Below, piece after piece: positions 1 to 64,000 of a stretch of 64,000 bases of DNA; within the stretch, counting starts at the first letter, position 1; every line of letters begins with the position of its first letter. The stretch comes from Ascidiella aspersa (taxonomy: Eukaryota). The stretch is taken from contig OZ004611.1 in assembly GCA_963924565.1 (NCBI GenBank), forward strand, positions 26,474,001 to 26,538,000. The letters are read 5' to 3'. The translations under genes were made by a program, and so were the position numbers. A model generated the notes under the pieces. It had not been told where the DNA came from. It saw only the letters and a program-made list of their open reading frames with translations, and did not search any database.

Positions 1-1
1 G

Positions 2-118
2 TTTGAACTCGTAGGCAATCGAGCAGTGATGAGTCGGGCTGAGTCGCGTGCGAGTAATACGAGTAAGATGTCGGCTTTGTCGAGACCCGGAACTCAAGCT
101 CGGATCGAAGTTGATGAG
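2..118 (+). CDS. EFCAB6: EFCAB6-like exon (5' end outside window)
   Basis: Open frame FELVGNRAVMSRAESRASNTSKMSALSRPGTQARIEVDE; donor GAG|GTATG, phase 0. Confidence 0.8.
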
Positions 119-3100
119 GTATGTTTATTGTTATTTAAACTGTTGACAAAGCACCGTAATCATTTAATCTCACAGTGAAATCAAATCCAAAGCTCTTTTT
201 CACTATTTGGAAAAAGTGACGTATATTTGTATTCGAGCAAACTTTAAACCATGAACACCCAGCATCCGTAATAATGTGATACAACCGGTATGTGGTTCGT
301 CTAAATCTGTGGTTCCCAACCAGGGGGGGATTTTGTAATTTGTAGGGGGGAATTTGTGTCACAATATTAATCAAATAGGGTACAAAGAGGCACAAAGAGG
401 AATATTAGAAGGTATAAAGCTTAAAATCGAGAGATTAATTTCTGTTCTAAGAATTACATTAAAATTATAATGTAAACGATATTTATAAAACTAAATTTCT
501 ATGGTTATTAGAAAGTCCGACATAAATGTAAAATACCTACATAGAAAAAGCAAGTGTGTTTAAGGACCGGGGCATTTTTTTGTAAAACGGTAAAAAGTAT
601 AGATGAAGCACGGCTGGAAACATTTCAACTTTATTTAACCTCCGCAGCTTGAAATGGCGCTCCGTAACAAGATACGCACCGGAGGATACTTCGCCATTCG
701 TCAAGCGTTTAAGAACAACGACCCCGAAGGAAAGGGCAACGTAACACGGGAAGCATTGCTTCACATCATTTCCACATTTCTCGGCAAAATGATCCCGTCA
801 AAGCTATTCCATCTTCTGCTAAAAAGGTAAGTCTTGTTGTGGTAAAACGAATACGGGAGTATCTTAACTTTAAGCGCAATTTTCAATTATATACTCAACA
901 GGTTTCTAAGGGTTTTAAAACTACTTTTAACGTGTCTAGGTTAAAACAAGACTGTGATTAATTCCATATTAAACATATTTATTTGCAGTTTGTAAGTTGA
1001 AAGGTAGGCCTGTCACGCCAAAATTGGTCCGGCCAAAACTGGTCCGGTCGGATCGATTTTGGCGTTGGAACAGCCGCTAAAACAGGTCTGGCTAGGGTTA
1101 GGGTTAGGCCGGACCAGTTTTGGCCTAGCCGGACCTGTTTTAGCGACTGTTCCAACGGCAAAATTGATCCGACTTTTAGTTCAAAACGGTCTATGAAGGT
1201 TCGAATATATACAAAATAGACAAACGTCTTTAACCGTACTTCTAAGCCTGTTTTGTTTTGATACGTCGCAGATTGCATTTGGAAAATCAGAGCATCGTCA
1301 AATTTGACGAATTCTACGCCCAGTTTCGCGAGAGCGTGTCTTCAGAATATCCGAGATGGTTGGATCCAATTGCGCGGATGCAAGCTGAACGATCAACCAT
1401 GTCAGCTAGCCAGGTAATGCTGGTGTATACGAATGCAGTTTATTGTCGATATTTTAATTTAATTGTTTTAAAAGGTTTGATTAGTTGTATTTCGAATTGG
1501 TCGAAATTGTCTCCGGCTACGAATTTTTGGTTTCAAAATATTAAGCCAAGATGTATCGTGCATGGATTTTTAACCGTGGCCCTCGCCCCGATGGGGGAAC
1601 GGAGTAGATTTCATGGCCCCAGCATATAATATTTCAAAACACTAGTCAGTTAAATCAAAATTGATGTTTTATTTTAATTATTATTTCTACTGTGACGTGG
1701 CGTATGTTTTTGAAACGTGAATATGGTGGCGGGATAAAATGTTCAGCACACATTAAAGAGGCTACCATCCTCAAAAGGACGAGTAGCCACTAGTGTAGTG
1801 GAGCCCGTACGGATTTGAAATATTTTTGTATTAAATTTATTATGACATATTTTTCTTTGTTGATTTCGCGCCAAGGGACACTCAAACATTTCGATTGCGC
1901 ACAGCATTTCCCGATTCAGCACATATATAATCCACGAATTAAAATGATATATATCGTTAATAGATATTTAATGTGCATTAATAATAGGCCGCTCAAATGT
2001 TTCGTAACGTAGGCGATGCAATCCAAAGCGTCTTTAAGTTTGGAAAATTTTTTTATAGAGAACATTTCGTTTAATTCAATATATAAACTGTTGCTACCAG
2101 GCATGGTAATATAAATCAAAAACAGCTCCTCTGGTAATTGTAATTGTTAACCAACGTTTCGGCAACCTATACAAGCCGCCTTCGTCAGGGTGATTGACAC
2201 TGAACGCTCGTACAATATTTCGTTTATTTGCTAAACAGTTGTTATAACCCGTGAAAATACGATAAATTTTGCACCCGAGTTGCTTTAAGAAAATAGCGTG
2301 AATTTATTTTTAGCATGAACTCTATATTGCTTTTACGCACATGTCTCTTCAATTAGGTTATTATATTGTTGAGATCTACACAATAACAAACACCGGTCTT
2401 TCGTAATCCATAACACAGTATTGAAACAATATTTATGTAGCTTTGATGCTACTCTTTAGGCCGTGCCACGAATAACGTTATAGCAATAAGGCGAACCGAC
2501 TCACAGAAACCTTGTAAACTTGGTTGAGCCTTTAAAGAGCTTGAGTCAACACTGGAAAACCACTTCAACAACACCCTTTGTGAAAACTGAATCGACTGTA
2601 TTTTCCTGGATTTTCTTCAAGGCAATATCCACAGTATGCTGTGTCCAGGCACATAATATTATCGTGCTTGAAGATTACAGGCTAAAATTGACCGATCGCG
2701 ATTTACGGATCGCGACAAATGCAATCACGACCCTGTTTCAACATAAATTGCTGTCTGCCTAGAGGCACACATTGAGTGCAAGCAATTTGCAAGTCATATC
2801 AATTTGGTAACTTGGTATGTTGCCTTTAAAGATGACGCCCTCTGAAAAGATTTGTACCGCTAAAATGATAAACGTTAACTCACAAGAAACAACGATCGAA
2901 AGTGTATTATTGCCTCGTAAACATGTCGCCGTTCTCGAAAGGAACACTGTACAAAGAGTAATATCACGAATGCATCGGATTAAAGACCAAATACGATGAG
3001 ACTAAGACAAAGTAGGGTCGCCTGTATTATATATTTTCCAATGACAGTCAATCATCTCATATTATTAGGTTTAATGGCTGTCAAAGTGGTATATCCTGTA

Positions 3101-6100
3101 AGTTGGAGTCCAACAATACTGTAAATGTGATACTGGGTGCATCAAATAACTGATTTTATACAACCGCGCTCACTAAGAAACGTTAAACATCTTTTAATAA
3201 AAACATCATTTAATTTAAGGCTTTTTCTATTAAACTAATGACATTCTCGTTACTAAACATGATGTTACGGCGGCTTTCTCAAAACAAGCGAAACAAGCTT
3301 TTAGGGTTTTAAAAGTGTCTCGTTACAATTTTACTGGGTCGCTTTGGGTGACTTAAATCCTCCGAATGTGTAAAGCCTTTTCAATAAAGTCTATTTACAA
3401 AACACACTTATCATTGAAGACTCAGCGTGCGCATGCGAATGGTGCCGGCTGGCAACGTCCAATTATTGTAATGGAAATCTTTTATTTGGTCACATGTAAA
3501 CTGCTTGTATATGATCCTCTTTTTTAGAAAGTATTATTTTGGTTTACTTTGGACGAACGTGTGCATAAACCACTCTAAATTCTGTACAAATGCACATAAA
3601 GGGCAAAATATTTCTCCACAATGCACGTAAAAGGCAAATTTTTCTCCTTTTTTATTGCTGCTCATGCTACTTTGCTTAACGTTCCGATTAGTAACATAGG
3701 TTATTGTTCATTCATATGGTTGTCGTCTGATTTTAATTTGCGAATAGAGGTAGCCTAGCGCTATTTTATGTACGTTTTGTTATTGAAGAATTTCATGACG
3801 TCAAAGTTTGCCACTTTCCAATCAAAACACTTTTGACAAGATCTGCTCTAATCATTTTTGATCTGCTCTAAACAAGATCTGCTCTAATCATTTTTAAGGA
3901 GTTCGTGTCTTTTTCGATCAGTAACATAGGCTAATGTTTTTCATATTGTTTTCATCTGATTTTGATTTACGAACAGGAAACAGCGCGCTATTTTATTTAC
4001 AGTATGTATCGTTACTAATTTATTTACGTCAATTTGTGCCACCTTTAAAAAAAAAATTTTAATTATCTTCCAATAGGTTAAAATTTCAGATACTTGACAA
4101 TTTATCCCGATATCGGAAAGTATCTCAATCTGACCTGACACTAAATTACATCATTACCTGTCTCATATAAGAAAAATAGTTTTTGTAGCTTGATAAAAAG
4201 TATATGGAAGGGTTAAGGGAAAAATAAGACTGTGTTGCTAAAATTAGAAAACGACCTCTGTTATAATAAGTTGTGCCTTTCCAGGTTCACGCCCAGTTAA
4301 AGGCCAAGACCAAGCAGAGGTTCCTTGACCTTGCCGACCTTGTGCCCCAAATGAACCCGGGCGGTTCCGGTCGGGTGATGGCGCCAGAGTTCAGGAACGT
4401 ACTTAACAAGCTCGGATTTTTTATGGACGACGTAGAATTCGAGAAACTTTGGAAGAGGTCGGTTTTAGGCTTTCAGTTTGATATTTTAACGATGACATTA
4501 TCAAAGTAATAAATGGTATAATAATTTAAAAAGTGTAAATCCTAAAAAAAATGGAAGTAAAATTTAGTTCTGGTTTGTGTGAGTCAAATAAGAGCATATT
4601 TCGTAAGGTTGAAATTTAATAGTTTAGTGAGTCATACTGGGGAAGTACACTAAAATCTAGTTGGTTGAGGGCAATAATCAAAATAAAACACCAAAATATA
4701 CAATCTCTCGTCCACTTATCTACTTCCTGCCAATGTTCAAAACGCCCCCACTATTAATAACAAATTTTAGTCGGTAATGCTCTTTAACAAATCGCTGTAT
4801 TAGGCTGTAATTACGGTGGAAATGTTGAAAATAAAATTTTGTTTTTCCAAAGACAAGCTCTCGAAAAACCGTGCATAGTTGGGACAACCTGGCATACAAA
4901 CCTTTTTGATAAATACCTTTGTTACACTGTAAACAGGATGCCACTCTTAAAAATCAATTTGTGTTTTAAGTTTACAAGCTTGTGTACAATCATGCTTAAT
5001 GAGTTCAAACTCACAATAGAATCTTTCTAAAACGTTTTACTTAAAGGCTTATTATATGGTATTTTTGTTCTATGGGGCTATTCGCTGGATTGTTCGTTTT
5101 GTTGTTTAAGAAGTGGCGATAAAATATATAAAAACGCTTTTTCCAGATACGACGAGGGTGGCCTTGGTGTTGTAAACGCTGAAAAACTGCTGAGGAAACT
5201 CGGAATCGAGTTCAGAGAATCTAGGACTCCGATGAAGAGCTTCGCTGACTCTGAAGAAATTATGCCGCGTCAAGATGTAGTTTTACCGCCATCAGCTCGT
5301 AAGTTGTTGTATTCAAGTAAAGTTAAACAACCCGGCCAATACTAACAACCCTACGATAAATTATCCCAAATACCAACTGCGTTACAATAAGAAATGGTCC
5401 CAAATAAATACACAATTTTAATAAATTCGTTTTTGTATTTCTTGCTGTATAAACGTTTTGTTTGGTCATTTGATCATTGTAGTTCGTTTGGATGGATACA
5501 GCGATTTACAGTAGCATACATTTCTAATCGATATCAGCGATTCAGTCTCCATTCGAATTCGCTGTCAATGAAACAGAGATTTCAAGTAGGCGCTTCACAA
5601 CAACAAGCAACTTGTCCTCGTTGCAGCATTTACCGGAAGATCACTGCCTAAAAATCTTGGAAAATAGGAATCTTAAAAAATTCAGAAACCAATATTTGGC
5701 TTCACAGGGTGAATTTTTAAAAACCTAACGTGCAATGCAATATAAGTAAACAAGCTCATATACAAATATGGGAATACAACTTTATGTTGAAAAATAACAA
5801 CTGAGTGATATGAAAACTTCTTCCTTTTTATACTACAATGTTTTAGGCATTAACTTCGGCCTTACGTCCTGATTAATATAAAAAATAATCTATTTCTGTA
5901 CTAATTTTGTTTTATCCTAATGCGTGTCTTATTCCAGCGTCTACTGGAAGATCACTAAAGCCGAGCGAGATGCGGCGACGCACTTCAATTGACATCGAGA
6001 AGTGGATCAAGGAAAAGTTCAGGCAGGGATTCCAGGAAATGAAGGCCGAGTTCAGGAAGGGGGATCCCCAAAACACGCGCAAGGTTTGTTCCGAACGCTC

Positions 6101-9100
6101 GTTGTAAAATTGGCAACTGAATTGTGTTTAGAGTAAATAGAAAGATAGGTGAAAGCAACATTAAACCTTGTAAATGTTAACTAATGTAAATTTATCTTAT
6201 AATTTAAAGTGCTTAGTTATAAGCTTCTGAATTTGTAAGCTCTTCTGCGATTAATTTTGCTAACCTGCTTTTAAAGTCAAACTTCCATGTTAAGTAAAAC
6301 GCAGAGTGCCTTATGAAAATCTTCACTTTTCTTAGACGTTTAATTTTAGTATTTAAAGTTTATTATTGCACTGAACATCAAGCGTTCTCGGGTCAACGCG
6401 CATACTGGATATTAGGTATTTACTTTTCCATTTACTTTTCCATTGGGATATTCCCTTTGCCAGTCAAAATACATTTTTTTTATTTATGAATGTTCATGGT
6501 TTAGGTTTCTGTCTAATGCTGCCGGCTAACTCGCTCTAAAAAGTCGGCGTTTCCATGTTGAAGGTGTAGTTACTTTATTTGTAACTTGGGTAAAAGCATA
6601 AAAAAAATCATCCCATTTCTCCGATATTTTAAACCCAATGTGTAATATTAAATGTATAGCGCGTTGCCTGATTTGTTTAACAAAGCAACCAACGTTATTT
6701 TTTGACTTCAAATCGCCGTAAACGTAAGCGTTTTTGCGCCAAACCACATTTTATTTTGTGCAACCGAAACAAAATCAGGTTTTGCTCTGACCTTTAACCT
6801 CTCCCCAGGTGTCACGTGACGTGTTCAGGCGCGTGCTCTCCCAGTTCGATCTGTATTTGCGCGACGACGCCTCGCTCAATATGTTCCTGGCAAGGTGCGG
6901 GTTGCCCGAGAGTGGCGAGATCAGCTATGCCGATTTCCTCAATAAATACCAGGATAGGAGCGAGACCGGTGTGGTCCACAACATCCTGTCTAACCCAAAT
7001 CACAGGTGAGTTTATAGATGATACATGTTAGGCGTGCGTGATTCAATTGGAAAGTTCTAGAAGCTATAATTCTAGTGTACATATAGCTAATAGACTGGTA
7101 CGTTTCAGTAGGGGTGCTATAGGAGTTACTGTAGTTTCATTTGTGGTTTAATGAGGGAAACTAGATAAGTTTTTTAAGATATTTACTGGACTCTCCTGTT
7201 TTTGAAGTAGTGTTATAAGTTAAACTGGTTTTAACCGCAAGTAATTTCATGCTTAGTAATATACGTTTTATCTGCTACTTGCGCGTTCCTCTTAAGAGTG
7301 CCCTGCGACTATTGCATGTCAACCAAATGCGAACTCCCGGATGAAACATGTCTGAATTGTGTGTTTCAGTGTTTCAGAGTGTTTTGAGGGAATCTAGTTT
7401 TAACCGGAAGTGAATTGAAGAATATTGATATCTATTATAATCGCGCAATTTTGTGAAAAGCTGCCCTGCAACTTTCTTACGTTAACTAAATGCGAATTCA
7501 CGAATGATACATGCTAGACTTATGTGATTCAAAAGAAAGTTCTGGAAGAAGCAAATTTTAGTCAAGATAGCTGACTTGGGCATTTTAATAGGAGTGCTGT
7601 ATGGGTTAGTATAGTTCTTTTTCATTTTTTGAGGGGTTAACCAATTTCAAGGGTGAACTTAGTAAAGATATTTGTTGAACTTGCGTGTTTTACATGGAGT
7701 GTTCTGAGGGAATGGAGTTTTATCTAGAGCAATTTTAAGAATAATGATATCTATTACACCTACGCGTTCCTGTGTTAAGACGCTCTGCGACCAATGTTAT
7801 GTCAACCGAAATAGAACTCACGGATGAAACAAGTAACAATCATTCCATGGAGAGTTCTGCGAGAAACACAGCAAAAAATTATTCACAATTAAACTATTTT
7901 CACCTAAATTGTCTCTAGGCGAAGGGTAATGAACAGTCGTGGTATTAAACATATTCGTCAGCGATCTAGACTTGCGCCTTTTATCTCCTCCTAGATTCAA
8001 CAAGAACCCGCGAGCGGTCAGTCCCAAGTCGACGGTGACGGCTGTGGAGGCGAGGATGATGACGCTCTTCCAGTCCGACTTCCTCGCGCTCCTCGGCATC
8101 TTCCACAAGATCGACAAGCACCACCAGGACGTCATTTCACAGCAGGAGTTCAGGGCAGCCATCGAGAGCAGGTCAGGAATAAATGACATTAAAGAGTTTT
8201 TTTGTTTAAAGTGTTTTTTTACCTTGACCCCAAAACGACTACAATCAAATTAGCAGAGATTCGAATACCCAGTAGCCTACCTATTACTTATATTTAACGC
8301 AAAATTATATATTTTCATTTTTTAATAAATTAACCTTTTTCACGTTCCCCCAAAGCAACAAAAATCAAAATAGCAGAAATTATAATACCCATGACTTATA
8401 TTTCACGCAAATGTTTGAAAGGTTTACTATAATTTACCAAAGTGGGTTATATTGAGAATAGGTATCTTTATCATGGATAAAACGCCCTGAACTCGAAAAA
8501 AATAAAATAAATCTTATTTAGCTGGGTTTTTTCCTTTTGCAAATTGCTTGTACCTTTTGGTAAAACAAACTCGACTTTACACTGAAAACTTTACAAGATT
8601 TATATATATATATGTATATTAATCAAAGTATTCTTTCGAATAACAAAATCTGCCTGAATCCGAATGGTGAAAACAAACGATTTTGATTGCACATCAATGT
8701 TAAAGATCAAACTAAGTACAGACCTTAATAAACCGAAAATCAGTTTCTTTTATGTATATATTTATCTTTTTATAACATACAAACAAATTGATTTTCGGTT
8801 TACTAAGGTCTGTACTTAGTTTGATCTTTATATATGTATTTCTAAGAAATCTCGACAGACAGTTTAGTGTTGGATCGCAAGAATATATTTTCATTGGAAA
8901 TTTAGCTTGACTGTTACTTTTCTGACTGAAATTTATTCCAGGTTTCAGCTTGAAATGAGTGACGGCGAATTCGACATTTTCTTGGAGCAAGTTCCACTAA
9001 ACGAGGAAGGAGACGTAAAATACACAGAGTTCATGGCACAATTCGACACAAAGTAAGATTTCAATGATTGCATCGTAGGAACACTAAAATTTTCGAATGG

Positions 9101-12100
9101 ATTGGTGTAGTTTAAAATTGCTAAAATATCGATCATAACGACAATAATACAAAAACGAAAATTTTGACCGAATTAATTAAAAACCGTGGAAGCAAGATGT
9201 ATTCTGCTTTAAATTGGCAAACTGCAAATGCAAACCACATCGCGTTAAAGTAAGCCACATTACATTTATTACTGCAACTTGTTTCAACTTTTTATTGTAA
9301 AAATCAGTAACTTTAACTTCAAAATTAACAAAATTTAACGACCTTGTGGACACAGTGTCGCGTTCCTTAAAACATATTTCTGTAAAAATAACAGTTTACC
9401 AGGCAATTAATAGCAACACTGACTTTATTCCGATATGCCCACAAAACCACCACTGGTCATTGAAAAAGGGTAGGCTATAGTTATATTTAATAGAAAAGTA
9501 TTGCACAGACAGACCTCTTTTTAATTTTTCGAACGAGATATTTGTTACTTTATGACAAAAAACAAATATGTGCAATGTTCAATTCACAGACAAGGAGCAA
9601 AAAGTCTCTGGGATGCTAAGTCAGTGGCTTCACGAAGAAGAACCAAGCCGCTGGGTGGCGCTGCTGCTGTCGCAGCTGGAGAAAGGTAATTTCCCTTTTC
9701 ATATAAAGTCCCTTGATTCTCTATTTTTTTTTCATATAAAGTCCCTTGATTCTCTATGAATGTGATGCTTCCCTTATAATGTCGTACTGACCAACATTAT
9801 AGGCACATCACTTGTTTACACGTTTTGGCCGACGTCATAAGTTCAAAACTCATAGCAGGCTAGATTTTTTTAGCCATGTCTTGCTGTCACTAAACACTAA
9901 ACCCTGGTCGACTGATATCGGTAAAGCCATTTTAAAGGCATCCGGTATATTAACTAATCGGGTTTTAATTGTTATACTACACCTAAGATCTTTGACTGCA
10001 AAATGTTCAAAGATCATCGTTCAAAAATGTTATTTCAGGACAATCGACAATCTTCATGACATCCTTCGTGATATCGTGAGAAACGACATGAACAAGCTCG
10101 AGAGCGAATTTCGTGAGCTGGATGAGTACAACAGCGGGCGTCTCACGCAAGAGATGATGTATCAACTTCTCACCAAGTAATTTTATGATTTTTTGCTTGG
10201 AGCATAATGGTTAAACGTTGTAGTAAGACGTAGTAAAATCCCAATACAGAACATTTTTTAATGTCTCAATTTATTTTCAACAATGTGAGGGAGCACTGAT
10301 TCTAATAGAAGTATAATTTACTGATAGAAGTATAATTTACTGCCAAGGCAGACTACCGAAACAAAGGAAACAAGGAAAAATACACTATAAAAACCTGGGT
10401 AGTTAGTATAGGTAATGTTTTCTGTTTTGATTTTGATTTTGAACGGAATACTAAAAAAAGCTTAACTGAGATTTTGCATTAAAATGGAGTATAAAACGTT
10501 GTATAACAGCATTTAAAAACTACATTTTACGTAATCATTGCAATAGAAAAAGCGAAAAAATGTGTCAATTTTTACCTAACGCGGGTCGTAATTAAAACAG
10601 TAATATAACTTTTTTGACATGAATATATAACCTTCACGCGAATACTTTATATATATATTCATTAGCTGGTGTCGGAATATTTTGTAACAGTAATATTATT
10701 TTGTTTAGTTTTAAATAAGTTCCCTGGATTAGGTCGTATATTTCGCGACCCGCGGCATTTTTTTGTCAATTCTTTTGGGCACAAAACAATTTTTTCTTTT
10801 GTCAGAATGACGATCAACCCTCCGGTTACGAGAGGCGAAATTCGTCGGCTTTGGGAAACCTTCATCGTCAACAAAAACAGGACCCTCAACTTTCACCAGA
10901 TGGTTCGTCACTACGGCTACTCGCTAAAGTGAGTACTCTAGTAACTCTCAGACGCAAGTGATTGTTATGTCTAAGAGCTGTGTTGCAATTGTTGATATTT
11001 ATTAAAGTGCCTACTTGTTCTGAGCAGTAGGTTTTATTTAACTGTTGTAAATCACAAGCAGTTGCGTTTTGTTCTCCTTTATTTGCTATTACATTAAGCG
11101 ATTTGCAATTTTACAACACGTAATAGGTTCACTTTGTTTTTATTAACATGCAACAGCAATAAAACGTTTTCTGATTTAATTGACAATACATTTTATCTGA
11201 CTTTGACTAATGCTCTAATTAATAAGCATAGTGTCCTAAATCATTAAAATGCATGTGCGTACAACAGTGATCTATGACCTTATTTGATCAACTGATTTCG
11301 GTTAGCTTCTATAAAGGCTCCTAAAGTATGATAAACACGTTCCGGAAATAAACGTTTAGATAACATATCCTTTTGTCGCCACAAGCGCGAATTAACACGG
11401 TAGCAAGATAAACGAGGAATAAAACATATAATGACTATCAGTTGACGCCGTAGATATTACGAATCCAAGTTACAAGTAACACTGGGAAAAACTACATAAC
11501 AAACTAAACACGACTGAATGCAAACAGTGCGAACAGAACCCGAGCAATGCGAAATGCAACAAAAGCTATACATTTCAAACAAAAGGAAAATAACGAATTC
11601 CGCGCCAGAAAGTAATAAAGTATTAACTCATAAAAACTGCATATTAGCTGTATTTACTTTTTAATTTAAATTATACATTTCCAGTTAGTGAACAGCAATG
11701 CATTTGTTTGCTTGTACAGATCAGCAGCATTCCCGAACGCCAAGGTGGTGCCACCACAGAGAGGTGATAACGACTTTATGGTGAGATCCAGGAAGTTGAA
11801 CTGCGCTGCCGATATGCTCGAAGACAACCTCAGAGCTAAGGTGGGTCTGAAATACTTGGACCGATTCAACCACGCTTGGAAAAATCCCAGTTTCGTTCGA
11901 TGCATCAAATAAAAAGCGATTTAAAATAAAGCGAATGCTTCTAAGGAATAAAAATTTGCCAATCAGATATATTCAACGCACATTAAACTGCTGTGGTATA
12001 CTTTAATATTGTTTGGAGTAACCACTATGAGACGAAGTATCAACCAACTTTAAGTTAATTAAACTCTTAAAAGGCATTTTTATAGAAACTGTGTGTATTA

Positions 12101-15045
12101 ACAGCTCAAAAGTAGTGGTACGATGCGTTGGTTTTCTTTTTGTTTTTTATTGCAATTTTTACTAGTGCACATTTATTTTAGCAGTTTTTTGCCTACAAAT
12201 TAATCAAACGAAAAACAGATTAACGCAACGGAAAACAAATTAACAAAACGGAAATAGTATCTACAGAAAAAGTTGTTAAACAATAAGTTTTAATTTAATC
12301 TAAGCGTACAAAACATAATTTTTATCCAGACTCTGTAAGCAGTTGCAAATCTATGTTAATCGATAAAAATTATATCTTTACAAGTTCAAGGTCAAATATA
12401 TTGTTTACCGTTTTATTTCAAGGTCGATTAATTTTGGGAGGACCAGAAAAAATAGTATCTACACCAACAGATCCTATACAACACATTTTAATTTTACCTC
12501 AGTGTAAAAAGCATAGCTTTTATACAAACCTTATACGCATTTAAAATTTTAATTTAGCAGAAAAAAATTATATTCGTATGTTCAAGGTCAAATATACTGT
12601 TTACCGTTTCATTTCAAGGTCGATTATTTGTGGGAGGACTTGCGACGCGAATTCGTCGAGATGGATCCCTATCACACCGGATTCGTTTCGCGTGACGAGT
12701 TTCGTGACGTGCTCATGGAGCTGTGCGTTCATCTCACGAATCACGAGGCGGAAATCATCGCCACGAAGTTTGACACAAACACGGACGGCAGGTAAGAACC
12801 AGGGCTGCAAAGTCGGAGTCGAACTCGAAATGTGGGACTCGAAGGAGTCGGTTTGTTTTGCTGGATTTGTACTCGGGACTCAAGTAAGATCACGTAAGAC
12901 TACCCGAAGACATGCGAGGACATGGCGCACATTAATGAAATTTGAATTTATCAGTGCTAAACTTTCTTATGTTTTTTTTATTCACTTGAAGCTTACTAAA
13001 AGTTCATTGAAGAAAATTGGGTCGCCAAAGCTTCGTTGTTCTCAGTATCACTTAGTATTTGAGTTGCGGCGAAAAAAGGTTTTGAGCAGTGTTGTAAAGT
13101 CCAAGTCAAGTCATTTGTGAAATAACTTAAGTCCAAGTCAAGTCTTTTTGAATAAATAACAAATCAGGTCATTACTAGATCAAATTAATTCCAAGTCAAG
13201 CCCTCGTCATAAAAAGTAAACGTTTAAAACTGGTATACTTGTTCGATTATATGAGTAATAAATTAACAAAAACTTTAAACGCACCGTATAAAGCAAGCAA
13301 ATTGGTTTTACCCCATTTAAAGCAAAGGCTTAATGAAAAGTAATTTGTTCAAAAGACTTAAGTCAAGTCGTTTGTCCAAATGACTTGAGTCAGTCAAACC
13401 TTTGAAAAAAATGACTTAAGTTCATTTAATTCAAGTCATTCAAATCATTGACTTAAGTAATTGAAACACTTGGTTTGAGAACTTTCGGTTTAAACTGATT
13501 ACCTATACGATTTGGTATAAGGGACGGTACCTGGTAAACATTTCCGTTTAATCGAAAACTTTCTCACATTTGTAGGGTTTCGTACGTCGAATTTCTTCGC
13601 CCATTCGCGCAACGTCGTCAGCTGTGGAAGAACGGCAACAACATGCTCTCCATTCTCACCCACCCCCTTGCTGAGTTCCCGGTGTCTGACATCGCACTGA
13701 AACCCACCAAAGGACTGGAGGCCGTCACCTCAAAGCTAAAGGATCAGGTAAAACACTATTGATGGTCGAAAATCTGCTTCGGATATAAATAAATTTTCCT
13801 AAGTGCAAAATTGTGAAAAACTATGTTATTGGCGCTAAAAGCATAATTTTTATTTAACAATTTAACAAAATTACAAACGCACGATAAAATTAAAAATAAG
13901 TGTTGTCAACAATCTTTTTATATTATATTTTCAATTGTTTTAGGCTAAACATTTTTTCGAAACTAACAAACAAAACTCTTTTTAATAGTCTGCTGAAAGG
14001 TAAAAATTTAAACTTTCAGCTATGAAATAATTCCATATACTGTCATCCCGGCCCACTGGCTTACGAAGAAAGTAAATTGAAATGTTTCCTGCCTGGTTAT
14101 TGTACCATATTAGACCCACAAATGTAGCCTACTACATTGAAAACTAGCATGAAGGTACTTCCTATATCGCCTTATGTGCAAACTAATGTTTTTACTTTTA
14201 TCTAAATACGACGAAATGCGTATACCTTTCGTCAGTAAACTTTAACTTCTCCATAATATCTGTTAATATTTCTTTTCAGTTGTCTGGAGATTGGAGGACA
14301 TTGCGGCGGGCGTTCAAGAAAATGGATCATTCATCTGATGGAATGCTAACTCTGCCCGAGTTTAGGAGCGTTCTTAAACTCTGCAACGGTAAGTAAATAG
14401 GTAATAAAATACTATTATTAATTATTGTTTTAATATTATCATTATTTTTGTTGTTTAAATTGGGATCCAAGTCTGTTCCAACAGTGCTATTTTGAAATAA
14501 ATTTTGAAATAAAGTTGTCTTAGATCTATTTAATACCCTATGTGGTTCTGTTTGGATTGGTGAGTAAATGCACGTTTGACTTGGACAACATGAGCTCCAA
14601 AATTTCCAAAAGTAGCTTAAAAACGAGCTAATGTGTTTGGATGAAGTTGACTTTGTTTTTGGAAACAAATCAACAGACGAAATTGTTACAGAAAATCCAT
14701 TGATCATTTGAGCTATATAAAGTGCCTTTCAGAAATTTGGCCCATTTTTCATTTGTGTTGGGGACAATAATAAATACAGCAATGCACAATTTGTTTTAAA
14801 TAAATTATTCGCCGTTTGAAAGCTCATTTTTAGTTGGTTTACTCATGTATGAACTGTTTTGAAGCATGTTTTGTCCTGCATTAATTCACCTATTGTAAAG
14901 CCCCTTTTGCATTGCAGTAATTCTCGACGAAGACGAAGTGTATCACGTGTTATCCGAGTACGACGATAAGATGTCCGGAAAATTGGATTACAAAAAGTTT
15001 ATAAGGGACAATGTCAGCACGGCTGTGTCTAAAAAGTCCGTGTAA
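2..15045 (+). CDS. EFCAB6: EF-hand calcium-binding domain-containing protein 6-like; 5'-incomplete gene, 17 coding exons in window (~817 aa)
   Basis: Exons joined by hand: 2-118, 648-826, 1272-1413, 4285-4457, 5147-5298, 5938-6083, 6809-7005, 7995-8171, 8942-9052, 9590-9685, 10039-10176, 10806-10928, 11720-11840, 12619-12791, 13576-13747, 14280-14388, 14918-15045. All introns are GT-AG with matching phases, giving one open frame to TAA at 15043-15045. It has repeated degenerate EF-hand pairs (e.g. FKNNDPEGKGNVTREAL, FVEMDPYHTGFVSRDEF). The C-terminus WRTLRRAFKKMDHSSDGMLTLPEFRSVLKLCNVILDEDEVYHVLSEYDDKMSGKLDYKKF resembles EFCAB6 as I recall it; orthology was not tested. Confidence 0.85.
648..826 (+). 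CDS. EFCAB6: EFCAB6-like exon
   Basis: CCGCAG| LEMALRNKIRTGGYFAIRQAFKNNDPEGKGNVTREALLHII... AG|GTAAGT. Confidence 0.9.
1005..1173. mobile_element. Intronic fold-back/palindromic non-autonomous element with a short telomeric-repeat core
   Basis: ~50-bp imperfect inverted arms (about 1047-1096 vs 1123-1173) around TAGGGTTAGGGTTAGG; internal TGGTCCGG/CCGGACCA repeats. Confidence 0.6.
1272..1413 (+). CDS. EFCAB6: EFCAB6-like exon
   Basis: GCAG| LHLENQSIVKFDEFYAQFRE...MSASQ |GTAATG. Confidence 0.9.
2148..2194 (-). ncRNA. Minimal type-I hammerhead ribozyme motif of the Penelope-like retroelement type
   Basis: Minus strand reads cacc-CTGACGA-a-ggcggctt(gtat)aggttgcc-GAAA-CGTT-ggt: intact core, 8-bp stem II, palindromic stem III ACGT, short stem I (ACC/GGT). 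Confidence 0.7.
4285..4457 (+). CDS. EFCAB6: EFCAB6-like exon
   Basis: TTCCAG| VHAQLKAKTKQRF...EFRNVLNKLGFFMDDVEFEKLWKR |GTCGG. Confidence 0.9.
5147..5298 (+). CDS. EFCAB6: EFCAB6-like exon
   Basis: TTCCAG| YDEGGLGVVNAEKLLRKLGIEF... |GTAAGT. Confidence 0.9.
5938..6083 (+). CDS. EFCAB6: EFCAB6-like exon
   Basis: TTCCAG| STGRSLKP...IEKWIKEKFRQGFQEMKAEFRKGDPQNTRK |GTTTG. Confidence 0.9.
6809..7005 (+). CDS. EFCAB6: EFCAB6-like exon
   Basis: CCCCAG| VSRDVFRRVLSQF...GEISYADFLNKYQDRSE... AG|GTGAGT. Confidence 0.9.
7030..7860. repeat. Degenerate intronic tandem duplications
   Basis: Recurring ATGCGAAYTCMCGRATGAWACA-like and GAGTKYTGAGGGAAT-like motifs near 7328, 7490 and 7811; 7030-7400 resembles 7510-7860. 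Confidence 0.6.
7995..8171 (+). CDS. EFCAB6: EFCAB6-like exon
   Basis: CCTAG| FNKNPRAVSPKS...FHKIDKHHQDVISQQEFRAAIES AG|GTCAG. Confidence 0.9.
8942..9052 (+). CDS. EFCAB6: EFCAB6-like exon
   Basis: TTCCAG| FQLEMSDGEFDIFLEQVPLNEEGDVKYTEFMAQFDT |GTAAGA. Confidence 0.9.
9590..9685 (+). CDS. EFCAB6: EFCAB6-like exon
   Basis: CACAG| QGAKSLWDAKSVASRRRTKPLGGAAAVAAGE AG|GTAAT; phase 2-2. Confidence 0.85.
10039..10176 (+). CDS. EFCAB6: EFCAB6-like exon
   Basis: TTTCAG| TIDNLHDILRDIVRNDMNKLESEFRELDEYNSGRLTQEMMYQLLT |GTAAT. Confidence 0.9.
10806..10928 (+). CDS. EFCAB6: EFCAB6-like exon
   Basis: TGTCAG| MTINPPVTRGEIRRLWETFIVNKNRTLNFHQMVRHYGYSL |GTGAGT. Confidence 0.9.
11720..11840 (+). CDS. EFCAB6: EFCAB6-like exon
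   Basis: GTACAG| SAAFPNAKVVPPQRGDNDFMVRSRKLNCAADMLEDNLRAK |GTGGG. Confidence 0.9.
12250..12639 (+). repeat. ~196-bp tandem duplication that includes a 3' splice site and exon start
   Basis: 12384-12443 matches 12580-12639 (GTTCAAGGTCAAATATAYTGTTTACCGTTTYATTTCAAG|GTCGATTAWTTKTGGGAGGAC); AAATAGTATCTAC at about 12252 and 12450. Confidence 0.8.
12619..12791 (+). CDS. EFCAB6: EFCAB6-like exon
   Basis: TTCAAG| VDYLWEDLRREFVEMDPYHTGFVSRDEFRDVLMELC...FDTNTDG AG|GTAAGA. Confidence 0.9.
13087..13471 (+). mobile_element. Non-autonomous hAT-like element (CAAGT-repeat family), copy 1
   Basis: Starts CAGTGTTGTAA; many TCAAGTCA repeats; degenerate right end TTGAAACACTT; near-TSD GTTTTGAG/GGTTTGAG; similar to 53264-53654. 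Confidence 0.7.
13576..13747 (+). CDS. EFCAB6: EFCAB6-like exon
   Basis: TGTAG| VSYVEFLRPFAQRRQLWKNGNNMLSILTHP...KLKDQ |GTAAA. Confidence 0.9.
14280..14388 (+). CDS. EFCAB6: EFCAB6-like exon
   Basis: TTTCAG| LSGDWRTLRRAFKKMDHSSDGMLTLPEFRSVLKLCN G|GTAAGT. Confidence 0.9.
14918..15045 (+). CDS. EFCAB6: EFCAB6-like last coding exon
   Basis: TTGCAG| ILDEDEVYHVLSEYDDKMSGKLDYKKFIRDNVSTAVSKKSV* (TAA). Confidence 0.9.
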
Positions 15046-15264
15046 AATCCAGCAGCAGAAATTCCAACGGAAAGGACTCGTTCACAAATATCCGCGCCTA
15101 CCACAAGACTGTTTTCCAATTACCGATTTTGTATGATTTGAATGGTTATGATATCACTTATTATAGTCTTTAAACTGACATTTTTGATATTGAACAAACT
15201 CCCCTAATGTGTACAGATGTTCTTATTGTGGTGTTTTCGTGCATTGGTATAAAGCAAAAATTGA

Positions 15265-15270
15265 AATAAA
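15265..15270 (+). terminator. Candidate polyadenylation signal of the EFCAB6-like gene
   Basis: AATAAA ~220 nt after the stop, followed by a GT/T-rich tract; a second AATAAA at 15539-15544. Confidence 0.5.
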
Positions 15271-18103
15271 AAACTGTTGTTTTTCAACAATTCCTGCTAA
15301 TATATAACAGTCCTATTACCACCGAAAGCGTAAAACCATTTTATATTAAAAAGAATGTTAATTATCTTTTTTGTTTAATTCAGCATGGATATAACCGATT
15401 AAATATTGTCATTTGTAGCGATTTTTGTAATTGTTATAACTAAAGATTTACAGATAAAGGTTTTACGTATCAACAGTGTCCTTTTTTTCTTTTGTATATG
15501 TTGTAACCATCTTGTTCAACAGCGTTATATTATTATAAAATAAACCTTTTTTTAATAGCAAGTTCCAAACAAAAGTTAACCCAACTGAACTGTAGAGTGT
15601 TTTGTTGTTCTTTTGCTATATTTATGTTTTCTTTGTTGCCAAGTGTTATGCTTATATCGGTACAAATTGTAATCAAAAGTTACATGGTACTCCACTGTAC
15701 TTAAATCTAGGGTAGAAATGTATCGATGGAAGAACATGACGTATGTCGTCGAAGTTTTTTTGTAGCCGCTATACAATTTACCAAGCCAAATGGACATAGT
15801 TTTATTGATATTTAATTGAGTTTTATGTGATAGCTAAGGAAAAAAAATTAACATTAGAAATTTCAATTTGTACTATAGTGTTACTTTTTGTTTCTGAATA
15901 TAAATGCAAACCTTGTCGTTTCCATTTTTAGAATACCAAATGTTATTGATTGAGTTTACAGTGAATGAATGTAAAAGGCAGAACGTAAGACAGATGTATT
16001 TTGATAATAAAATAACTTTTGGAATATATCCTTTTTATAAATGTGTGCAAAAAGTTCAAATTGTACTCCAATAACTACTAAAGTGGTAAGTTTTTATTAT
16101 GCTTTTAATTCTGGGCATGTGAATGTTAAATTTTGTATACAGGTTTATTTTACTTTGCAAATAAAAGGACGAATATAAGTGACTGTATATTTTTTTTCTG
16201 CCAAAAATATTGCATTAAATTAATAAAACCTCAATCCATTGAAATCAAATAGAGACCGACAAACTCTCTCGCCAATTACAAAAAGGAAGCAATCAACGAA
16301 CCCGTGCTTAGCAGACGAGTAAATTGGTTGCGCCTTACAAGCTGATTAAAAGCGCCTTTTCACTTGCGCGTTCTATTATTACTCCCGCATTTTGCCGCGT
16401 TGTAAAGTCGGTAGTAAGTTGATTTTATTTGCCAGCTGTTTACATTTCGTTACTTCAGCTTTTGTAGAATGTACGAGTTTTTTTGCAAACAAAAAGCCGA
16501 AATAAGGCGCTTAAGATTTGCTACCATACAGTGAAAAGCGAAGAGAACTGAAAAATAAGACTATTAAACTGCAAAAACCTGTGACTGTTTAGCATATTTA
16601 TGTCAAATAATTTTTGGAGGCGACATAGCTTGATATCGTATGTTTTTTTTGTGCTTAGTAGCCTACCGAAGAAAGTCGGAAATAAGTGAGTTATTTGAAA
16701 AAAAAAACTTTATTTAGGCGCATACTATTAGCTCCTCAAGGAGCGTTTGTATTGCAAGGTTTTCAACGAGAGAATAAAATTGTGTATTGTCATTGATTAT
16801 AAAATAAAAATATATTAAATTTATAGGCTTATCAAGTAAAATGTATTTTAGACAATGTGTCATCTGTTTTTTTGGAAAATATTCGCAAAATTTGTTAGTT
16901 TTCTTGTGATCCAACATATTCACAGCCAGTATTGACAACGCTGAGCACCAAGATTGCTTGACCAGGAATCCAATCAGAACCTGAGAATCCGAACGATCAT
17001 GAAGCCGCCGATTGTTTTTATCACCCTCCCCAATGAAAGGTATTTCGAAAATTACAGCATAGGTCAACATTTGGCAGTGGTGAAAGTACACCTGAACATC
17101 TGCTAGAATAATATTTGCAGGTACGCCGTCTCGTAAATGTTGTTTGTCTACCAGTCCATGTCTCTTTTTAGCCAGGTTGAGATTTCAGTTTCATATTTCT
17201 CCACGACATCGAACGATAACCGTATAGGTTTTTTAAGGTTACTTGAATTTTTGTCCCGCTATGACGTCACAAAAAAATGTACTGCGTTCGGCTAAGGATG
17301 TTTTCATCGTTTTTTCTAAGTAGAAAAATAAACAATAAGTGAAGGGTGTTTGATACAATCATAAAAATACTAGTTGTTAGTAAATATAAATTAAGCAAGA
17401 CGAAATTGTACAGTTAAAGCTACACTTCCTCTTAGCGCATACTAAAACTGAACGAAAATTACTACAATTCATAAGGAGAATTTTATACGCAAGCTATATA
17501 ACCTTATATATTATTAGAATAATCCAGTATTATTGGCAATTTCCTTATAGGTCCATCTTAGATGAAGCCATCGTTAAAATTATATTTTTCTTTTCGTTTA
17601 GTGCCACCAGCGACAGGCACTTAAGTTTAATTTAATGAATTGGCCAGTTTTGCGAATACCAGAAATTTGTTAAAGTAAAGTTTAATTTAAATAAATGCAA
17701 AAAACTTAATTTGCAAATCATGTTGTTTAACCAACTTGTGGGTTTGGCATAAATGAGAGGATAAAACTAAAAGCGTGTCGGGTATAGTCAATATAATTTA
17801 TAAAAATGTTCAATTGTTAAAAGTTATTTAGCAATTGATAAGTTGTTCGATGAAAAACATGTTCGATTGACAACAATGCTGTAGGAGGGTGATGTACGGT
17901 TGGTACTTCATATATTTAGAATAAGTAATTGTTATAGCAAACCACAAGTAAGGTATAACAATAAAATATTTGATTCAAAATATCCCAACTTTGGCCTTAG
18001 GTCGCCATCCACAATATTGTACTAACAAACGCGACCTCAGAATTAGGAAAAACTAGTATTTTTAAAAATTTAATATACAAACATTAGTTATTTACTGTTA
18101 CAG

Positions 18104-18175
18104 ATTCGTGGACAAGGCACTTCAAGTTGATTGCTTTTTCTGTTCTTCGCGCAGCGGATATCTTGCATCGGATTG
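18104..18175 (+). other. Isolated candidate exon (72 nt) of an unidentified, probably non-coding transcript
   Basis: GC-richer segment bounded by TTACAG| and |GTAAGC; next strong acceptor TTTGCAG| at 18994. Confidence 0.4.
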
Positions 18176-21100
18176 GTAAGCAACGTTAGTGTTTAATAGT
18201 TATATTGAAATGTATTCGATGTTGGGTGTTTTTATGTATCGAATAAGGGTTATTCCGAGTTTATATATTTTACAAAGATATGGTAAAAGCTATTACGATA
18301 CGTCGTATTTCATTTCCATACTGATATCCGATAGTACCGCCCAACGATCCGATTCTAAAGTAGGCCTACGCCACATTTACGGCCAGATAGGTAAAATTGG
18401 TCAAATTGTAATGTGCACACATAATGTTTTTCAGGTTATTAAGCAATAAATTGCTTTAGCGCTTGAAACCGTATTGTATTAGTGATGTGCTATTTGCTAC
18501 AAAAATGCCTTATTAGTGGAAAACGCATTCTTAGATAGAAAATCATGTCTAAAGTGCGTAAATAGTTCTGGTATCGGATCAGCACTTAAACTACCCTAGT
18601 ATCGGACAAGTAACGATACTCCATATTGTATTGGGTATCGGCTACCATCCGATATTATTAGAGATCTATTGGACCTAGTGTTAAGAAAAATAAAGCAAAA
18701 CATAGTTTTAATACTCAAAAAATAGTTTCGGGTAACGCAGCGATCATTTTTTTTTATTTTTTTATTCTCAAGATCTCCGGGAGAATTGAGAAAAAAAATG
18801 TCGTAGCACGCAAATTATTTTATTTTATTAATGCATTTTACAAAAACGAAACGGTTTCACTGAGTCCATGGTTTTATCGGCGCCTGCAAAGTTACATGAG
18901 TCGTCTATTATAGTTTTCCAACCCCTTTAGATAGTCGTACATTTTTTTTTATTATTTATAGGTTATCACTTAAAGTTTAAATGTTTCTTTGCAGACTTCT
19001 GGACAGGGACCTAAAGGTTTCAGGAATAAAAAAATTGCAATTAAAGCCCCGATTCAGGTGAAACTCTTTTAAAGTTTGCTAGACGCTGTCAGCAAAGCCT
19101 TGGGAATCGTCGTCACGTTTTACTGTTGCTGTTGAACCCCTACGTTTGACGGGAAAACGACTAAACTACACTTTTCTGTGTTTTCGGCTACCTTTTTGTA
19201 AACGCCAGTACGAACTATTACTGTAATTTGTAATGATTACAATATTTCTAACACACAATAGCGCTGTTAAAACTGTACGACTATGTAAACTTCCTTTATT
19301 TCGATCTGAATCATGTAGTTTGTTAGGTGATGGTGCTATGTTCAATTCCTTCCTTTCTTTTGTCGACACGGTCATGCCCTGTAAAACAAATTCATGTTTG
19401 GCAGTGAGACCTTAAAACCATGGTTCTTATTTTTAATGTGTTTGTGTAGTGTAAAATTTCGTAAAATGTTTCGTCACAATACATTATGGTCAATAAATGT
19501 TAAAAAGTTTGGGCTGGAAAATCATGTTTCTTATTAAAATGCTGACTATAGGGTTTTTTTTTTTTTTTTTTTTTTTAATAAATGTTCGAAATTACGTTCT
19601 TTGAAATATGTGCAAGGTTTTGCGTTTGTGTTATTTTTTAAATAAACAAATAAAAAGAAAAAACATTTGGTGTGAATGTCTCAGCAGAGAAAAAATAGAA
19701 CTCTAAGTTACCAGAGAAATATTGAAGGTTGAATAATAAAACAATTTGAAAATTGAGTAAAAAAAGGAATAATTTTGACAAAAGGTAATTATTAAAACTC
19801 TTAACAATCAAAGGATATGCAATATCTAATGGAGAAGGCATAAGTTAAGTGAGTGATGGTGGTTAAATATTAACTTTAAACAAGCAAACACGACTAGGTT
19901 CCTTACGCAAGTACAACTTTATCAGAATGAGTGATTTTTGAATGAAATTCGAGTATTTATAATTTCGCCAACAAAATCATATACGTTTGTTGGTCAATTG
20001 AAATTCATAATTATACGTTAAAATAAAATAATAAAGTAACAATTAAAATGCAAAAATCCACTATTAATTATCATAATAAAAAAAATTGTTTTATATAATT
20101 ATTATGCCTAAAAACAACATTTTAACAATATTTGTCCAATAAAAGTTTATGAAACTTGCCAAAACGGTTTCGGTTGACTTGTCAAGCTCTGTCAAAACTC
20201 AGAAAGTCGGCGGGAGGTTTGAAGTTGATCGTAGTTTCAGAACTGCAAATATTTTTAAGAAAAATCACTTTTTTAGTACCTTTTGGCTTTGCTTACGTTT
20301 TTTTATTAATCTACATGGTAGTATAACTTTCCGACTGGCTAAATCTGTTTAAATAATTCAAACATTATACTAAATTAGTGCCAAAAACATGTTTGTGTAA
20401 TCTTTACTCAGAAACTGTAAATTTTTATACATAATATAAGCTACTCCATTATATTTCAAATCGTATGTATTAGGGTTGGTGTTTTACTGTTTTTTTCAGA
20501 TGTATACTTAAAATGTGGTAATGACTTATATTTTTAATTAACGACCATTAGGTGAAACTACTTTCAAGTAGACTTTAATTTAGGTAAATTTTTTTAACCA
20601 CTGATGAAACTAATCTTAAACTTGTTTAAACAACAGATAAAGATAAACCTTTCAAACTTACATGATATAGATATGCCATTTTTATTGATAAATTTTTGCA
20701 TACTAAAATTAAAGGCTGCATAAGTTTTATCCAAAAATGTTATTCATTTCAAAGAATTTCATAAATTATTTTTATTAATAACAGATGTAAAATCTACTTG
20801 AGATGTAAAATCACATATAAATACACACATATATATCTTAGCTACAGCCTACAAACATATCTTCCTTTGCCATTTTTCAAAAGATGTGAACACATGGTTT
20901 TTAGGTTTAATATATTATCTACAAAAACAAACTTAAAATGTTATAAAGTGTTTGAATAGACTAAACCATTTCCAACAAAATGACAAACTTGTCTTATGAC
21001 AGTGTTTTAAACAAGTCATTTTGAAATAACCCCTGTCCAAGCCTAGTTATTTATGAAATAACTTATATTCCAGTAAAGTCTTTTCAAATTTAATAAAAAA

Positions 21101-23139
21101 TAGGTAATTTAAAAACAACTACTAAACTTTTTTGTTACTTGGCAATCAAGAATGAGTCAAAGAGGCAAAAACAATATGTTTAAATCTTTTTGTATCACCT
21201 TCAGGTCAAAAACATGTTGTCTTTATAACTTAGTGTTTTTTACTTCTTATGCTTAGTGTGTGTTTCACAACAGTATCTTGCTGTCCAACAGAACATATAA
21301 TGCTGATGATAAAAGTTCTGCAATTTTATCAGAGCTTGATAAGCACACTTCCTCAAACAACAATCAGTCAGCAAGGTATAATATTTTTACTATTTATTTG
21401 TACAGATAAACTGATAAGGCCATTTATTTGTATGGCAAAATGCATATTTATATTAAAAGTTTTAGATCTTGCAGACTAATTGTTGTTCAAGCGGTGCACT
21501 TCTCAAGCTATATTTGTATCTTCATGACACACATTGACATGTCCACTGTACAAATCTAAATAGCTTACGCTTTTGTAAAATCCTGATGTTTAACTGCATA
21601 CTTAATTTGCAACATTTGTTTCTGTAGAATTGATACACATGTCCCAGGAAAACATATAACTTTGCTATCTACAAAAGTTAGAAATTATCAGACAGGCGAT
21701 TGTATCACACCATTAGTACTGAGAAATGCACAGCCACAATTGTCAAATTAATAAAAATATTCTTAACACCTGGTGATAGAGCAACAATATATATGACACC
21801 ATAAATATAACAAGAATAAATATAATTATGCCATTCAAGTTTTAAACTACCTGAGGTTACCAACTTATTGCTTATCTGTTTAAATTTTGTGTTTTTAAGA
21901 TAGCAAAAATTAACAGTTTAGAAAACATTGGCAATAAATAAACATGCAAATAACATTAATAATGCAATCAATCGGAGATTAAACGCAGGTGTGATTTGTT
22001 TACATTTTCGCTCTAAGCATGTCTGAAAGTGACGTCACTTCGACTAGGTTAAAGCGCCTTTGCTCAATGCAAGTCTTAAAATACATAGCGAATTTTCAAC
22101 CATATTTTAGTTTTCAATGTGTGTTTCGTTAGTTTTCAAATATGTGTTTCGTTAACATTTAACATTAGTTTTTATTGCTGTATTATCCAAAAGTTAAGAA
22201 ATAAATTGTAGAACATAAATGGTTCAACGATTTGAATTTAATTGTGTGTTTCTAACAAAACAATATAGGTACGAACTGTGATTTCCGAAATAAAATTACA
22301 TCTCAGTCGTTTTTCGTCACACCAAAAACGAAAACGACAAGGTTAAAATAAATTATCCCAAGTAGCCTAATAAACTAGCGTTAGTGTTACCAAATTTTGT
22401 TGAAGGCCGTTTTAAAGATAACTGTTAAAAGTAAATAACCTTAATGTGTCATTAAAACAAAAACTGTTTCAGTAAAACAATATCAGGAACATGAAGATAA
22501 CACGTCACCCACGCTTTACTTAAGGTTTGAAGAGGTGAGTCCTTGTAGGAACTGTTAATTTACTTACGATAGCAACGTGATTTATTTTTTTAAGTTTGGT
22601 CCTAATAAGTAGGCTATCATATTAATGAAACCGCCATCTGTAAAAGATATGTTTCAACACAGTGTTTCTCAAACTATGTTTCGCGGCAAAATGGGCCGCC
22701 GTTTGATTTGGTTGGGTGGCCAACTAAACTAGTTTTATATGGTTAGATTTGTTGAGACTGCTTTTCTGCCAGATTTTTCCGAAATCCACCAAAATTACGA
22801 AAGGAAATATAAAGTTTACTTTATCATATTGCTTTTTTATTTGTGCACTTTAAGTATACATTTTAGTGACTAGAATTGGCGGACCTAAGTTCCACTATTA
22901 TACTTTTCAATTTTAACTTCTGTGGTAAGTTTATTGGTTGCTTAAATAAACAATTCAGACTATTTTTACTACTTGCAGATGCTAAGTTTTACGTATAACT
23001 CTTACTTGTATATGTAATGCAGAATTATATACTTTACTTTGCTTTATTTCACTTTGTCTTGTTTTGTTTAATCCGCTTCACCTCACTTTATTTGATCTTT
23101 TTCTACTTTTGCGTTTTCCACTGATAACCACTAATTGTT

Positions 23140-23390
23140 TACCGCCTTTGTTTTACGGCGAAAGGGGAATTGCTTAGTTTTGCAACTGCTGAAACTAAAG
23201 AACCGCGGCAGTCTGGATTTGGGTGTTGTGTGATACAGTGCAGTTGGTTCTATGACGTGCAAGCGTACGAGCTAGCCGCGACGTATGCTACAAATTGGGC
23301 TTAGCAGTGGCGTTCGCGCCAAACGGCCATTCTTGCTAATAAATGCGAATATTCAATGTTTGGTCAGTGACATGCCGCCAAGCAAATAAT
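23140..23390 (+). ncRNA. Candidate structured RNA module (outlier of the array)
   Basis: Helices AGAACCG/TGGTTCT (23199/23245), AGCGTACG/CGTATGCT (23262/23282), TTAGCAG/TTGCTAA (23301/23333); GGCG-TTCG-CGCC hairpin; closing TTGCTT/AAGCAA. Confidence 0.45.
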
Positions 23391-25486
23391 AAAATATAAC
23401 GCAACTTATAGTTAGATTTAAAAAGGTCTGCTTCTCATAGCGTATTGCATATTTTTACCAACAATTTTGAAGAAAAATACGTCGGTTCCAGGATCCAGCA
23501 CGTGACCAAGGCCTTCCACCAACAAACTGTATTTCTTGCCTATTTAAACTATAAAATGAAAACATTTTTCGCGCTCCTCGCTAATCGAAATTAAGTTTCT
23601 AGAAGGTCGTGTAATCGTTTATAAAATTGTTTTAGCCCAAATACGTCTTGCGTCTTATCGCACTCTCTAAAATAAAAGTTTTGGCAACGATATACAAGCG
23701 TTATTAAAGTATGTTTGCCCTTAAACGTTTGAATTGAACGTAACACCTCTCGTTCCCAAACCTGAAACTAAATAAATAAACAACTGTGTTGTGTACTTAA
23801 GGTTGCTTCTTTATGACGCGCCACAAACAAAAATCCTGGATCCGCGCCTGCTACGAGAAGCTATGTATAAAAAAACGAATGCAAAATATTACATTTATTA
23901 GAACATGACTTTCGCAAAATATTTTGCAGAAACAGTTTTGCAGCTATGTATTTTTTATAAAATTGTTTTTTTCTAAACTACGTTCTATAATGGATAATGG
24001 TACTTGATTCTCTAAATACGTTATTTCTGTTCCTACTATGTATAAGCGAAATACCAATTTTACGTCAAACACTTTCCCTGATTAACGTATGCGTTTGGTC
24101 AGCATTAAATTCATAAAATGAAATGATTTTAATTAGTCAGAAATCTGTAATTACTTATTAAAAAGCATTAAAAAGTATTGTTTTACGTTATAGCCAATTA
24201 AAACAAATTTTCTTCCAAAAAAACCCGAGGATAGTCACGTGATATGGTTTTGACTTGGGGCGCAAGTAATCAGGGAAAGCGGGAAAACTTTGTCGAACCA
24301 AATGTGGAGAAAAAGGACCACGTGCCATTAGCAATGCGGTTAGTCTAATCAGTATAGCTGAAAGTTATTGGAGTAAGGTTGTGCTTTATTACACGTAGGT
24401 TAGATAGGATTACATTGAGCGGTGGTAATAGGTCTGTATTTGTGTAAAATCGTTTATGTAAATCTCGTATAGCTTTATAGATAGATTTTATAGGAATTTA
24501 CGGGGTGAGGTTAAATTGGTAACATAACTTCATATAAATTTCGCAGAGTGATTTTTGCCAGATGAACTATGCTCATATTTCGAAAGTTCAACACTTGTTT
24601 AGGATTGTTTCTTTGCGGGGCGATGTTCTTTTGACCGTGCCAATGTTTCAGGTGAGAATAAAAAAAAAATAAAAAATGTTTCAGGTGATAATCTATTCGC
24701 GAAATGACATAATTAGATGGGTTTCGGGCATTTTTTAATTTGCAAAGGAAAAGCTTGCCGGTGTACTGATGCTTGGTTAACGTCGTTTGTCTTTTGCCCT
24801 TTATTTGGGCAATAGTTTGTTGATCCTAGTTATAATTCAAAGGTCTTATTTAGTAAACTATTCGCTGCGTGCGCTGCAAATATATTTCCTTTATCTTTTG
24901 TCTGTTTTCTAAGCCAAACCTTTCTTAGTTTGCTTTGCGTTTTGTGTGTGATCGTAAAAGTCGACCGGGAATTGGTATTACTCAATACTATAGTGTTTTC
25001 ACCTTACTTCATTGTTAGTTTTGTTATGTATCTTAACGCAGGTTGTAAGGCTTCGAGTTTCCGTCATTAAACATAACGTTACTTAATTAATTAATTCTTG
25101 ACTTACTATATGCAAATATTGCAGCTGGATTAATTTTGTCATATTTAAACTGATTGCGCCATTTTTTTTGACATTTTACCATACGGCCTTAAAACAATTT
25201 AAAGGCCCTTGGATTCCCGTAAGATGAATTTGCATATGTGGAAAGGGGTTTAAATCGACGATAACCGATTCATACCCCATCGCGATATTCTTTAAACGTC
25301 TGTAGCTTGCGCCATGTTCACTCCCCGGGGTTGCGTGGTGGAGCAGCTAAACAATGCGATGAAGGTCAGTGTCGAGGGATAAGAGGTGGAGTTCTTCGGG
25401 TTGGACCCCCCCCCCCAAATGGCAATAGTTCCGTTAACCTTTATATTTCATTTTCCCGAGTCTTCTCTGTGTTTATTTTTTTACAG

Positions 25487-27003
25487 ATTAAGAACAGAGT
25501 CACCAGGAGTTTGGCTGAAGAGGAGAGAGTTATCCCGAAAGCTGTGATGCGAATGTTTAGTAACTTCCTTAATCTTCCCGCAACGAAGGTTAGAATATAT
25601 TCATTTATATGTGGTGTTACATTACTTTCATGCTATTTTAAACGTTTTGTGTTTGAAAACGATGTTTATATTATAAACTTAACGTATCCCTATTTCAGGT
25701 GTGTCCGTAAGCGATAGATTGGTGTGCACACGACAAAAAGGTAATGATTTGCCTGTTTTTTGTGAAATAAATACTTTGCATATCTTTTTTTTCGATGTTG
25801 TGATAAGTTTTATATTTGCATATAATTTCGAAGGCACTGAGGAAGCAGCCCTGCTTCGTCGATGTTGGAATTCGGTTTTCCTGGAAATGAGGTATGTCTG
25901 CAGATAAACTTATTAATTCAACTTTATGTTATGTTAAACATATGTTTCTTAAGAAAGGAAGGGAAGAACCGAAGAACCCCCTTATAATTGATGCAATGCC
26001 TGGCAGCAACAGTATATTCCAAGGAAGGGAAGTAGAATACTGTGGCGTCGATCAGTAGGGGTTACGAAGGAAAGAGCTCAAGCCTGCAGTAAGTGCTGTT
26101 TATTTTTTGTCAATGCTTAGTTGTATAAGACCCTACGACGGAATTTTCTTGCACAGAACCGTTGGAGCACATACACCGGCTCCATTGAATAGCGGACTCG
26201 GGAGAGTGGTACCCACGCCTGCGGTTAGTGTTATAAGGGAATTTACTTGGAGCACGGGTGATGTTTCAATCGACTACTGGCCTCATAAGGAAGACATCAA
26301 GCCTATGGTAAGTACTGTTGCAAAACTTTATTACTTGGTACTTAGTTGGATTGAATCATTTAAGGGAATTTACTTGGAAAGGAAGGAAGAAAATCGGCTC
26401 TATATACCAGCGGACTTTATAAGGAGAACCTCAAGCATGCGGTAACATGCTACGACAAATAACTTTCATTCGACAAATAACTTTCATTCAATAGCAAGCA
26501 AGATTAGATCTAATGACGGAATTTACTTGTAGAGGACCGTTGTAGCACGACGCACGTACATCTGACCCATCGACCAGTTGGCTCAGGGAAGAGATTCCCA
26601 GACATGCTGTGAGTGTTTTTTAGCAAATAATTTAACCTAGTCAATTGCTAGTTTGGTTAGATCTTATGTTAGAGCACTGATGACGGCTTTATCGACCAGC
26701 TGGTTATAAAAGAAGACTTCCAAGCCTGCAGTAGATGCTGTTGTAAAACTTTTGTCATTATTAATTGAGGTTTAATCATCTAACAAAATTTACTTGCAGA
26801 GGAGGGAAGGGAGGTTAAAGATCGTGATATAAGGCGGCTTCATCGATCAGCGGGCTCAAAACGGAGGATCTCAAGCCTTCGGTAAGTGCTGTAACAAAAA
26901 ATTCCACCCTGTCGATGTCTTTGTTTTATTAATCTAAATGTTTCTTGCAGTCGAAGAAACGAATTTATGGTGGAACTCGAATTAAGAACAACAAGATAAT
27001 AAA
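25487..27003 (+). pseudogene. Compact spliced gene built from tandemly duplicated micro-exon/intron units; degenerate or non-coding
   Basis: Candidate exons 25487-25588, 25699-25740, 25834-25891, then 7 related units with donors at 26089, 26224, 26308, 26442, 26609, 26731, 26882; terminal exon from 26951 with AATAAA at 26998; several units carry stops, frameshifts or broken splice sites. Confidence 0.6.
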
Positions 27004-27294
27004 ATTAAATCGTCAATGACCGCAATTGAATCGTTTAATTTTGATCATTTGTTGGTGCTAGTTTTATTTTTTCAAATTGATTTTTTGAGGTTTTTTTATC
27101 ACTCCCACAATTTTTATCACCCCCTTAACTTAACCCCATTTCTCTCGATCCCGAATATTAATATTCATATTTCTATCGTAACAATTTATGGCTTCGTTTT
27201 GGTGTTATTTTTCCACTCTTTCAGTTCCCGAGTTTAAACGTTAAACGTTTGCATGAAAAAAAAAATTGTCGCATGCTTCTTTTAATCATCAGAT

Positions 27295-27545
27295 TTGTTC
27301 CCACTACTATCCTTACATCAAAATGTTGGCCTGAGGTCAGCTCCACCGATGTCAATCCTCACACAAAATCAGTTCATGGACGAACTGCCATCGTTCCATG
27401 TGACCGAGTGTTACTCCGCCAAGTCAGGGCAGTCGGTTGGGATTTTTCCTAAAATATTCGTGTTGCGAATTTTTGGTCGCTTGATCAAAAAACTGAGGCG
27501 TTATTGCTCCAAAACAAGTGTTCGTAACATCTGTTTTAACGCGGA
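27295..27545 (+). ncRNA. Candidate structured RNA module (outlier of the array)
   Basis: GTTGGCC/GGTCAGC (27325/27335), CAGTTC/GAACTG (27370/27382), ACCGATGTC/GGCAGTCGGT (27345/27428), TTTTTGGTC/GATCAAAAA (27470/27483), GCGTTA/TAACGC. Confidence 0.45.
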
Positions 27546-28329
27546 TCATTAAAAAAGTTGTATTTTTTTATTCGCTACGTTTTAAAACCTATTGAAGTTC
27601 CCGAATGACCCTGATGACAGAGACTTAATAAATAAACCTGCGTTCCAAAAACAAATGTGTCACTATTATGGGGTCTAAATACATTCTTGGAGAAGGCGAT
27701 GAAGCTTTTCTATAAAACATTTATTTTTCGTAATAAGTTTTTAAGGTGTACATGAACCCCCTTAAGCTAGTTCACGTACGCGTATGAAAATTAATATTTG
27801 CACCTCTTCATTTTGATTGTACATTCGTGCTGTTGTCGTTAAATAAATTTGCTTTGTTTGATCTGGTATCCATTGTATAAAGCTGAGAATATTAAAGAGT
27901 TAACATACAGTTATTAAAAGTAATGACAGAATAAAGTTTTTGCAGTTAATTCGAAATCGTCTTATGTTATAGGCTTGTACCTTAATTTATTGCATGTTTA
28001 AAGCAACGTACAGTTTTATCGTTATAGCTAACAAAACAGGCTCAAAACTTTATATATATTTATTAATAATGAAAATTAATGGAAAAATAACACTTGAAGT
28101 GACGGTTTGTCGCATTATTTTTAAATTTTGACTAAATTAGCCATATTTTTTATTATTTGGCCTATTAAGGCTAATTTTAAACGAATTCATCAATGTTTAG
28201 CTGCATAAGCATACGTAAGTCAGGAAAATATTAGGTCATTTATCGCTGAAAAAGTGTTACATACGGCACTCTGCATATACAGAGCGTTTAGTTTGAAACC
28301 GATTTTTTTTAAGGGCATTTAAAAAGGTT

Positions 28330-28335
28330 TTATCA
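28330..28335 (+). promoter_or_regulatory. TTATCA at -30 to -25 of the Pol III gene (TATA-position element)
   Basis: Same hexamer at the same distance upstream of copy 1 (28330) and copy 2 (29548), although the flanks are otherwise dissimilar. Confidence 0.45.
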
Positions 28336-28359
28336 AAGTAACTTGGACCTTGTTTGTCA

Positions 28360-28823
28360 GCTCCTTGTTGTGGCGTAGCGGAAACGCACTCTGGTTAGAA
28401 ACCGCTATGCCCGAGTTCGAACCCGGTTAAAGGTAAAATCTTTCCCCGGTAGCCGATAGAATTCTATGGGTTCGAACATGATAAAGTAACCTTAATTTCT
28501 CAATCTCTGTTAATGATAAAACTAACCATAAATAACCTCACAATGAACAAGGAGGCGCCGAATCCTGTCCCAGCCTGTGGCGGGATTCGGTTAGCCCGAT
28601 AAAATTTCTTGTATGTCACGTTAAACCCCCAATGCACACAGGTCAGAACACTGGTTAGGTAGCCGCAAGGTTTCCTAGGTCAGCTTAGTCAGGCAAGAAG
28701 TCGCTGCTTCGGGCTGGCAACAGTGTTCGAAAAACTTAGGCCCTCAGAGGGCGTGGCTCAGAGCCACACAATAGGGAACCAGCCCGAAGCAGCGCACGAG
28801 GAGTATAGGCAGCGACTTTTTTT
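28360..28823 (+). ncRNA. Unidentified ~460-nt Pol III (type 2 promoter) structured RNA gene, copy 1
   Basis: A box TGGCGTAGCGG 28371-28381, B box GAGTTCGAACC 28413-28423, T7 terminator 28817-28823, no internal T4 run, several 9-16-bp helices. Confidence 0.75.
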
Positions 28824-29577
28824 GCATAATATTTGAAAAAAAATGTTTATGTTTCTTTGGTAATTTTTCTTTTATTCATTGAAACCCCATATGCCTGATG
28901 TCATTTTTCAGCCCGATTTCTGGTACTTCGTCTATTTTGTGGTGAGATAGTGATTTATTTTCGCCTGATCGGTTAGGTTGGGTGTTACAGTGTGTTTTTA
29001 CAAGATTGGGCTCTACAGTAGCGTTACAGTCAAGATCGAAGGTTTTACTACTCGTCGATCGGTGAGAGAGATTGACTTCTACACTTACGGGCGAAGAAGT
29101 TACATTCAAGTCAGCAATTGTCAAGGTAATAATTACGGATTATTGGAAAGTTAACTTACGTTAATGTTAAGCTTATTAAGTCGAATTTACAATGAACTTC
29201 GAAGGTCGGTGAGAGAGATTGACTTTTACACTTAAGGGCGATGAAGTTCCATTCAAGTCAGCTATTGTCAATGTTCATTTCGGATTATTGGAAAGTTAAC
29301 TTACGTTAATATTAAGCTTATTAAGTTGAATTTACAATGAACTTCGAATGTATCGAAAGGTTAGGTTAATTTAACTTGTTCAACTCAAGATTTTATTTAT
29401 GATTGCTAATATTGTCATTTGAAGGTAATCGAACCGTTGACCAACGGAACATCAGGCCAGATAACTTACCACTGGACCATATTACGAGCTGCCAGAGTGA
29501 GATGAGAGTTGCCTTAGAAACAATTGTTTTCTATCGTAAAACATTTGTTATCAGGGATCTTTGCAGCAAAATTTTCA

Positions 29578-30041
29578 GCTCCTTGTTGTGGCGTAGCGGA
29601 AACGCACTCTGGTTAGAAACCGCTACGCCCGAGTTCGAACCCGGTTAAAGGTAAAATCTTTCCCCGGTAGCCGATAGATTTCTATGGGTTCGAACATGAT
29701 AAAGTAACCTTAATTTCTCAATCTCTGTTAATGATAGAATTAACCATAAATAACCTCACAATGAACAAGGAGTCGCCGAATCCTGTCCCAGCCTGTGGCG
29801 GGATTCGGTTAGCCCGGTAAAGTTTCTTGTATGTCACGTTAAAGCCCCAATGCACACAGGTCAGAACACTGGTTAGGTAGCCGCAAGGTTTCCTAGGTCA
29901 GCTTAGTCAGGCAAGAAGTCGCTGCTTCGGGCTGGCAACAGTGTTCGAAAAACTTAGGCCCTCAGAGGGCGTGGCTCAGAGCCACACAATAGGGAACCAG
30001 CCCGAAGCAGCGCACGAGGAGTATAGGCAGCGACTTTTTTT
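29578..30041 (+). ncRNA. Unidentified Pol III structured RNA gene, copy 2
   Basis: Same A/B boxes and T7 run; same length as copy 1. Confidence 0.75.
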
Positions 30042-30793
30042 GCATAATATTTGAAAAAAAATGTTTATGTTTCTTTGGTAATTTTTCTTTTATTCATTGA
30101 AACCCCATATGCCTGATGTCATTTTCAGCCCGATTTCTGGTACTTCGTCTATTTTGTGGTGAGATAGCGATTTATTTTCGCCTGATCGGTTAGGTTGGGT
30201 GTTACAGTGTGTTTTTACAAGATTGGGCTCTACAGTAGCGTTACAGTTAAGATCGAAGGTTTTACTACTCGTCGATCAGTGAGAGAGATTGACTTTTACA
30301 CTTACGGGCGAAGAAGTTACATTCAAGTCAGCTATTGTCAAGGTTAATTACGGATTATTGGAAAGTTAACTTACGTTAATGTTAAGCTTATTAAGTCGAA
30401 TTTACAATGAACTTCGAAGGTCGGTGAGAGAGATTGACTTTTGCACTTAAGGGCGATGAAGTTACATTCAAGTCAGCTATTGTCAATGTTCATTTCGGAT
30501 TATTGGAAAGTTAACTTACGTTAATGTTAAGCTTATTAAGTTGAATTTACAATGAAGTTCGAATGTATCGAAAGGTTAGGTTAATTTAACTTGTTCAACT
30601 CAAGATTTTATTTATGATTGCTAATATTGTCATTTGAAGGTAATCGAACCGTTGACCAACGGAACATCAGGCCAGATAACTTACCACTGGACCATAGTAC
30701 GAGCTGCAAGGCGGGGGTTGAGAGTTGCCTTAGAAACAATTGTTTTCTATCGTAAAACATTTGTTATCAGGGATCTTTGCAGGAAAATTTTCA

Positions 30794-31378
30794 GCTCCTT
30801 GTTGTGGCGTAGCGGAAACGCACTCTGGTTAGAAACCGCTACGCCCGAGTTCGAACCCGGTTAAAGGTAAAATCTTTCCCTGGTAGCCGATAGAATTATA
30901 TGGGTTCGAACCTGATAAAGTAACCTTAATTTCTCAATCTCTGTTAATGATAAAACTAACCATAAATAACCTCACAATGAACAAGGAGGCGCCGAATCCT
31001 GTCCCAGCCTGTGGCGGGATTCGGTTAGCCCGATAAAAATTCTTGTATGTCACGTTAAAGCCCCAATGCACACAGGTCAGAACACTGGTTAGGTAGCCGC
31101 AAGGTTTCCTAGGTCAGCTTAGTCAGGCAAGAAGTCGCTGCTTCGGGCTGGCAACAGTGTTCGAAAAACTTAGGCCCTCAGAGGGCGTGGCTCAGAGCCA
31201 CACAATAGGGAACCAGCCCGAAGCAGCGCACGAGGAGTTTTAGTCAGGCAAGAAGTCGCTGCTTCGGGCTGGCAACAGTGTTCGAAAAACTTAGGCCCTC
31301 AGAGGGCGTGGCTCAGAGCCACACAATAGGGAACCAGCCCGAAGCAGCGCACGAGGAGTATAGGCAGCGACTTTTTTT
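30794..31378 (+). ncRNA. Unidentified Pol III structured RNA gene, copy 3 (121-bp internal duplication)
   Basis: 31119-31239 is repeated from 31240; the junction creates TTTT at 31238-31241. Confidence 0.7.
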
Positions 31379-31989
31379 GCATAATATTTGAAAAAAAATG
31401 TTTATGTTTCTTTGGTAATTTTTCTTTTATTCATTGAAACCCCATATGCCTGATGTCATTTTTCAGCCCGATTTCTGGTACTTCGTCTATTTTGTTTGTG
31501 GTGAGATAGTGATTTATTTTCGCCTGATCGGTTAGGTTGGGTGTTACAGTGTGTTTTTACAAGATTGGGCTCTACAGTAGCGTTACAGTTAAGATCGAAG
31601 GTTTTACTACTCGTCGATCGCTGAGAGAGATTGACTTTTACACTTACGGGCGAAGAAGTTAGATTCAAGTCAGCTATTGTCAAGGTTCATTTCGGACTAT
31701 TGGAAAGTTAACTTACGTTAATGTTAAGCTTATTAAGTTGAATTTACAATGAACTTCGAATGTATCGAAAGGTTAGGTTAATTTAACTTGTTCAACTCAA
31801 GGTTTTATTTAGGATTGCTAATATTGTCACTCGAAGGTAATCGAACCGTTGACCAACGGAACATCAGGCCAGATAACTTACCACTGGACCATATTACGAG
31901 ATGCAAGACTGAGATGAGAGTTGCCTTAGAAACAATTGTTTTCTATCGTAAAACATTTGTTATCAGGGATCTTTGCAGGAAAATTTTCA

Positions 31990-32453
31990 GCTCCTTTGTT
32001 GTGGCGTAGCGGAAACGCACTCTGGTTAGAAACCGCTACGCCCGAGTTCGAACCCGGTTAAAGGTAAAATCTTTCCCTGGTAGCCGATAGAATTATATGG
32101 GTTCGAACCTGATAAAGTAACCTTAATTTCTCAATCTCTGTTAATGATAAAACTAACCATAAATAACCTCACAATGAACAAGGAGTCGCCGAATCCTGTC
32201 CCAGCCTGTGGCGGGATTCGGTTAGCCCGATAAAAATACTTGTATGTCACGTTAAACCCCCAATGCACACAGGTCAGAACACTGATTAGGTAGCCGCAAG
32301 GTTTCCTAGGTCAGCTTAGTCAGGCAAGAAGTCGCTGCTTCGGGCTGGCAACAGTGTTCGAAAAACTTAGGCCCTCAGAGGGCGTGGCTCAGAGCCACAC
32401 AATAGGGACCAGCCCGAAGCAGCGCACGAGGAGTATAGGCAGCTACTTTTTTT
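31990..32453 (+). ncRNA. Unidentified Pol III structured RNA gene, copy 4
   Basis: Same boxes and terminator; one insertion, one deletion, and GCAGCGAC changed to GCAGCTAC near the 3' end. Confidence 0.72.
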
Positions 32454-33230
32454 GCATAATGTTTAAAAAAAATTTTACGCTTCTTGCTTTATTTTTCTTT
32501 TATTAACTGAAAACCCTACTGCCCGATGTTTGTATTTTTCAGACGGTTTTAGGTTTGTTTTTTTTTATTTTGTGGTGAGATAGCAATTTATTTTCGTCTG
32601 AAGGGTTAGGCGTTACAGTGTGTTGCCACAAGAATAGGGGTTCCATATTAACTTACAGTTATGATCGAAGGTTTTACACTTGTCGATCGGTGAGAGAGAT
32701 TAAGTTTTACAGTTTGGGGCGATGAAGCTACGTTCAAGCCAGCTAGTGCCAATTAAGGTTATTATATATCGGATTACTGGAAAGTTAGGGTTCGTTAATG
32801 TGAAGATAATAGAGATGAATTTACAGCGAACTTAGAAGGTTTAATACGTATCTTACGATACTCTGGAAGTTATATTTAGAATGGATTATTAGTTATATTT
32901 AGAATGGAATGGCAATTGAAGGTAATCGAACCATAGACCAATGGAACATCAAGCCAGATAACTTACCACTCGGCCATATTACAAGATGCGATAGGGAAAG
33001 GAGAGTTGCATTAGAAAGAGTTGGCAATCGTTTAAGCAACAATCAATGATGGAACACTTGCGCACTGATACTGCGTACGATAAGAGCAGAACATGTCTAT
33101 AAAATCATTTGACTACAACAATTCTTGACGATTATTAATTCAAACGTTCGACATCCGGAATATTTACACATCTTAGAACATCTATCGCAGCTGGAAAAAA
33201 AGTTGACCCCTTTTCATATATTTTCTTTTA

Positions 33231-33636
33231 TTGATTAAAATGCGTTGGCGTTTTTTATTGTGTGTTCTCGTTTATTTATTTGTATTTTTGGTTAGAAGGT
33301 TTGTGATGCAGTTATACGTTGGTCCGTTTATATCCGGAGAACATTCAGGTTGGGTTTTTAGCATCGCAGTTAAGACCTTACTAATAGAATCTTTAGGGCG
33401 GGGCAACTTGGCTAATAGCTAAGGTGGATTAAATTACAGATGAGCTACTTACTTTTAAGGTCACATGATAATTCCTTGAGCTTCAAAGGTTTAATACGCC
33501 TCGAACGGTTAAGTTCACAAGTGCTACTGTAACTACATTTAGGGTACAATATGTCGGCAGTTGGTAGTTTAAGAACCGTAGACCAATGGAACATCAGAAT
33601 GAACAACCTTCCATTAGACCACATCACAAGATGGTA
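33231..33636 (+). pseudogene. Decayed coding remnant, homologous to the tandem-array spacer
   Basis: RTVDQWNIRMNNLPLDHITRW* (about 33572-33636) aligns with RTIDQWNIKPDNLPLGHITRC (about 32928) and RTVDQRNIRPDNLPLDHITSC (about 29430), mostly through synonymous changes; upstream frame is broken by stops. Confidence 0.5.
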
Positions 33637-36600
33637 GATAAAATAAAAACTCGGGTTAAAACGCTAAAATTATTTACGCCTCAAGCAATAATATAACTAA
33701 GCAGTTTATCGTACCATGACTGGGGGTTAACAGACCCGCTACGAGGTTGCGATGGCTGAGTGCCTAAATACATCTTGGAGGTCAATACTATTTCCATGAA
33801 AGTTACCACTAGGAGAGGTATTGAGCGTATCTCGTAAAATTCATGTCGACCTTAATTTCATGCGACACAACAGAGCGAACGTAACAGGTTCGAAGCCTTT
33901 GAAAGTTACCTAAAATAAAACTATTAGCCGTACTTCGGATGTTGGTGTATGACAAGAGTAATTCAAACTTCATTTCCGTGAGAAGTGATGTTCGATAATT
34001 TCGGATCAGAGCCGATAATCGATGCCAAGTATTTAGTATCGGTATTCATCTGATACTCGGGCTGTACAGGTTCCCCAAAAAATATTGCATTTCAATCCAT
34101 GGTTTGCGGTCCCTGAAGGCGATTTGTACATATTTACATTTATCGGTTGATAGCCGTATTTGTCTTGTTCAAAAACGTAATGTTGCTTTTGCACAACAGT
34201 GCACAGGTTATAGATGAATACAGCAGATGTGACTGTTAACGAGACAAAGATTGTTTTTGCTTGCGAAAACAAGAAACAAACTGATACCTTACATCAGCCA
34301 AAACTCACACTGTAACATACTTTTCCCTTTACTATTTTGTGTAATATCGCTTCACACAAATTGCTGAAGTAGGCCATCGCTTTTCAAATAAACAAGCTTT
34401 TGTAAATTGAAAAGCAGATAAATATGACGTATCTTTTTGAAGTAATCTCCGAAAAAATTGTCATATCCCAAAACAATTCCTAGAGTCGCTCGCCTGCGTG
34501 TGGCCCGTTTTTTCAGTTTTCAACAAACATTAATGAAATTATGTTGTGTGAAATTGTAAGGGTTTTTAGAATACCATTTCCTACTAACAGTTTTTAAGTT
34601 AAGTTATTACTCAGGTACAGAATCGTGTGTTCATATGCTTTCTTTTAATATCCATCCAATTGGCGCTTGAGGATTTTGCTTATAAATCATGACTTGAATT
34701 TAATGCATTAATAGATTCAGTCTCCAGTATTTCACTTTAAAAGCCAAAGACTCAAATTGGACAGAAGAGTTTTATTGACAACACTGGGACTTGACTAGCG
34801 TGTCTAAAATGCCCAACTGGCAATGACAATGCTTATTTTGTGTCACTGTCACCAAGCAGTGCATATTTAGAGTAAACCGCCCTACGACAAAATCCTTGAG
34901 AGAAACCCGCCGAGAACTACACGTTGATTCTAATTACAACTGACAGAAGACATGCAATAACATAGGTACGGCGATGTTTGTCATGCCTGCCACTTGCGAT
35001 TTGACTTGGAAACGCACCTCATAAGTTCAGTTTATAGATCCCATTATACTTACACCGTTTTCTAAAATATCCTCTTTTAATGTCGTCAAGGAGGTTTTTA
35101 AATACTGTTCTTTCACCCTAATATAAATTACTTTTATCTTGACATCCTTAAGTATATTTTGTCTTTTGTAATTTCGTATGACGTCACAACGTTACGTCAA
35201 AAAACAAACAATCTACAAAACGTTTGTTCCAAATCAAACTCGTGCACAAAAAGCAGCTAAAACCCGGTATAATCGCGCGAAAAGTAGCGTTTAGTTGGTT
35301 TTAATTGGCTTTACTTTTAGTTAAGTAGTTCACGTGACGCATTATGCGCATTCATGAGATTAGCATACTGCTCAAAATAACAGGATTTATAGCCTAAAAA
35401 ATTGCACTTTGTAGAGTTTATTGGTCACACGCAACATGTTAAAGTATGCATAGCGCTTTTGCACTGAATAGATATTTTTAAACGCCAAAAAAATCGAAAA
35501 AAAAGTTTTAGCAAAAAAAGATATCTATATTCAAAGAAAAAACTTTGTAAAAAAATGCAAAATAAATAAATGTTAACGTTTCTTCAGATTTTCATGCCAA
35601 CACAAGGTTGTAAAATCAAGAAGACCTGTCAGTCAGCATGGTGGTTAAATACTGTAAGACACTTCAGGAATCCAAAATAATATCTGCCGAATCTTGTTTA
35701 ACTTAAAATACGGTAATTCGGATATACATTTACACTTAGAAAAAAAGTGAAAAACAAGAGGCCTAGTAGTTGTAAAGATTTTATTCGGCCTGTTTGAACT
35801 TTGGTTCAAAACAATTGCCAGCGCGCTGTTCCATTATACCTTGTCGATCGGCAGGCGCACCTCTCGAAAAGCTTGTCCTAGGCAGGCCAGAGTCTTCTCT
35901 AGGGAGTGTACAAGTGGCTTTCCGCCGCGTTCGGAGCTCGTTTTCCTTCGCTTTATTGCGACCGCAGCTCGCCTTGACAACGCCGCTTTTACATAAAAAA
36001 AACTTGCTTATGCTGCTGTTGCTGTATTGGCTGCTGTACGCCTGTACCTGCTCCCCCGACCTTTCGTGCGCCGTTGGGAGGCTTGTTTCTATCAGGAAAG
36101 AAAGGTTGACGGACGGAATATACTCCGTAAAGTGCGCCCGCCAACTTGGTCGCTCAGGTTTTGTGTCAGGTTTTTACGTCGAATGAAAGCAACAACTTTC
36201 TTGATAATCTAACGCGGCCTATTGTTGTGTTTTCGATGAGCGGTTCATAGTTGTAGGTTTTAGTAGGAAGTAGCTACCTTTGTTTAAGCTTAGCCGCATT
36301 AATAGTAATGTGACTGTTTGATTTTGCCTAACGTTAAAATGATAGATTGAATGCTGTTAAACAACCAATATTTTGTTATCACATCATTGATATTTTGTTA
36401 TCACACCAATGCGGTGATCTCCATGAGCTACAAATCTGATGGTGGTCAAACGGTGTGATGAAATTCAAGTAAGTTTTTGCCCGTGAACGAATGGATATAA
36501 GCTTTGTCGGGAGATCCGTTAAAACGCATGTAGACGCACTTTTCGTGTGATGCGATTTGACTAGATTAAATTTGTATGTTTGTTGAAAAAAAAAAAAAAA

Positions 36601-39600
36601 AAAGTTAGACCGAAAGACCTTTTTGTTGTAAGCCAATTAGACATGAAAAAAATAACTCGTTAATCCAATTCGCAAGGAAGAGAATGCAACGTTTTATTAA
36701 TCAGCAATATTTCCTAAAGCTATCTGAATACTTTCGAGGTATCAACAACACACCTTTACAGTTAATATCGTGCAGTTAATTAAGCAAGGACTTTTAATTT
36801 GTCAAGGTGCACTGATCTCCATCGATTCGATGCCGTGTTTTCTTACAGTAAACTTTAGCTTGCACCTTCTTTCCAGTAGGCGCCGCAAGTTTCACCGTCG
36901 GTCGATAACCAATAACGATACCTGGACAGAGGTGTGTTCATTCCGTGTTCCGCCTAACGCTGTACTGTAAACGGTCCAGTGCTGGTTGTGGTAAAATGCT
37001 GGATACGCTCTACAGCACCTTTGAATATTTTCGTTAAAACTTAAAAAAAAATATATGTTCAATACTTAGAAGCAGGTCAAGTTGATTTTTTTTCAAGATC
37101 TGTGGCAAGACTGTGGTTTGGGTCTAGGTTAAATACAGATTTCGCTTAACAAATTTACACGAAAATGTAACGGCCAAAGTGTTGCTTTAGAATAAAACCT
37201 CTTGAAAACAAAAACCACTCTGGACCACCGTAGGCCAATTAACCATGCCACTTAAATCAAGCGAACTTCGTGTTCTTTTTCCAGGTTTTGTTGCACATTT
37301 TCCTATTCGTTGTAATTAGGAGGAAGGCGGATAACTATGCAAGTTTGCACGAAAAAGTTTTTAAAAGCATTTTTTCCACAATCATATAGTTTCACTTTGA
37401 ACCCCGGGCGGTAAAAAGGGACACTATCGCCCGTAAAAATACCCAAGTGACAAAATAATCTTGGTGACTTCGATTTGGCCATGACATCTTGTCCACGCGC
37501 GGTCGTATGCCTGTTTTGATAACCGCTGCAAATCAAAAAGGGTGCCAGAAGCGTTAAAACGGCCACGAAAAAAGTCCACCTGAGCACAGGAGACCCTCAA
37601 CTCTCAGGTGGCCGCTGTTCAAATAAGCCAAGAGGCCGGGCCTAAGCAACATGCGTTGGTGCGAAAAAAGCTTTGCGAAGCTCTCTCTTTCTTCGTCCCC
37701 GTTTGCGCACTCGGCAGGTTTGGATGACGTCATTAAGATCGGGTTGTCGAAATTTTTTTTTTTTCCGGTTGTACTTTTTCCGCGTCGTCGCAAAATCGCA
37801 GTGTGGCGCAACCGTTTCGAGTATGCGCGGTGCTGCGTTAAAGTCTCTGGTTTCAGACACACTATATAGGCGGAAATCGTTGGCAAACAATATTCCAAAA
37901 ACATAACCTGACCTTCGTAGCAATTTTCAGTAAAACATATGCAAGAGAAATCGATAAAACCGACATTAACTCATGCTTCATATAAGCATAAAGTACATTT
38001 TATCAAAGGCATGTGTTGAAAGGTTTGTAAACGGAAAATGTGTCGATTATAACATGGTTGTTACAAGTTTGCCGTTCAGACGCAAAATGGAATACCTCAC
38101 TTTAGCGGTAGCCGCTTATTTTACAAATGCTATTAAAAACTGTATCTTTGTATGTTACGGATATAATATTTTAATTATTTTGTTAACAAACACAACTTAA
38201 TCTCATAACTGACCAATGCTTGAAGCACAAGGTTCTTATTTCGTCTAGTGACTTAAGAAACAACTCTCGTCCGAGGCAGGCCTTTCAATGTCCGTTTTAT
38301 CAAATCGAATTGTGCATTCGGATATTTATTAGCATGTAATGCAAGTACATTATGGGATGGCGCAAAGAAAGACGCTGGCTACTAATCATAAACATTTTTT
38401 TCGCATTTGCAAAGAGCAGCGAAACATTAAACAAGTTAGCTTGAAAATCATAACTTAATATTCAGCCTTAAATAACAGTCCTAAACTTTCCAAAGAGTCA
38501 GCCAGGGATACCTTTGCTCTAGTTTTGGGCTATTTTGAGTCGAACGCTTTACCTTAAGGCGACCTGCCAGCTGCATCTGTTGCGCGTCAGTCGTACTGCC
38601 CATATACACATCAAGGAAGCTATATTCGGTGTATTGCTGTTTGTTTCGGAGCACACCTTGTAGGGCCACTTCGCGCTGGAGAATTGCCATAGGTCACCTG
38701 CTATTTTTTGATCTGAAAGGGCAGCATTGTGGTCACGAGAAATTCCCAAAATTTCCCAATAGAACATATTAGGACTGAGTGTGCTACAATCTGTTATAGG
38801 TGTGAAGGTGAATAACGCATTATAACACACTCCATAATGGTATTCGTTAGTATGAACGTACTTTAACAGTGTTCACGGAGCTTTGGTAAAGGTTAGCTAA
38901 GTTATGAAAATTATTCGTGCTACTCAAACCACTTTTTTGTATATAGTTCGCAGTTCCACTCAGAAATGTCCGATACTTTTTTATTCCGATACAAATACCC
39001 GATATTTTGGCTAAAATGGCCGACTGTCCGATACAGTACCGAATGACGTCATTCCTATCTTTAAATAGACAAAGTTGAAGAAATTGATGCATGTAAACCT
39101 AGTTTCTGGGTAGTTAAGCCAAGCTGTGATTTTGAGTTAGTAAGCTACACTGGATTGTCAATTGACTGTTTTCTGATCATAGATTGGTGCATTTGTTAGC
39201 AAACCATGACCGACATTCCTATCTCAATTTTTTCTTTTTTCTTCAAAAAGTACTGGTAATGGTGTAACATTACCACCACTGGGCATCGGTCCAATATTAT
39301 TGGACATCCCTAGATTTTAGTGTTGACTTGCCGCTCAATGATTAAGCGGTCACATGTTTCCGCGAATAAACTACCATTGATAATAATGTCCGCGCATTCA
39401 GCACATCAGACAAACGCTGAATCATTAACAAACCTGGTATTTCGAAACTACATGCTGATATGATTACGTTTCTTAACGCATCCTGCACGAAACTATTTAT
39501 ATGAATAGAACGTTACAAATCAATCATCAAGGCTCTGTACTAGATCAACCAGCAGCTCGTGGACAATAAGGAAATAGTTTTTCTACCATAGAAGTTTTTA

Positions 39601-40229
39601 ACACCATCATTCGACGTTTTGAAACTCAGTTTACATACACAAATACTCTTTGATAACAGTTTCGTTTGCCACCCCAGTTCCACCGTTCTTAAGCCCGTAG
39701 AAATGTCACATTTTGTTGAAGATGAACAAGCTGCAGATTAGTGCCACTTACTACGATTGGGCGTCGAAATGTTCCAGTTCGGTTCCATTGTAACTATTAC
39801 CGAAAGCGTACGAACGATCTTTATAACACAAAAAACGGTCTTTATATCAAGCATAGTCATGATTAGTGAATTTAAGGCTATACTTTTTTACAGCTTACTG
39901 AGAGATGGACCAGCGCGGACAGCGTAATAAACACGCGATTGGTTTAACACTATATAAAGATTGCACAAAAAGTAAGACAAGGTTAGGTCAGTAGAAAAAA
40001 ATTATTTTGTGACATTTTTGGTGTTAAAAGCTTTTCGAACAAATATTTATAGTAAGGCGAATTTGTGGCACAGGACCGTACCTATACTTCGCAGGTCGCA
40101 GTTTGGTGACCCACGTTTAAAAATAGACTTTAGTTTTTCTTTTACTTAAGGCAATTGCCCTGAGAAACACTTGGCAAGGATGGATCTTTTGGCTTTACAA
40201 CGAACAAAAGGACCACATATACTGAAAAC

Positions 40230-40450
40230 TACCCAAATGTCCGCATTTATGGGAGCAAATGCCCAAATTTTGAGAACCACATGTTAAAGTGTTAAAGATG
40301 GTCAACCTTCGGAAGAATGGTTTTCAAATTACCGCTTTTAGGAACAAATGTCCGCAGGTTCCAAGTGCTAAAAATGTTAAACAATTGGAAAAATAGTTGT
40401 CAAATTACCGCTTTTGGGGACAAATGTCCACACGATAAGAACCACTAGTT
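40230..40450. repeat. Short degenerate tandem repeat
   Basis: CAAATGTCCRCA three times and TCAAATTACCGCTTTT twice. Confidence 0.6.
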
Positions 40451-43108
40451 CCAAGTGTGAAAAACGTGAGATCTCAAAGTTTTCAAAGCGGTTGCGTAAA
40501 GTTGGCAGCACTATCCGCTTGCGCTGCGAATTTGGAGAGGCTTCTTGTCGTCGTATAGACCTCTCACGCCTTTCCCCTGACGCGAGTTTAAGGCAGAAAC
40601 TCGGTAAAGCGATCCCCCCGGCGAGCTCCCAGCGGGAGATGACCTGCGATTCGTCTCACCGCACAGTCGAACCTTCCACATTACCTGGCACAGTCGCCCA
40701 AGCGCCGACGCGTTGCGAGAATCGGCAGATTCCAGACCTTCAAACGGTAGGAGTCGAAATATAGGTTTTTGATTTGTTGTGCGGGGGAGGAATGAGCATT
40801 GGTTCAGGGAAAAGATGTGGATGACTAATAGATGACTAAAAAACTTGCGAAATCTATGTGTAACTGTTTTTAAGTAACTGTATATTTTGCGTATCTATTT
40901 TAATTTCCGAGCGATTTTATGCAACAGTGAAACATAAATAGAACCGTTTTCCTATTTTGTAGTCGCAAATCTGACTAGATTGGGCAATATTGCAAAAATA
41001 TATTTATATTTTCCCAATTTTTAGTCGCAAATCAAACTATATTGTGTAAAATACTGAGAGGGCGGATCTACTATTGGCTAAATACATTTATAAACTAAGC
41101 TTTAAGGAATTAAACAAATTTCAAGGTTAGTTTTGCATTTTCTTTTGTTGAATCAGGTCTATAGCGCTTTCGTGCAGCTGTTAAACTTAAATATAGGGTT
41201 CTTCCTATTTATTTTTATAATGCAAAATGAGACAAGTGTGTAAAATTTATTTTGCCTTGTTTGATCAAGTTAATTATGAAATGTATATCACAGTCATAAA
41301 ACATTAATCATTATAATTTTCGCTGTAGCCAATAAGCTTGTACATAGAACAGGTTTGACATGTGGAATAATGCATGATAAACGCCAAAATGAGCGCCTCC
41401 ACCAAATAACGCTCGAAATATTGCTAAAAGTTTTTTTCAGGACTTTTTTTCAGGAAGCAAGCTAAGTGAGGCAAGGCTCTTTTCTCTCTAGCGTAGAACG
41501 GCCTAAAGCCTGCAGAGCCTGTAGGGCGTGTTAAGCTAATCGCATTTGGAAGGCCGAAGGTGGATTTTATTCCCCATCGAGCCGAAGTCCCTATTTCGTC
41601 TCAAGACAAGGCGCTTCCTGTTGTGACATCACAATGGCGCGGGCGCGAATCTCGGTTTCGGTGCGAAAGATAGGCCTGTGTTGATCCCGCCTTAAGCAGG
41701 ATCTCGGGTGCTTTCTGCCTTTTGTGGATATTAAAACTTGTGTAACTAACGCTGGCGTTTTATTTACTTTAACTTTTTGTGCCTATCTGTTTACAATTTA
41801 GATGGGGTTTCCTAACCTTTGGGTATTTAACTATGCAGGGTAATTACCCAATATTCGAGGGATTTCATGGGGGTTATTTGGACAATGATATTGGATGCAA
41901 AATGTTGGACTTTTAATTGTTCAAATTTGTATTGGTATTTAAATGCAATTATCAAGATATTCTTGTTGTGTTTAATCGGTAATTGATGGTAGGTCGTAGC
42001 TTTGTTTTTTTAAGGGAGTGACAAATTTTATAACTTATTCACGAGGGCTATTGACACTAAAACGGTGGAGAACCACTTTTTCTAGATATTTTTTGTCGAT
42101 CAGGCGGTCATTGTTTAAGTTGAAGTCAACTGCTAATATTTCGACAAATTGTGTTTTACTGCTTCCGTGTTTCATGTTGCTGAGGTTGAAGACGTGGTTT
42201 ACCAGAGCAGCGCGGCATCCCAGGTTACCGTTTTTCGCTCAAGTGTGCTGAGAGATTTTCTAAAATAGTTTAATTTAATTTTTTGTTAAATATTTTTGAT
42301 TCCTAATTTTTTGTCAATCTGTAGCTGAAATGTTATCAATTTTTTGTGTCCGATTTAAGTGCTACAAATCACGAATGTTTTTGTGAAGTTGATACCCGCT
42401 GTTTCAATTTCGTTTAAGGTAACATAACGGTAAAACCCTGAGTAAAAATGATAGTAAGGGCGCCGAACTATTTATATTTACTAATTATATTTTATGTAGG
42501 GTTCCGTAAGCCTAAAAGTTGTGAGTAGCAATATAATTATGACACCGCACACCAAGGCGTTTCTGACATCCACCTAGAACGCAAAATGATTTGCTTTAAA
42601 CGTTATAGTTGATTGTAAGTTATAGCTGCATTTTTTTAGAAAGCTTTGTGCTATTTTTTTTATTATAGTAGTTTACCGCAAGCTAAAAACGTAAAATCAC
42701 TGATTTAACTAAAAGCAAGTGCAAGTGAATTTTCCTTGTAACGTACCACAATGTTTTTTACCCTATGGGTCGCCACTCAAAGTTAGGTCGCTGTTTATTT
42801 GGTTGGGCCGTCTACCTCAGTAGTTTACATGATTAGATTTATTGAAATTGGTTGTCTCGAAAAAGTTAAGAAAATTGCTTAAGCAGTACAAAGACGTGGC
42901 TAATATTAATTAAATTGTGAGTTGCAATTTGGCTGGGCCAGTACAATTAGCGGGCCAGTTGAATATATATTAATAAAATTCGAATTGATTTATGCCATTT
43001 GTATTATGCGAAGATAATTGGATCGCCAAAACTTCGTTGTTATACGTACGCTTAGCTTTGAGAAACACTGTATGTAACAAGAGGATCTCTCATCGCTATC
43101 CCGTAGAT

Positions 43109-43340
43109 CAGGGATGTCCAACCTGCGGCCCGCGGGCCACATTGCGGCCAGCCTAAAATTTTTGTGCGGCCCGCTAGTCATTTTCACAAGTAGTATTAAC
43201 TCTAAAGGCCAATACTAGGCCTATACCCGTTATAACTCTAAATGCTAATACTTAATCTTAATACTTAATAGGTTCTGTGGCCCATTAAATTATTTCAAGT
43301 GTCAATGCGGCCCGATATAATAAAATGTTGGACATCCCTG
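43109..43340. mobile_element. hAT-superfamily MITE, complete
   Basis: 14-bp TIR CAGGGATGTCCAAC/GTTGGACATCCCTG; perfect 8-bp TSD CCGTAGAT (43101-43108, 43341-43348); GCGGCCC subterminal repeats. Confidence 0.93.
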
Positions 43341-45004
43341 CCGTAGATTGTCCTTTTTCTAGCGGGGACACCCCAAAAAACGCGGCAAATAGCTGAACTT
43401 TCGAGCGACCCAGCTAACGCGGCGACGACCCCATCCGCCACTTTGCAAAGGCGGAACACATGAGGCCGCCCTTCAATGCACCGGAACGTCTGGTGACTGG
43501 AAACTTGGTTTCGTTGATCCATTCGAAACGAAAGGCAACAATACCACCGACAGCATAAACAATCAGGGCGCCGTCGCTCACCAATAGGCATCTTGCAGGT
43601 ATTCATTTGCGTAACAAAGCGGATCATTAGGTATTGAAGGCGCCCGATTGTACGCCAACGCGTCACGTTACCGCATACAATAGTTGTAGCCCAATAGCGA
43701 AAGTATCGAGCCGGGAATGGCGGATACGCGTAAGTTGGGAACTATGCTGCAGAAATCCCCGATCCACTAATTGCAAACCGTCGCGTCGGTTGCAAGTTTG
43801 TAAACTCGTTTCGAAGCGGCGACCTGCTAACTAAGTCAGTTATTCTCAACCTTTTTTGGCTTACAAAATATAAAGTGTTCGCGGCAACCTTTCTAGCACT
43901 TTTATAAAGTGGTTTACTGTGATGTCACCATAAACGAAATTTAAACAGCACATACCTAAGCTTAATTTACCTGGTCCTATTTTAAATTGTCTGTCTCGCT
44001 TTTAATAGTGCGTATCTACTCTTTTATGATATTTGATTCGCGGCACCTTTATCCCTTTTTGTATCGTATTGGTTGAAGTAAAGAAATACAAAACCATGCA
44101 GAAGTATAATTAAAATTATATTGAAATTGAAGTAACATTTATTCAAAACCGCTGACAAATTATTATCGCGTTCTGTTTACGATTTCTAATTATTTTACGA
44201 GTTGTTTAAGCTGCGTTATAAAATGACAAAGCAATAATTTTTTCAAATTAGTATCGTAAACAAAATAGTTCCGACGTTATTTTGAACTACGCTGTAATTC
44301 TCGCAGGCAACATTTATGATATACACATTTAAAAGATACTCTCTTTCACCGTCAGATCTGCTGTGTAATTTATGTTAGTATCGCTACTGAAACCAAGAGA
44401 GATGCGTAATTATACTATTCCCAAAGGCTTGAAACTGACTCACACATGTTTAGTCAGTGTATTTAAGTGATTTGGGGATAAAATTTATCAACAAAGGTAT
44501 TCCACAACTACAACTATAGCATATCATTTCAACCTGGGTTACTTGGCGTTGTATTTGAAATTTGTTAAATGTAACATTTTTTAAATTTCATTTAAAATGT
44601 GCAAAATTGATAAATTGTCTGGTGCCGGTCAAACGGCGCGCTGCGCGATAAACTTTTGTGTTATCGCTGTCGGTAAAGAATTGTGTCATTGCCGATTCTG
44701 CGGCTGATCGAAATTTTTAGCATCGTTGTGCAACCAATGTTCGATCGAGGATTTTAATTATCATGAAACCGACGCCAACTCATATCGCAACTGCATGTAT
44801 GTACGCCTCAATTTTTGCCTGCAGTATTGAAAAGTTCAATTCGATTCGCAGGTTATTGTTTGCAGAAATTTTTTTTGGGCTTTGGAACCCAATACACGTT
44901 TTTTCAGCAATTTCAAGAAAAATGCTAAAGCCATTAACATTTTTCACTTGTCTACACTGATGAAAAATATACAAGTGAAAGATGCCAAACTCGACTTGGA
45001 TTTT

Positions 45005-45046
45005 TTACACTGATAATGGTATGAGGTATTGCCGAAACGTTTGTAA
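45005..45046 (+). ncRNA. Degenerate Penelope-type hammerhead motif (core G8 to A)
   Basis: ttaca-CTGATAA-t-ggta...tgcc-GAAA-CGTT-tgtaa; 5-bp stem I; core differs from CTGANGA at one position. Confidence 0.5.
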
Positions 45047-48000
45047 TCATCGAAATGATGATTTTATCAACTATACTGGCTTTAGTATTTTTATTGAAAT
45101 TTAATTTTGGCTGTTTGCTAACTTGGGCCAAACATGTCGTTCACAAATAAAAATAGCTTTCAGGCAAATGTGTTAGACTCAAATAATAGATATAGAAAAC
45201 GAGCTGAGTTTTATTTCAATACCAATAATCGTTTATATTGCAGGCCGAATTTTGTTTTGCTAAAATATGGCGATTTTCGATACAGGCTGGCTGAGCGCAT
45301 TTTGCAATTGGCTTGTATAGTTTGCGCAGAACAACGAGTCGAAATCGCGTGTTACAGATGCGCGATTGTGTTCGAGGTGCATTCTTGGAAATCGAACGGC
45401 GAATGTGACAGGCGCAGCAGTTATCAAACGTCACGGGTGCTGCGATACGGTCGCTATCGAACGCACGTGCCACTTTGAGCATATGACTTGATATTTTGGC
45501 GAAATCACATGACTTTGGTTTTGAAGCTTGCTGGTTGCAGCAGCAGTTCTTTTGCGAATTAATGTCAATCCCGGTATGAGGGCGTGGAGCTATCAGAAAT
45601 AGGTGTTGAGCTGAGAAAATTTGACAACTTTACAGGTGAACTGAGAGAAGTGTAAAATACCAGGCATGTGATCCGGAAACTTAAAATAAATAATGTGATA
45701 AAACAGTTTTCGTTTTACCTAAAACAACAAAATTTGCATATAGCATTGTAAACATGTCGCAGATAAAGCAGCAGCAACAACACAATATAGTTGTACGACA
45801 GAATATTCTTTTATTTCAAGGCTAAAATTTCAGCGATACATGTGGATTTGAAAAATCACATATAAATTTACAAATGATGCAGTAATAGTTTATTGTCCGT
45901 GATGATAGCATAACGTAGCAAGCTGTTGTCGTATTAAGCGTGAATCCTATTTTGGACTGTAGAAACTTTTGTTGCCTATTTTTATTGAGAATGTATTCAC
46001 CAGGGTGACAAGCATTCTTAGTTTTTCGATTGCTTTGACAAATTTTAAAATAAATTCACTACAAGTCCATTTAGTTTGGTTAAGTTCATGAATTTATTTA
46101 TCTCTGCACATAGATCGAAATGTGAAACACAATAGAGCATTGGTAGACAACCATTTCGTCTGTGTGCTCTGGCTACCGTGACTCAGAGACAGTAATCTAG
46201 TTCAAAAAAACAAAATGTGAAAAAATATTGGTGTCACAGTGTAATAACTTAATGTGTTTGTCAGAATTAATATTTGGAATGGTTTATTCCGACGCGCAAA
46301 ATGTAGAAATTGCTTACCCAGGGGACATAGTACGCGTGACAGTTTTTGTTTGAAGTTGCATGTTTTTTATAGTATTCATCTTTGATTGGTGAATATGCGA
46401 ACTAGGCTACGTCCCACATAGTCACAATGTTGAAAATGAATAACGAGACATTCAAAACTTTTAAAATGACCCCTACTTCTGTATGGTATATTCTTACGAG
46501 TCTTGCTACAACCTCCAAGCATTATGGTCTATAGTTTTATTGTGAATCCGTAAGTACATAAAACAATAACCGTAAATGCCGTAAATTCTCAAAACCGCCA
46601 ATAGATATAAAATAATAGCTGCGTGAAATACATCTTTCCAGTTTTACAACTAAAAATGGGCAAAACATTACAAGTAGGCTACTGTGTTACGATTTGTCAG
46701 TGTTTTATATGTTTTGCCAATATTTGACATCAAACGCGGCATATTAGAGAACCAGCAAATCGCTTCCTCAAAACGCTGAGTTTCGCACCATATGCTGTTG
46801 TTTCAACACGCATGAAAATGTTGTTTTGCGCGCGCTAGCAAACACCAATCAAACCCGCATCTCATTAGCGAAGAAGAAACGATTGAAATCAACAAGCGAC
46901 GCGTCCCCAAGAGCCCAAGAGCCCACGGGCCAGCATCTGTACACGGCAGCACACTCCAGACATGGACAATTCGCAACAGGTACTTATGTATCGATCTAAC
47001 GTGGAAGCTTGCTTTGTCTCTCTCGTTGCTGCCTGATTTCTTACCGATTTCTACCTACACAGTACACAAGCCCAACCTCTATAGGTTGCCAACAGCGGCG
47101 AACGCTTGATTCAAGGGTGCTAGGGCTCCTACTTTGGCCCGTACGGTCAGGTATGTTTACCGCTTGTTTTAGGCCCTCGAAAACCTGTTCGGCTCGTTCC
47201 AAAATCACTCCAGACCGAAAGGTGATTAAATATTCGCCCTTTCGCCGACAATCTCCGTTTTATTTTTCAGCGCTCGCACGACGGTTTGACCTGGCAGCTT
47301 TTATTTGGTGTATTGTGTCACTTTTAAACATACATGTGAGGTAATTTAGTGTGGTATGTTTTTTAATAATAACCTTTATGGCGTTACTCGTTTTAATTTG
47401 TCAGGATAATTCAGAACAATTCAGGGAAATATAGACTTTTTGAACACATTTAAAACAATTTCTAAACGCTGGTGGTGTTGCATTTTTTTAAGGACACGAT
47501 TATGTTGTTGTCATATTGGTTCTGCAGTGGATTTGTTATTGTATGAAACAGTTAAGCACGGTTACTTCAAACCATTTATTTGGCAAGTTTCGACAATAGG
47601 AATTTGTTTTCGTTATAACTTGTCGTTAATGTCTTATTGATAGAGGTGTTGCGGTAAAATATGGAAGAGTGTCAGGCTTGCTATTTTTGTTGTTGAATTA
47701 GTAGTGAAATGTTCTTCAGAGCTCGGTTATTAACTTTATTGTCAATGTGATGCTTTACAAGACAGGTTCCGGCGTACTGCCAACATATCACCAGGAAAAG
47801 GCGTCAAAACACCAGAAAGCGCAAAAAGGTTGGTAGTACCCCGAAGTCGATTGATGCTGTTTCTTCGCACATGGCAGTTGTATGTTATGAACAGTTACCC
47901 AGGTGTTTTAGAGGGAAGGTGTATTTGATAGTAAGTTGTTGCTGATTTTTAGACTTCGATGTTATTTACCCTACTTCATGTGTGGCACTGACATCATGAG

Positions 48001-51000
48001 CATAGTTTATTTGAGAATAAAGTAGAATAACTACCAACGCCTATGCGGCTTGTAATAAACACATAAACGTTTCATACCAAACTTTGTTGTACACGTTTCA
48101 TATTGCGCGGAATTTTGCATGAAGCTTTTTCTCGACAGGGCTAGACACTGTAAGCAAAAATGTGTTTTCCGTTTATGTTGTGATTTAAATTAGGAGGTTC
48201 ATAACGTTTCGGGTGAACGGTTAGCCTGTTGCTCGACATAATATGTTATATTGGGCAAAACAGCAAGATGATTTTAAACAAGTTGTTAGCGCACTGATCC
48301 CACAGCTGTATGGACTTTTAGTTTAGCTATAAATTACTGGTCAAGCGAAATGAGCCGTAAATGAAAACGCCTTGGATAACGCAATACAATTTCAAATACA
48401 CATTTTCAATAAAAAAAATTATGTTGCGCCTTTAATACAATTACTGATGATAAAAAAAACATAAAAATACGATTACTTACAAATATCACTCCCCCCTGAA
48501 ACCCAAATATTCTCTCCTAGGGGGAACTTCCGATCCGGTTGAGCACGTTTGCTTTCGACTGACCGGTGAGGAAAACCAAAAACGGCAAACATATTTTTTT
48601 AAGGTAAAGGGTCAACCTGTTTACCTTTTGTTTGTGGTGGTAGTATAAGGAAGTAGTAGTAAGTATAGGTAAGTAGGAGGTAGTAGGTAAATGTTTAGTT
48701 ATTTTAATATTTAGTGGTTAATGCACCCTTAACAAACAGGTTTCCCTAAGAAAAAAAGGCAAAACTACACAGCGAGAAAATTTACCTTATTCAAATAGAA
48801 TAAACGCGGCATTATTCGGGACCGAATTAAATCGCGGCCAAGTGCGACTAGCGGTGGGAGAGGGGGGCACATCCACCTAACGTCAGTCGATGTCGAACCG
48901 TTCGCGGCCTGATAGCGAAAGATTCCGTCGAAAAAGTCGCGCCCCTCTTTCAAAGTCCGGGCTGACGAAAAAGCCGGGCGCGAAAACGCGGCGCGAATCG
49001 AGCGCTTTCCGCGACCCTTACTACCTGTTAATGGATCCGCCTGTCGCAGCGAAATCGAATCGCGGCGCCCGCGCAAAGCGATTTGTAATAATGTTTAAGT
49101 TGATTTCGTTCTGGGCCCGTCTCGGCGAGCGCCGCGCAATCAATACTTCACGTGTTCATTGGATTTTATTAGGACCGCCCCTCGTCCTCCCGGGATAGGG
49201 CGAAATGTCGCTACCAGTTAGAGAATACATGCGTTTACCCTTTTTTCAGACCTTTGTTGAGTTGCTTCGAGGAGTTGGCGAGGCCTTCATTGAATTTGGG
49301 CAAGACGCGAAATGCGGTTTTGCCCTTGTGTTTTGCCGACGTATTATGTTGTTGGACATGCGCGCGATCCGACCCCGGGACCAACAGCGCTGCTAATTTA
49401 TACGAATGAGCCTAGTTTAATGCATGCGGTCAGCCCGGGTCTTTGCGAAGCAGCGCTCGATACTTTTAGGCGTGATTCGCCTGCGGATTGTTTTCCCGTT
49501 CTTCGTTTCATACTTGTTCGCACGTAAGCTGGGCCTTCAAATTAACGCTAAACCGCGTCCGAAAAAGGTATGAGCGAAATGGGCTTTAAAAGTTTGTTTT
49601 GCTTGCGAAAGATGGCGATTGCTTCTGCGCCAAAACTAAAGCGCCGTTATTATAAAGGTTGCATGCTGCGTCCTAAACATGGTACGGTAATGGTTTTCAT
49701 ACATTGTTTTAAAACTTTGAATTTTTAAATGGTACTTTATGTAAGCTTGTGTACTATACGTGTTGTTGTGACATAAAGTTGCGTTTTGTTGAAGATATAC
49801 TGCGTACGTTTACCAACGCGAGTCCTGTTTAAACGTGATTGAGCAGCTTTTTAGTTTGAGATATACAGCGTCGCTATTGCTATTTTTACATGCTGCGTAT
49901 TAAACAAGGTACGACAATGGTTTTCATATTTGTTTTGTTTAATTAACCAATTATAGGCTTTTTCGGGGTTTACTCTAACTGTAAGAGCTGGAAAAATGTG
50001 TAACTGACCGGCAGTGATGTATGCTTTAGTTTGTCTTTTAGCTGAACATTATCTAGTCGTTAGTTGTATGTTATAGAGACACCGATAAATTAAATTTTAA
50101 ACCAATGAAAAAATGACTGACATATTTTGAGATTCGACTTAGTCTTTTCTTAAGTATTGATTGGTTGGTTTATAACATTGGTACAAAGTAACGTTTTCAA
50201 CCTTAAAATTCGATTTATCAGACAACTTTCCAACGCGAATTTTGTCTTAATAACCTCAAAAAGCAAAACATCTGCAAGCTTCAATTTTGGGCACCTCAAA
50301 ATAGCACCAATAAGTTTAAACACGTGAAAAACGGTGTATGTTCTCAATTATATAGCCGCTTGAAAAAGTTTAGAGAGTTGGTTATTTCAAACTTAATCCG
50401 TAAAATGGCGGAAAACATGATTTGAATGTAGGAACTGCTGTTATTTATCACCTTATTACAGATTAAGGTTGGTTTAAATAAGCCTACCGTTTCTCGAAAA
50501 AATGCACATTATTTGCTGCTGAATTGAAGTATGTTCTTCAAACATTTTCCATGACAAGTATAACATTTTATTGAATAATTGAAATTTAAAAGATTTATAT
50601 TTCACTGCAGCTGCTTATTATAGAATCTATCAACTGTTGTAGAATTGTTGAAGAGTTGAATGATTTTTTTTTATTTGACTCCGTTAAAGAGAACAACTGA
50701 ATACAAGCGAAAACTTCGAAGAATTTTCACGGATATTGCTTATTGTTCATTACGTACGTAAGTTCCTCTTACTAAACCAACCACGTTATCTACTACGTAA
50801 CAACTATTGTACATGTTATCTAGCAAATTTGAAATAAATCGGTTCTTAATGTTGACAAGTTATATTTTCCAGTAAAATATTTGTTGAAATCTATTCAGGA
50901 TTTTCGCCCATCTCACTGGTTCAGAATAACTGCTAAATACATCACATTGTTTATTGCAAAGATTTTTTAAAATGATTTCATACCATATTTGCTCGCATTA

Positions 51001-53263
51001 TAGACTGGACAAATAACACAAAATTGGCGATTAGAAAGTGTCGATTTTATCTAACGCAAATTTTTAAACACATTTTGGGTGCCAAAGGTCAAACAAAACA
51101 ACTTATTACTTTACGGTTATTTACGTCTCTCAGAAATACCTAGAAAGCTCATTATTGAGTTTAAACGCTATGGGGAAAAAAACTTTAAAATATTGTTATC
51201 TGTTAAGAGTTTGATTGCGTCTCAACAATAAGCAAGTCCCACTTATTCCTATTTGTTTTTGTATAAATGCAGGCTTAAAAATTACACTGACGAATAGAAC
51301 TACAATTGTAATTTCAAACCTTTGTCATTTTTTCACGTTATTTAAAGTATAGAATGCGGTGCGTGAACAACGATTTCGAAACAGATTAAAAATGTCGGCG
51401 ATTTGAAGTGATTTATTGAAGGTGTGTCGCATCAAAATTTGCTATTTATCACCGGACGTGATTAGAGCTTAACGCAGCACACAGCACAGGAAGCTTTAGA
51501 GTTGCCGGAATCTGTGATGAGGCGATTTTTTCGAGCCACTGTTTTAGGCGCCGTTTATTCCGGTTATGTTGGTGCTACAGTTCGTTGTTTTCGCGTCTTT
51601 TTTTCGTACTTTGATTTTGGAAAGTGCTACGAAATGCCCGTGTTCCTTGTGAAAGCTGATAATTTTGCTGTAAATTACAGCTCAAAACAAGTATAATTTT
51701 AATTGAAGATAAGTAAATAGAAACTTGTTGTTTTTTTTGCGCGTTATTTGTGACTTACTCGCTTTGAGAGATAAAATATTTCTAAGTTGGGTTTAAAGTT
51801 TAGTTCCAGCTGGAAACAGTCATGTAGGTCAACCGCAAAATTATAAATATCAAAGCCGAATAATGTCGAGTGAATCACAATTATGAGTTTCTATTTTCGT
51901 ATTATAGCGGATATTTCGAAATAGATTTACTCCACCCACCAAGCTCAAACTGTCCTATTTTGTAGATTTTAGGTAGTTCAACGGACTACGATATCGATAG
52001 TTGCAAATAGCTGGACTGTGTTTAAGTAATTTGGCATCATTTGTTACTATATTTGGATTAATTGTAGTTATTTAATGCTTTATAATGTGATATAGATAGT
52101 TAAAGTTTTTTCTGTGAGATAAAGTAATCGCAACAGGTTGTGAGATGCAGTGTCAGTCATATAGTTTCGAAGTAGGGTTTTACATGTCAGTGAAGGTGGG
52201 CGGCATTTCTTTGCATTTTCGTGAAAAAAAATCTGGTGAAAACGGTTTAATAAAATTTAAAGAACAAGTCATAAACGTAGTTCTAAGCTTTTACTTTTGA
52301 AGTTTACATTAAAGTTTCCTAAAAGAATATAAATTTATAAAGAAGCAGGTAGCTTTTCAAAAAAATTTTTTTTTTCTTTTTTGTAACGCTGACGTGTTGT
52401 TATGTTTACCGTGCCGTCTGTTTTGAAAGCTAACCCTATTGCTTTGAGCCTTGCCTGTTACGCCTATCATCAAGCGCCCGAAAACACTTACCTTGGAACC
52501 TGTGTGCTTCTTATCACGACTGGTTGAAACCTGACGAATCACACCGTCTCTGGTTTACATCAGGGCTCCTGTCCTGCGCTTTAACGGCCTGACGAAAGGA
52601 CAGAGCCCCTGGTGAGACGGTTTCGTCATTTCGGTAAGTCGTTGTACAACGAGGTCGAGTTTTAAACTTCAGGCAATAGGTGATTTTTTACCTTACAAAG
52701 TTTTGCGAGTGTTAGCTTCAATTAAGATTTTTTTGTTCGCTTTGTATTAATAAACGCGGAAGTTTTTGCCTATGGTGGAAATAGGCAGTTTTAAACTAAA
52801 CAAATGACAAGTACTGTTTGTATAAAAATTATTGCTTAAAAGGAGATAACACAGGGTTTAGTCAGTTTAGTAAGTATTTGGGTTATTAAGGACATTTCGC
52901 ATAAAAGAAGTGGTGACTTCAGCTTAAGGCGATATGTTTTAGGGTGTATGCGAAGGCTATAGATGTTGTTCAGCTTTGAATTAAAATTGGGGATTTTAAA
53001 TTAACACTTTTTAGTTGACTTTTTGAGAAAAGCAAATTTATAATGACGCCCAACTAGATTTTTAATTTATCGGTGGCAATAGACACCTTTGAACTTAGAC
53101 GAATAAACTTTAGTTTTAAACAACAACGAACCATTAGAAATGATTTTTCTATACTTGTTCCAAAAGTGGGGAATTTGACGGTGCCTTTTACATCTCCCTC
53201 TTACATATTTTCCTTAGACGTATTCCCGGTTCGGTCCGTTGTATGTTGCTGGATGCAAACTGC

Positions 53264-53654
53264 CAGTGTTGTAAGCTAGTCATTTTGGAATGACTTATGT
53301 CCCAGTCAAGTCATTTGTGAAATATCTTTAGTCCAAGTCACGTCTTTTCGAATAAATACTAAGTCTAATCCCTGTCAAGTCATAATTAAAGCAAGTCAAT
53401 TCAAAGTCAAGTTCTTGTACGAACAATTACATGTTAAGCTATTAAAATTGGGTAAACTCGTACGATTATGAGCAAACCTTAATTAAAAATACTAAAAAGT
53501 CAATAGATGGGACAAATAATCCAATTTTAATTTCAACCCAAGTCTTTTGTCTAAAAGAAGTCAAGTCAAGTCATTTGCCCGGAAGACTTAAGTCAAGCCA
53601 AGTCATTTAAAAACAGTGACTTGAGTGCACTTGAGTCAAGTCATTACAACACTG
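53264..53654 (+). mobile_element. Non-autonomous hAT-like element (CAAGT-repeat family), complete
   Basis: 11-bp TIR CAGTGTTGTAA/TTACAACACTG; perfect 8-bp TSD CAAACTGC (53256-53263, 53655-53662). Confidence 0.92.
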
Positions 53655-55264
53655 CAAACTGCTGCTCCTGGGATCGCGGATAACGCCATTATTCCTCGCA
53701 ACTTGTTTCATCTGACGAATATCTTAACCCCCTCGAATTCCCTCCCCTTGCGTGCTCGTATCTGAGATAGGGCGTCGTGCTGTGCGTGACAGCGCAGATA
53801 AAACCGAGAGTGCATTAAGGTAAAGGGCGTTCGGTGCACGTCGAACGAGAGATACCTTGCAAGAATCGATCCCTCCTGAGACGTTGTCATTTCCAAGTTT
53901 TCTTGTCTTTGATCGTCATTTTCCTCCCAAGAAACGCCGCAAGATTTCGACTGCGTCAGGTCAGTTTTTGCCCCGACGGTCGCGATTGCGAGATATTGCC
54001 TAGCTTTGGTGACCCATATTGGCGCTTGCCATGCGCGTATATATAGAACAAGGCTATACTCACTGACATTTGAAATGTCAATGATCGAAGTGGCGGCCTA
54101 TTGCGATGCGCGTAAGAAGGTGACTGCCAACTATGAAGGTTTTTTCTCTTATTGCTTCCAATAGCTTACGGGAAGCGGATTTCCATCGATTAAATTCGTG
54201 CCCTGTTTGTTTTTTATTGAAAGCTTTCTTAGTATAAAGCAGGTTACGCATTTCAATTTGGAAATGATTTACTGATTTTTCAATTCCAAGCTAATTTTGT
54301 ATGCCGGAATACGGCACAATAAGCTGGTTCGCATTAATCGCGTGATAGCTTATTAGTTTGATTGAAACTCAAAAAATTATAGGCAAACTTATCATTCAAA
54401 ACAAGCTCAAAAACAAATTTAAAGTCAACTACGTTAATAGGCATAAATTGTAGTAACCAACTGAATTACCTATATAAATCTGTAGCGGAATATGACCGTG
54501 TTTTAGTAAGTGATTCCACGCTTAGGGGAAATTCAAAAACTGTCCGATGAACTGGCATCATTCAAATGATTTGAAACTTGTTAATTCATGCGAAATTGGT
54601 TGAATTGAGTTACACGGGAAACCAATGCGAGATTTCCTTGCCTTGAAACAAATAAAAAGTATTTAACTGCCTTTTATTGTCCCCTGTTTGAAAGAAAATT
54701 CAGATTGGAACTTGGTGTTCAATGTTTGGGTTTCGCTTAAAAATGTGTCTAATGATCATTGTTATTATTGATGATTATATATTATTTCCTACTGGGAGTC
54801 AATAACTAACTTGATCGACTTGATTTTTTACAAGAAATTATTGACAGTGGCCTCTAAGATCAAATAACACTTACATTTTGACTTGATAAGTGAGATCGAC
54901 ATCATTGATCGAATGTTTTGAAACATACAATTGTAGCCCGGCAGTAGATTAGCTCAAACTGAAATTTAAAAATTATTACGTGTTAGATTTAAGCTGAATA
55001 CATTTTTTTTTCTAAATACCAGCCCTTGAATGGAAATTAAATCACATTGAGACGGATGAATCAGCTGATGGACTCGACTTTATTCTAAAGTTATTTTAAA
55101 TCGACTTGTACAGCCGCCAGAATAAAAAATACGGTCCTGGTCTGACTTAATATTAATCATTGTGACTAACCAAAATCCAAAAAGTTGTCTTGGTACCTCG
55201 TTCGGAAAGACCAGCCCCCGGATTACAATGCACCCAGACTGGGACTTACAAACTAATCTTTAGT

Positions 55265-55647
55265 AAAATGACGAGACTTGACTCTTTCCAAATAATTTGG
55301 CTTGACTTGAGTCTTTTGACCGAAATGACTTGACTTAAATTTTTGTGTAAAATTACTTGGGTTTAATAAGGTGTTTTTATTATTTTTTTTTTAATAAAAT
55401 TGGGTTATTGATCTTCTTTTATGCACGTAAAACAAGTTTGCTATATTGCGTTTTGTTATTTTTAGTCCAGTTATTGCTCATAGTAGGACGAGTTTGCCAA
55501 TTGTAATAGTTTAACCTTTAATTTATTATGTCAATGTCATGACTTTAAGTTAACCTGCTCTCAACATGACTAAACCGGGACTTGTTATTTTCGCAAAAGA
55601 CCTGACTTGGACATAGGTCTTTTCAAAATAACTTATTTACAACACTG
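55265..55647 (-). mobile_element. Inverted, older copy of the CAAGT-repeat hAT-like element
   Basis: Ends TTACAACACTG at 55647; TGACTTGA repeats; left end decayed. Confidence 0.65.
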
Positions 55648-58600
55648 GAAAGGTCTAATGTGTAACTGTATCGCCTAGGATTAAAATGAAGTGACAAAAA
55701 CTTCTTGAAGCTCCATCCAATAGGATTAAAGATGGAGCCATTCTCGGAATCAGTAATTACAGTAATAGATGCGACTCCAAAAAATCCTCCTAAATGAACT
55801 TATTGGCAAACTGTTGGCCCCGGTTCAGACTTTTCACTGCGAAGCACCACACCCCGGGCGTATGACTTCGAACCCGAAGGCGAAGGTGAAGCGACACCGT
55901 ATAGTTGCGTTCTGCTTGCCAATGTCAAACGCGCCCACAGAGTGCGAAAAAGCAAAACAAGCGCTCGTAAAACCAGCGGGAGGCGAGGCGACGGAATTTG
56001 CTGTCGTCGCGAGAATCCAGTTACGAGCGAGCCAATATACCGCTAAAGGTCTTCGGAAACCTGCCGGGCCAACCTTGAAACCGATAACTTAGATTGATTT
56101 TAATTCCCATATTAGGTTACAATTAGAATTACAGAATTCGCTAAGTATTGAATTTAATCTAATCCAATCTAGAAGTTCTTGCTTGAAACCGAGAACTGGA
56201 AAACTGGATTTTGTTCAAATTTTTCGACTTGGATTAAGTAAAAAAAAGCATTTCAGTTTTTCTAAATCAGATAATCATTAAAATCACAGAATTTACTAAG
56301 TATTAAATTTAATTTAATCTAATCTGAACTAGAACTACCTTTATTAATTAACAATCAAGTTGTGCTAATCTCACTTGACATAAATATAATTTCAGGGTGA
56401 GAATGTTGCTTTTCAGTCCGATATAATTAACCGTCATAACTTGTTCCAAGACAGAAATTTAAACTTTCTGAAACATAGTGGCGTTTTAGGAAAAAAGGGA
56501 AATTATGGATTAGGACAAGAAATTGGTCAGTCTGACGTTTTACAATGATAGCATTGGAATTGCGCTCTAAACAGAACAATCTGGTTGTCGTTTTTTATTA
56601 TTACGCTGAAACTACAAAATAGATCGACGGGCGAGAATAAAAAGTAGCACCTATCCAGAAGCAAAAGGTGTGGGCTAAAGGCCAAGCCCAGTTAACTTTA
56701 AGAATTACGAGGTTTTCAGAATTTGAAGCACAGATATGCTCGAGTGTTATATCGACTCGACCATGAAGCGTCGGTATTTTTTGCATACTTACAACGGTAT
56801 ATAACGAAGCAAGAACCATCTAGCTGTAAAAGTCTGCTTGGAACATTACAGGCCGGTGAGGCCACCCATGGGACTTGTTGTGGGAGTCGGATGACGGCCA
56901 AGAGATGATAAAAGTTCGCGCCGCGAATTTTGCTAGACAAAGGCTCAATGTCGCAACCTTGGCTTCCTGGCGAGAGTTTTTTTTCATGAGAAAAGCCACT
57001 CTGTAAGGAGGTTTACGTTTAACTGACATAGACTGGAAGCTGCTTTTAAACAGTAATTTGGAAAGAGTTCCGTACTTCGGAATTTCGGCAAAATGGACGC
57101 CGAAATCAGTAGGCCTTGACCTTAGGAATTTTTGGCGAAACAAGTAGTATTTCTAGTAGTAAAATATACCGAAGGTTTAGTTTGGCATGGAAGTCAACAC
57201 TCTGTTTTTTGTATTTTTTCTGTTTTTAAATACATCGAATTATATCTCATTTGCGCATAGTATTTCGTACTTTTAAGGTTACGTGAGACTGAGTCTGTTA
57301 TAATTTATGATGCCGAGTTATTACTGTAGTTTTTGCCAAACTTTTTTTTTGCCAAAAAGCTGAATGTTGGCGTACGAAAGGAAAACTTGCAATGTACTTA
57401 ACCTTCGCATCTTTAGACCAAAGATAAATAATCAGTTTCTATGCTTGATCGAAGCTTATTTGGGGCTATTGTGTTGTTTTTGAATCTTCATAAAAATAAT
57501 CAACTGTTGTTCAGAGCCGACTTGAAAATGTTTTTGCAAGTATGATGTGTTACTTAACTTTTGAAAGGATAAATTTTAACAGGTTGATGAGTTAGGTACC
57601 AAAGTCTTTTTTTATAAATAAATCAAGTAAACACGTATGTGTAGCATTCTTAAAATATTTTTATGATAAATGAAAACATACGTTTAATTCAATGATGTTT
57701 TATTTAACTGAGTTGACAACTTATTGCATTAATGGGGGTGTTTATAATATATTTTTATATCCTTTTGATTTGTCAATATCGTTACCATTTTTGGTCGTTG
57801 TTCAACATCGGTTCAGACTATATTAGGGCGTTTCGTCACTACACCATTGTTTTTGTGTGGCTATATATTCTTTTAATGAATATAGATCGGCAGTTGGTCT
57901 TACGAGTAGATTTAGATTTACAGCACTATTTCTTTTTTTGATTTCTGTTAAATAAAATCCCGAAAAAACTTTTGTATCGCATGTTCCAAATATAGCTCAC
58001 TGGCTATGTCACACAGTTCCTAATAATCAGCCAAACTCTGTCACCCATCCCATGTCTAATATCCTTAATTTCCCAAAACTTGCGACGCTCTGTGGCCTCA
58101 GGAAGCACGAATAACAACAATCCATCGACATTAGCGGACTCCTTCAATCGAATGCTTTATAAGGTCAGTAGCCGGCCGTCTTGTCTTTCCCATTTCAGTC
58201 AACTCCTATATTGATCAGCAGGCGCGCGTGCTCAGGTCTTGCGCACATAATTGAGATGGGCTGTTTTATGGTAGCTGTGTGCTTCTAACAAGCAATCGGG
58301 GGTCGACTTACCGATGCATCGACTAACTGAGGCGAAAGCTCGCTCTTTCGCTCAGTCGGTCGTTTGCCTTTTTGGCTCGGGTCAGTCTTCTGGGAGTAGA
58401 AGTTCTAGTTCGAAACGAACCTCATTTATTGGCGACTGATTTATTGGACACGACAATGAGCACGAGTAACGGACTCTTCTCTGCACGTACGACTTAACCG
58501 ATCCTGACCCAAATGGGCCTTAACCTTTTTTCATTAGCTGCTATTGAGAAGAACACGTTTCTTCGTCAGTTTACTCTCTTTACATTTAAAAACGTTTTTG

Positions 58601-59689
58601 TCACATTTTGAATCCGCAACTTGATACTAATACGATTAAACAAAACTAGAATTATGTATTACCTTGCATTCGAGTTAACCAGGGGTTCCTATATTGGGGT
58701 CCATACATTGCTCAAAGGTTTGTTCATGAAGGCCTAATCAAAATATTCGTGTGTAGTTAAAAATGGAATGTTTTTTTTTTAAAGAAAAGAGTACTGTTTA
58801 TTTCTAGACTTATTTTATCCCATTGACTTTATGAAACCCGGTTGTGCTATTTTTTGTTATTTTTTACTGTTACAGATTTTAATTTTAAGAACGAGGCAAA
58901 TACACCTAACACCTGCTGATTTTTAAGGTTTTGGTTTTAAAGAAATACCTCAAATAACCTATAACTATTGGTAACGACAAATGGTTTGGGGTAAAACGTG
59001 GCACAGAATTCAAATTACTTGTTCAATCAAAACATTTCACACACGAGTAATTCGTCATGATAGGCTCAGCGCCTCTTGAAGGTAAGCTGAAATCTCGGAA
59101 TTTACACCTTTAAATTAGCTCACGTGCCATTTGCGAAGAGAAGTCGTAGTTTTTGCGCCTTGTCGCAAACCCAATAAAACATGACGACCCTGGCATGATT
59201 GAAACAGTGTTTTTGTAGACCCAGCGTTTTGAACGCCACCCAAACTAAACAACTGTGTTTAGACTTGCACAAAGGAGAAAAAATTGCGGATATAATTTTT
59301 ATGTCTTTAACGCCCAAAACAAGTGGTCGGCATAACACAGAGCCTCTCTAAATATGGGTCGTGAAGGGGATGCGCGATTTTTCAGAGATCACGGGTTCAC
59401 GAGTATGTAAACCGACATATTTTATTCTGATACCCTAAATTTTGGGAAGAAAGTATCACAATCCGACTATATCCGATTACATAAAATGAAGTCATCACTT
59501 TGTTCAAACATGCAATATTGATGAACTTTAACGTTTAAAGGTATTGTACCAGGTTGTTTGTCAACACGTAGCTTTAGCGTTAACTAAGTTATCCACGTTT
59601 TTAACCTATTAATTTTATGTTTTGCCTTTAAAGATGGAAATCACTGACTTGAATCGCAAATCTTGACTGAAAGTCCTATATTAATTTGG

Positions 59690-59760
59690 TTTAGGATCGT
59701 TACTGATACTACCATTGAAATCGAGTATCGGCTCCGATCCGATATTATCGGTCATCCCTA
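59690..59760 (-). mobile_element. Fragment of a TAGGGATG-terminated, CCGAT-rich MITE family
   Basis: Ends ATCGGTCATCCCTA; related ends or fragments near 39285-39312, 18570-18668, 38970-39040 and 34000-34050. Confidence 0.5.
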
Positions 59761-61420
59761 ATCACGAGTAAGACTACATCAAAATCGTGGTGTACGATGT
59801 ATCATTTATAGGCAAATGTTCAAACCAATGCAACTCCCTGGATACTTTCCCCAGTAAACGCATGCCCAAGTAAAATACGATTAATGTGCGAACATAGTTG
59901 AATATACTAAAATGGTTCGAATACTAAACGGTTTAAAAATCACATGTAAAAAACAAGCATTCCCCTCTTGGTATTAACTTAGCTACGGTATTCCTTGTAA
60001 CCTCTTTAGCTTTAATGGGAGGCGCTTCGTGGCGTTATGCAAGGGCCAAGCGCATACTAATTGCCTCGCATCATTACGCGCCGCTCTACGTAAATCGAAA
60101 AACGCCAAAGCCGCGCTGGTTCGATCCACATCTAATTTCCTTCACTTTAGCCTGGAGCCAAGGTGCTGAAAACTAAAGGCTGCCGGAGCGTCGGAGCAAA
60201 ACGAACACACTGATCAATAGCGATAAATATTGATGCTCGTTTTGCCGCTTTATTTTGCCTCGCCCTGTGTCTCTTGCCAACTTATCTGGGGCCCGGCCTG
60301 TCGCTCTCGACGCGTCCGACTTGATTTTGATGGAAAACACCTTTCGCCTGTTCGTCTGTCGCGCTCCGTCCGTGTACCTGTCGATTTACGTTAGGGCGCG
60401 ATTGGCGAACAGGCGAAATTCCTTCGCTTGCTTAATCGATGGCGAGGGCAGGGAGGCTGTTCATGGACTGCGCCCGAAGACAAAATTAACTGCTTGGGCC
60501 TATGTGAAAGTGATTGGTGAGCCGTTTGCCGCGGCACACCGGTGTGCATCCAGAACATCGCAAGTGTAAATATTCGTTTGTTATAACACAACCTATATAA
60601 GTATTGTAATACAAATTTACCATTTTAATGCACACTAGTATACACTCATTACAAAGTGAGGGCATTACGATATTAACATGCTGCCTTTACGAAGTGATAT
60701 TTTCAGGTTACGTTATTTATATTTGGTTTTAATTAAAATATCAATGCCTAAACTGACATTTCGCTATTTACAAATGTTTGGATAATAAAACTCATTTCGT
60801 TTCGGCAATATATTCCATTTAATTCCGAAACGTTTGTAAAGAGCGAAATGTCAATCTTGTCGAACATTAGGGCTCTGACAGTTTGGAAACATTACTAAGC
60901 AACCCGTGTGTTGTGCTGCAAAGTTTGTAAAAAGGTGTTTTTATGAAATTTATTAGAGTTCCACTAGCTACTGTGATATAAGGACCCAAGCCGTATTTAT
61001 CTCACACAAAGGATGTTTATTAGGGAGGCCAGTAGAGGTATACGCTTTTCGCAGACCCCCGACTTTATAAAGTTTGTTTCCCATAAACTGGAAATAGTAA
61101 TTTGACCAATAAAACGTATTTGACTTTTAATCGGAATAGCACAAATTAAACTTTTAGCTGATATAGAGTACATAGCCAAAGCTCAATATTTAATATTTGT
61201 CAGGTGTGCGGCAACGCCCGAACAGAGTTCGGACCAATCGGAAGTAATATAAAAATAAGATTTTGGAGAAAAGTTTGTTTTGTAACATTAAAAAAGAAAG
61301 TTTTGTTTTGTAACATTTTGCAATATTGTTTCAGCCAAAAAGGACGGTATATATTTTAGCTAAAAAACATAACTCTTTTTATATTATTTTTTTTGCTACG
61401 TTCGCGACAAGTACTTAGAT

Positions 61421-61718
61421 CAGTGCTTCTCAACCCACGGGTCGCGACCCAAAATTGAGTCGCTGTCTGATTTGGTTGGGTCGCCGACCGCATTGGCTCA
61501 CATGTTTATACTAATTGAGATTGGTTATGAGAAACAAATTTGGAAAATTAAGGAAGCAATACAAATAATGTCTTATAATAATTTTTAAAATTCGAAATTC
61601 TTTATGCTTATGCCTAATTTTGTTCGCTTACAAGAAAAAACAATTGGGTCGCCAAAGCTTAGTCGTCATACTTACACATACCATTTGGGTCGCCGCGAAA
61701 AAAGGTTGAGAAGCAATG
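61421..61718. mobile_element. hAT-superfamily MITE, complete
   Basis: TIR CAGTGCTTCTCAACC/GGTTGAGAAGCAATG; perfect 8-bp TSD ACTTAGAT (61413-61420, 61719-61726); GGGTCGC repeats; related decayed pieces near 22660 and 42765. Confidence 0.93.
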
Positions 61719-64000
61719 ACTTAGATTCTAATATACGAGTTCTCATACTCGACATGGGTGTTGTCATTTATTATGATTAGGACCAGAATTTACTTTTAGC
61801 CATAATCCGTATCCGAAGCTTTTGACTCGGCATTTATTAAAGCAGCATGCTAGCGAGGGTACTCGAACTGTACACGAGTACTCGTATTTGGTACGAGATA
61901 TGACAGCTTTTTTACTGTTACCCTTGAAATGTAAGCAATTCAAAACGAGGTAAGGTTTTGCCAATCTTAAGTTTTTATGAAGTGTTTATCGTGGATACGT
62001 TGAGAAACACATTTGAAACGAGAGACACGCTATACGGGTTTTCAACGAAAGTTACCCGCTTTAAACCAGTATTTGGAGTTTGGTTTAGTATTTTCGTTTT
62101 GTTGATATAATATTTTAACCGCTGAAAAATGTTTATACAGACTTTAGGCGAAAATTCCATAATAAGTGAAAACATAACCTAAACATAACGTGTCTAAGAA
62201 GTATACTTATTTAATTAAATACTGCCAGATTCAAACAAACCTGGCCAGTAAACGAATTCATTTTGTCAAGCAATTTTCGTCCAACATTTAAATATAAACT
62301 TAAATACAAAAACATCGCTATGCATAAAATAGGAATCTGTTGAGACGTCAAATATTGATAAACAAGGTATCAGTTATTTGCATCCTCGTTTTGAAAAAAT
62401 AACACTAGTGATTTCGCCCAAACGAACCGTAACGCCCTTGAAGCCGCAATAGCGCACACATTAAAACAATATGGCCCCGGTCAAAGAGGAACGAAATATA
62501 TTGGGAGCTCGACACTAAGCTCATTACAGGCAGGAGAACCCGAATGACGTTTGACCGTCGTGCTTATACCTTGCTTTACCGTGGCACGTGCAATTACAAA
62601 GCGTGTATTTGGAGCCAGCGGCTAATCCGGGTCGCAAGTGTATTAAAGGGCACCTGACCCGCGACGCGATCGCGGATTAATTGCGACGGGAATATGAAAT
62701 ACGCACTCGACGTCGCGAGATTCGACGCGCGAACGAGAATTGGACCAGCTTGCACATGGCCTCTCTGAAAGCTGCCAGACTAGACCTTTTCCATTTCCAA
62801 TTTTCTCTCGTTTTTTAAACCGTCGAAGAGTTTTTAAAGCGGTGCAAAAGCGCAAGTTAAGTTTTTAAAACAGTGATTTTTTTCTTTTTTTACCTGTGAT
62901 TCGGCATTTTTTTACTTTGTTGAAGCTTCTGGTCGATATTTGATATTTCGTCGTTATTCAACACTTAAAAAGTACACCCTCGCCTTAAAAGCAGCCAATT
63001 TTCCTACTAAAACAGGCATAAAAATTGGAGCTGCCTGACTCTAAGGTGGCCATGTATGCCGAGCCTCTACCTTAAATACCAAGCCTCAACATTGCTTTGC
63101 ATTTGACCATTTTAAACTCCAGCAGATTAAGTAGGAAAACATACGCAAGATAAAATTCAACTCATATAGTAAGAATATCAAAGCCCATACAAAAGTAGGT
63201 ATCATTTTGAACGTTTCGAATATCTCTTTATTCATTTTCAACATCTGTTTTGAAAATGAATATGTTGAAAATAAATAAAGATATATATTCGAACGTTCAA
63301 TATGATATCTACTTCAGTATGGGCGTTGATATTCTTACTATGTCTTACTAAAAGCTCTAACCATCATGCTCCAAAATTCAAGTCACTTTCAAGGTAGAGT
63401 AACCTGACCTAATTAAAGGTTTATTTCAATACAAATAGGGCGATAAGAATAAAACAGTTCTACCCAGGACACGGCCCTTAAACGAACAGGTCCCCTAACC
63501 GTCCCGAACCCTTCAGTGTTTAGCAGTTGCGCAAAACACATTCTGAACTCGTTCAGAGCGAATGCACTTGTCTGCCTGCGTAAGAGGCCCGAAGCACTCC
63601 TACCTGGAGCTGCAGGAAAGGCGGCGGCTTAGCGGGTGCCTTGTGTGCAATGTAACACTAAGGTATTAAATGCCGAGTTATGCTCCGCGAAGGGGTGTTG
63701 CTTTTGAACCGCTTTGTTCATCTAGTATTTGTGTATATTCTCTTTGCAGTCTGTGTTTTAAGACAGCTATCCAAAATTGTTCGAAACTGTATCCGTTACG
63801 AATCGTCGCAATCTTTGTTAACGACAGTGGGTAGCTCTTTGGAAACGGATTATACTATTTTCAGTATTGTATTCTGTGCTTACAGGCTATGTTCACTGTT
63901 TAAACTGTATTTGGTTACACAATTTCCAATGTAGTACTTTATGTTTTTTCGGGAATATGTGCAGCTGTTTAAAAATCTATCCTATTTTTTTTAGTGTGTT

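Follow-up and report, generated by a model that had tools for sequence, protein, structure and literature searches.

RNAs which derive from tRNAs, are made by RNA polymerase III and have been turned into host genes are known from mammals, 4.5SI RNA and others among them. In ascidians a tRNA-derived SINE, Cics-1, is known, and tunicates are the vertebrates' sister group. In a quite different setting, the expression platforms of transcriptional riboswitches are characterized by an early fold, displaced by a later strand before the U tract. For 4.5SI RNA, whose function is stated to be unknown in the accessible part of the source, a 16-bp terminal duplex has been credited with the stability of the molecule (PMC10137851). 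The ascidian locus described here, for which the original prediction had proposed a Pol III RNA with a switch-like 3' domain, resembles the 4.5SI and 4.5SH RNAs, as they are presented in that part, in having a tRNA-derived head, a type 2 promoter and a TATA-like box (near -31/-24 in 4.5SI), as well as few, clustered genes, a T6-7 terminator and a long terminal duplex linked to stability (PMC10137851). A literature search, which covered few subscription papers, returned no tunicate example of a domesticated tRNA-derived Pol III RNA, and no description of the 462-nt tandem RNA itself.

The analyzed window is a stretch of 64,000 nucleotides (64 kb) of Ascidiella aspersa DNA, recognizable as animal DNA with just one open reading frame of at least 150 aa. 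Within the window the element is found in four tandem copies, starting at positions 28357, 29575, 30791 and 31987, with a unit length of about 1218 bp; no dispersed or truncated copies were detected in the 64 kb by nhmmer (--max) or blastn (word 7). The four genes, and the features upstream of the 3' domain in the first of them, are the following:

28359-28823, plus strand: gene copy 1, a tRNA-headed Pol III-type RNA with A and B boxes, no internal T4 and a T7 end
29577-30041, plus strand: gene copy 2, 98.3% identical to copy 1
30793-31378, plus strand: gene copy 3, carrying a 121-bp internal duplication (31119-31359)
31989-32453, plus strand: gene copy 4, in which a substitution disrupts a central C-G pair of the tail pairing, (c), described below
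28330-28335, plus strand: TATA-like hexamer, at -29/-24 from the predicted start, presumably functional
28364-28434, plus strand: degenerate tRNA-derived head, with box A at 28371-28381 and box B at about 28414-28424
28359-28554, plus strand: 5' domain (z -4.1), with two 10-bp hairpins, an AU-rich stretch (28479-28545) and a possible closing stem
28557-28591, plus strand: 13-bp hairpin, from folding

These features point to a putative Pol III-type transcript starting at A28359, for which a length of 462 nt is predicted in copy 1, from that start to the fourth T of the terminator (z of the RNA fold, -4.0). The TATA-like hexamer is found with identical sequence and offset in all four copies, boxes A and B are separated by 33 nt in each of them, and a pattern search for pairs of A and B boxes in the window returned the four copies only. 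All copies end in a T7 terminator, and copies 1, 2 and 4 contain no internal T4; taken alone, the T4-free interval is weak evidence, as seven other gaps of this kind, of at least 450 nt, occur on the plus strand of the window. The head gave a full-length but weak match to the tRNA covariance model, scoring 16 bits in Rfam, under the gathering score of 29 bits, with a mismatched acceptor stem (for SINE heads, the criterion is at least 60% identity to a tRNA over 60 nt). ARAGORN called no tRNA genes, and no intact cloverleaf was found.

Searching the whole window against Rfam at the gathering score produced no matches. With E values up to 10, the 3' 301 nt (28540-28840) again produced none, while four sub-threshold matches were obtained for 28200-29600 and five for 28350-28560; among these, tRNA is the sole credible one. 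A match to group II domain 5 (E 6.6) was dropped, the hairpin being without the GNRA loop and the bulge which that domain has. Resemblances noted by eye to the group I core, the SRP S-domain, RNase P P4, the histone stem-loop, pistol and twister were also dropped, with key motifs missing in all of them. Models of 7SK, SRP, RNase P/MRP, vault, Y, snRNA and snoRNA gave no match at the gathering score, nor with the 3' 301 nt at E up to 10, and no GAUC, C/D box or Sm site was found; U7, Y and vault RNAs are, in any case, much shorter than 462 nt. Two short open frames of the RNA (57 and 59 aa, two of the 21 listed) were searched and matched nothing. Phage sequences gave no blastn match; a single plasmid match, 57 nt long and AT-rich, was set aside as due to chance. 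A scan for 20-nt exact identities in bacterial and archaeal genomes gave one locus, where the likeness is limited to 23 nt. None of these searches yielded an ortholog.

Within the 5' domain, the 67 nt of the AU-rich stretch are unstructured, folding at 0.0 kcal/mol, and resemble a 35-nt internal duplication; the possible closing stem is not stable when the full-length RNA is folded. Between the first hairpin's loop (28392-28398) and 28522-28528, in the AU-rich stretch, there is complementarity over 7 bp (-9.2 kcal/mol), and a pseudoknot could be formed there. The palindromic core of box B occurs three times, at 28415-28422, 28470-28477 and 28725-28731, and its duplication forms the second hairpin.

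As to the surroundings of the array, a multi-exon EFCAB6-like gene extends on the plus strand from 8 to 15039, as detected by tblastn with a Clavelina protein; the exon at 8005-8172 matches EFCAB6-like proteins, best that of Clavelina lepadiformis (91%), then those of Ciona and Styela. Upstream of the array, the region 25400-27000 contains repeated exon-intron-like units of about 145 bp, about 70% alike, two frames of which were tested with no Pfam match. The spacers contain a 145-bp repeat (29059-29348, 30279-30563, 31618-31763 and 32687-32840), with two occurrences each in units 1 and 2 and one each in units 3 and 4; by eye it resembles a small exon with an intron, in a state of decay. A relative at 33465-33638 is more diverged. 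Long inverted repeats with arms of 23-50 bp (1031-1173, 8701-8830, 60342-60418, 60754-60853 and 63166-63341) are probably MITE-like foldback elements, and an element with 16-nt terminal inverted repeats at 61420-61719, 71% related to a stretch at 42749-42911, is probably a non-autonomous DNA transposon. A pair of dispersed repeats (13099-13440 and 53299-53645, 67% identity) contains internal tandem units of 27-32 bp.

The four copies are 97-99% identical to each other. When copies 1 and 4 are compared, 9 mismatches are found over 466 columns in the RNA, against 44 over 231 columns in the 240 nt that follow it downstream (Fisher p about 1e-14), the drop beginning right after the terminator; the downstream flank of copy 4 is only 81% like the other spacers. 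On the other side, the 70 nt upstream of copy 1 show about 55% identity to the other upstream flanks, a score reached by 22 of 2000 shuffles, and the -29 hexamer is in register despite this divergence. To judge from the sequences, the pattern looks like an old duplication, of which the transcribed part would have been kept, later amplified by unequal crossing-over. Gene conversion, however, can mimic such a contrast between RNA and flanks, and for copies 1-3 the conservation of the RNA (about 98%) does not exceed that of the spacer (about 99%).

The 3' domain of copy 1, on which the original prediction was centered, contains the following features:

28646-28728, plus strand: three-way junction (early fold), with a closing helix, a GCAA-capped arm (28655-28678) and helix (a) with a 24-nt loop
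28695-28717, plus strand: strand common to the competing pairings, with 28702-28710 as loop toehold for helix (b)
28740-28767, plus strand: two adjacent hairpins, each with a CAG triloop, with a pair probability of about 0.96 and present in both folds
28779-28794, plus strand: 3' arm of (b), all 16 pairs Watson-Crick, with no change among the five copies of the segment
28795-28814, plus strand: insert of 20 nt that separates the (b) arm from the tail, with an 8-nt direct repeat at its edges (identical at 7 of 8 positions)
28807-28823, plus strand: 3' strand of pairing (c) and T7 terminator (28817-28823), exact in copies 1 and 2 and in the read-through end of copy 3

The three pairings which had been claimed for this domain all exist, and every motif starts at the position given for it. 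Helix (a) is formed by 28679-28686 with 28718-28711 (8 bp, three of which G-U), within a junction closed by eight Watson-Crick pairs (28646-28653 with 28728-28721); helix (b) by 28702-28717 with 28794-28779, all 16 pairs being Watson-Crick; pairing (c), in which 28695-28707 face 28821-28809, has 13 bp, one of which is G-U, and can be prolonged to 15 bp (28709:28807). In copy 4 its 3' strand carries a mismatch.

The idea that these are three competing partners of one segment holds only in part. Helix (b) does exclude (a) and the closing helix, but (a) and (c) share no base: within the common strand, 28695-28709 are used by (c) and 28711-28717 by either (a) or (b). Helix (a), at 28711-28718, and (c) are thus compatible, and the two together make an H-type pseudoknot. 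Helix (b), in turn, overlaps (c) by just 6-8 bases. When the insert is skipped, 22 of 23 positions in the (b) arm plus tail match the reverse complement of 28695-28717. Helices (b) and (c) are halves of one 23-nt fold-back, interrupted by the 20-nt insert, and so slide rather than switch: they are branch-migration isomers with a flat energy profile, stacking varying from -44.8 to -47.3 kcal/mol as the junction point moves. A three-way competition is therefore not what the domain provides. The real alternatives are a state 1, made of the junction and (a), with or without (c), and a state 2, made of (b), to which the outer part of (c) may be added. The fold-back probably originated from one template-switch inverted duplication over an older junction fold, in which case there are two independent folds, not three. 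A further complementarity, of 28793-28804 to the 5' end of the RNA, by which the 5' end would pair with the looped-out insert at -17.3 kcal/mol, was discounted, the count of such sites not exceeding that of shuffled sequences (55-56 of 60 shuffles give as many).

Comparison with shuffled sequences indicates that both folds exceed chance. For the junction (28646-28728) the folding energy is -32.7 kcal/mol (z -3.6), a value reached by none of 300 dinucleotide shuffles and by 11 of 2000 when the (b) arm is held fixed. The junction is strand-specific, the minus strand giving -21.1 kcal/mol, a difference of 11.6 kcal/mol. The partner of (b) is better than all 2000 shuffles, and the tail duplex (c) was equalled in 11 of 2000 shuffles and in none of 5000 with T7 held fixed. 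Helix (a) alone is at chance level, since 1725 of 2000 shuffled versions of the 51 nt upstream bind the segment as well; the G-rich segment has ten other upstream partner sites at -10 kcal/mol or better, as many as are given by 11 of 60 shuffles.

Among the copies of the segment, helix (b) (5 of 5), the closing helix, the GCAA arm, (a) and the two CAG hairpins (5 of 5) are invariant; no compensatory change was found among the 16 variable sites of the four copies, at 97-99% identity. Pairing (c) is damaged in two of the four genes. In copy 4 the substitution weakens it from -21 to -15 kcal/mol; in copy 3 the duplication junction creates a T4 run directly upstream of the (c) tail, which could terminate the RNA without (c). 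Copies 3 and 4 may, though, be decaying.

The order of folding was followed in a truncation series, by nested (pseudoknot-free) folding of growing 3' ends at 37 and 18 C. With 3' ends from 28730 to 28786, these models assign to the closing helix a probability of 0.95-0.999 and to (a) one of 0.87-0.97, and the junction with (a) dominates until about 28788; helix (b) replaces the junction from 28790 and accounts for more than 97% from 28794, at both temperatures. The sequential strand displacement proposed for this domain is hence also predicted here, as far as the step from (a) to (b) is concerned (junction at 87-99% for 28730-28786, then (b) from 28790). In the nested models (a) costs 9-11 kcal/mol with respect to (b), 11 in the full RNA, where the probability of (c) is less than 0.0003 (<0.03%); in the isolated domain (c) is complete in 0.5-2.6% and its outer part formed in 3-16%, its outer pairs reaching 5-21%. 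Nested barriers range from 22 to 36 kcal/mol, those from (a) to (b) from 22 to 27. A 9-bp toehold in the arm-2 loop, worth -18.8 kcal/mol of stacking, opens a path for branch migration which, by a stacking-energy calculation rather than a kinetic simulation, runs almost monotonically downhill (from -33.0 to -38.7); the exchange of (a) for (b) is therefore plausible.

The reading we favor, at close to an even chance, is that of a lineage-restricted, tRNA-derived Pol III-type RNA which refolds in one direction only, (b) and the tail then sealing its 3' end. According to the computed folds, nascent RNA would first form, at 28646-28728, the GCAA-capped three-way junction; the emerging 28779-28794 would then dock on nine loop bases, displace (a) and form the 16-bp helix (b). 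After release the tail, whose complementarity is seen in the sequence, may zip onto 28695-28701 and slide 6-8 bp into (b), leading to one long terminal helix with the insert looped out. Such a helix would likely seal the 3' end against exonucleases and make for a long-lived structured RNA. The folding order is computed; protection of the 3' end and function are suggested by the precedent of 4.5SI. Against sealing, nested models rarely close the tail, and sealing would be partial at best. Against one-way folding, a perfect 8-bp closing helix and a strand-specific junction have been kept, although on this reading the fold would last only about 60 nt of transcription.

The main rival, favored by the quality of the junction, which one-way folding leaves unexplained, is a true two-state RNA, which we consider possible, if distinctly less probable. 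In such an RNA, the junction, (a) and (c) would form a pseudoknot locking the U tail, alternating with (b) and a free tail, and a La-like protein or temperature would set the ratio between them; loops 1 and 2 of the H-type pseudoknot would be of 8 nt and 1 nt, respectively. That (a) and the extended (c) are neighbors, separated by a single base, is in line with this proposal, as are the excess of both folds over chance, pseudoknot energies of -8.9 to +10.1 kcal/mol and the nested barriers of 22-36 kcal/mol. The energies were estimated by adding the (c) helix by hand, with four penalty schemes and four helix lengths: of the 16 settings in each case, state 1 is lower in energy than state 2 in 7 for the domain and in 11 for the full RNA at 37 C, the difference (state 1 minus state 2) ranging from -6.2 to +10.1 kcal/mol in the former and from -8.9 to +7.4 in the latter. 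These rough figures lean towards state 1, because state 2 was given no tertiary term, and a second crossing helix in the full-length scaffolds may go unpenalized; when (c) is limited to 8-10 bp, state 1 wins in only one of eight domain settings. A stem of 14-15 bp spanned by 8 nt is, moreover, sterically marginal, and the damage to (c) in two of the four genes, together with the lack of compensatory changes among the 16 variable sites, also speaks against a two-state RNA. The bistability claimed for the domain thus meets divided evidence: nested models put (a) 9-11 kcal/mol above (b), whereas the rough pseudoknot energies put the junction with (a) and (c) within about ±9 kcal/mol of (b) and make two states possible. 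The fuller proposal of a Pol III RNA switch, in which a GNRA junction pseudoknot-locked by the U tail and a tail-freeing helix would decide La binding and lifetime, appears unlikely.

Of the functions assigned to such a switch, gating of termination by (c) is unlikely, because the polymerase holds the U tract in an RNA:DNA hybrid until release, and this tract supplies the 3' strand of (c); from the end of (b) to the tract there are 22 nt. Masking of La binding is possible, but only once the RNA has been released, and by weak pairs (A-U and G-U, with stacking of -6.5 to -8.0 kcal/mol).

Improbable as well is a SINE source gene or relic, whose structure would serve recognition by a LINE reverse transcriptase or fold-back priming, or else be a neutral by-product of template switching. 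With tRNA-derived SINEs, as described in the accessible part of PMC3531059, the element shares a tRNA head with A and B boxes, a body whose origin is unknown and a length below 700 nt; this is the commonest SINE layout, and 462 nt fall within the range. Internal repeats and palindromes are frequent in the element, and copy 3 bears a fresh duplication inside the 3' domain. The ascidian copies, however, are arranged in tandem, with no others in the 64-kb window, they have neither a simple-repeat tail nor a target-site duplication beyond a 5-nt AT word, and their homologous but diverged flanks indicate duplication at the DNA level. A fold-back 3' primer for reverse transcription, as suggested by the original prediction, predicts retrocopies, and the 64-kb window contains none.

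A self-cleaving ribozyme of an undescribed class is very improbable. In HDV-like ribozymes P1 and P2 cross, and P3, L3, P1.1 and a catalytic C are present. The strand order of state 1 (5' strand of (a), 5' strand of (c), 3' strand of (a), hairpins, 3' strand of (c)) resembles this topology, the two main helices of the pseudoknot crossing in the same order, but P3, L3, P1.1 and the catalytic C in J4/2 are missing: just 1-3 nt are left as room for P3/L3, and no catalytic C precedes the last strand. A hand-written HDV descriptor, matched by 2 of 40 shuffles, had no matches inside the RNA on either strand; its seven matches in 28300-29620 all end past the terminator. The self-cleavage once envisaged thus finds no ribozyme family or descriptor match inside the RNA, in which hammerhead and twister cores are also absent, as are Rfam matches of the 3' 301 nt at E up to 10. 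As for a missed tunicate housekeeping RNA, for example a telomerase RNA on a tRNA-type promoter, it is hardly to be expected. In its favor, Didemnum yielded no telomerase, U7 or Y RNA, according to the accessible parts of PMC8704543 and PMC5006418, and the 5' domain offers a 67-nt unstructured stretch. But the best match to a TTAGGG template spans 6 nt, which makes a single repeat and leaves nothing to serve as alignment region (a hypothetical TTAAGG repeat would be matched by a stretch of 9 nt), a terminal ACA box, carried by all animal telomerase RNAs in the accessible part of PMC8480181, is absent, the last ACA lying at 28766, more than 50 nt from the end, and the RNA is far too long for a U7, Y or vault RNA.

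A heavily structured, 462-nt tunicate case would be a new instance of the tRNA-derived route to RNA genes. If both folds are used, the domain would offer a compact and testable model of how structure controls access to the 3' oligo-U of a Pol III transcript; if only (b) is, it would be a tidy case of a fold-back duplication overwriting an older fold.

Among the systems with which the locus may be compared, non-LTR retrozymes also form short tandem genomic arrays of structured RNA in invertebrates, as reported in the accessible part of PMC7229834. In contrast to their 170-400 nt (PMC7229834), the ascidian unit measures about 1218 bp and has its own promoter and terminator, and its RNA is without a hammerhead core. 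The locus resembles the expression platform of a riboswitch in that a strand made later, ahead of a U tract, is predicted to displace an early fold by way of a toehold in its loop. It differs in its eukaryotic Pol III context and in the 22 nt that separate the end of (b) from the U tract; no aptamer known to Rfam was found, and there is no downstream gene to control. If the switch were real, a transcript of eukaryotic Pol III would carry a riboswitch-like device. As to 4.5SI RNA, it is 98 nt long, against 462 nt here, its duplex joins the 5' and 3' ends, whereas the ascidian helix is internal to the 3' domain, and no alternative junction fold is described for it in the accessible part of PMC10137851; the two RNAs would be of independent origin. 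By this analogy the ascidian RNA, which we assign to no family, may be a domesticated tRNA-derived RNA with a 4.5SI-like way of working.

What the first reader, a model, noticed from the sequence alone, without database searches (positions are those of the whole stretch)
28360..32453. Four tandem copies of an unrecognised ~460-nt Pol III RNA gene with a refolded tRNA-type head
Seen (copy 1): A box at +12, B box at +54, T7 terminator, and no internal T4 in a genome full of T runs. The tRNA-like head does not form a good cloverleaf. Instead the A box is paired (GGCGTAGCGG 28372 / CCGCTAYGCC 28402) and so is the B box (GTTCGAACCC 28415 / GGGTTCGAAC 28468). The 5' end closes a ~195-nt domain (CTCCTTGTT 28361 / AACAAGGAG 28546), followed by a 13-bp hairpin (28557-28591) and a complex 3' domain. 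Two copy differences swap G-C for G-U and keep the pairing (28407 T/C; CGG vs TGG in the CGGTAGCCG hairpin). Established: internal A/B boxes plus oligo-T define Pol III type 2 genes (tRNA, vault, VA, BC1, SINEs). It lacks the hallmarks I know for 7SL, 7SK, RNase P/MRP, vault and telomerase RNA, and has no A-tail or TSD. Inference: a lineage-specific functional RNA or a SINE master gene.
Basis: partly seen in the sequence, partly recalled or inferred. Interest (0 to 1): 0.85.

Follow-up and report, generated by a model that had tools for sequence, protein, structure and literature searches.

The report
Orphan 460-nt Pol III-type RNA genes
A sea-squirt-like genome carries about two dozen nearly identical copies of a ~460-base gene that has every sequence hallmark of an RNA polymerase III non-coding RNA gene, matches no known RNA family, and is kept about five times better than the DNA around it; I could not check whether the RNA is actually made.

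Summary
There are four tandem units with a period of about 1,218 bp. Each holds a ~464-nt body with an A box at +12, a B box at +53, a T7 run and a strongly stable fold (z -3.9).

Rfam and ARAGORN recognise nothing. The 308-Mb genome has 23 full-length and about 8 partial copies. They sit in at least three different flank contexts, and none has the features of a retroposed copy, so this is not a SINE.

The body differs by about 3.5% between copies whose flanks or spacers differ by about 17-20%. A TTATC motif at -30 is kept in all ten upstream contexts compared. The five most diverged copies are the ones with a damaged terminator or an internal T4. The last ~170 nt are almost invariant.

Best reading (0.5): a lineage-specific, multi-copy Pol III non-coding RNA gene with a tRNA-derived promoter head, comparable to rodent 4.5SH/4.5SI.

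Limits:
- No RNA evidence.
- No other species could be searched.
- The copies are too alike to test covariation; the apparent excess of structure-keeping changes vanished in a non-circular test.
- Gene conversion cannot be told from selection.
- The lack of an internal T4 is explained by base composition.

The scan had already noted this same stretch (s1-802478, s1-802069).

The parts
28330..28335 (+). TTATCA, a TATA-like box at -30..-25 of copy 1. The same TTATC sits at -30 of copies 2-4 (29548, 30764, 31960) although their upstream DNA is unrelated to that of copy 1.
   Evidence: Upstream 60 nt of ten contexts anchored at +1: TTAT at -30..-27 in 9 of 10 (sequences).
28360..28823 (+). Copy 1 of the ~464-nt predicted Pol III transcript. 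A box 28371-28381, B box 28412-28423, second B-box-like palindrome 28468-28478, T7 terminator 28817-28823.
28636..28816 (+). 3' domain of copy 1, the best-kept part. A GCAA-loop hairpin, then a junction closed by a long helix of about 18 bp that holds a short hairpin and two hairpins with CAG loops (CUCAGAG motif). The 3' end lies in a terminal helix ahead of the U tail.
   Evidence: Fold z -4.2. Only 7 of 80 variant events among 18 intact copies fall in the last 168 columns. Model R1 finds it only at these loci.
28836..29497 (-). Convergent spacer unit on the minus strand. It has a second tRNA-like head ('head B', reverse complement of about 29420-29490, A box TGGTCCAGTGG, B box GGTTCGATTACC), a body with two 145-bp subrepeats (29059-29348), and T8 on the minus strand at 28836-28843, which is 12 nt from the plus-strand T7.
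   Evidence: Head B is about 92% alike between the two arrays while the rest of the spacer is ~78-83%.
29578..30041 (+). Copy 2, intact, T7 at 30035-30041.
   Evidence: 98% identical to copy 1.
30794..31378 (+). Copy 3, with a perfect 121-bp internal duplication (31119-31359). The junction makes TTTT at 31238-31241, so a premature stop about 20 nt before the normal end is likely.
31990..32453 (+). Copy 4, intact, T7 at 32447-32453. One extra T near the 5' end (CTCCTTTGTT).
32460..33040 (-). Last, more diverged spacer unit (head B at 32911-32988) with no RNA gene after it. A further decayed head B lies at 33556-33633.
   Evidence: spacer of unit 4 is 83% identical to that of unit 1, while the RNA bodies are 98% identical.

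Best explanation
The ~464-nt unit is a gene for a lineage-specific structured non-coding RNA made by RNA polymerase III. It is present in about 18-19 apparently intact copies plus several decayed ones.

Proposed mechanism (inferred from sequence, not shown):
1. TFIIIC binds the A and B boxes that survive in a tRNA-derived 5' head.
2. A TATA-like TTATC at -30 helps place TFIIIB.
3. Transcription starts at about 28359-28360 and stops in the T7 run.
4. In the RNA the head does not form a cloverleaf. The A-box and B-box sequences are each locked into a perfect 10-bp helix, so the RNA should escape tRNA-type end processing and stay full length.
5. The almost invariant 3' 170 nt would be the working part, most likely a protein-binding scaffold. 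This part comprises a junction closed by a long helix, twin CUCAGAG hairpins and a terminal helix next to the U tail.

The gene was spread by DNA duplication, in tandem and in large blocks, not by retroposition. The cellular role is unknown.
For: Promoter and terminator:
- A box, B box and T7 are at canonical positions.
- TTAT at -30 is present in 9 of 10 upstream contexts. These include contexts that share no other similarity, such as copy 1 against copies 2-4.
- 18 of 23 full-length copies have a T4-free body ending in T7-T8. The five copies with a broken or shortened run or an internal T4 are the most diverged, at 90-94%.

Conservation against neighbouring DNA:
- Tandem units: RNA 95-100% identical where spacers are 79-87%, for example unit 1 against unit 4 at 98.1% and 83.1%.
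- Eleven copies inside >=10-kb repeated blocks: body distance 0.035 against flank distance 0.195 (profile).
- Every copy of those blocks holds the gene, so it was not inserted later.

Within the body:
- Variation is uneven (chi-square p 2e-4). The 3' 170 nt are almost invariant.

Fold stability:
- z is -3.9, -3.8 and -4.2 for the whole RNA, the 5' half and the 3' domain.

No alternative identity:
- No Rfam family and no tRNA call.
- No protein domain in the ten ORFs scanned (of the fourteen of 110 aa or more in the window), and no ORF of 90 aa or more in one paralogous 10-kb locus.
Against:
- No other species could be searched, so conservation is known only among paralogues.
- Covariation is uninformative: one compensatory pair out of 126.
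- The excess of pair-keeping changes on the RNAalifold structure (27 of 62, p 1e-4) is circular. It disappears on a structure predicted from the consensus alone.
- Body distances do not track flank distances (Mantel r 0.36, p 0.12; C5 copies only r 0.03). Gene conversion could therefore produce the flank/body contrast without selection on an RNA.
- The T4-free body follows from its base composition.
- SINEBase warns that A and B boxes are an indication of Pol III transcription, not proof (PMC3531059).
Confidence: 0.5

Rival explanations
1. It is a repeated DNA segment kept uniform by gene conversion or concerted evolution, with no function for the organism. It could be an old tRNA-derived element that is the central cargo of a palindromic, foldback-like repeat. 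It may or may not be transcribed.
For: - The body tree is not congruent with the flank tree.
- Variants form mosaics across context groups.
- In the >=10-kb blocks the gene sits between inverted arrays of 123-129-bp subrepeats and an outer 81-85-nt inverted repeat made of a second tRNA-like head.
- There is no covariation support.
- Even copies with broken terminators are still 94% identical.
Against: - The well-kept tract ends sharply at the terminator and near the start site in every context.
- An isolated -30 TTATC is kept in otherwise unrelated upstream DNA.
- The five most diverged copies carry a terminator defect or an internal T4.
- Variation inside the body is strongly uneven.
Conversion alone explains none of these easily. 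Concerted evolution is also normal for real multi-copy RNA genes.
Confidence: 0.27
2. It is a precursor rather than a final product. The tRNA-like head serves as a promoter leader and is cut off, as in yeast RPR1 and SNR52. Alternatively, the hairpins are processed into small RNAs, as in the tRNA-miRNA units of murine gammaherpesvirus 68.
For: - The head-plus-body layout fits, and the 3' part is far better kept than the 5' 290 nt.
- There is a 13-bp hairpin right after the 195-nt head domain.
- The comparison cases are recalled from established literature, not tested here.
Against: - The head is predicted to refold so that acceptor-like and T-arm-like shapes are absent. The Rfam tRNA model gives only 16 bits.
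- The hairpins are short for Dicer or Drosha substrates.
- No read data are available.
Confidence: 0.12
3. It is a SINE family, or its master gene, spread by retroposition.
For: It has a tRNA-derived head with A and B boxes followed by a body of unknown origin, and its length is under 700 bp.
Against: - There are about 31 loci in 308 Mb. All are in tandem arrays or were copied together with 50 nt to over 10 kb of flank.
- There is no target-site duplication and no A-rich or simple-repeat tail. The T7 terminator and downstream bases are part of the conserved unit.
- The 3' domain was found nowhere else, so no LINE partner shows up. Only 150 of about 52,900 first-look candidates were scored.
- It fails SINEBase criteria (i) and (ii).
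Confidence: 0.03
4. It acts as DNA. It would be a cluster of TFIIIC/Pol III binding sites serving as a chromatin boundary or similar element, and the RNA would be irrelevant.
For: - Each unit holds two B-box matches (28412-28423, 28468-28478).
- It is flanked by further conserved tRNA-like heads.
Against: - Conservation covers the whole 464 nt and is strongest in the 3' 170 nt, which hold no box.
- The terminator is kept in the best-conserved copies.
Confidence: 0.06

Closest known systems
Rodent 4.5SH and 4.5SI RNA genes
   Same: - Lineage-specific Pol III genes derived from a SINE or tRNA-type ancestor.
- Internal A and B boxes plus a needed TATA-like box at -31/-24.
- 4.5SH genes sit one per unit in long tandem repeats (PMC7279448).
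- Here there are A and B boxes, TTATC at -30, tandem 1.2-kb units and further dispersed gene copies.
   Different: - Those RNAs are under 100 nt and this one is ~464 nt.
- 4.5SH has hundreds of copies in 4-5-kb units; here there are about 25 copies in 1.2-kb units and in >=10-kb blocks.
- There is no sequence similarity.
- Their expression and nuclear location are shown; nothing is shown here.
tRNA-derived SINEs (SINEBase definition)
   Same: tRNA-related head with a Pol III promoter, a body of unknown origin, and length under 700 bp.
   Different: - Fewer than 100 copies.
- Tandem, or duplicated with flanks, rather than interspersed by retroposition.
- No tail, no target-site duplication and no LINE-like 3' end.
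Yeast RPR1 and SNR52 (leader-type Pol III promoters) and the 522-nt yeast scR1
   Same: From my own knowledge of the literature: these are long Pol III transcripts whose A and B boxes lie in a 5' tRNA-like leader or inside the RNA. They show that a type 2 promoter can drive RNAs of 400-500 nt.
   Different: - Those RNAs belong to universal families (RNase P RNA, a box C/D snoRNA, SRP RNA) and are single-copy.
- This RNA matches none of those Rfam families and is multi-copy.
- Leader removal is untested here.
   Same: From my own knowledge: small RNAs with type 2 promoters. BC1, BC200 and snaR are restricted to one clade and were recruited from tRNA or SINE sequence. snaR and vault RNA genes occur in small clusters.
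   Different: - All are 90-200 nt.
- None has a large multi-helix 3' domain.
- There is no sequence or Rfam match here.

Membership tests
Type 2 RNA polymerase III gene | A box about 10-20 nt after the start and B box 30-60 nt further on | tested here: met
   TGGCGTAGCGG at +12..+22 and GAGTTCGAACCC at +53..+64. Each is one mismatch from the consensus. The B box is invariant in all 23 copies; the A box has single substitutions in two.
Type 2 RNA polymerase III gene | Run of four or more T as terminator, with none inside the transcript | tested here: met
   T7-T8 after a T4-free body in 18 of 23 copies. It is damaged in the five most diverged copies. The absence of an internal T4 is not significant given the base composition (24% of shuffles).
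Type 2 RNA polymerase III gene | Actual transcription by Pol III | not testable with these tools
No ChIP or RNA data could be reached.
4.5SH/4.5SI-like lineage-specific Pol III ncRNA gene | TATA-like box near -31/-24 in addition to the A and B boxes (PMC7279448) | tested here: met
   TTATC at -30..-26 in 9 of 10 upstream contexts.
4.5SH/4.5SI-like lineage-specific Pol III ncRNA gene | RNA body kept while the rest of the repeat unit drifts | tested here: met
   RNA 95-100% against spacer 79-87%. Body distance 0.035 against flank distance 0.195.
SINE (SINEBase, PMC3531059) | Interspersed, non-tandem repeat | tested here: not met
   Copies are in two tandem arrays, in mini-clusters, and inside >=10-kb duplicated blocks with shared flanks.
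SINE (SINEBase, PMC3531059) | [quoted passage not shown] | tested here: not met
   35 BLAST matches, equal to 23 full-length plus about 8 partial loci. The covariance model finds the same loci only.
SINE (SINEBase, PMC3531059) | At least 60% identity to a tRNA over 60 nt or more | tested here: inconclusive
   The Rfam tRNA model aligns over all 71 positions but scores 16 bits, against a threshold of 29. ARAGORN finds nothing. No comparison with this genome's own tRNA genes was made.
SINE | Simple-repeat or A-rich tail, target-site duplications, and a LINE-related 3' end in stringent SINEs | tested here: not met
   Units end in T7 followed by conserved flank. No direct repeats bracket them. The 3' domain is absent elsewhere in the genome.
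tRNA gene | Cloverleaf recognised by tRNA finders | tested here: not met
   ARAGORN finds 0 genes. The Rfam tRNA score is below threshold. The minimum-free-energy and centroid folds pair the A-box and B-box sequences in two 10-bp helices instead.
Known Pol III RNA families (7SL, 7SK, RNase P/MRP, vault, Y, U6) and any other Rfam family | Match to the family covariance model | tested here: not met
   There are no matches at gathering score in the 64-kb window. At E up to 10, only the weak tRNA hit and three chance hits appear.
Structured functional RNA | Compensatory base changes supporting the helices | tested here: inconclusive
   One compensatory pair out of 126, and mean column identity of 96%. 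A non-circular test shows no excess of pair-keeping changes.

The most novel reading that the evidence does not exclude
This is a previously undescribed, abundant ~460-nt Pol III RNA of an ascidian lineage that forms its own ribonucleoprotein particle. It is encoded at the centre of a conserved three-unit Pol III locus. In that locus the RNA gene always travels with one or two copies of a second tRNA-like-headed unit that converge on a shared back-to-back terminator. That arrangement may couple their expression or fence off the locus.
Probability: 0.3. Interest if true: 0.7.

Novelty: new variant of a known kind. Interest (0 to 1): 0.5.

Why it matters
Clade-restricted Pol III RNAs such as 4.5SH, BC1/BC200 and snaR have turned out to have real jobs. 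All known examples are short, and most are from mammals.

A 460-nt, multi-copy, well-kept Pol III-type gene in a tunicate would be an unusually large example from the sister group of vertebrates. It would also be a ready candidate for a new RNP.

The locus is easy to test. One probe or a few total-RNA reads would settle whether the RNA exists. The sharp contrast between the gene and its spacer gives built-in controls.

If no RNA is made, the locus is still a clear case of very local sequence homogenisation inside diverging repeats.

Tried and rejected
- **Known RNA families:** Rfam at gathering score on the window and on seven paralogous loci, and at E up to 10 on one unit. Only a sub-threshold tRNA hit appeared, plus an unrelated U4 gene near the C8 copies. 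ARAGORN found nothing in the window or in 17 loci.
- **Read evidence:** I stopped there, so read laying was never used.
- **Other organisms:** one metagenome scan with the paired B-box pattern gave 13 contigs. All were chance matches to the GTTCGAAC palindrome. No eukaryote genome collection is available.
- **Transcriptome contigs through the protein collection:** the longest open frame of the 3' domain (57 aa) found nothing.
- **T4-free body as evidence:** rejected, because 24% of shuffles are also T4-free.
- **Structure-keeping substitutions:** they looked significant on the RNAalifold structure. The test is circular, and on a consensus-only structure there is no excess.
- **Site-specific insertion into a repeated target:** rejected, because both flank probes hit only loci that hold the gene.
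- **Shared 3' tail with a LINE, or more distant family members:** covariance model R1 of the 3' domain found only the known loci. Only 150 of about 52,900 first-look candidates were scored.
- **Selection against gene conversion:** the Mantel test of body against flank distances was not significant once an alignment artefact (row L037_1) was removed, so this stays open.
- **Inverted repeats around the window's array:** none found.
- **Protein domains in nearby ORFs:** none found.
- **Telomerase template and 7SK GAUC motifs:** I looked for these by eye in the sequence and found neither.
Full report
**What is there**

Window 28354-33040 is a tandem array with a period of 1216-1218 bp. It holds four copies of a ~464-nt unit on the plus strand:
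- copy 1: 28360-28823
- copy 2: 29578-30041
- copy 3: 30794-31378
- copy 4: 31990-32453

In copy 1 the A box TGGCGTAGCGG is at +12, the B box GAGTTCGAACCC is at +53, and a T7 run is at 28817-28823. No T4 occurs from 28332 to 28816.

ViennaRNA's folds of the 5' half alone and RNAalifold reproduce them. In the whole-RNA fold of copy 1 the 5' end pairs near the 3' end instead. In every fold the A-box and B-box sequences each sit in a perfect 10-bp helix rather than in a cloverleaf.

The folds are far more stable than dinucleotide shuffles: z is -3.9 for the whole RNA, -3.8 for the 5' half and -4.2 for the 3' domain.

There are two small corrections. The T/C site is 28408, not 28407. Copy 3 carries a perfect 121-bp internal duplication whose junction makes a TTTT at 31238-31241.

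**What it is not**

- Rfam 15 has no match at gathering score anywhere in the window. With permissive settings, one unit gives only a 16-bit tRNA alignment (threshold 29) and chance hits. ARAGORN calls no tRNA.
- The ten ORFs I scanned, of the fourteen of 110 aa or more in the window, have no Pfam domain. A paralogous 10-kb locus has no ORF of 90 aa or more.

**Copies in the genome**

The window's genome is 308 Mb in 75 contigs. Earlier notes of this scan take it for an ascidian, which I did not test. It holds 35 BLAST matches, which reduce to 23 full-length and about 8 partial loci. Most lie on contig C5 between 20.7 and 29.1 Mb. Others are on C3, C4 and C8, with a fragment on C6. A covariance model of the 3' domain (R1) finds the same loci and nothing else.

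The copies lie in at least three kinds of surroundings:
- **1.2-kb tandem arrays.** This is the window's own array and a second one at C5:29.09 Mb.
- **Repeated blocks of at least 10 kb.** There are about twelve on C5 and two on C8. They are collinear over the full 10 kb fetched, at 68-88% identity.
- **A third group.** This is C3, C4 and a pair at C5:24.90 Mb, which share only about 30-70 nt of upstream sequence.

Probes from the flanks of the large blocks hit only places that also hold the gene. There are therefore no empty blocks, and the gene was not inserted into them later.

Nothing looks like retroposition. There are no target-site duplications and no A-rich or simple-repeat tail. The T run and about 20 nt after it belong to the conserved unit. 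Measured against the SINEBase definition (PMC3531059), the element fails on copy number and on being interspersed. The SINE master-gene reading is therefore set aside.

**Evidence that the unit is maintained**

- **Body against spacer in the arrays.** Within and between the two arrays the RNA bodies are 95-100% identical, while the spacers of the same unit pairs are 79-87%. Unit 1 against unit 4 of the window gives 98.1% and 83.1%.
- **Body against flank in the large blocks.** For eleven copies the mean pairwise distance is 0.035 in the body and 0.195 in the flanks (profile along the locus). The drop in identity is sharp at the terminator and lies within about 20-60 nt upstream of the start.
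- **A kept promoter motif.** When the upstream 60 nt of ten contexts are anchored at +1, TTAT at -30..-27 is present in nine of them. These include contexts with no other similarity, such as the left flank of the array against the spacers. TCA at -3..-1 is also kept. A TATA-like box at -31/-24 is what the rodent 4.5SH and 4.5SI genes need in addition to their A and B boxes (PMC7279448).
- **Terminator defects go with divergence.** The 18 copies with a T4-free body and a T7-T8 run are the mutually most similar. The five copies with a shortened or interrupted run or an internal T4 are the most diverged, at 90-94%. These are C3, C4, the two on C8, and C5:21407903.
- **Uneven variation within the body.** Among the 18 intact copies, 73 of 80 variant events lie in the first 294 columns and only 7 in the last 168 (chi-square p 2e-4). 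The 3' domain is nearly frozen. It contains a GCAA hairpin, a junction closed by a long helix of about 18 bp, two hairpins with the same CUCAGAG motif, and a terminal helix next to the U tail.

**What could not be shown**

- **No RNA evidence.** I did not try further, so no reads were laid.
- **No cross-species data.** No eukaryote genomes other than this one can be searched here. A metagenome scan gave only chance matches. A peptide search meant to catch transcriptome contigs found nothing.
- **Covariation is uninformative.** The paralogues are 96% alike on average, and only one pair out of 126 shows a compensatory change. On the RNAalifold structure, pair-keeping changes seemed enriched (27 of 62 against 22% expected). 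That structure was chosen using the same variation. With a structure predicted from the consensus alone the excess is gone (25 of 76 against 30%, p 0.33).
- **The T4-free body is expected.** The body has 50% G+C and 22% T, and 24% of its shuffles are also T4-free.
- **Selection against gene conversion is open.** Body distances do not follow flank distances (Mantel r 0.36, p 0.12; C5 only r 0.03, after removing an alignment artefact seen). Gene conversion could therefore account for the uniform bodies. This does not argue against a gene, because real multi-copy RNA genes evolve in concert. It does mean the flank/body contrast alone does not prove selection on an RNA.

**The locus has a partner unit**

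Each spacer of the array reads, on the minus strand, as a second unit. It has a different tRNA-like head ('head B': A box TGGTCCAGTGG, B box GGTTCGATTACC, reverse complement of about 29420-29490) and a body with 145-bp subrepeats. Its T8 lies only 12 nt from the plus-strand T7.

Head B is about 92% conserved between the two arrays, while the rest of the spacer is about 78-83%.

In the large blocks the same head occurs twice. One copy is on the plus strand about 270-360 nt upstream of the RNA gene. The other is on the minus strand about 930-1200 nt downstream. Together they form the 81-85-nt outer inverted repeat, with inverted arrays of 123-129-bp subrepeats inside it.

All 27 genomic matches to head B are at RNA-gene loci. 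The RNA gene is thus the centre of a conserved, partly palindromic arrangement of Pol III-like units. I cannot say whether that reflects function, such as convergent termination or a boundary, or the history of a foldback-like repeat.

**Verdict**

The most likely reading (about 0.5) is a lineage-specific, multi-copy Pol III non-coding RNA gene. Its tRNA-derived head supplies the promoter and then refolds in the RNA, and its 3' domain is the working part.

It works like the rodent 4.5SH/4.5SI genes: type 2 promoter plus TATA-like box, tandem units, and gene kept while the spacer drifts. It is about five times longer and unrelated in sequence.

The main rival (about 0.27) is homogenised repeat DNA with no role for the organism. 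A processed-precursor version (about 0.12), a DNA-level role (about 0.06) and a true SINE (about 0.03) follow.

One northern blot or a set of total-RNA reads would decide the central point.

Noticed in passing
window 29420-29490, 30635-30705, 31832-31902, 32911-32988, 33556-33633 (minus strand); L031 about 4630-4710 (+) and 5980-6050 (-): A second tRNA-like head (A box TGGYCYARTGG, B box GGTTCGATTMCC) always accompanies the RNA gene. It heads a minus-strand unit in each tandem spacer. In the large repeated blocks it forms the outer inverted repeat on both sides of the gene. All 27 genomic matches lie at RNA-gene loci, and it is better kept than the rest of the spacer.
   Followed up: partly
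window 28817-28843: Back-to-back terminators: T7 for the plus strand, 12 nt, then A8 (T8 on the minus strand). The T-run / GCAT(A/T)... / A-rich layout is largely kept after the gene in every context, including those without the tandem spacer.
   Followed up: partly
window 31119-31359: There is a perfect 121-bp internal duplication in copy 3 of the RNA gene. Its junction creates TTTT at 31238-31241, a likely premature Pol III stop.
   Followed up: yes
L038:3639-3775 (G000:C8, between the two C8 copies): A U4 spliceosomal snRNA gene (Rfam RF00015, 53 bits, threshold 46) lies between the two decayed copies on contig C8.
   Followed up: no
L026 (G000:C5:24181234-24181547 and 24182063-24182405, minus strand): Two copies are cut off after position 313 and continue into unrelated DNA that soon contains another head-B-like tRNA-like sequence. 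One of them also has a 30-nt internal duplication of the B-box region. These are pseudogenes in a mini-cluster next to an intact copy.
   Followed up: partly
L031:8874-9008: A ~139-bp element matches at 81-87% on nearly all large contigs, with 593 first-look candidates. It is probably an abundant MITE or SINE unrelated to this finding.
   Followed up: no
G000:C5:20.7-25.8 Mb and C8:7.35 Mb: Blocks of at least 10 kb of non-coding DNA, collinear at 68-88% identity, recur about twelve times over 5 Mb of contig C5 and twice on C8. Each has the RNA gene inside. Their full size and nature (segmental duplication or very large repeat) were not worked out.
   Followed up: partly
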